A stretch of DNA of 32,000 nt from Alkalilimnicola ehrlichii MLHE-1 (GTDB lineage: Bacteria; Pseudomonadota; Gammaproteobacteria; Nitrococcales; Halorhodospiraceae). Positions 1 through 32,000 of this stretch are shown here, in pieces; the first letter of the stretch is position 1, and each line of letters opens with the position of its first letter. Position numbers and translations under genes: made by a program. The stretch lies in assembly GCF_000014785.1 (NCBI RefSeq), contig NC_008340.1:90001-122000 (forward strand). The letters are read 5' to 3'. Below the pieces are notes generated by a model, which was not told where the DNA came from, did not search any database, and was given only the letters and a program-made list of their open reading frames with translations.

Positions 1-1305
1 GCCGACCTGCCCAAGGGCGGCGGTCGTTACGATCTGCCCATCGCCCTGGGCATCCTCCGCGCCTCTGAACAGCTAAACGCCCCTCTGGGCGACTGGGAGT
101 TCGCCGGCGAACTGGCCCTCAGCGGCCGCCTGCGGGCCATCCCCGGGCTGCTGCCGCTGGCGGTGCAGGCGCGCAAGGCCGGGCGGGGGCTGGTGGTGCC
201 CGAGGCCTGCGGGGGCGAGGTGGCGTTGGTCCACCGCAACGCCCTGACCGCGGGGCATCTCCTGGATGTCTGTCGGCACCTGGGCGGTGAGGCCTGTCTG
301 GCGCCGGCGTGTGCCCGGGCGTCGGAGCCGGCCGGGGCGCCGGTGGCGGACCTGGCCGACGTGCGCGGCCAGGCCGGCGCCCGACGGGCGCTGGAGATCG
401 CCGCCGCCGGCGGCCACGCCCTCCTGCTGTGCGGCCCGCCGGGTACCGGCAAGAGCATGCTGGCGGCGCGCCTGCCGGGGATTCTGCCCGCCATGACCGA
501 GGCCGAGGCCCTGGAGGCGGCGGCGGTGGCCTCGGTCAGCCATGCGGGGTTTCGTCCCGAGCAATGGGCCCGCCGGCCCTTCCGCCAGCCGCACCACAGC
601 GCCTCACAGGCGGCGTTGATCGGCGGCGGGCGCAAGCCCGGGCCCGGCGAGGCCTCGTTGGCTCACCGCGGCATCCTGTTCCTGGACGAGCTGCCGGAGT
701 TCAGTCGCGGCGCGTTGGAGGCCCTGCGTGAGCCGCTGGAGACCGGCGAGGTGCATATCTCCCGGGCCTCGGCCCGGGTCAGTTACCCGGCCCGGTTCCA
801 GCTCATAGCGGCCATGAACCCCTGCCCCTGCGGCCACCTGGGGGACCCGGCCGGGCGTTGCCGCTGCACCCCGGAGCAGGTCCAGCGGTATCGCGGCCGG
901 CTCTCCGGCCCACTGATGGACCGGCTGGACATGCAGGTGGCGGTGCCCCGGTTGAGCGCGACCGAATTACAGGTCGACGGGGCGACGGGGGAGGACAGTG
1001 AGGTGGTGCGGGCTCGGGTGACGGCGGCCCGGGCCCGGCAACAGGCCCGGGCGGGCGTGGAGAATGCGCACCTCCAGGGGCGGGCCCTGGAGGCCCATTG
1101 CCGGCTGGCGCCGACGGACGCCCGGTTGCTGGCCCGGGCCATGGAGCAGCTGGGGTTGTCCGCTCGGGCCTACCACCGGGTGTTGCGGCTGGCGCGCACC
1201 ATTGCCGATCTGGAGGGTGCGGACGCGATCCACTCCCCGCACCTGACCGAGGCGCTGGCCCTGCGCCGGGGCCTGGAGCCCGGTCGCGGTGCGGTCGGGC
1301 CCTGA
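1..1305 (+). CDS. comM: YifB/ComM family Mg-chelatase-like AAA+ ATPase (5' partial)
   Basis: Frame 1 is open from base 1 (ADLPKGGGRYDLPIALGIL...), in frame with track ORF 163..1305. Walker A GPPGTGKS, Walker B ILFLDELPEF and the Cys cluster CPCGHLGDPAGRCRC are typical of the family. The N-terminus lies outside the window. Confidence 0.9.
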   Translation, partial: ADLPKGGGRYDLPIALGILRASEQLNAPLGDWEFAGELALSGRLRAIPGLLPLAVQARKAGRGLVVPEACGGEVALVHRNALTAGHLLDVCRHLGGEACLAPACARASEPAGAPVADLADVRGQAGARRALEIAAAGGHALLLCGPPGTGKSMLAARLPGILPAMTEAEALEAAAVASVSHAGFRPEQWARRPFRQPHHSASQAALIGGGRKPGPGEASLAHRGILFLDELPEFSRGALEALREPLETGEVHISRASARVSYPARFQLIAAMNPCPCGHLGDPAGRCRCTPEQVQRYRGRLSGPLMDRLDMQVAVPRLSATELQVDGATGEDSEVVRARVTAARARQQARAGVENAHLQGRALEAHCRLAPTDARLLARAMEQLGLSARAYHRVLRLARTIADLEGADAIHSPHLTEALALRRGLEPGRGAVGP

Positions 1306-1328
1306 GGCCGGGCCCTTAGCAGCGGACC

Positions 1329-1883
1329 TTAGTAGTCCACGGCCAGCCCGGCCTCTTCCAGCATCCAGATCACCACCCAGCGCAGCTCGGTGTCGTCGGC
1401 GTCGGCGCCGCCGCGCGGGGGCATGGCGCCCATGCCGCTGATGACGTTGTTGACCAGGCCGTCCAGGCCGCGCTCCTCGAAGCGGGGGGCCCACTCGCCC
1501 TCCTCGCCCGTCACCGGAGAGCCGGCCACGCCGGTGGCGTGGCAGGCCATGCAGGCGGCCTGGTTGATCTGTTGCGCCACCTCGGCGTCGAAGGCGGGGC
1601 GCTCCTCCGGTTCGGCGGGTTCTTCCACCTCGGCGACCTCGGGGTCGACGTCGTCCTCGACCACGTCCGGGGCCTCGTCCCGCCCGGCGATGGCGACCTG
1701 GCCCACCGGGGCGATGGCCTGAAGCACCCGCTCGCGCTCATGCTCGGCGCGCTGCTCGGCCACGTGGCCGAGGGTGCCGCCGGTGTACTGGGAGAGGCCG
1801 GCCAGCGCCAGCGCAATCAGCGCCAGCAGGATGATGATTCCGATGAAGGTGTTTACGAAGGTCTGGTCCTGAGTCTTGCTCAC
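1329..1883 (-). CDS. membrane-anchored class I c-type cytochrome (cytochrome c5-like)
   Basis: N-terminal hydrophobic anchor (FIGIIILLALIALALAGL), an acidic linker, one CxxCH haem motif (CMACHATG) and a downstream GMGAMPP Met-ligand region. Strong GC3 coding signature. Confidence 0.8.
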   Translation of the reverse strand: MSKTQDQTFVNTFIGIIILLALIALALAGLSQYTGGTLGHVAEQRAEHERERVLQAIAPVGQVAIAGRDEAPDVVEDDVDPEVAEVEEPAEPEERPAFDAEVAQQINQAACMACHATGVAGSPVTGEEGEWAPRFEERGLDGLVNNVISGMGAMPPRGGADADDTELRWVVIWMLEEAGLAVDY

Positions 1884-2051
1884 GTGGATTCCTCACCACT
1901 GGTGGTCAAATCAGTGCGAATAATACTTTTTCTTGGCCGCAAAGCTTGCCACGAAATGGGGTGCGTGGGTAGCCCTGACCGGCGGGCGTTGGTTCGCTCT
2001 TTTGTCGCCCGTGGTTAAGGGTAGCAGTCGCGGCCGCTGTGGGGTACTGCA

Positions 2052-3170
<1,119 letters not shown>

Positions 3171-3251
3171 GGGGCGGATGAAGGGCCTCGTAACCTGGAT
3201 GGGTTCGCCCACCTGCCCATTTGTCGGGAGACGATCAGCCGCGATGGCCCG

Positions 3252-3461
3252 TCAGCGCCGGAAGATCAGCCAAAGGATCACCGTCAGCACGAGGCTGACC
3301 AGTATGGAGGTGGTCAGCGGGAAGTAGAACTGGAAGCCCTCGCGCTGGATGTGGATGTCGCCGGGCAGCCGGCCCAGGCCGAGTTTGCTCAGCCAGGGCC
3401 AGAGCAGGCCGGCGACGACCAGGACGATGCCGATAGTCAGCAGCAGACGGCCGATGTCCAT
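3252..3461 (-). CDS. DUF2905-family small membrane protein (69 aa)
   Basis: Only the C-terminal 69 aa of track ORF 3252..3851 look real: MDIGRLLLTIGIVLVVAGLLWPWLSKLGLGRLPGDIHIQREGFQFYFPLTTSILVSLVLTVILWLIFRR. That gives two TM helices and the GRLPGDI motif of DUF2905. The upstream part of that ORF overlaps rpiA out of frame. Confidence 0.7.
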   Translation of the reverse strand: MDIGRLLLTIGIVLVVAGLLWPWLSKLGLGRLPGDIHIQREGFQFYFPLTTSILVSLVLTVILWLIFRR

Positions 3462-3477
3462 CCTCTCCGGGCTGTGG

Positions 3478-4143
3478 TTACTCCGCGGTGAGTTTGCGCA
3501 CGCCCTCGGCGGTGCCGAGCAGCAGGACGTCGGCGGGGCGCAGGGCGAACAGCCCGTTGGTGACCACGCCGGGGATGTTGTTGATCTGCTGCTCGAGCTT
3601 GATCGGCTCCATGATCTTGAGGCCGCGCACGTCCAGGATGACGTTGCCGTTGTCGGTGGTGAAACCGGAGCGCAGTTGCGGCCGGCCGCCCAGTTTGACC
3701 AGCTCACGGGCGACGTAGCTGCGGGCCATGGGGATGACCTCCACCGGCAGCGGGAACTCGCCCAGCACGTCCACCAGCTTGGACTCGTCCGCCACGCAGA
3801 CGAAGCGTTCGGCGGCCGCGGCCACGATCTTCTCGCGGGTGAGCGCGCCACCGCCGCCCTTGATCAGCTGCAGGAAGCGGTTGGATTCATCGGCGCCGTC
3901 CACGTAAATGGGCATGGTGCCCACCTCGTTGAGGTCCAGCACCGGGATGCCGTACTGGCGTAGCCGGGCGGTGCTCGCCTCGGAGCTGGACACGGTGCCG
4001 TCGATGCGGGCCTTCATGTCGGCCAGGGCGTCGATAAAGAAATTGACGGTGGAGCCGGTGCCCACCCCGATCACGGTGTTCTCTTCCACGTACTCCATGG
4101 CCGCCTCGGCCGCCATGCGCTTGCCCTGGTCAGCGCTCATCAT
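3478..4143 (-). CDS. rpiA: ribose-5-phosphate isomerase A
   Basis: 221 aa with GVGTGST, DGADE and KGGGGAL(T)REK motifs typical of RpiA. Confidence 0.95.
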
Positions 4144-4225
4144 TCACTCCCTTAGTGCGTTACGATGTCATGCTGTACATGATAGCGAATACCAAGCCCA
4201 TCCCGACAGCGAAAGTCAATCCCTC

Positions 4226-5740
4226 ATGAGCCGATCCTATCTGGAGCGCATCCTCACCGCCTGTGTCTACGACGTGGCCATACAGACCCCGCTGGACGAC
4301 GGTGCCACCCTCTCCGAGCGCCTGGGCAACCGGGTGCTGATGAAGCGAGAGGACCTGCAGCCGGTCTTTTCCTTCAAACTGCGTGGGGCCTACAACAAGA
4401 TCAACCGCCTTTCCGAGGAGGCGCGCCAGAAGGGCGTGATCTGTGCCTCGGCCGGCAACCACGCCCAGGGTGTGGCGCTGTCGGCGAAGAAGCTGGGTAT
4501 CAAGGCCACCATCGTCATGCCGCGCACCACGCCGGACATCAAGGTGAACGCGGTCAAGCGGCTGGGCGGCCGGGTGGTGCTGCACGGCGACTCCTACGAC
4601 GAGGCCTCACAGCATGCTAACAAGCTGGTCGAGGAGCGGGGGTTGACCTACATCCACCCCTACGACGACCCGGACGTGATCGCCGGCCAGGGCACGGTGG
4701 GCATGGAGATCCTGCACCAGCACCCGCGGGACATCCACGCCATCTTCATCGCCGTGGGTGGCGGGGGCCTGGCCGCCGGTATCGGGGTGTATATCAAGCA
4801 GTTGCGCCCCGATATCCGTATCATCGCCGTGGAGCCGGACACCGCCCCTACCCTGGCCCGCAGCCTGGAGGTGGGCCGGCGGGTGAAGCTGGAGCAGGTG
4901 GGGCTGTTCGCCGACGGGGTGGCGGTGCGTCAGGTGGGCAAGACCAACTGGCCGCTGTTGCGCCAGTATGTGGATGACGTGGTGCTGGTCTCGGATGATG
5001 AGATTTGCGCGGCGATCAAGGACATCTTCGATGACACCCGCTCGATCATGGAGCCGGCCGGGGCGCTGGGGGTGGCGGGCTTGAAGAAATACGTGGAGCG
5101 CACCGGTATCCGCGACAAGACCCTGGTGGCGGTGAACTGCGGCGCCAACATGAACTTCTCGCGCCTGGGCCATGTGGCCGAGCGTGCCGAGCTGGGTGAG
5201 CACCGTGAGGCGGTCTTCGCGGTCACTATCCCAGAGCGGCCGGGGAGCTTCAAACAGTTCTGCGAGGCCATCGGCAAACGCGGTATCACCGAGTTCAACT
5301 ACCGCTACGCGGACCCGACCCAGGCCCACGTCTATGCCGGCATCCAGCTCAGCAGGGGCGATGAGGAACGGGAGCTGCTGCGCGAGGAGCTGGAGGAGGC
5401 CGGCTACCCGGTGCTGGACCTGACCGAGGATGAGATGGCCAAGGTGCACGTCCGCCACATGGTGGGCGGCCGTGGTGGCGGGGTGGAGAACGAGATCCTT
5501 TACCGCTTCGAGTTCCCGGAACGGCCCGGGGCGCTGCTCAAGTTCCTCTCGCGGATGGGTCGGCGCTGGAACATCTCGCTGTTCCACTACCGCAACCACG
5601 GGGCCGCCTACGGCAAGGTGCTGGTGGGCATGCAGGTGCCGGAGGCCGAGCGCGGCCGCTGTGTGGAATACCTGGACAAACTGGGCTATCGCTATGCAGA
5701 GGAGACCGACAACCCGGCCTACCGGTTGTTCCTGAGCTGA
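4226..5740 (+). CDS. ilvA: biosynthetic threonine ammonia-lyase (threonine dehydratase)
   Basis: In-frame ATG at 4226 (MSRSYLERILTACVYDV...) inside track ORF 3908..5740. PLP-lysine motif FSFKLRGAYN, GNHAQG, and two C-terminal ACT-like regulatory repeats. The upstream part of the ORF overlaps rpiA antisense. Confidence 0.93.
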   Translation: MSRSYLERILTACVYDVAIQTPLDDGATLSERLGNRVLMKREDLQPVFSFKLRGAYNKINRLSEEARQKGVICASAGNHAQGVALSAKKLGIKATIVMPRTTPDIKVNAVKRLGGRVVLHGDSYDEASQHANKLVEERGLTYIHPYDDPDVIAGQGTVGMEILHQHPRDIHAIFIAVGGGGLAAGIGVYIKQLRPDIRIIAVEPDTAPTLARSLEVGRRVKLEQVGLFADGVAVRQVGKTNWPLLRQYVDDVVLVSDDEICAAIKDIFDDTRSIMEPAGALGVAGLKKYVERTGIRDKTLVAVNCGANMNFSRLGHVAERAELGEHREAVFAVTIPERPGSFKQFCEAIGKRGITEFNYRYADPTQAHVYAGIQLSRGDEERELLREELEEAGYPVLDLTEDEMAKVHVRHMVGGRGGGVENEILYRFEFPERPGALLKFLSRMGRRWNISLFHYRNHGAAYGKVLVGMQVPEAERGRCVEYLDKLGYRYAEETDNPAYRLFLS

Positions 5741-5777
5741 CCGCCGGCGGGCCTGCTCATCCACGACGAGGGAGCCC

Positions 5778-6449
5778 ATGACCGCCGAACCCCGTATCAG
5801 CGGCGACGACATCCTGGACGCCGCCCTGGCTGAGGCCCGCGAGACCGGATGGGAGGCCATGCGTCTGGCCCCGGTGGCCCGCCGCCTGGGCGTGGGGCTG
5901 CGGGCCGTGCAGCGGCATTTCCGCGAGAAGGATGAACTGATCGATGCCCGGCTGGACCGTGCCGATCGGGCGATGCTGGCGGTGATGGACACCCCGGGTT
6001 TTGCCGATCTGCCGTCGGTCACGCGCCTGCACCGCCTGCTCATGGCCTGGTTCGAGGACCTGCAGTGCGACCGCTCGGTGGTGCAAGGGATGCTGGCGCA
6101 CAAGATGGAGTTCGGCCATATCCACGTGCAATTCCCGCTGTTGCTGCGGGTCAGCCGTACGGTGCAGTGGTGGCGCGAGGCGGCGGACCGCTCCGGCGTG
6201 CATCTGGAGCGGGCGCTGGAAGAGACAGCGCTGACCACGTTGTTCCTGTCCACGGTGGTGCGTTGGCTCCGCGACCGGGACCCCACCCTGGCGCCGACGC
6301 GGCGCTTTCTGCAGCAGGGGTTGGAGCGGCTGCGGGCCGTGCGCCACGCGCTGCCTCCGGTCCCGGGGCTGGCCCGGCCTGCGGGGGTGGCGCCCCGTCT
6401 GGCCCCGCCGGGCCCGGTGAGGGATGACCCCGGGGAAGAGGCCGGTTAA
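5778..6449 (+). CDS. TetR/AcrR family transcriptional regulator
   Basis: N-terminal HTH-like segment (MRLAPVARRLGVGLRAVQRHFREKDELI) followed by a helical C-terminal domain. GAGGGA lies upstream of the ATG. Confidence 0.75.
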   Translation: MTAEPRISGDDILDAALAEARETGWEAMRLAPVARRLGVGLRAVQRHFREKDELIDARLDRADRAMLAVMDTPGFADLPSVTRLHRLLMAWFEDLQCDRSVVQGMLAHKMEFGHIHVQFPLLLRVSRTVQWWREAADRSGVHLERALEETALTTLFLSTVVRWLRDRDPTLAPTRRFLQQGLERLRAVRHALPPVPGLARPAGVAPRLAPPGPVRDDPGEEAG

Positions 6450-6484
6450 TATAGCGGCTGTTACCGCATAGGCCTGCCCCTTGC

Positions 6485-7528
6485 ATGGATACTCTGACTC
6501 ACGCCATCAGCGGCGCCGTGGCCGCCCGGGCCCTGCCGGCCAGCCGCAGGGCGGCCGCGCCCAGCCTGAGGGAGCGCACCTGGGCCGGCTTTGTCGCCGG
6601 GGCCTCCCCGGACATCGACTTCCTGCTCCGGGTGCTGGACCCGCTGGTCTACCTCAACCTGCACCGCGGGGTCACCCACTCCTTGCTGTTGCTGCCCCTC
6701 TGGGCTGCGCTGCTCGCGGTGGTCTTTGCCCGGGTGGCGCCCCGGCTCGGTGGTGGCCGTTATGGCTGGCGGGCCTGGTACGCGGCGGCGGCGGTGGCCC
6801 TGCTGGTGCACATCCTTGGCGATCTCATCACCAGCTACGGCACCCAGTTGCTGGCCCCCTTCTCCAGCCACGGCTTCGCCTGGAACACCACGTTCATTAT
6901 CGACCCCTGGTTCTCCGGCCTGCTGCTGGGGGGGCTGATCCTGTCGCTCTACTGGCGCCCGATTCCGATGGCCCGGGTGACCCTGTTGGTGGTGGCGGCG
7001 CTGGTTGCCTTCCAGGCAGTGATGATGCGCCAGGCCCTGGATCAGGGGCAGCGCTATGTGGAGGCACAGGGCCTGGAGCAGGCCGAGGTGCGAGCCTGGC
7101 CGCAACCCTTCTCGCCCTTCAACTGGAAGGTCTCGGTCACCCTGGACCGGGGGCATTACCTCAGCTACCTCAACCTGCGCCAGCGCGGCCCCACGCCGCC
7201 GGCACCGCCTCTGCCCGGTGCCCTGCGGGATCTCTGGGAGGCCTACCGGCCGCTGGACGAGCAGGAGTGGCGCTATTTCCCGCGGTTTGGCGAGGGTGAC
7301 GAGTTTCGACAGGCCGAGGCGGCGTGGTCGGACCCGGCGTTCGCGGACTTCAGGCGCTTTGCCGGGCTGCCGGCGGTGTACCGCGTGCGCGACGACTGCG
7401 TCGCCTTCCAGGACCTGCGCTTCCACCTGCCAGGCCTGCGCACGCCCTTCCGTTATGGGCTTTGCGACGTGGGCGATGACCCCTATCTGGTCCGTTACCA
7501 GGACGGCGAATTTATCCGCATCCGCTGA
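6485..7528 (+). CDS. membrane-bound metal-dependent hydrolase, YdjM/DUF457 family
   Basis: MDTLTHAISGAV start, HRGVTHSLL motif, several TM helices, then a soluble C-terminal domain. Confidence 0.75.
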   Translation: MDTLTHAISGAVAARALPASRRAAAPSLRERTWAGFVAGASPDIDFLLRVLDPLVYLNLHRGVTHSLLLLPLWAALLAVVFARVAPRLGGGRYGWRAWYAAAAVALLVHILGDLITSYGTQLLAPFSSHGFAWNTTFIIDPWFSGLLLGGLILSLYWRPIPMARVTLLVVAALVAFQAVMMRQALDQGQRYVEAQGLEQAEVRAWPQPFSPFNWKVSVTLDRGHYLSYLNLRQRGPTPPAPPLPGALRDLWEAYRPLDEQEWRYFPRFGEGDEFRQAEAAWSDPAFADFRRFAGLPAVYRVRDDCVAFQDLRFHLPGLRTPFRYGLCDVGDDPYLVRYQDGEFIRIR

Positions 7529-7603
7529 CCCGCACGACCGGTCCAAACCGCAGGCCGGGGCCTTGCCAGAAGCGGGCGGACTGGATAACATGAGTCTTCT
7601 CAA

Positions 7604-7677
7604 GCGGGTGTAGTTCAATGGTAGAACATCAGCTTCCCAAGCTGAGAACGTGGGTTCGATTCCCATCACCCGCTCCA
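7604..7677 (+). tRNA. tRNA-Gly (anticodon CCC)
   Basis: Hand-folded cloverleaf. Acceptor GCGGGTG/CACCCGC, D stem GTTC/GAAC, anticodon stem TCAGC/GCTGA with loop TTCCCAA, T arm GTGGG-TTCGATT-CCCAT, discriminator T and encoded CCA. 74 nt. Confidence 0.93.
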
Positions 7678-7740
7678 TCTTCTTTCCCCTCCTCTTGGCC
7701 CCACTCACCATACGCCCGTTAGGGAGACGCTGAATAACCT

Positions 7741-8485
7741 CGTCAGTGCGAGCACAGCCCATCCCACCGTCAGTGCGAGTGCAGCCCATCCCACCGTCAG
7801 TGCGAGTGCAGCCCACCCCAACCTTTACTGCGAGCGCGGCCACCCCATCGTCACTGCGAGGAGGCGAAGCCGACGCGGCAGTCCACCGCCCTGGATCGCC
7901 GCGGCGCTGCGCGCCTCGCGATGACGGGGCCAAGGGCACGCGCCGCCACGGCTCCAAGTTGCTACGAGGCGAGGGCCCGCCCCACGTCACTGCGAAGCGA
8001 GGGCCCGCCCCCACGTCACTGCGAGGAGCGAAGCGACGTGGCAGTCTACCGCTCTGGATCGCCACGGGCCTTCGGCCCTCTTGAAGAACTTGACTGTGCC
8101 GGAAGCGGCAGGTCGCCCCCACCGTCACTGCGAGGAGGCGAAGCCGACGTGGCAGTCCTCCGCCCTGGATCGCCGCGGCGCTGCGCGCCTCGCGATGACG
8201 GGGTGAAGGGTACGTGCCGCCACGGCCCCACGCCGCTGTGAGCCGAGGGTTCGCCCCCTCGTCACGGCGAGCGCGGCCCCAACCCCCTCGTCAATGCGAG
8301 CGCGGCCCCAACCCCACCGTCACGGCGAGCGGGGACCCGCCCCCACTGTCACTGCGAGGAGGCGAAGCCGACGTGGCAGTCTACCGCGCTGGATCGCCAC
8401 GGGCCTTCGGCCCTCGCGATGACGAGGGTAAAGTCGTCGGCCCCGGCGATGGCTGGGGAAAGGGGTTGGCCCTGGCGATGACGGG
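7741..8485. repeat. mosaic cluster A of hairpin-forming intergenic repeats (about 78-nt units plus about 27-nt half-units)
   Basis: Full units at 7849-7926, 8014-8080 (right arm truncated), 8123-8200 and 8347-8424. Each is CGTCACTGCGAGGAGGCGAAGCCGACGTGGC, a loop, then GCCACGGGCCTTCGGCCCTCGCGATGACG or a variant. Tandem 27-nt half-units (cgtcagtgcgag..cagcccatcccac) lie at 7741-7848, with more half-units between the full units. No convincing CDS. Confidence 0.9.
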
Positions 8486-8662
8486 GGTGTCGTTGTGGCC
8501 CCCACAATACCGGGGCAGCACCACTTGTCGTATGGCAGGTATTGGCCGCGCCGCCTTTCCCGAAGGCGGTTAACTGACTACCCTCAAACCTGAGGGGAGG
8601 CCGCAGTGTGCAGGTTGGTCGCCCCGACACCAGGACTCAACCCGATTGCTCAGGAGCGCTCC

Positions 8663-10147
8663 ATGTCTCGGGATGCCGCTGCATCGCACCGATCCGCCAC
8701 CCAGGCCCCGCCCTATCTGATCCCCGCCCTGCTCGGGCTCTACACCCTGTTCGCGCTGCTGCCCCTGCTGCTCGCCGACACGGGCGCCGGGGTCGGGCTC
8801 CACTTCTGGCACAAGCTGGGCAACGGTCTGGCCATGGCCGGCTTCGCCTTGTTGCTGGCGGAGTTCATCCTCTCCGGCCGCTTCCGCGGGGTCACTGCAC
8901 CCATCGGCATCGACGTCACCCTGCGTTTCCATCAGTTGATGGGGCACACGGTGTTGGTGTTGCTGCTGATCCACCCCTACCTCTACGCCCTTATCCCGGC
9001 CGCCACCCAGGCGCCGGGCGTGGTGGTCCCGGCCCCCTCCTCCGGGCTGGCCGAGGGGCTGACCGGGGTGATCGCCTGGCTGGTGCTGGGTACGGTCGTG
9101 CTGTTGGCTATCGCCCGCGACATGATCGGGCTGGGCTACGAACGCTGGCGGTTGGTCCATGGGGTGGGGGCCGCCGTGGTAGCGGTGTTTGGCCTCCACC
9201 ATACCCTGGAGGCCGGGGTGTACAGTGGCCAGGGGCTGCTGGCCGCCTTCTGGGTGTTGGCGGTGGCCGCCGCCCTGTTCACACTGGTGCATGCCTACTG
9301 GCTGGTCCCGCGGCGCCAGGCGCGCGCGGCCTGGCGGATCAAGGCGGTGGAGCAAAGCGGCCCGGGCTACTGGGATGTCACCGTGGAGCCCGAGGCGGAC
9401 AGCCAGGCGCGTCAGTTCCGGTTCCACGCCGGTCAGTTCGCCTGGCTGAAGGTCGCCGGGCACCCCTACACCCTCAAGGAGCACCCCTTCTCCATTGCCT
9501 CCAGCCCGGCGGCCCTGCCCGAGGTGGTGTTCACCATCAAGGAGGCCGGCGATTTCACCAACACCGTGGGGGAACTGCAGCCCGGTCAACGCGCCTACCT
9601 GGACGGGCCACACGGCCACTTCGTGCTGGATGACCGGCCGGCGGCAGGGATCATGCTGATCGCCGGTGGTGTGGGCATCGCACCGATCATGTCCCTACTG
9701 CGCGAGTTGCGGGCGCAGGGCGAGCAGCGCCCGGTACGCCTGGTCTACGGCGTGCGCCGGCTGGAAGAGGCGTTGTTCCGCGAGGAGCTGGCGGCGGCCG
9801 AGGAGGCGATGGACCTGCAGGTCTTCCTGGTGGTGGACGAACCGGGGGATGAGCCCGTCGATGACCCGAAGGTGCTGCGGGGGCCGGTGACCCGTGAGGT
9901 GCTGCACCACTGCCTGCCGGAGCGGGGCGCGGCGGACTGGGTGCACTACATCTGCGGGCCGCCGGCCATGATCGACTCGGTGGAGAACAGCCTGGAGGCC
10001 GAGCAGGTGCCGCTGGAGCACATCCGCTCCGAGCGCTTCCGTTACACCTACCACGCCAGCACCCGCCGCTCGCGCCGGATTATGGCGGTGTGGGCGGGGG
10101 TCACCGCCATCGTCGTGGTGGCGGTGCTGCTCTTCGCCCTGGTCTGA
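8663..10147 (+). CDS. ferric-reductase-like (NOX/FRE-type) transmembrane flavocytochrome with FAD/NAD(P)-binding domain
   Basis: N-terminal multi-TM domain with paired His residues (FWHK, RFHQLMGH, LIHPY, LVHGV, GLHH). FNR-like module with HPFSIAS (FAD) and GGVGIAP (NAD(P)H). ATG 8663 is preceded by AGGAG. The track ORF starts at GTG 8606. Confidence 0.85.
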   Translation: MSRDAAASHRSATQAPPYLIPALLGLYTLFALLPLLLADTGAGVGLHFWHKLGNGLAMAGFALLLAEFILSGRFRGVTAPIGIDVTLRFHQLMGHTVLVLLLIHPYLYALIPAATQAPGVVVPAPSSGLAEGLTGVIAWLVLGTVVLLAIARDMIGLGYERWRLVHGVGAAVVAVFGLHHTLEAGVYSGQGLLAAFWVLAVAAALFTLVHAYWLVPRRQARAAWRIKAVEQSGPGYWDVTVEPEADSQARQFRFHAGQFAWLKVAGHPYTLKEHPFSIASSPAALPEVVFTIKEAGDFTNTVGELQPGQRAYLDGPHGHFVLDDRPAAGIMLIAGGVGIAPIMSLLRELRAQGEQRPVRLVYGVRRLEEALFREELAAAEEAMDLQVFLVVDEPGDEPVDDPKVLRGPVTREVLHHCLPERGAADWVHYICGPPAMIDSVENSLEAEQVPLEHIRSERFRYTYHASTRRSRRIMAVWAGVTAIVVVAVLLFALV

Positions 10148-10151
10148 GGGG

Positions 10152-11567
10152 TCAGTCGCGGCGTGGCGGCGGGGTCGTGTCCTCGTCGCCGTCCTGGGGG
10201 CCGGCGTCCCCGGTGGCGGTCGGCTTGGTGGCGGCGTCGGCCTCCGCTTCCGCCTCCGCCTCGGCAACCACCACCTCGTCCCAGAGTTCGGCGGCGGCGG
10301 TCTCGGCATCGGCCCGCGCCTGCTGCTCGGCCGCTTCCCGGGCGGCCTCTTCGTCGTAGCGCGGGTCCAGCTCGGAGGCCACCGGCGTGGTCCGGGCCAT
10401 CACCACGAAGGGCTCCTGGTCCTCCGGGGCCACTGACTCGCGACGCATTTGCCAGGCGGCCAGGGCCACGCCCAGGGCGATGACCGCAACGAACAGGAAC
10501 AGCCCGGTATTGCCGACCCGGCCCATCACCTGACCGGCCAGCACCGGCCCCACCGCCGATCCCAACCCCCACAGGAACAGCAGTGCCGCGCTGATGGTGA
10601 CAAAGTCACGTACCTTGATCTGGTCGTTGGTATGGGCCACCGCCAACGGGTAGAGGGTGAAGGAGAGCCCCCCGAACAGCGCCCCCACCCCCATCAGCAC
10701 CGGCAGGGTGAGCTCGGCGGAGAAGACCAGGGCCACCGCCGCCACCGCCACCGAGAGGTTGACGATGGCCATCACCCCGCGCCGGCCGAAGTTGTCGGAG
10801 AGGTGGCCGATGGGCCATTGCAGCAGAAAACCGCCAAAGATGATCGCCCCCATCAGCAGCGAGACCCCGGCCAGGCCCAGTCCGGCCTCCAGGGCGAAGA
10901 CCGGGGTCAGGGCAAACACCGCCCCGTTGACCATGCCCGCACCGATGCAGGCCACCACCCCCAACGGTGACTCGGTGAGCGCCGGCCTCAGCGCCATGCC
11001 GTGGCTTTCCGGCGGCGAGGGGTGGAGGCCCCGGGTCATGGCCACCGGGATCAGGCAGAGGGCGAACAGGCCGGCGGTGATCATGAACAGCTCGGTGGTG
11101 GCGGGGTCGGCGGCGAAGAGCAGGAATTGCCCGGTGCCGAGGCCCAGGTAGCTGACCACCTGGTAGACCGAGAACACCCGGCCCCGGTTGGCCGCCGAGG
11201 AGCGCTCGTTGAGCCAGCTCTCGATGACCATGTAGATGCCAGCGGCGGCGAAGCCGGTGATCACCCGCAGCAGGGCCCAAACCCATACCGAGACGAACAG
11301 CCCGTGCAGCAGCACGGCGGCGGTGGCGCAGGCGGCGAAGACGGCAAAGGCTCGGATGTGCCCGGCCCGGCGGATCACCCGGCCGGCCTCCATGGCCCCC
11401 ACCATTAACCCCACGAAGAAGGCGGCCATGACCAGGCCGGTGACCTGCGGGTCGAAGCCGTCCAGGGTCATACGCACGCCGAGCAGGGTGCCCAGCAGCC
11501 CGCTGCCCAGCGTGAACAGCCCTACTGAGCCCAGCAGCGCCAGGATCGAGAGAAAAACCTGCGCCAC
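10152..11567 (-). CDS. MFS transporter with acidic low-complexity C-terminal tail
   Basis: About 12 TM segments, an MFS motif-A-like GRVIRRAGHIR, and the tail ...EVVVAEAEAEAEADAATKP. Track ORF is 10152..11639. I prefer GTG 11567 (VAQVFLSILALLG) because 11639 would overlap the upstream gene by 40 nt. The start is uncertain. Confidence 0.85.
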   Translation of the reverse strand: MAQVFLSILALLGSVGLFTLGSGLLGTLLGVRMTLDGFDPQVTGLVMAAFFVGLMVGAMEAGRVIRRAGHIRAFAVFAACATAAVLLHGLFVSVWVWALLRVITGFAAAGIYMVIESWLNERSSAANRGRVFSVYQVVSYLGLGTGQFLLFAADPATTELFMITAGLFALCLIPVAMTRGLHPSPPESHGMALRPALTESPLGVVACIGAGMVNGAVFALTPVFALEAGLGLAGVSLLMGAIIFGGFLLQWPIGHLSDNFGRRGVMAIVNLSVAVAAVALVFSAELTLPVLMGVGALFGGLSFTLYPLAVAHTNDQIKVRDFVTISAALLFLWGLGSAVGPVLAGQVMGRVGNTGLFLFVAVIALGVALAAWQMRRESVAPEDQEPFVVMARTTPVASELDPRYDEEAAREAAEQQARADAETAAAELWDEVVVAEAEAEAEADAATKPTATGDAGPQDGDEDTTPPPRRD

Positions 11568-11599
11568 GCCAAACCCCCCAGGCGGGTGCCCCGCGTCCG

Positions 11600-12112
11600 T
11601 CAGTCGCTGTGTTCCGGCGTGAAGCCGCCGGCCTCGCACGCCTCCAGTATGGCGGGGATCTGCGGCGGGTCACAGTCACAGGCGGGGGGCGTGCGCATGA
11701 CCATGCCCCAGGTCAGGTAGCCGGCCACCGCGTGGGTGAGGTCCTCGTTGTCCAGATCGGCGGTCTCGCGATCACCCACCACCCGCTCGGCCTCGCGCTG
11801 TACCACCATGTTGTGGCGGATGCGCTGGCCACGGTAGTAGCGCTCGGTGATGATCTCCATCTGCCGGCAGACGTCGCCGCCTTGTTGCCACTCCCGCTGA
11901 ATGCGTAGCAGTGCGGGTGGGGTCTCGGGGTTTTGGACCAAGTCATCGGCGATGGTGCGCGACGCGATCACCCGCGCGATCAGCTGCCCGTCGCCCTGTT
12001 CCTCGGCCGCTGCCAGTGCCGCATCCCAAGGGTCAGGTGCGACACCGGTCTGGGCCATGGCCAGGGTCGGGCTCAGCATCAGGAGCATCATCAGGGTGCG
12101 TGTGGGGGGCAT
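11600..12112 (-). CDS. secreted hypothetical protein (signal peptide, 170 aa)
   Basis: Signal-like N-terminus MPPTRTLMMLLMLSPTLAMAQT, GGAG 5 nt upstream of the ATG, and good GC3 bias. I recognise no family. Contains a C-terminal CDCDPP...LEACE Cys cluster. Confidence 0.6.
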   Translation of the reverse strand: MPPTRTLMMLLMLSPTLAMAQTGVAPDPWDAALAAAEEQGDGQLIARVIASRTIADDLVQNPETPPALLRIQREWQQGGDVCRQMEIITERYYRGQRIRHNMVVQREAERVVGDRETADLDNEDLTHAVAGYLTWGMVMRTPPACDCDPPQIPAILEACEAGGFTPEHSD

Positions 12113-12227
12113 GGCAACTCCGCGGGGCGATGGGCGGGTGGGTGATCCGTTTCACTGTCAGCGAATGTTACATTAGGGGGTAACGGCCGCCCAGCCCGGG
12201 TGGGCGGTAACCGCATTTTTTCAGCGC

Positions 12228-12761
12228 ATGGGTACGGTGATCGTGACCGAGCAGCAGGAACATCGGGCCTGGTACCTCATTTATACCAAGCCGAGACAGG
12301 AGGAGGCGGCGCGCGACAACCTCGGGCGCCAGGGCTTCCACGCCTGGCTGCCGCGGGTGCGGGTGGTCAAACGCCGGGGCACGCGCCGGGTGCCGGTGGT
12401 GGAGCCCATGTTTCCCCGTTACCTGTTCGTGGAGTTGGACAGCGCCTACCAGGACTGGAGCCCCATCAGCTCCACCCTGGGCGTAACCAGCCTGGTGCGC
12501 TTTGGCGGCGTCCCGGCCAAGGTCCCGGGGCCGCTGGTGGCGGCCCTGCAGGCGCGGGCCGACGAGGACGACATCTGCGATCTCTCGGCCCGACAGCAGC
12601 CGCGCGCGGGTGACACCGTGCGAGTGGCGCACGGGGCCTTCGCCGGCTACGAGGCCGTGTTCCAGGCCCGTAGCGGGCGCGAGCGGGTGCTGGTGCTGCT
12701 GGAGGTGGCGGGCAAACAGTCCCGCGTCACCCTGCCGGCGGACGACATCGACCCCGTTTAG
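12228..12761 (+). CDS. rfaH: RfaH/NusG-paralog transcription antiterminator
   Basis: NGN-like N-terminus (WYLIYTKPRQEEAARDNLGRQGFHAWLPRV...EPMFPRYLFV) and a KOW-like C-terminus (GDTVRVAHGAFAGYEAVFQ...RVLVLLEVAGKQSRVTL). No clear SD, so the start is uncertain. Confidence 0.85.
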   Translation: MGTVIVTEQQEHRAWYLIYTKPRQEEAARDNLGRQGFHAWLPRVRVVKRRGTRRVPVVEPMFPRYLFVELDSAYQDWSPISSTLGVTSLVRFGGVPAKVPGPLVAALQARADEDDICDLSARQQPRAGDTVRVAHGAFAGYEAVFQARSGRERVLVLLEVAGKQSRVTLPADDIDPV

Positions 12762-12780
12762 GAGGACGCGGAAGAAACGG

Positions 12781-13135
12781 CCATTGCGAGTGTAGCTTCC
12801 ACCGTCATTGCCCCCGCACGCAGCCCCCGTCATCGCGAGGGCCGAAGGCTTTCCCCTCGTCATCGCGAGGGCCGAAGGCCCGTGGCGATCCAGGGCGGTA
12901 GACTGCCACGTCGGCTTCGCCTCCTCGCAGTGACGGTGGGGGTGGGGCCTCCTCGCAGTGACGATGGAGGTGGGTCCGCAGTGACGGTGGGGGCGACCTG
13001 CCGCTTTGGGCACAGTACAGTTCTTCAAGAGGCGCGAAGCCTTATCCCCGTCATCGCGAGGAGCGCAGCGACGCGGCGATCCAAACGGCGCCTGGACTGC
13101 CGCGTCGCTGCGCTCCTCGCAGTGACGGTGGGGGC
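12781..13135. repeat. mosaic repeat cluster B (same family as cluster A, inverted orientation)
   Basis: Full units at 12858-12935 and 13049-13127. The latter has a near-perfect 29-bp stem. The 42-nt module at 12987-13028 is the reverse complement (38/42) of 8081-8122. Confidence 0.9.
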
Positions 13136-13173
13136 GGGCCCGCGCCCGTAGTGGTGGTGGCAGCGGGCCCGGG

Positions 13174-13569
13174 TCAGCCGATGAAGGGCAGGGGCGTGCG
13201 GGTCAGGGCCACGGCGTAGATGTAGGCGAAGGTGAACACCGCCGCGAAGAAGGCCACCGCCTTGGCCACCGGCGTCCGGCCGCGCCGGAGGGCGATGGTG
13301 CCCAACACGATGTAGAGGATCAGGCCGATGATCTTGGCCATAATCCAGCCGTGGGCGAAGGGGTTGAGCGACAGCACGGCCAGCAGCCCCAGCGCCGTGA
13401 GCAGCAGCACGGTGTCAAAGATGTGCGGCACGATCCGCACCGCCTTGTTGGCCAGCAGTTCCGGCTTGATGGGCAGCAGCAGCCCGCGCAATACGAACAG
13501 CGCGATGCTGATGATGGCCATGAGCATGTGAGTGTGCTTGAGCGGGAAGTACAATTCTGCCGGCAGCAT
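13174..13569 (-). CDS. SirB-family small inner-membrane protein (131 aa)
   Basis: Only the C-terminal part of track ORF 13174..14190 is plausible: MLPAELYFPLKHTHMLMAIISIALFVLRGLL..., with four TM helices in the style of SirB1/SirB2-type proteins. The rest of that ORF is antisense to moeB. Confidence 0.7.
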   Translation of the reverse strand: MLPAELYFPLKHTHMLMAIISIALFVLRGLLLPIKPELLANKAVRIVPHIFDTVLLLTALGLLAVLSLNPFAHGWIMAKIIGLILYIVLGTIALRRGRTPVAKAVAFFAAVFTFAYIYAVALTRTPLPFIG

Positions 13570-13674
13570 CCATCTTTCCTCCGCGTGAATGGGGCATCTA
13601 TTCTTGCCCCTGGCCCGCCAATGGCGCAAGTTGGGGGCGCGGTAGGCGGCCCCGCCGGGCACTCGGAGATTGCA

Positions 13675-14442
13675 ATGAACGACGAACAACTCTTGCGTTA
13701 CAACCGCCAGATCATGCTGCCGGAGGTGGATCTCGCCGGGCAAGAGCAACTGCTGGCGAGCCGGGTGCTGGTGGTGGGCCTGGGCGGCCTGGGCTCGCCG
13801 GTCACCCTCTACCTGGCCGCCGCGGGGGTGGGTCAGCTCGTGCTGGCCGACTTCGATCGGGTGGAGATGTCCAACCTGCAGCGCCAGATCGCCCACACCA
13901 CCCAGGATCTGGGCCGGATGAAGGTGGAGTCGGCCCGCGACGCAGTGGCCCGGCTGAACCCCGGAGTGGTGGTGGAGACCGTGGAGCAGCGCCTGGACCC
14001 GGCGGCCCTGGCCGAATGGGTAAGCCGGGTGGACCTTGTGCTGGACGGCTCCGACAACTTCGCCACTCGCTACGCGGTCAACGCCGCCTGCGTCGCCGCC
14101 GGCAAGCCGCTGGTCACCGCCGCGGTCATCCGGATGCAGGGGCAATTGGCCAATTTCCGCTTCGACCTGCGGCCGGCCCCCTGCTACCAATGCATCTTCC
14201 CCGATACCGGCGAGGAGGCGCGTCAGACCTGCAGCGACACCGGGGTGCTGGCGCCATTGGCCGGGGTGATGGGCTGCCTGCAGGCGGTGGAGGCGGTAAA
14301 GGTGTTGCTGGACCGGGACGAAGCGAGCCGCGGCCGGCTGTACACCTTTGACGCCATGGGCCTGGAGTGGCGGGGCCTGGGGGTCCGGCCCGACCCCGAC
14401 TGCCCGATTTGCGCCGCGGCGGGGGCAGCCGTCGAGCGCTAG
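13675..14442 (+). CDS. moeB: molybdopterin-synthase adenylyltransferase (ThiF/MoeB/HesA family)
   Basis: MNDEQLLRYNRQIMLPEV start, GLGGLGSP nucleotide loop, and CxxC pairs (CYQC, CPIC) for Zn. The in-frame ATG at 13675 lies inside track ORF 13351..14442. Confidence 0.85.
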   Translation: MNDEQLLRYNRQIMLPEVDLAGQEQLLASRVLVVGLGGLGSPVTLYLAAAGVGQLVLADFDRVEMSNLQRQIAHTTQDLGRMKVESARDAVARLNPGVVVETVEQRLDPAALAEWVSRVDLVLDGSDNFATRYAVNAACVAAGKPLVTAAVIRMQGQLANFRFDLRPAPCYQCIFPDTGEEARQTCSDTGVLAPLAGVMGCLQAVEAVKVLLDRDEASRGRLYTFDAMGLEWRGLGVRPDPDCPICAAAGAAVER

Positions 14443-14451
14443 CCCCTCGCC

Positions 14452-16131
14452 TCAGCGCCGGGTTGCCGCCCCCAGTTCCGGCCACAGGGTCGGTTCCGGC
14501 TTGGGCAGTGCGGCCAGTGCGGCGGCCACGCCCGTGTCGCGGTCGTAGAGGTCGTCGCGAAAGTGCAGCGTGCCCTCCGCGTCCACCCAGGCGGTCCAGT
14601 ACTGCAGGTGGACGGGGATGCCGCGGCGCAATGGCACCGTGCGCTCTCGCCGTTCCTCCAGGGCCTTGTCAATGGCCTCCGGCGACCACTGGCGCTGATC
14701 CCGTAGCAGCCAGGCGGCCAGCTCCAGCGGCCGCTCCACCCGGATACAGCCGGAGCTGAAGGCCCGGCGCGGCTGCTGGAACAGCTCCCGCGACGGGGTG
14801 TCGTGCAGGTAGACATTGTGGCGGTTGGGGAACATGAACTTGACCCGGCCCATGGCGTTCTGCGGCCCCGGTAGCTGGCGCAGCCGGTAGGGGAAGTAGC
14901 GGTGGGAGTAGCGGTCCCAGTCCAGGCTCTCCGGATCGATCTCCCGCTCGTCCGCGCCCCAGCCCTGCAGCACCCGGAAGCCCATGCGCTCCAGGTACTC
15001 CGGGTCGCGCTGGATCAGTGGCAGCACGTCGCGGGTGGCGAGCCGGTGGGGCACCTCCCAGGAGGGGTTCAGGACCAGATAGGTCATATTGCCGGTGAAC
15101 ACGGGGGTTCGCCGGTAGTCCCGGCCCACCACCACGCGCTGGCGCATCACCGTCTCGCCCTCGGCATGGACGGTCATGGAGAAGCCGGCGATGTTGACCA
15201 GGATGTAGCGATCGCCCAGGTCGCGGGGCATCCACCGCAACCGCTCCAGATTCACCCGCAACTGCTCGGCCCGGTCGGCTGGCGGGGTGTTCAGTGCGGC
15301 CACGGTACGCGGCCCCACCACCCCGTCCACCTGCAGGCCGTGGCGGCGCTGGAAATCGCGCACGGCGGCCTCCAGGGCCTCGCCGTACAGGGTCTCGCTG
15401 AGCGGCGCGTCGTCCTCCAGGTCGCCCAGCAGCCGGAGCTGCTCGCGCAGGGTCTCCACCCGGGGGTCGCGGTCGCCGACCCGCAACAGGGGGCCTGCCT
15501 CCATCCGCGGGTAATCGCCCTGCTCTGCCAGGGCCTGGAACCGGGCAAGGGCCCGGCGCATCTGGTGGTAGTTGTCCTGGTCGGGATAGAGCTGGCGCAC
15601 CGCGGTAGCGATGTCGTCCTCCGCCAGGCCCTGGCTGAGCGCCTGCACCAGGTCCTCCGAGGGCGGCGACTGCAGCTCCCAGTCGGGCGCCACCACATCC
15701 GGGTTGAGCTGCCCGGTGAGGGCATCCTCGGCCAGCTGCAGCCAGACCCGGGTGAGCTGTAACTCCAGGTCCGCCACCGCACCAGGGGCCGGCTCCTCCG
15801 GCCAGTCCCGCAGCGTTTCACTGAGCTGGTCATAGCCGTAGGCCGCCGGGGCCAGGCCATGGCCACGGCTCTCGGCCAGCACCGCCAGGAGTTGCTCCGC
15901 CCGCGCCGTCGGCTGGCCGTCCTCGCTCCAGGCGGGCCGGTAGACCCGGTCGAGGAAGAAGCGATGCAGCGGGCTGCGCTCCGGGTCGGCGTCGCCGTTG
16001 CCTGCCTCCGCCGTGGCCACCTCCAGACGGTCGCGCAGTTGTTCGGCCACCTGGTCATGCAGAGCGGCAGCTGCCGTCAGGGGCAGGGTGAACAGGCAGA
16101 GGGTAAGCAGAAGCCGGTGAATGAGTGTCAT
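14452..16131 (-). CDS. L,D-transpeptidase, YcbB/LdtD-like (PG-binding plus YkuD domain)
   Basis: Signal peptide MTLIHRLLLTLCLFTLPLTAAAA, with GGGAG upstream of ATG 16131. PG_binding_1-like FQRRHGLQVDGVVGPRTVAALN. Catalytic HDTP...SSGCIRV. Confidence 0.88.
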   Translation of the reverse strand: MTLIHRLLLTLCLFTLPLTAAAALHDQVAEQLRDRLEVATAEAGNGDADPERSPLHRFFLDRVYRPAWSEDGQPTARAEQLLAVLAESRGHGLAPAAYGYDQLSETLRDWPEEPAPGAVADLELQLTRVWLQLAEDALTGQLNPDVVAPDWELQSPPSEDLVQALSQGLAEDDIATAVRQLYPDQDNYHQMRRALARFQALAEQGDYPRMEAGPLLRVGDRDPRVETLREQLRLLGDLEDDAPLSETLYGEALEAAVRDFQRRHGLQVDGVVGPRTVAALNTPPADRAEQLRVNLERLRWMPRDLGDRYILVNIAGFSMTVHAEGETVMRQRVVVGRDYRRTPVFTGNMTYLVLNPSWEVPHRLATRDVLPLIQRDPEYLERMGFRVLQGWGADEREIDPESLDWDRYSHRYFPYRLRQLPGPQNAMGRVKFMFPNRHNVYLHDTPSRELFQQPRRAFSSGCIRVERPLELAAWLLRDQRQWSPEAIDKALEERRERTVPLRRGIPVHLQYWTAWVDAEGTLHFRDDLYDRDTGVAAALAALPKPEPTLWPELGAATRR

Positions 16132-16240
16132 GGCGGGCTCCCTGAAAGGGCGATGGCGGTGCCAGCCATCCTTTTCCAAAGCCTAGCAGAACCCGCACTG
16201 CTATCCTCATCGGAGACGTTCTCCCTTGAGGATCGCCCCG

Positions 16241-17095
16241 ATGCCCACTGCTGTCCGTTGTCACCACCCCGTCCCGCGAGAGCCTGCTGGTCGTCGGTGC
16301 CGTGCCCAGGGCTGGGCCCGCTGGCTGCTGCTGGCGGCCGTCGCGCTGGCCCTGCTGTTGGTGCTGTTGCTGGTGCCGCGGCAGGCACAGTCGGAGCGCC
16401 TGCCGGATACCGTGGAGCGGGTGGAACCGGCCATCGTCAGCGTGGCGACCCACCAGCCCGCCCGCAGCCCGCGGCTGCGCCATCTGGGCACCGGCTTTGC
16501 GGTGGCGGACGGGCGGTTGGTGGCGACCAACCTGCATGTGTTGCCCGATGTCCTGGACCGTGAGAACCAGGAGCGGCTGGTGGTGGTCACCGGCAGCGGC
16601 CGCAATACCGAGGTGCGTTCCGCCGAGCGGGTGGCCGCCTCGCAGACCCACGACCTGGCGCTGCTGCGGATCTCCGGGACTCCGCTGCCGGCGCTTTCAC
16701 TGGGCGATTCCGACGCGGTGCGGACCGGGGAGCGGTTGGCCTTTACCGGGTTCCCCATCGGCATGATTCTGGGCATGTATCCGGCCACCCACCGGGCCTC
16801 GGTGTCGGCGCGTACCCCCATGGCGTTGCCCGCCGGCCACAGCCGCCAACTGGACGAGCGCCGGGTGGCCCAGTTGCGGCGCAACCCGCCCATGGTCTTT
16901 CAGCTAGACGGCACCGCCTACCCGGGCAACAGCGGCAGCCCGCTGTTCCGCATCGACAGCGGCGAGGTGGTGGGCATCATCAACCAGGTGTTCGTGCAGG
17001 GCGGGCGCGAGGCGGCGGTGGGCAGCCCCAGCGGGATTAGCTACGCCGTGCCGTCGGGGCAGTTGCGGGCGTTGATCGAGGGGCATCGGGATTGA
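16241..17095 (+). CDS. trypsin-like (S1 family) serine protease with N-terminal membrane anchor
   Basis: Catalytic triad context: GTGFAV..LVATNLHV (His), HDLALLRI (Asp), GNSGSPLF (Ser). Hydrophobic anchor WLLLAAVALALLLVLLLV. ATG 16241 is preferred over the track's TTG 16226. Confidence 0.85.
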   Translation: MPTAVRCHHPVPREPAGRRCRAQGWARWLLLAAVALALLLVLLLVPRQAQSERLPDTVERVEPAIVSVATHQPARSPRLRHLGTGFAVADGRLVATNLHVLPDVLDRENQERLVVVTGSGRNTEVRSAERVAASQTHDLALLRISGTPLPALSLGDSDAVRTGERLAFTGFPIGMILGMYPATHRASVSARTPMALPAGHSRQLDERRVAQLRRNPPMVFQLDGTAYPGNSGSPLFRIDSGEVVGIINQVFVQGGREAAVGSPSGISYAVPSGQLRALIEGHRD

Positions 17096-17206
17096 TATTT
17101 AAAGGGTTGTCCGATAGAGAACGCTGTCGAGAAATATTACACCCTCCAAAGCCTTGGGGTTTTGCCTGGGTTATAAAAGCTCATGCAGTCAATGACCTGA
17201 GTGATT

Positions 17207-17222
17207 TGGCAATAAACTTGCT
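17207..17222 (+). promoter_or_regulatory. candidate sigma-54 (RpoN) -24/-12 promoter TGGCAATAAACTTGCT
   Basis: Matches TGGCACG-N4-TTGCW with exact GG-N10-GC spacing. It sits in an AT-rich intergenic region about 50 nt upstream of the ATG of the PEP-CTERM gene at 17272. Confidence 0.6.
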
Positions 17223-17271
17223 AGATGGAGGTTAAATCGACACGGGCGCGTTACTGGGAGACGGCGCAAGC

Positions 17272-17970
17272 ATGAGAAACCTTAGAACTTACTTGGCGGG
17301 CTGCGTCCTGATCCTGGGCTCATCGGTGGTGTCTGCGGGCCCGATCACGTGGGAGCCCGCGCAAGACACTACCGACCCGTTTGATGTGTTCAGTGCAGGG
17401 TCGACGGTCGAGGCCATCAATGCATCGACCGAAAGCTCGGGGACGGTGACCATCAATGGGGTGACGTTCACCAACAGGAATGACCTGTTGGGAAACTCCT
17501 TCGGAAATGCCCTTGATGGAAACACCTCCGGCGACCCTTCGTACGATCCGTTCTTGAACACGTTTAATTTTGGTGGGGGGGCTTCGACGTCGATCAATAT
17601 TGCCGACGGCCTCTTGTCGTTGGGTGGATCCTACCTTGTGCAGGTATGGTTCACGGACCTGCGTGAGCAGTTTAATGACCGGGTCATGACCTTTGGCGAC
17701 GGACAAGGCAATACCCAGGATCTCGAGGCGTTGGGTGCGGGTCTGGGCCAGTTTGCCATCGGGCGGTTCAGTGCGACGGGCACATCACAGGAACTGTCGC
17801 TGGCTGCGAACGGCTTCAGCAACGCCCACATCACCGGTTATCAGGTGCGAGAGATACCGGAACCCGGTACGCTCCTGCTGTTGGCCTTGGGGCTGGTCGG
17901 GTTGGGTGTCGCGAGTGTCCGTCGGAAGGCGGTGCGTCTGACAGCGGAGCGGCGGCCACTGACGGCGTAG
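17272..17970 (+). CDS. PEP-CTERM sorting-domain protein
   Basis: Signal peptide (LAGCVLILGSSVVSAGP). C-terminal IPEPGTLLLLALGLVGLGVASVRRK, meaning a PEP motif, a TM helix and a basic cluster. GC is visibly lower than in the flanking genes. Confidence 0.85.
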   Translation: MRNLRTYLAGCVLILGSSVVSAGPITWEPAQDTTDPFDVFSAGSTVEAINASTESSGTVTINGVTFTNRNDLLGNSFGNALDGNTSGDPSYDPFLNTFNFGGGASTSINIADGLLSLGGSYLVQVWFTDLREQFNDRVMTFGDGQGNTQDLEALGAGLGQFAIGRFSATGTSQELSLAANGFSNAHITGYQVREIPEPGTLLLLALGLVGLGVASVRRKAVRLTAERRPLTA

Positions 17971-18017
17971 CCTTCTGGATGCCCCGACGTAGGAAACGCT
18001 GAAGGGACATCTACTTC

Positions 18018-18261
18018 CGTCATCGCGAGCCCCCCTCCCCGCTGCGCGGGCGCGAATCAGGGAAGAACGGCGGGGCTGCCATGGCGAGGGCCGCGGGTTT
18101 TCGGTCGTCATCGCGAGGGGGGCGCCCCACCCGTCATCGCGAGGGCCGAAGGCTTTCCCCCCGTCATCGCGAGGGCCGAAGGCCCGTGGCGATCCAGAGG
18201 GGTAGACTGCCACGTCGCTTCGCTCCTCGCAGTGACGATGGAGGTGGGTCCGCGGTGACGG
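18018..18261. repeat. mosaic repeat cluster C (same family and orientation as cluster B)
   Basis: Full unit at 18162-18237. Bases 18130-18261 are near-identical to 12826-12987 apart from a few substitutions and one missing 27-nt half-unit. Confidence 0.9.
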
Positions 18262-18328
18262 TTTGTTCTTTCCTCAGCTATACAGTGTCTTCATCGATGC
18301 CTGGGATCGGGCAACGCGGAAGCCCCGA

Positions 18329-19117
18329 TCAGGTGGAGAAGTGCGCCATTAGCTTCCGTGGCAGGGATTGCACGAAGGCGTCGTCCACCCGCCCTGACAG
18401 GTAATCCAAGGGCACCTGTTTGCCTTTACTCTGGCAGTAGCGGATCACTTCTGTTGCCACTGCCCGCACGGCCAATACGTCCTCATCTCCGCGCCGTGCC
18501 TGTCCTCCGAAATAGGCTACAAGGAAGTCATAGCGACGGTCTGTGGTGAAGGGCAGAATCTGGCGCCAGAGGTCGTAAAGATCGGAGCGGTACAACAGGC
18601 CGGCGCGAAACGCGCGGTGTAGCCGCCGAAACCAAAAGAGCGCCTCGTGCAGTGTGGCGCTATCGACCAGCACCCCGTCCTCCGATACGGCCACATGCCG
18701 CTTGCCTCGGCTCCAGTCATACCGAATGGTGTCAGGGGCCAGCCAACATACCTCCCGGGTCATCGCCACCACGAAACTGTATGCCCGGTTGCCATGGAAG
18801 CGTTCCCGTCCTTCGGGAAACCAGACGCTGGCCTCGCTTGATATCCGGCTGTGGTCGGCCTCCAGGTCATGGAGCAGCCGCTGGCGTTCGATCTCCCTTG
18901 TCACCTGCGCCGACTTGGCCTGGTGGCGGCTGACCAGCGCATAAGCCACCACTGCCACCACCAGCCCGCCGGCGACAGATAAAAGGATATTGGTTACGAA
19001 AAGGCTGACCTGAACCGAGATCTCGGAGAGGGTGCCTGGGTCCAGTTCCTGGTAAACCTCCTCGGAGATCGCGTCCATCACGATCCGCTCTACGTACTGG
19101 CGTATCCACTCGCGCAT
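18329..19117 (-). CDS. hypothetical single-pass membrane protein (262 aa)
   Basis: GAGGGG SD 6 nt upstream of the ATG. One TM helix (VSLFVTNILLSVAGGLVVAVVAYALV). I recognise no family. It starts 37 nt downstream of manC on the same strand, and its GC is lower than the housekeeping genes. Confidence 0.6.
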   Translation of the reverse strand: MREWIRQYVERIVMDAISEEVYQELDPGTLSEISVQVSLFVTNILLSVAGGLVVAVVAYALVSRHQAKSAQVTREIERQRLLHDLEADHSRISSEASVWFPEGRERFHGNRAYSFVVAMTREVCWLAPDTIRYDWSRGKRHVAVSEDGVLVDSATLHEALFWFRRLHRAFRAGLLYRSDLYDLWRQILPFTTDRRYDFLVAYFGGQARRGDEDVLAVRAVATEVIRYCQSKGKQVPLDYLSGRVDDAFVQSLPRKLMAHFST

Positions 19118-19154
19118 GAGGCGCCCCTCGGTAGATGCTCATCATGAAAAACGT

Positions 19155-20594
19155 CTAACGCCGGCCGTAGGTGTCCTCGAAGCGGACGATGTCGTCTTCC
19201 TGCAGATAGGGCCCGGTCTGGATCTCGATGATCTGCAGCGGGATTCGGCCCGGGTTCTCCAGCCGGTGCGGGCGGGTCTTGGGGATGTAGGTGGACTGGT
19301 TCTCCTCCAGGTAGATGGTCTCCTCGCCGTTGACGATGCGCGCGGTGCCGGCGATGACCACCCAGTGCTCGGAGCGGTGGTAGTGCATCTGCAGTGACAG
19401 CTGCCCGCCGGGTTTCACCACGATGCGCTTGATCTTGTACCGGTGGCCCTCCTCCAGGGTGGTGTAGCTGCCCCAGGGGCGGGCCACGGTGAGGTGGGTC
19501 TCGGTGAGCTCGCGGTGCTCCTCGCGCACCCGCGCGACCATCTGCTTGAGCTCGGCCAGTCGGCTGCGCGGGCAGACCAGGGTGGCGTCCCGGGTCTGCA
19601 CCAGGGCCAGATCCTCAACCCCGTAGGCGGCGATCAGGCCGCTGTCGTCGCTCCAGAGCAGGTTGTTGCGGCTGTCCTCGGCCAGTACCGTGCCCTGACA
19701 GACGTTGCCGTCCGGGTCCTTGCTGCGTTGCTGATAAAGCGCCTCCCAACTGCCCAGGTCATTCCAGCCCAGCTCCGCCGGCACCACCGCCACCCGGTCG
19801 GCGTGCTCCACCAGCCCGTAGTCGATAGAGGTGTTGGGCAGTTCGGCGTAGGCCTCGGCGGTGGGGGGCGCCCCGGCGGCGGCCATGGCGGTGACCGCCT
19901 CGGCCAGGGCCGGCTGGTGGCGGGCCAGCAGATCCATGAACCGGTCCGCGCGGAAGACGAACATGCCGCCGTTCCAGTAGTAGCCCCCCTCCTCCAAGAA
20001 GCGCTCGGCCGTGGCCCGGTCCGGCTTTTCCACGAAGCGGCTGACCTCTTCCACGCCCTCCATCAGCGGGCGGGCGGCCTGGATGTAGCCGTAACCGGTG
20101 GCCGGCTCGGTGGGGCGGATGCCGAACAGCACCAAGTGGCCCGCTTCGGCGGCGGGTTCCGCCGCCCGCCAGGCGCGGTGGAAGTCCTCGACCCGGTTGA
20201 TGACATGGTCCGATGAGAACACCCCCACCACGGCCTCCGGGTCGTGCCGCACGATAGCCGCCACCGCCCAGGCGATGGCGGGCAGGGTGTTGCGCCCGGC
20301 GGGCTCCGCGAGCACCTGATCTGCCAGTGCCGGGGCCACGGCGTGCAACTGGCCCATGACCTCGAAACGATGGTCCTGGTGGGTCACGGTGGTCACCCGG
20401 TCCGCGCTCACCAGGGGCAGCAGACGGCGGGCGGTCTGCTGGAGCAGCGACTCGTCGCCGTCCAGCGCCAGCAACTGCTTGGGCATGGTGCTGCGCGAGA
20501 GCGGCCAGAGCCGGGTGCCGGAGCCGCCGGCGAGGATGATGGCGTGGCGGTGGACCGGCGGTTGGTCGTCGGCGGGGCTGTGCAGCGTGTTCAT
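19155..20594 (-). CDS. manC: mannose-1-phosphate guanylyltransferase / mannose-6-phosphate isomerase (type II PMI-GMP)
   Basis: In-frame ATG 20594 (MNTLHSPADDQPPVHRHAIILAGGSGTRLWPLSR...). Nucleotidyltransferase G-loop and C-terminal cupin (RPWGSYTTL...SLQMHYHRSEHWVV). The track ORF extends to 20798 but overlaps the upstream gene. Confidence 0.92.
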   Translation of the reverse strand: MNTLHSPADDQPPVHRHAIILAGGSGTRLWPLSRSTMPKQLLALDGDESLLQQTARRLLPLVSADRVTTVTHQDHRFEVMGQLHAVAPALADQVLAEPAGRNTLPAIAWAVAAIVRHDPEAVVGVFSSDHVINRVEDFHRAWRAAEPAAEAGHLVLFGIRPTEPATGYGYIQAARPLMEGVEEVSRFVEKPDRATAERFLEEGGYYWNGGMFVFRADRFMDLLARHQPALAEAVTAMAAAGAPPTAEAYAELPNTSIDYGLVEHADRVAVVPAELGWNDLGSWEALYQQRSKDPDGNVCQGTVLAEDSRNNLLWSDDSGLIAAYGVEDLALVQTRDATLVCPRSRLAELKQMVARVREEHRELTETHLTVARPWGSYTTLEEGHRYKIKRIVVKPGGQLSLQMHYHRSEHWVVIAGTARIVNGEETIYLEENQSTYIPKTRPHRLENPGRIPLQIIEIQTGPYLQEDDIVRFEDTYGRR

Positions 20595-20647
20595 GGGCTC
20601 CAGGTCCTCAGGGCATCGGCCGGTTTGATCCGGTGCGTCCGGCGGCG

Positions 20648-21748
20648 CTAGGCGTGGGCCTCGGGGGCCGCCATTCGTCTCTTGATGGCCTTGCGGGTGA
20701 GGTGGGGTACCAGCAGGCGCAAGGGCATGCGCAGGTAGTGCGACCTTACGTAAAGTATCCATCGGCAGGTCGGGGAAAGCCAATCGTCGCATTGCCAATG
20801 GTGGGGCGCGAGGCCGCGCCGGAACAGCCCGTCCATGAGCGGGCGCAGTGGCACGCCCGGGCCGGCTGCGGCGAGCCCCTCGTTGACGGTCGCCGGCACC
20901 GGGGTGTTCAGAAAGTGGGCCGCATACCGCAGGCCGTAGAACAGCGGGCGCGCCAGGTCCATCTCATGGGCCCGGTCCACCAGCGCGGGCCAGAAGCCGT
21001 CGACGTGGCGGTGGAAATGGCGGACCAGGTCATCCAGATCGACCAGATCCCGCAGGCCGTTCTCCAACTCGCCGTCGTGGAAGAGGTGGGTCGCGCTGTG
21101 CAGCACCATGTCGGTGGGGGCCAGCACATAGAGGTTTTGCCAGCCCGGGAGCGGCGTGGCGGCGGCGAATAGCTTGTCCGGGTCCGGGTGCAATCTCGCC
21201 GTCGGCGGCAGGACGGTGTGGTGGACGTCCAGCACGCTCTTTCGCCGGATGTGGGTCAGCGGGGGCAGTTCATGCATCCAGCGCCGGTAGTAGGTCTGGT
21301 CGTATTCGTCGTGGCCCTGCGCCAGCCAGCCGCGGGTGAACAGGACGTGTTCGGTGGTCGCCAGTGCCGGGCGTGGGACCATGATGTCCAGGTCCGCGAA
21401 CAGCCGGCCGCGGGCGCTGGGCAGGCCGGCCATCAGGTAGGCCGCCCCCTTGAGAATCACCACCGGCGCCTTGCGCGCGGCCAGCGCCTCATGGACCTGT
21501 TCCACCTCCCAGCGCATCCGGTGGTGTTGTTCGGCGGCTACCCGGCCCGCCGCCTCCAGGTGGCGCCGCGGTCGGGCGGGCACCCGGTCGAACAGATCCC
21601 GCTCCTGTAACAGCGCGTGCAGGCGTGCCTCCAGTGAGGCGACCCGGGCCACCCGCAGCAGGGCGTCCCAATCGCCCAGGCGCAGTTCGCCGACGGAGGC
21701 GGGGTCGGTCAGTGCGGTCAGCAGGTGCTCCAGCGGGCGCGGCATCAT
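20648..21748 (-). CDS. NTP_transf_5-type 'uncharacterised nucleotidyltransferase' family protein
   Basis: 366 aa with VVILKGAAY...GRLFADLDIMV (NTase GS...DxD-like core) and a helical C-terminal region. Its start ATGATG overlaps the stop of the upstream kinase-like gene (ATGA). Confidence 0.8.
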   Translation of the reverse strand: MMPRPLEHLLTALTDPASVGELRLGDWDALLRVARVASLEARLHALLQERDLFDRVPARPRRHLEAAGRVAAEQHHRMRWEVEQVHEALAARKAPVVILKGAAYLMAGLPSARGRLFADLDIMVPRPALATTEHVLFTRGWLAQGHDEYDQTYYRRWMHELPPLTHIRRKSVLDVHHTVLPPTARLHPDPDKLFAAATPLPGWQNLYVLAPTDMVLHSATHLFHDGELENGLRDLVDLDDLVRHFHRHVDGFWPALVDRAHEMDLARPLFYGLRYAAHFLNTPVPATVNEGLAAAGPGVPLRPLMDGLFRRGLAPHHWQCDDWLSPTCRWILYVRSHYLRMPLRLLVPHLTRKAIKRRMAAPEAHA

Positions 21749-22650
21749 GGGGCGTCCGTCAACGCGGTCAGGGCGTGCAGGCTCCGGTCCAGATCAGCGT
21801 AGTCCAACTCGAAGCAGGCGCAGCGGTCGATCAGGTCCGCGGCCGCCTCGAAGCCCTGGCCGCCCAGCACGCTGTAGTTGAAGGCCGCGTCGGCCAGGGT
21901 GAGCAGTGAATGGGCCTTGGGCATCGGCCTCAGGGCGTCCTTGCCCTCCGGTGCGAACCGCGGAAAGACCAGCCAGGCCGGCTGGGCGGGGACCTGGCTG
22001 CGGGCGATGCTCTCCTCCGGGGGCTTCAGGTGGGCCACCGTCCCTTTGGTCGTGTCGTGGGTGGACCGGCCCAGCACCGCCTGCGGAAAGCGTTCGCGTA
22101 TCAGTGGGATGGCCTGGTTCTTCAGGCTGACCGGGCGTGGCAGGGGGCTGAGCATGCCGTCCTCCAGGGACAGGAGGGCAAACTCGTCCGACAGCAGCCG
22201 CCAGCCCGACAGCGCCAGTGCGGCGGCCAGCGTGCTCTTGCCCGCCCCCGGGGCGCCCGGGAGGATCAGCGCCCGGTCGTCCCGGGCGACGACAGCGGCG
22301 TGGATCATCAGGTAGTGGTGGCCGTGCTGGGCGATGCACCAATTCAGGCCCCATTCGAACAGCGGAAAGGCCTGGGCGAGGGGCAGCGGCTTGAAGGGGG
22401 AGCTGCCGTCCAGATAAAAGCGGGCCTGGGGCCGCCAGACGCCGCGCACCCCCGGGGCCCGGTCCAGGCGCACGTGAAAGTCGCAAAAGGGCGTGTCCGC
22501 CGGCAGGAGCTGCTCCGCATAGTGCAGCCCGATACTCTCGGCCATGGCCGGCAGCCGGGAACGCAGTCGCACGATAAAGGGGCCGATCTCCAGGGCCGCG
22601 CCCTGCGCGCGCAGCATATGGGGCAGATCGGGGGCAACGGCACCGGGCAC
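21745..22650 (-). CDS. HprK-related P-loop kinase ('HprK-related kinase A' type)
   Basis: Central LILPGAPGAGKSTLAAALALSGWRLLSDEF resembles the HPr kinase/phosphorylase C-terminal P-loop. GTG start 22650 lies 3 nt after the PqqD-like stop. An ATG 11 codons downstream is an alternative start. Confidence 0.8.
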   Translation of the reverse strand: MPGAVAPDLPHMLRAQGAALEIGPFIVRLRSRLPAMAESIGLHYAEQLLPADTPFCDFHVRLDRAPGVRGVWRPQARFYLDGSSPFKPLPLAQAFPLFEWGLNWCIAQHGHHYLMIHAAVVARDDRALILPGAPGAGKSTLAAALALSGWRLLSDEFALLSLEDGMLSPLPRPVSLKNQAIPLIRERFPQAVLGRSTHDTTKGTVAHLKPPEESIARSQVPAQPAWLVFPRFAPEGKDALRPMPKAHSLLTLADAAFNYSVLGGQGFEAAADLIDRCACFELDYADLDRSLHALTALTDAP

Positions 22651-22653
22651 GGG

Positions 22654-22965
22654 TTATTTCCGCTCCTTCACCAACTGCCGGCGGCGCAGCTCGGCGAGAA
22701 GCTGCTCGGTAAAGGCCTCCGCATCGGCCACGTCCTGGCCCCAGTCCCGGTCACATTTCTCGATGAGTTCCATCTCTGTCCTCGGTGCCTGGTGCAGCCA
22801 TTGGAAGAGCGCGCCCGCCGCCCCCTCCAGCAAGTGGGTCTCGCCGGAGCGGTGGTCGTAGACCACCCAACGTTGTTCCCATTGACGGATGTGTGCCGCC
22901 GGCAGGGTAGCGGCCTGCCAACAGCGTTGGGTCGTTGCAGGGTTGGGGTCAGGGGCTGATGCCAC
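22654..22965 (-). CDS. PqqD-family (RiPP-recognition-element-like) small protein
   Basis: 103 aa. W..RWVVYDHRSGETHLLEGAAGALFQWL...ELIEK...FTEQLLAELRRRQLV matches the PqqD winged-helix pattern. GTG start with GAGG 7 nt upstream. Confidence 0.75.
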   Translation of the reverse strand: MASAPDPNPATTQRCWQAATLPAAHIRQWEQRWVVYDHRSGETHLLEGAAGALFQWLHQAPRTEMELIEKCDRDWGQDVADAEAFTEQLLAELRRRQLVKERK

Positions 22966-22986
22966 TCCGTTGCCTCACGCCAAGTC

Positions 22987-23006
22987 GCCCCGCTGAACAG
23001 CGGGGC
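22987..23006 (-). promoter_or_regulatory. intercistronic GC-rich stem-loop (gccccgct-gaac-agcggggc), no U-tract
   Basis: An 8-9 bp perfect palindrome in the 84-nt gap between the Cys-rich gene stop (23050) and the PqqD-like start (22965). It could be an attenuator or an mRNA-stability element. Confidence 0.5.
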
Positions 23007-23049
23007 TACGGTTGGATCGGTGCGTCAATCTGGCCGTGGCCGGGGGACC

Positions 23050-23814
23050 TCAATCGTCCTCTCCGTCCGGGTCACTCTCATCGTAGTACGATTGCGACGT
23101 CTGTACCGGAATGCACTGGCCCAGCTCGTTCTTGGTGTAGCCATCCTCGCAGTCACCCCAACGATCGATGGGGCAGCCGCGGTTGTTCATGTTGTCGAAG
23201 ACATCCTTGACCAGCTCCGGATCGGTATCCGCATCCTCGCGGGCCATGTAATAGGCTTCCTTGACGTCCTCGACCGTGGCCCCGTAATCGACCGAATTGC
23301 AGGCGGCATTCAACAGGGCTCCGACGGCGTGCCAGTCCAGCGAACCCTTGCAGCCTCCTTGGCCTCCGCTTTGCAGCACCTCCATCAGGGTGGCATAGGA
23401 GGGGGCGCAGGTGGGCCCGGTATGGAAGACGTCCGAGAAGCGGGTGCCGGCGCCAAAGGCATCCCAGACGGCGCAGGTGCCGTCCTCGTTCCGCTCGATG
23501 CACTGCCCGGGGTCGTAGCCGGTGCAACCCCACGCCTCGGTGTTGTTCTTCCAGAACCCCGGTGTGCAGCCCTGGCCGGTGGTGCATTCGTGGTCGATGT
23601 TGGAGACATTGGCGGAGAAGATCTCGCCGGACAGCGAGCACCGGCCCTGCGAGCCCCAGACGGGCCGGGCGGACAGAGAGAGGACCAGCGGCGCGGCCAG
23701 GCCGGCCTGGGTCAAGCGCCGGCGCGCCTTGTTCGGACGCTCGCCGGCGCAACCGCATCCCGCCTTGGGCGGGCCCTGGTCCTGGTTGGTGGAATCGTCC
23801 TTCCGCTTGCCCAT
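23050..23814 (-). CDS. exported cysteine-rich protein of unknown function (254 aa, 14 Cys)
   Basis: Strong GC3 coding bias. Polar N-terminal extension MGKRKDDSTNQDQGPPKAGCGCAGERPNKA, then a Tat/Sec-like signal RRRLTQAGLAAPLVLSLSARPVWG. The mature part has 12 Cys (for example GCTPGFWKNN, WGCTGYDPGQC) and an acidic tail YYDESDPDGEDD. Confidence 0.75.
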   Translation of the reverse strand: MGKRKDDSTNQDQGPPKAGCGCAGERPNKARRRLTQAGLAAPLVLSLSARPVWGSQGRCSLSGEIFSANVSNIDHECTTGQGCTPGFWKNNTEAWGCTGYDPGQCIERNEDGTCAVWDAFGAGTRFSDVFHTGPTCAPSYATLMEVLQSGGQGGCKGSLDWHAVGALLNAACNSVDYGATVEDVKEAYYMAREDADTDPELVKDVFDNMNNRGCPIDRWGDCEDGYTKNELGQCIPVQTSQSYYDESDPDGEDD

Positions 23815-23938
23815 TGCTGTCTAACTCCGCGCAATACACGCTGTCTTTAAGCCACCGGAGGCGCCCCGGATGTCGCGGGTGCGCGATTCGGGTAAGGCGG
23901 TTGTGGCTGACACCCGCATCCCATTGTGTACTATCTCT

Positions 23939-23954
23939 TGCAAAATCCGCGCCA
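23939..23954 (-). promoter_or_regulatory. candidate sigma-54 (RpoN) -24/-12 promoter TGGCGCGGATTTTGCA (minus strand)
   Basis: The reverse complement of 23939-23954 matches TGGCACG-N4-TTGCA at 15 of the 12+4 positions that matter, with exact GG-N10-GC spacing. It lies about 125 nt upstream of the Cys-rich gene ATG, in a 330-nt non-coding gap. Confidence 0.6.
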
Positions 23955-24144
23955 AACATGCGCGATTAGCTAACCGGTTGAGCCACAGCCTAAAGTTCTC
24001 CCGATGCCCCGGGTCTCATCCCTGGAGCCGCCGGGGTTGTAAAGCCCGCTGACAGCTGCCGGGGTGGAGGCGAGGACTCCTTATCTGGCCACTAGCGCCA
24101 GTATAGGTGCTTTGCGCCAGGTGTTGTCCAGATTTACTAATGCC

Positions 24145-24888
24145 CTATTCATTGAGGGGACGGTGCGCGCGCAGGATAAAGGAGTGGCTCAAGCGCGCAC
24201 CCACCGTCGGGATCTTTTCCATCACCCGCCGGGTGCCGGTCCATTCAGCGACCCCCTGCAGCGGTGCCAGCCGCCCTGGCAGCAGCGGCAGCCAGTGCAG
24301 GTGCAGGGGCTCCAGACCCGCCACCCGGGCGGCTTCAAGGAACTCATCGGGGCGGTCGTAGCGCAGATGCGGCGGTGCCCCCGCTCGTTGCCGGCGGTAC
24401 TCGCGCCAGGCCGTGGGCAGGCAGCGGGCATTGAGGGCGTCGACCCATACCTCGCCGCCGGGTTTCAGCACCCGGTGCATCTCGGCCAGGGCCTCATCCG
24501 GGCGGGCCAGTGCCTGCATCACGCCAAAACAGAGCACGCCATCGGCCACGCCATCGGCCAACGGCAGTTGGCGGATGTTCGCCGCCAGCCAGGGGATACC
24601 CGCCGGGCTGCGCGCCCGGGCCTTGTGTAGGGAGGGGGCCGAGTAGTCCAGTCCCGCCACTTGGTGGCCCTCGGCGTGCAACAACCGGGTGTAGGTCCCT
24701 GCGCCACAGCCGATATCCAGCCAGCGTCCGGGGGCGCGCGCGCTCATCGACCAGAGGGTGCGGAACTGGCGCACCCGCCCGGCGAGCCCGGTCGGCGTCC
24801 AGCCGGCAATACCGGCGTCGTCGTCCAATTGCGCACCCCGCTGTGCGAAGCGGCGGCGCCAACGCTGTTCAAAACTGGAATCGCGCAA
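24145..24888 (-). CDS. class I SAM-dependent methyltransferase
   Basis: Motif I WLDIGCGAGTY, post-I AGLDYS, and LKPGGEVWV. The only upstream start in frame is TTG 24888, so the start is uncertain. Confidence 0.85.
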   Translation of the reverse strand: MRDSSFEQRWRRRFAQRGAQLDDDAGIAGWTPTGLAGRVRQFRTLWSMSARAPGRWLDIGCGAGTYTRLLHAEGHQVAGLDYSAPSLHKARARSPAGIPWLAANIRQLPLADGVADGVLCFGVMQALARPDEALAEMHRVLKPGGEVWVDALNARCLPTAWREYRRQRAGAPPHLRYDRPDEFLEAARVAGLEPLHLHWLPLLPGRLAPLQGVAEWTGTRRVMEKIPTVGARLSHSFILRAHRPLNE

Positions 24889-25126
24889 GATCTCGGGGGT
24901 CCCTGCTGCCGGATGACGATGGGGTGTAGGTGAACTTTACAGTCTGTACAGTCTGTGCCGGCGCACGTTGCCTGCCCGCCGCACATCGGCCGCTAACAGC
25001 ATAAACCACTGGCCTGTCTTTGCCGTGTCTGGGGGGCTGCCGCCCGTGTTCCCCCTCCGCTGCTGGCCAGGCGCCGATCATGAACAATACTGCGAGCATC
25101 CACCACAACCTGATGGAGGCAGTGCC

Positions 25127-26563
25127 GTGCCGGGGTATTGGCATGAAGGGGGATGTTATGGGCGGCTGCGTATCAGCTTGATGGCCGCCTGCTGGCTGAT
25201 AGCCCTGCTGGCGCCGGTCGGCCCCGCGCTTGCCGGCGCGGCGGTGACCGTGGACAGTGCCGCGGACCTGCGCCAGACCCTGGCGCAGGTGGAGCCCGTC
25301 CGTGTGCTCCAGGCTCATCCGTCCAATTACCGGGAAGTGGTGCGCCGCCTCGGGCCGGGGGACCACCTGCGATTGGCCGCTGGGGCGTACCCCCGTTCCC
25401 TGAGGTTGGATGGTGTCCAGGGGACCGCTGAACGGCCGATTATCATCTCCGGCCCCAGCAAGGGCCCGCCTGCCCTCTTCAAGGGCCGGCGGGGGGCCAA
25501 TACTCTAAGCCTGGGCACCACCGCCCACATCGTCCTGCGGCACCTGACCCTTGATGGCGGCCGCGAGAACATCGCAGCGGTCACCCTGGAGGCAGAGGCC
25601 GACTACAGCCACGACATCACCCTCGAACACCTGACCATCCGCAACTACGACGGTGCCCAGGGCAACAGCGGCATTACCACCCGCGCCCCGGCCTGGAACT
25701 GGACCATCCGCCACAACGATATCCGTCGGGTGGGGACGGGAATGTACCTGGGTCAACCCGACGGTTCCGCGCCCTTCATCGGCGGGCTGATTGAGAATAA
25801 CGTGGTGGCGGAGACGCTGGGCTATAGCATCCAGATCAAGCACCAGAACCGGCGGGACCTGCTGCCCCCCATGCCGGACGAACCCCGCCGGACCGTGCTC
25901 CGGTACAACCTGCTCAGCAAGGCCGAGGGTGGCAGCAGCGAGCGCGCCCGGCCCAACCTGCTGCTGGGGCACTTCCCGCCGGAGGGCGCCGGCCAGCACG
26001 ACCGCTACCTGGTCTACGGCAACCTCTTCCACGAAAACCCGCATGAGCGCCTGTTCCAGGGCGAGGGCAATCTCTTCCTGTACAACAATCTGTTCATCAA
26101 CCACGGCGGTGATGGTCTGATCGTGCTCCGGCACAACCACGTGCCCAAGGAGGTGCAGATCCTGAACAACACCGTGCTGGCCCGCGGGGTGGGCGTGCGG
26201 ATCGATGCCCCGGACCGGGATTACCAGCAGGTGGTGGCCGGTAATGCGGTGTTCGCGGAACAGCCGCTGGCAATGGCCCGGGGCGTGCGGGAGGCGGTCA
26301 ATCTGACGGCGCCCTTTGAGCGGGCGGCGGAGCGGCTCGCCCGGCCCCATGGTGAGGGCTGGGACCTGGACCTGTACCCCCAGCGGGGCGCGCTGCGCCG
26401 CGATGACCCCCTGCCGGTCTCGGGGGCGGATCTGCCGGGCTTTGAGCGGGACTACAACGGCAGGCCGCGCGAGCACGAGACCTACGGGGCCTACGATGGC
26501 GGCGCCGAGGGCAACCCGGGCCGGGCGGCTGGTGTGGGCCCGGGGGCCGGGCCGCTGCATTGA
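25127..26563 (+). CDS. secreted right-handed parallel beta-helix repeat protein (pectate-lyase/NosD-like fold)
   Basis: Signal peptide ...RLRISLMAACWLIALLAPVGPALAGA. Repeated beta-helix-like turns (ITLEHLTIRNYDG..., WTIRHNDIRRVGTG, IENNVV, YGNLFHEN, LYNNLFINHGG, ILNNTVL). GTG 25127 has GGAGG 7 nt upstream, and ATG 25181 is the alternative. The track ORF starts at TTG 24968. Confidence 0.75.
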   Translation: MPGYWHEGGCYGRLRISLMAACWLIALLAPVGPALAGAAVTVDSAADLRQTLAQVEPVRVLQAHPSNYREVVRRLGPGDHLRLAAGAYPRSLRLDGVQGTAERPIIISGPSKGPPALFKGRRGANTLSLGTTAHIVLRHLTLDGGRENIAAVTLEAEADYSHDITLEHLTIRNYDGAQGNSGITTRAPAWNWTIRHNDIRRVGTGMYLGQPDGSAPFIGGLIENNVVAETLGYSIQIKHQNRRDLLPPMPDEPRRTVLRYNLLSKAEGGSSERARPNLLLGHFPPEGAGQHDRYLVYGNLFHENPHERLFQGEGNLFLYNNLFINHGGDGLIVLRHNHVPKEVQILNNTVLARGVGVRIDAPDRDYQQVVAGNAVFAEQPLAMARGVREAVNLTAPFERAAERLARPHGEGWDLDLYPQRGALRRDDPLPVSGADLPGFERDYNGRPREHETYGAYDGGAEGNPGRAAGVGPGAGPLH

Positions 26564-29500
26564 GCGGCGGGCACTGGTGCCTGCGGCGTGGGTCCGGCGT
26601 GCCGCTTGTCAGGCCGGCCGGTGGCCGCAACGCCCAGCAACAACAGCCCGTAGAAGAGCGTGGCGATGCGGGGCGAGAAGAAGATCGTGCTGAACAACCC
26701 CACGGCGAGCGCCCCGGCCAGACCGGCGGCCAGGCCCAGCGCCGTGATGTCGCCGGCGAGGGCGCGCCGGGCCAGCAGGAGCAGCCCGGCCAGGGTCAGC
26801 CAGACGAAGGCCAGCAGCCCCAGCGCGCCCTGGTCGAAGTAGAGCTCCAGCCATTGGTTCTCGATTCGCCAGGGCCACAGGTGGTCCGTGCTCATGTACC
26901 AGTGCCGGCCGAGCCGGGTGAAATCCCCGTTGCGCAGGTGGTCGTTGCCCGCCTCATCAAGCAGTTCGAAGGCGTCGAACTCCAGGAGGATGCCCGGCTC
27001 ACCGCGGCTGGTGATGGAGAGGACCAGTCCGCGCTGAAAGGGCCAGGGGCGGCGGTCCATGTCCCGGAGGTCGAAGCGCCATTCCAGGTGTTCCCAATCC
27101 CCACCACCACCCAGGCTCAACCCCTGGGAGCGGCAGGTGAAGGAGTGACGTACCGGCTTCTCGCAAAGGAAGAGCGTGAACCCGGCCGGCACGTCACTGC
27201 GGGCCCGCACCCGCAGCCGGAAGTCCCCCTCCCGGGGCGGGGCCACCCGTTGGTTGAGAAACAGGGAGTCGCCCCGTCCCAGGCGCAGCAGGTCATTGCC
27301 ATCGACGCGCCGGAAGTCGAAATTGGCCGGGATGCGCCCCTCGCGGTTGCCGAGGCGGTAGGCCTCCGGGAAGCTGCCCAGGCCCCGCCCGATCAGGGGT
27401 GACCAGGGCCCGGCGCCGGGCAGGTCCAGGCCCTCGCGCCAGTGGCTCAGGCGCTGTTCGAAATCGGCCTGCACCTGCCCCAGGCGGCGCTCGCCGAAAC
27501 TGTCCATGAAGGGCAGCGCCACCGCGCCGGTCGCCAGGAGCGGTACCAAGGCGGCTGTGATCAGCCGCCCACGCCCTGTTGCACCCGGGCGCAGGGCGTG
27601 GGCCAGGGCCAGCCCGGCGAAGAGCACCAGCGCGACGACCAGACCCAGGTAGCCGCCGCGGGAATAGGTCACCGCGATCGCGTAGGTGGCGCCGATGGCC
27701 AGCAGGGGCGCAAGCGCCCAGGTCAGCCGCCGGTGCAGGCACCAGGTCAGGGCGACGGGCAGCGCCAGTACCAGGTAGGTCTCGATGCTGGGACCACCCA
27801 CATGCATGTCCGTGAAAAAGCCCGAGATGCGGTAGCGGCTGTCCAGGTCCAGCAGGCCCGGGTAGGTGATCCGTTCCCGGATGACAATCAGGATCGTGGC
27901 GAGCAAGCCCGCTGCCACGCCGGGGAGCAGCCAGCGCTCCACCTGCTCCCGCTGGGGCAAGGGGATGACGCGCATCAGACCCAGCAGCACCAGGGCCCCC
28001 AGCAGCCCCTTGGCCACCCGCGGGGCGTTCAACGGATGGGCGTAGTGGTAGGCCTGCCCAAGATCGATTGCGGTGCTCGACAGCAGGGCGATGACCAGGC
28101 TGATCACGGTTGAGGCCATCAGCAGTATCAGCGGCCAGCGGATCGCCCTTGGCAACAGGCTGGATCTGGGGCGCGCCGGCCAGCGCCAGAGCACCACCGC
28201 CAGGGTGGCGAGCAGGAACAGGTCCAGTTCCGAGAGGAAGAGCCGCCCGGTGTAGAGCGTCAGGTCCAGGGTGGGGATCAGCAGGGGGATAATCAGGAGC
28301 CCGATCTGGGGGCGCCAGTGCAGTAGCGCCAGGTAGGCGACCAGGCCCGCCGTCAGGGCCCACGCCGCCACCGGCCAGCTCAGGGCGAGGACGAGGGCCA
28401 GCACCCCGCACAACGCGCCCAGCGCCTGGTGCCAGGGGCTCTCGCCGGTCAGCACGTGGCGTGGCGAGGCCGACGGCCCGGAGGGGGACGGGGCCGCGGC
28501 GGGCGCCACCGGCCGACTGCTGCTGGTGGCGGTCAGCCAGGCGCAGGCGGCTGCCACCGCCCAGGCGGCCAGGGCACCGAGCACCAGGCTGGCGGGATCG
28601 GGCCGGGCGTCGGCAACGAACAGCTTGCCGGCCTCCATCAGCAACGCCGCCAGTGCCCCGCTGGCGGCGGCGAGCCCGTAGAGCCGGGCCTGGCCGCCGG
28701 GACGCCCGACGTGCCAGAGCCAGGCCATCAGGCCGACGGGTGCGTACATGGCCAGGTGCAACGCGGTGCTGCGCAGGGCCACGATCTCCGGCACGTGGTA
28801 GTGGTAGTAAAAGGGCAGCAGCCGCAGCTCGCCCCACTGCCGCCAGGCCCGCTCCAGGTCGGTGTGGTAAGGGCCGAAGCCGTGGTTCAGGCCCAGCAGC
28901 AACAGCAGGTAGACGGGGAGCGTCAGGCCGAGGATCAGCCTCCCATGCTGCTGCAGGAAGCGGAGCACCCCATGGGAGTGGGCCGGTAGCCGGTGCAGCA
29001 GGACTAGACCCGCCGCTATGCCGGCGCTCCGCAGCAGCACAGACCGGCCCTCGGTGATCCCGCTGAGAGTCAATAGGTTGAGGGCCTCCAGCCCGATGGC
29101 CAGCACCACCGCCAGCGGCAGCCCGGCCAGCAGAGTTGGGAACCGGCGCCGCTGCAGCCAGACGGCGAGAAGCAGGCCCACCGGTACCGCCGCGGCCACT
29201 TCCAGGCTGAGCCAGGCGTAGCAGCGCAGCCCCGTCGTGCAGGCGTCGGGGGTGGTCCACAGGCCCCAGGCGCTGGACCGTAGCCGGCGCATCAGTTCGT
29301 CGGCACTGAGCACCATGTCGAAGGGCAGCAGCCCGATGACCACGTAGACCACCAAATACCCGATCAGGGCCAGGTGGAGCGCGCGCGGTCCGCCCCCGGA
29401 CAGGGTCTGCCACCAATGGGCCAGCGGATCGCGCAAGGCGAACCAGGCCAGCGAGCCCAGCACCGCGCCGGTGAAGTTGCCGGCGATATCGGCGGCCGCC

Positions 29501-29859
29501 GGGTGCCGGAAAGGCAGCCAGATCTGAAGGAACTCCACCGTGGCCGTCACCGCCAGACCGAGGGCGGAGACGGCCAGGAAGGTGGCCAGGGTGGTGCCCC
29601 TGTCGCGGCGCCCATAGGCCAGCCAGGCCGACCAGAAAAAGCCCAACGGCAGGAACATCAGGGCATTGGCCATGAACTGCTGGCGGCCCGAGGCGCCGGG
29701 ACCGGTAAGGTCCATGTTCCGATAGACCTCCCACGCCTGACGCAGGCCGAGATCATCGCGGAACTCGAAGGGCAGCAACGTGAGATAGACCGCGGCGCCC
29801 AGGGCCAGCCAGGCCCAGGTGAGGCAGGTGCCGCGTTGCCAGGGCTCGCGGTGGGTCAT
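26491..29859 (-). CDS. large polytopic membrane protein: VanZ-like N-terminal domain(s) fused to an O-antigen-ligase/Wzy_C-like domain and an extracytoplasmic beta-sandwich-like insert
   Basis: 1122 aa. VanZ signature VEFLQIWLPFRHPAAADIAGNFTGAVLG. More than 20 hydrophobic segments. Wzy_C-like YAIAVTYSRGGYLGLVVALVLF. A soluble segment of about 200 aa (FDFRRVDGND...LLEFDAFELLDE) precedes the final TM helices. The 3' end overlaps the convergent beta-helix gene by 73 nt. Confidence 0.8.
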   Translation of the reverse strand: MTHREPWQRGTCLTWAWLALGAAVYLTLLPFEFRDDLGLRQAWEVYRNMDLTGPGASGRQQFMANALMFLPLGFFWSAWLAYGRRDRGTTLATFLAVSALGLAVTATVEFLQIWLPFRHPAAADIAGNFTGAVLGSLAWFALRDPLAHWWQTLSGGGPRALHLALIGYLVVYVVIGLLPFDMVLSADELMRRLRSSAWGLWTTPDACTTGLRCYAWLSLEVAAAVPVGLLLAVWLQRRRFPTLLAGLPLAVVLAIGLEALNLLTLSGITEGRSVLLRSAGIAAGLVLLHRLPAHSHGVLRFLQQHGRLILGLTLPVYLLLLLGLNHGFGPYHTDLERAWRQWGELRLLPFYYHYHVPEIVALRSTALHLAMYAPVGLMAWLWHVGRPGGQARLYGLAAASGALAALLMEAGKLFVADARPDPASLVLGALAAWAVAAACAWLTATSSSRPVAPAAAPSPSGPSASPRHVLTGESPWHQALGALCGVLALVLALSWPVAAWALTAGLVAYLALLHWRPQIGLLIIPLLIPTLDLTLYTGRLFLSELDLFLLATLAVVLWRWPARPRSSLLPRAIRWPLILLMASTVISLVIALLSSTAIDLGQAYHYAHPLNAPRVAKGLLGALVLLGLMRVIPLPQREQVERWLLPGVAAGLLATILIVIRERITYPGLLDLDSRYRISGFFTDMHVGGPSIETYLVLALPVALTWCLHRRLTWALAPLLAIGATYAIAVTYSRGGYLGLVVALVLFAGLALAHALRPGATGRGRLITAALVPLLATGAVALPFMDSFGERRLGQVQADFEQRLSHWREGLDLPGAGPWSPLIGRGLGSFPEAYRLGNREGRIPANFDFRRVDGNDLLRLGRGDSLFLNQRVAPPREGDFRLRVRARSDVPAGFTLFLCEKPVRHSFTCRSQGLSLGGGGDWEHLEWRFDLRDMDRRPWPFQRGLVLSITSRGEPGILLEFDAFELLDEAGNDHLRNGDFTRLGRHWYMSTDHLWPWRIENQWLELYFDQGALGLLAFVWLTLAGLLLLARRALAGDITALGLAAGLAGALAVGLFSTIFFSPRIATLFYGLLLLGVAATGRPDKRHAGPTPQAPVPAAQCSGPAPGPTPAARPGLPSAPPS

Positions 29860-30092
29860 GTGTGAGGGGATGATTGCATTGGCGTCCTGAACTGTCGGAA
29901 TCGCTTACACCCAATACCGGGCCGCGTTTCGCGCTGTTGCAGCCATTGTAGCCGGACCGCAGAGCGGTACTGACCGCGGCTAGTCTCCGCAGCCAATAGC
30001 CACAACGATAAGTCGGAAATGTTTACAGTTCGGTATCCAATACCATGGGGCAAGTCGGGCATAAGCTTGATTGTGCCCGTTTTTCAGGGTGT

Positions 30093-30108
30093 CGGAACGC
30101 ATCTTGCC
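30093..30108 (+). promoter_or_regulatory. candidate sigma-54 -24/-12 promoter cGGaACGcatcTTGCc
   Basis: Correct GG-N10-GC spacing with ACG and TTGC conserved. The leader would be about 40 nt before ATG 30159, the same geometry as the promoter at 17207. It is weaker than the other two. Confidence 0.45.
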
Positions 30109-30158
30109 CCCTCAGTTGTCGAATCGAATCGGTTTGTTGCAGTACGGGGGAAGCAAGC

Positions 30159-30977
30159 ATGCGTTTCACAACCACCTGCGCCGCGGTAGCCCTGGTCAGC
30201 GGTTCGTTGATGGGCTTGCCCGCCCACGCTACGGTGATCACCTACGAGTGGTCGGCGGCGGACATGATAAGCAACGTCTTTGTCGACGGAGAGGATGGCA
30301 CCAAGGCCGCTGAGAACGGGCTGTTCGCCGGGGCCACCCGCCTGCGGGACGGGAGCAGTACCGGTGAGGGCGCAGCCCGGACCTACGTGGAGAGTCAGCA
30401 CGGTCAGTTCATAGAGCGTTACAACTTTCTGGCGCGAGAGGGCGAGACCCTGACCAGCTTCAATCTCTGGGGACTGGATGGGCGCGGCGTACAGTGGGGT
30501 GAGGACTACAAGCCCCTGGCTTGGGTCGATGTGACAGCACCCGATGGCTGGAGCACCGGCTTCTTTGATGCGGGGCCCGATGGCCTGGGCTGGTTCCAGA
30601 ATACCAATCCGGATCTGGGCAACTACCTGGCTTACAACACCCCGCTGTTCCCCTGGTTTTCGGCCCCCGAGGATGGAGGGCTTCCCCTGGTCGATGACGG
30701 GACCTTTGACTCCCTGATGTTCTCGGCCACCATCGAGTTTGATCCTGACGACGCCTTTTGGGGCGAGGACACGTTTGGGGCGCCGAACGATATCAACTCC
30801 GTGCTGACCGCCTATTTCGGCGGCAATCTCTCCAGCGGGGATATGCTGGAGGGGAACATGGCGCTACGTACGGCCGTGCCCGAGCCCGGGACCTGGCTGC
30901 TGATGGGCATGGGGCTGTTGGCCATGGGTTGGATGGTCCGGCGACGCCGGCCATCGGCGGGCGCTCAGGGCGCTTGA
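30159..30977 (+). CDS. PEP-CTERM sorting-domain protein
   Basis: In-frame ATG 30159 (MRFTTTCAAVALVSGSLMGLPAHA signal peptide) with GGGGGAAG upstream. C-terminal VPEPGTWLLMGMGLLAMGWMVRRRR. Confidence 0.85.
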   Translation: MRFTTTCAAVALVSGSLMGLPAHATVITYEWSAADMISNVFVDGEDGTKAAENGLFAGATRLRDGSSTGEGAARTYVESQHGQFIERYNFLAREGETLTSFNLWGLDGRGVQWGEDYKPLAWVDVTAPDGWSTGFFDAGPDGLGWFQNTNPDLGNYLAYNTPLFPWFSAPEDGGLPLVDDGTFDSLMFSATIEFDPDDAFWGEDTFGAPNDINSVLTAYFGGNLSSGDMLEGNMALRTAVPEPGTWLLMGMGLLAMGWMVRRRRPSAGAQGA

Positions 30978-31113
30978 TTCCGCCCATTGCCAGGGCCGGT
31001 GCACAGTGACGTATAGCCTGGTCGGATGCAGCGGACAGATTCCCGACACATACTAGGGGGCCAGGCTATACCGATCACGTCCGCTTTAGGACGGAAACGA
31101 CACGAGGCCCTGA

Positions 31114-32000
31114 ATGCCCAGTAAGCGACAGTGTGACATCCTCTGCATCGTGGGCGCCCGCCCGAACTTCATGAAGATCGCCCCGGTCATGCGGGCGTTG
31201 CAGGCGCAGGGCATCCCGGCGCGGCTGGTGCACACCGGACAGCACTACGATGCGGAGATGAACGAGCGCTTCTTCGCCGACCTGGGCATCCCCCACCCGG
31301 ACATCAACCTGGAGGTGGGCTCCGCCAGCCACGCCGTGCAGACGGCGGAGGTCATGCGTCGCTTCGAGCCGGTGGTGGACGAGCTGCAGCCGCGGGCGGT
31401 GCTGGTGGTGGGGGATGTCAACTCCACCATCGCCTGTGCCCTGGTCGCGGCCAAGAAAGGGGTCGGTGTCATCCACGTGGAGGCGGGCCTGCGCAGCTAC
31501 GACCGCGCCATGCCCGAGGAGATCAACCGGGTGCTCACCGACCAGATCTCCGACCTGCTCTTCACCACCGAGCGCCACGCCGAGGCCAACCTGGCCCGCG
31601 AGGGGATCGATACCGGGCGGGTGCACTTTGTGGGCAACGTGATGATCGATACCTTGCGCCACAACCTGGAACGGGCCGTGCCGTGGCAGGAGGCCCTTGC
31701 CGCCGCGGGTGTGGACCTGACCCCCTTCCAGCGCGCCGGGGGCTACGGCGCGGTTACCCTGCACCGGCCGTCGAACGTGGATGAGCCCGCGGTGTTGCGC
31801 CGGGTGACCGAGACCCTGATCGGGGTCTCGCGGGACCTGCCGCTGGTGTTTCCGGTGCATCCGCGCACCCGAGCCCGGCTTGAGGCCTTCGGCCTGCTGC
31901 CGGCCCTGGCGTCCGAGCCCCGCATCGCCCTCCTGCCGCCGGCGGGCTACCTGGAGATGCTCGGGCTGATGCGCGACGCCCGGGTGGTGCTCACCGACTC
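31114..32000 (+). CDS. wecB: UDP-N-acetylglucosamine 2-epimerase, non-hydrolysing (3' partial)
   Basis: Not in the ORF track because it runs off the window. My own translation from ATG 31114 reads MPSKRQCDILCIVGARPNFMKIAPVMRALQ...LVHTGQHYD...VVGDVNST...HVEAGLRSYDRAMPEEINR...TLHRPSNVD. It is antisense to the spurious track ORF 31075..31860. Confidence 0.92.
   Translation, partial: MPSKRQCDILCIVGARPNFMKIAPVMRALQAQGIPARLVHTGQHYDAEMNERFFADLGIPHPDINLEVGSASHAVQTAEVMRRFEPVVDELQPRAVLVVGDVNSTIACALVAAKKGVGVIHVEAGLRSYDRAMPEEINRVLTDQISDLLFTTERHAEANLAREGIDTGRVHFVGNVMIDTLRHNLERAVPWQEALAAAGVDLTPFQRAGGYGAVTLHRPSNVDEPAVLRRVTETLIGVSRDLPLVFPVHPRTRARLEAFGLLPALASEPRIALLPPAGYLEMLGLMRDARVVLTD

Follow-up and report, generated by a model that had tools for sequence, protein, structure and literature searches.

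What do a peptide chaperone, a kinase and a nucleotidyltransferase act upon when they are encoded one behind the other? The question is raised by a locus of Alkalilimnicola ehrlichii MLHE-1 (NC_008340.1, 90,001-122,000; this whole stretch of 32,000 nucleotides is the window, and its coordinates are used throughout), and it reaches far beyond this organism: the trio is widespread in bacteria and uncharacterised, and curated libraries describe the three components of the HPr-rel-A system (TIGR04352, TIGR04353 and a PF14907 protein) with no substrate model. A sequence-only reading of the window had set PqqD-like, HprK-like and NTP_transf_5 genes behind a 'Cys-rich exported protein' in a sigma-54-driven operon, and had proposed leader-guided modification of a secreted protein, a peptide or a glycan intermediate; its observation is confirmed and its interpretation partly supported. 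All reported ORFs are present on the minus strand (Table 1), the PqqD-like and HprK-like genes are separated by 3 nt (read directly as TAA ccc GTG), and the HprK-like stop overlaps the NTP_transf_5 start by 4 nt (ATGA, derived from the coordinates), all as described. Profile HMMs place each of the three proteins in the family proposed for it, above curated cut-offs, and the PqqD-like protein also scores 25.5 bits against PF05402. These are bona fide members of the HPr-rel-A families, in canonical order and beside PEP-CTERM genes.

Table 1. Features of the locus and its surroundings, in window coordinates, with bit scores of profile searches.
Feature	Position	Strand	Evidence or description
PqqD-family peptide chaperone (HPr-rel-A system)	22654..22965	-	TIGR04353 80 bits (cut-off 35)
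HprK-related kinase A, PEPCK/HprK-type P-loop protein	21745..22650	-	TIGR04352 427 bits (cut-off 200)
NTP_transf_5 nucleotidyltransferase-fold protein	20648..21748	-	PF14907 217 bits (cut-off 31)
Partner (client) gene, earlier 'Cys-rich exported protein', 254 aa	23050..23814	-	unannotated family
Partner leader, residues 1-54	23653..23814	-	acidic polar n-region, R31-R32-R33-L, short hydrophobic stretch, S-A-R-P-V-W-G
Partner Ser-rich tail, residues 59-71	23602..23640	-	C59-S-L-S62-G-E-I-F-S67-A-N-V-S71; candidate modification site
Partner folded domain, residues 80-245	23080..23577	-	GCTPGFWKN ... HAVGALLNA ... NNRGCP; AF2 pLDDT above 90
Predicted sigma-54 (-24/-12) promoter of partner gene, TGGCGCGGATTTTGCA	23939..23954	-	10/11 specified consensus bases
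GC hairpin in 84-nt spacer	22987..23006	-	8-bp stem, no U-tract
manC (GDP-mannose pyrophosphorylase/isomerase)	19155..20594	-	TIGR01479 553 bits
PEP-CTERM protein gene 17272-17970, with upstream site	17207..17970	+	PF07589, TIGR02595
Sigma-54-like site of PEP-CTERM gene 17272-17970, TGGCAATAAACTTGCT	17207-17222	+	
Second PEP-CTERM protein gene	30045..30977	+	TIGR02595 27.7 bits (cut-off 16), PF07589
Trypsin-like serine protease, HtrA-type, no PDZ domain	16226..17095	+	PF13365 90 bits
1122-aa VanZ + Wzy_C (O-antigen-ligase-like) membrane protein	26491..29859	-	PF04892, PF04932

The answer begins next door. Among 80 loci from different species, taken from the top of a ranking of at least 594 matches and so leaving the most divergent systems outside the sample, a homologue of the exported protein (hereafter the partner) is directly adjacent to and co-directional with the trio in 75, lying upstream in 66 and downstream in nine, with two copies in some; four of the five loci without a partner end too near the cassette to judge, and look-ups run in the reverse direction, from partner proteins, agree in three cases out of three. 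The PqqD-family gene is found in 79 of the 80 loci and the NTP_transf_5 gene in 74, always directly 3' of the kinase, with a gene order that holds from one class of Proteobacteria to another. The cassette at this locus has four genes rather than three, and the partner is its conserved fourth component. The earlier proposal to tabulate which gene adjoins the trio, a Cys-rich or a PEP-CTERM one, has a strongly positive outcome: the partner family is conserved there and no PEP-CTERM family is. This weighs on the idea that the partner belongs to the PEP-CTERM regulon simply as a secreted protein under shared control, and that the trio acts on something else, such as PEP-CTERM proteins or an unlinked peptide. 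PEP-CTERM genes do flank the cassette, in this genome and in others, and a sigma-54-like site of its own precedes the one at 17272; against that adjacency, the multiplication of partner copies in some loci, as for RiPP precursor genes, and a variant cassette in which PqqD overlaps the start of the partner gene (4967 vs 4970), we consider the idea improbable.

The partner matches nothing in Pfam or NCBIfam and no curated model covers its family, which numbers 4359 cluster representatives at E<=1e-3. Residues 1-79 are predicted to be disordered, with a pLDDT of about 45-55 for the Ser tail in the AF2 model, and the folded domain that follows has no PDB relatives by fold or by sequence. Conservation is inverted, the disordered N-terminus ranking above the folded domain: pairwise identity is highest in the Ser tail (55%), falls to 45% in the leader and to about 20-21% in the folded domain. 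Across 58 non-redundant sequences, R31 of the leader is kept in 57 and R32 in all, while the tail, with the family pattern C-x-x-S-G-x-x-S-G-N-x-S, keeps C59 in 57, S62 in 58, S67 in 57 and S71 in 54; C77 is also near-invariant in this set. A strict RR...C..S..S..S pattern recurs in 116 of 145 further diverse family representatives, the rest being mostly minor variants. The epithet 'Cys-rich' does not hold for the family: members carry 2-16 cysteines, Cys-richness is a peculiarity of the Ectothiorhodospiraceae branch, and the family hallmark is a twin-arginine-type leader with a Ser-rich tail. The tail is found 5-15 residues past the leader, a spacing that matches the leader-core geometry of RRE-guided enzymes.

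How much can be read into such a leader? Its RR motif, stretch of some 14 uncharged residues and V-x-G/A (motif statistics) give it every formal trait of an export signal, and it may be that the trio does modify the partner while the leader serves export only, its high conservation reflecting export and cleavage constraints and recognition depending, as in bufferins, on the folded domain or the tail. A sister cassette, whose PqqD (32 bits) and kinase (150 bits) both fall short of their cut-offs, fits that account, as its partner retains the RR leader and the domain and has no Ser tail, and for the same reason the tail cannot be a universal target. We nevertheless judge the account distinctly unlikely: an ordinary signal peptide does not stay 45% identical from one bacterial order to another when the mature domain is at 20%, no comparable conservation is seen in domain homologues that carry ordinary signals, and the long RR leader goes with the presence of PqqD in the few cases checked. 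Other lineages do have the folded domain behind an ordinary signal peptide, and no trio was found near Sec-type homologues of the domain that lack such an N-terminus (P0112, P0053). Curated Tat models (Pfam TAT_signal, TIGR01409) do not match the leaders even at E<=10, so the Tat reading is one of motif resemblance only.

The promoter, too, points to the partner. RpoN-like sites with up to two mismatches occur in the window about as often as chance predicts (17 found, 17.1 expected), and the significance of the site therefore comes only from its conservation across species: in 48 of 78 cases the partner gene is preceded, at a distance of 80-250 nt, by a site of at least 9/11, compared with 5-6 in controls, and in 25 by one of at least 10/11, compared with 0-2. 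Partner genes located downstream of the trio retain their sigma-54 site, and the trio in those loci has none of similar quality. The sigma-54 promoter claimed for an operon is thus conserved, but it is the promoter of the partner gene, not of the trio. The GC hairpin noted in the 84-nt spacer is present and is a local feature: the spacer folds no better than shuffled sequences (z = -0.95), other loci do not share the hairpin and Rfam gives no match.

The kinase (Walker A motif GAPGAGKST, AF2 model pLDDT 93.5) shares its P-loop core and overall fold with HPr kinase/phosphorylase and ATP-dependent PEP carboxykinase, yet sequence similarity to these extends over only about 60 residues (E 0.003), TIGR00679 does not match and there is no HPr context. 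In Foldseek its model matches ATP-dependent PEP carboxykinase (E~1e-6) better than HprK/P (about 1e-3), and for that reason a non-protein substrate is conceivable. The substrate of kinase and nucleotidyltransferase might be a small molecule or a glycan- or lipid-linked intermediate, and the pair would convert a head group first to a phospho-linked and next to a nucleotide-linked form for the exopolysaccharide pathway, with the partner as final acceptor, carrier or binding protein rather than kinase substrate. PEP carboxykinase is itself a small-molecule kinase; the sister-cassette kinase weakly matches another, the phosphonate kinase FomB; in one phosphonate cluster PF14907 is seen beside PEP mutase and a thymidylate kinase; EPS genes are often neighbours, as are genes for sugar nucleotides (manC here, with UDP-glucose dehydrogenase and GalE at other loci); and the authors who described PsmN left open that it supplies a host glycosyltransferase with its substrate (PMC6993621). 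We regard this as unlikely, given a PqqD-family peptide chaperone with no obvious small-molecule role in nearly every locus, a partner whose strongest constraint falls on a disordered peptide segment beside a leader, and sugar genes that are not conserved partners. The manC gene, correctly placed after the trio and probably starting near 20594 and not at the raw-ORF 20798, is found in only 2 of the 80 loci and is a local neighbour outside the conserved cassette.

Modification of the partner itself has its nearest parallel in lasso-peptide tailoring (PadeK/PsmK of paeninodin/pseudomycoidin, and PsmN), with which the cassette has in common an RRE, an HprK-like kinase and an uncharacterised nucleotidyltransferase. 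PsmN presumably belongs to PF14907. Residues conserved at 95% or more comprise Walker A P134-T140, D155, E156, R172, K177 and N178 in the kinase and K100-G101 ... G114-R115-x-F117-x-D119-x-D121 in the nucleotidyltransferase, and the acidic metal-binding pairs correspond, kinase D155/E156 to PsmK D158/D159 and transferase D119/D121 to PsmN D134/D136, the Psm residues being essential (PMC6993621). The co-occurrence of HprK-type kinase and NTP transferase in such clusters, stated in the sequence-only reading, is documented, and phosphorylation of a Ser followed by addition of a hexose to the phosphate is demonstrated chemistry for pseudomycoidin (PMC6993621). Characterised lasso kinases modify a C-terminal Ser, not an internal one (PMC6993621); the candidate substrate here is an exported protein of 200-250 aa with internal, near-N-terminal Ser residues. 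The cassette also differs from lasso clusters in lacking a cyclase, a protease, an ABC exporter and a short precursor. Profile searches and short-ORF comparison agree with the absences listed earlier: the window holds no lasso cyclase, lasso protease or radical-SAM enzyme, no conserved short ORF was found across loci as a rival precursor, and the 32-aa uORF peptide once put forward as a candidate is not conserved. The trio does equal the tailoring set of some lasso clusters and could in principle be a decayed remnant of one, devoid of its own function, but with neither cyclase, protease nor short precursor in the window or among recurrent neighbours, and with more than 5000 kinase homologues, conserved catalytic residues and a stable gene order, the chance of this is close to nil; the conservation data effectively refute it.

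Three further systems illuminate parts of the cassette. Redox enzyme maturation proteins, or REMPs (TorD, DmsD, NapD), are Tat proofreading chaperones encoded beside their client that bind its twin-arginine leader and hold it until matured, their clients receiving redox cofactors and not covalent phospho-type modifications; the role proposed here for PqqD matches theirs, in so far as the leader is Tat-like, although the folds are unrelated. SynChlorMet ScmC/ScmD and HprK-related kinase B (TIGR04249, TIGR04248, TIGR04355) share the pairing of an HprK/ScmC-like P-loop protein with a PqqD-like one, weak cross-matches to their models are seen and a newer Pfam model covering the window kinase itself, PF27840, is named ScmC, but those cassettes have radical-SAM/SPASM or ATP-grasp enzymes and different precursors. 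Bufferins, RiPP-like small proteins of MNIO/DUF2063 systems with Sec signal peptides, are the one case comparable to an exported protein of this kind and resemble the partner as exported small folded precursors with a general export signal, modified in the cytoplasm with the aid of an RRE-type partner; they differ in that an oxidase makes thiooxazoles and the signal is Sec-type rather than twin-arginine-type, and their signal peptide is dispensable for modification (PMC11626156).

By analogy with PsmK/PsmN, we give about an even chance to a cassette in which the trio modifies the partner pre-protein before export. The sigma-54 promoter would drive a gene for a pre-protein of roughly 200-250 aa, composed of a twin-arginine-type leader, a short disordered tail (an invariant Cys and three invariant Ser) and a folded extracytoplasmic domain, on which the three cytoplasmic trio proteins would work ahead of export. 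The PqqD-family chaperone would bind the leader or the leader-tail junction, the HprK-like P-loop kinase would phosphorylate one or more of S62, S67 and S71, and the NTP_transf_5 protein would attach a hexose or nucleotidyl group to that phosphate, following the precedent of PsmK/PsmN with their lasso peptide; the modified partner would then be exported, probably via Tat, with cleavage of the leader after V-x-G/A. Several observations speak against this sequence of events: the PEPCK-like kinase fold, the FomB match, the tail-less sister partner, the missing curated Tat match, the C-terminal Ser of lasso kinases and the dispensable bufferin signal peptide. Lastly, the mature partner with its decorated N-terminal tail may act in the envelope or matrix, within the exopolysaccharide programme of XrtA/PEP-CTERM systems, controlled by a sigma-54 regulator of the PrsK/PrsR type.

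That setting has a genomic basis. XrtA/PEP-CTERM genes (PrsK, TIGR03013/03015/03016 and a sigma-54 activator) recur near the cassette, with a marker in 30 of the 54 loci that have enough flank, so the suspected tie to PEP-CTERM/exosortase biology is real as a genomic link. Homologues of the serine protease occur within 10 kb of the cassette in 18 of the 80 loci and those of the VanZ + Wzy_C protein in nine, VanZ or Wzy_C being seen in variant cassettes as well. For the HPr-rel-A system a near-universal fourth component is now defined, and this partner, with its conserved, disordered Ser-rich N-terminus, is the likely substrate of a new protein modification with ties to genes of the biofilm matrix.

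The 254-aa predicted exported protein encoded beside the HPr-rel-A trio (a PqqD-like chaperone, an HprK-related kinase A and an NTP_transf_5 transferase) is probably the trio's functional partner, and the four genes are treated here as one cassette. Their minus-strand layout, first proposed from the sequence, holds when sequence and ORF coordinates are read again, with an 84-nt spacer between partner and PqqD genes, a 3-nt gap (TAA ccc GTG) before the kinase gene and an ATGA overlap at the kinase/transferase junction. The family identities suggested in the same reading are borne out by profile-HMM searches, all three above curated cut-offs: the PqqD-like gene, which adjoins the kinase gene, matches the 'HPr-rel-A system PqqD family peptide chaperone' model (80 bits, cut-off 35), the kinase the 'HprK-related kinase A' model (427.2 bits, trusted cut-off 200) and the product of the gene immediately 3' of it NTP_transf_5 (217 bits, cut-off 31), a family of which we take PsmN, a tailoring enzyme of the lasso peptide pseudomycoidin, to be a member. 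The window matches Alkalilimnicola ehrlichii MLHE-1, whose kinase is 100% identical to the one encoded here. The partner itself has no match in Pfam or NCBIfam profile scans. According to the family scans the left half of the window carries housekeeping genes; a tRNA gene there lies inside an opposite-strand ORF that is probably spurious.

Features of the window (coordinates and strands)
Feature	Position	Strand	Details
Partner ORF	23814-23050	minus	254 aa
PqqD-like ORF	22965-22654	minus	103 aa; TIGR04353, also PF05402
Kinase ORF	22650-21745	minus	301 aa; TIGR04352
Transferase ORF	21748-20648	minus	366 aa; PF14907
manC	after transferase	minus	TIGR01479; raw ORF over-extended, true start probably near 20594
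Sigma-54 site TGGCGCGGATTTTGCA	23954-23939	minus	10/11 specified bases; upstream of partner gene
Mini-ORF MGCGCQPQPPYPNRAPATSGAPPVA	23847-23924	minus	25 aa; in partner 5' UTR
GC hairpin	22987-23006		in 84-nt spacer; without U-tract
Sigma-54 site TGGCAATAAACTTGCT	17207-17222	plus	1 mismatch; 50 nt 5' of PEP-CTERM gene at 17272
PEP-CTERM gene	17272-17970		
PEP-CTERM gene	30045-30977		
Trypsin/HtrA-like serine protease	16226-17095	plus	PDZ-less
VanZ-Wzy_C fusion	26491-29859	minus	1122 aa
261-aa protein	31075-31860	minus	without family match
tRNA-Gly(CCC)	7604-7677	plus	ARAGORN and Rfam (74 bits); inside ORF 6461-8128
555-aa ORF	6461-8128	minus	no Pfam/NCBIfam match; probably spurious

That the trio travels with a predicted exported protein is confirmed across genomes. 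An alignment of 22 kinase homologues, searched against one-genome-per-species contigs, yielded 80 loci, the best-scoring of at least 594 confirmed matches in species-representative genomes and thus the closest relatives among many (homologues of HprK-related kinase A number more than 5000); they span beta- and gammaproteobacteria, two alphaproteobacterial MAGs, one Nitrospirota MAG and Malonomonas. PqqD is present in 79 of the 80 and the transferase, immediately after the kinase, in 74. A weak partner homologue was seen beside the trio in 41 loci already by single-sequence phmmer, and after iteration of a profile on a small database of six-frame ORFs (a crude form of ORF calling) the partner was found in 75/80, always on the same strand and directly adjoining the trio; it is encoded 5' of PqqD in 66 loci and just 3' of the transferase in 9, and some loci have two copies. 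Drift in the iterated profile is made less likely by the positional consistency of the matches. Four of the five partner-less loci (L005, L006, L041, L042) end too near the cassette to exclude a partner, leaving L045 as a genuine exception, a cassette with no adjoining partner. The reciprocal look-up succeeded three times out of three: it started from partner proteins identified through their own homology, one in Sulfuricella denitrificans and two in MAGs, and each time a small ORF followed immediately 3', with a ScmC/HprK_A-type kinase and then NTP_transf_5 after it. At two loci (L035, 9654-15032; L072, 9690-15099) PqqD, kinase, transferase and partner are followed by a second kinase-transferase pair with no second PqqD, the enzymatic pair being tandemly duplicated around a single partner gene.

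Conservation within the partner is concentrated outside its folded part. The first 20-40 or so residues are polar and acidic and lead into S-R-R-[RK]-[LF]-[TA]-[KR]-x-G-L and an uncharged stretch (median 14 residues) ending T-L-A-S-R-P-V-L-G; there follow a Ser segment, C-x-x-S-G-x-x-S-G-N-x-S, and then C-x-G-x-[ST]-P-G-Y-W. The C-terminal domain contains a conserved H-x-V-A-A-L-L-N-A helix. Among 58 sequences of less than 60% mutual identity, mean pairwise identity is 45% in the leader, 55% in the Ser-rich segment and 20-21% in the folded domain, with R31, R32, C59, S62, S67, S71, C77 and G82 (window protein numbering) near-invariant. The description 'Cys-rich', offered from the sequence, captures a local trait, family members carrying from 2 to 16 Cys. 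AlphaFold2, run on a 46-sequence alignment, predicts residues 80-245 at pLDDT >90 and residues 1-79 as disordered; for the folded domain no PDB relative was found by Foldseek (best E 1.8) or by profile search of PDB sequences. An exhaustive profile search returned 4359 cluster representatives at E<=1e-3, of which 1650 reach E<=1e-10; the strict RR...C..S..S..S pattern is kept in 116 of 145 further top representatives, the remainder being mostly minor variants. All named members are 'hypothetical protein', none with a precomputed Pfam domain. The leader segment alone can draw false positives, as with P0383, a rejected match of 2981 aa and 26 matched stretches in which a tandem repeat of about 100 aa containing SRRDVASGGVAIAGAVVTLTL resembles the leader by chance.

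The leader shows the formal features of a Tat signal, namely S-R-R-[RK]-[LF]-[TA]-[KR], the uncharged stretch of about 14 residues and a V-x-[GA] cleavage-like site, together with a basic c-region (R/K before P-V-L-G). Six leaders gave no Pfam/NCBIfam match at E<=10, and because the curated Tat models (PF10518, TIGR01409; short models, for which HMMER filters may mask weak matches) do not report them, the case for Tat export is one of motif resemblance and the partner is a putative Tat substrate.

The folded domain also occurs in homologues that carry an ordinary signal peptide and no Ser tail. Two of them (P0112, P0053) have no trio nearby, and for another two (P0051, P0054) none is in view on contigs shorter than 3.1 kb. 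Two further homologues (P0079, P0070), which have the RR leader and lack the Ser tail, sit in a sister cassette ordered PqqD-partner-kinase-NTP_transf_5, in which PqqD scores 32 bits on TIGR04353 and the HprK_A-like kinase 150 bits, below cut-off; its neighbours include a Wzz/GNVR/ParA-type chain-length regulator, VanZ and a choice-of-anchor-L protein. In such cassettes (L081, 4602-7714; L082, 34-3613; L085, 6001-8748) PqqD overlaps the partner start by 4 nt, and in L082 a second PqqD gene follows the transferase. P0072 has a short signal; no PqqD is encoded nearby, and its neighbours are Wzy_C, two ScmC-like proteins and an Asn-synthase-type amidotransferase. It follows that the domain was associated with HprK/ScmC-type proteins before the Ser tail arose, which rules the tail out as a universal target. 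At locus L088 (52-6489) the neighbours of a short-signal homologue of the domain are Wzy_C, a tandem pair of ScmC/HprK-like proteins and an Asn-synthase-type amidotransferase, the last of which in NCBIfam most resembles a lasso cyclase model (183 bits, far below the cut-off of 525) and the XrtA-system amidotransferase.

What the enzymes might do can be read in part from their folds and conserved residues. The kinase model (pLDDT 93.5) is structurally closest to ATP-dependent PEP carboxykinases (E~1e-6, TM up to 0.60), with HprK/P ranking after them at about 1e-3, and its sequence aligns with HprK/P in the PDB over the P-loop core only (E 0.003). It is not an HPr kinase/phosphorylase proper: TIGR00679 is not among its matches and the fold is nearer to PEPCK. 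Conserved at >=95% are Walker A (P134-T140), D155/E156, R172, K177, N178, T200, K202 and G203. In the transferase the same threshold (64 sequences) picks out K100-G101 ... G114-R115-x-F117-x-D119-x-D121 and several His, so that the pol-beta-type G-[GS] ... D-x-D signature is kept (K100-G101 ... D119-x-D121); neither this protein nor PqqD matches a PDB sequence. The main rival explanation, that kinase and transferase process a small molecule or a glycan intermediate, draws on the PEPCK-like kinase fold and on a weak resemblance of the sister-cassette kinase to FomB; the ubiquity of the PqqD chaperone speaks against it, and we consider it unlikely.

Modification of the partner is the preferred reading, and its kind of chemistry is already known from lasso peptides; the trio itself is a system named in NCBI annotation yet uncharacterised. 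In pseudomycoidin the HprK-family kinase PsmK phosphorylates the C-terminal Ser of the precursor (D158/D159 essential), and PsmN, an 'uncharacterized NTP transferase', is needed for the phosphate to receive one or two hexoses (D134/D136 essential; PMC6993621); HprK-type kinase tailoring of lasso peptides is covered in a review (PMC8498205). The cassette differs from lasso-peptide clusters in having no cyclase, B2 protease or short precursor. These absences, noted at the outset from the sequence, are upheld: neither an Asn-synthase-like cyclase nor a transglutaminase-like B2 protease occurs among the window ORFs and annotated recurrent neighbours, and no short precursor gene is conserved in or around the cassette. 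A hidden short precursor or uORF was also considered and rejected, no small ORF being conserved in, between or around the cassette genes across loci; all conserved 'small ORF' clusters are out-of-frame shadows inside known genes. The mini-ORF MGCGCQPQPPYPNRAPATSGAPPVA (MGCGCQPQ...) has a start, MGCGC, that echoes the GCGC of the partner N-terminus; counterparts of it and of other upstream mini-ORFs were sought in other loci and none was found.

An RpoN promoter 5' of the first gene had been proposed; alone, TGGCGCGGATTTTGCA is not significant by window statistics. Across loci, 48 of 78 partner genes have a GG-N10-GC site of >=9/11 at 80-250 nt to their 5' side, where two controls give 5 and 6; at >=10/11 the count is 25, with 2 and 0 in the controls. 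Partner genes 3' of the trio retain their own sigma-54 site and the trio there lacks a comparable one, which assigns the proposed promoter to the partner gene and not to the trio. A second site, TGGCAATAAACTTGCT, suggests that the PEP-CTERM gene at 17272 and the partner gene are under common RpoN control; no sigma-54-like site was found within 200 nt upstream of the PEP-CTERM gene at 30045. The GC hairpin described in the spacer is real; spacer folding is not exceptional against shuffles (z = -0.95), the hairpin has no Rfam match and is not repeated within the window, and it is not conserved across loci. It was rejected as a conserved attenuator, the strongest 40-nt hairpin 3' of the partner gene averaging -15.5 kcal/mol against -16.8 in coding controls.

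The suggested link to PEP-CTERM/exosortase biology is sustained by the two PEP-CTERM genes of the window and by XrtA-system markers (PrsK, TIGR03013, TIGR03015/16), at least one of which lies no more than 10 kb away in 30 of the 54 loci whose downstream flank reaches >=6 kb. Recurrent neighbours are PrsK (TIGR02916; 23 loci), a sigma-54-dependent response regulator (14), TIGR03015/TIGR03016 (13), the TIGR03013 glycosyltransferase (12), UDP-glucose dehydrogenase (11) and GalE (9). Rejected as components were manC, a local neighbour found in 2/80 loci, and a SAM methyltransferase, a beta-helix protein and a 262-aa protein, in 0-5 of 80. The trypsin/HtrA-like protease of the window has counterparts near the cassette, no more than a few kb away, in 18/80 loci, often right beside the partner or after the transferase (L012, 7098-7961; L036, 7955-8746; L016, 5211-5987), and could process the partner. 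A GAF-domain protein of about 269 aa lies directly 3' of the transferase in 9 loci of Nitrotoga/Gallionellaceae type (L052, 12249-13058; L091, 10028-10837), and homologues of the 261-aa protein occur within 10 kb of the cassette in 9/80 loci. The unusually large protein that joins an N-terminal VanZ domain to a Wzy_C/O-antigen-ligase-like polytopic one has full-length homologues near the cassette in 9 loci, VanZ being found in the sister cassette as well.

The most likely mechanism, to which we give about an even chance as a whole, is that the Ser-rich tail of the partner would be modified in the cytoplasm: PqqD would act as a leader-binding chaperone, the kinase would make phospho-Ser, the transferase would cap the phosphate, and the protein would then be exported. 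An RRE/PqqD-like domain is encoded with modifying enzymes (PF05402, TIGR04353), and the pattern of conservation, leader beside core, fits an RRE-guided substrate, yet the partner is a full-size protein. Bufferins are the one comparable exported RiPP-like family, in which the signal peptide is dispensable for modification (PMC11626156). More tentatively, the Tat leader might double as a RiPP-style recognition leader, with PqqD holding the pre-protein like a Tat proofreading chaperone and kinase and NTP_transf_5 adding a phosphodiester-linked decoration (phospho-hexose or phospho-nucleotide) on the Ser tail before export to the exosortase/PEP-CTERM matrix, a possibility that we hold to be doubtful; if true, an exported protein would be covalently modified under guidance of its leader, a new class of modification present in at least about 600 sequenced species. 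Set against lasso peptides, the points of difference are the proposed full-size exported substrate with its twin-arginine-type leader, the lack of any RiPP core enzyme, the sigma-54 control and the exosortase context.

Searches of the literature found no experimental paper on the trio, HprK-related kinase A, exosortase with HPr kinase, or NTP_transf_5, and nothing relevant on PEP-CTERM with PqqD or on PF14907; the curated Pfam/NCBIfam libraries hold no model for the partner or a substrate of the trio. A near-universal unannotated neighbour, a candidate site (C59/S62/S67/S71) and a conserved sigma-54 promoter make the function of the trio experimentally addressable. If the mechanism holds, RRE-guided chemistry would reach from peptides to a full-size exported protein, a PqqD-type chaperone may act on a twin-arginine leader, and a modified protein component would be added to the exosortase/PEP-CTERM programme, as yet poorly understood, by which environmental Proteobacteria form flocs and biofilms, among them sulfur oxidisers, methanotrophs, nitrifiers and Zoogloea-like floc formers.
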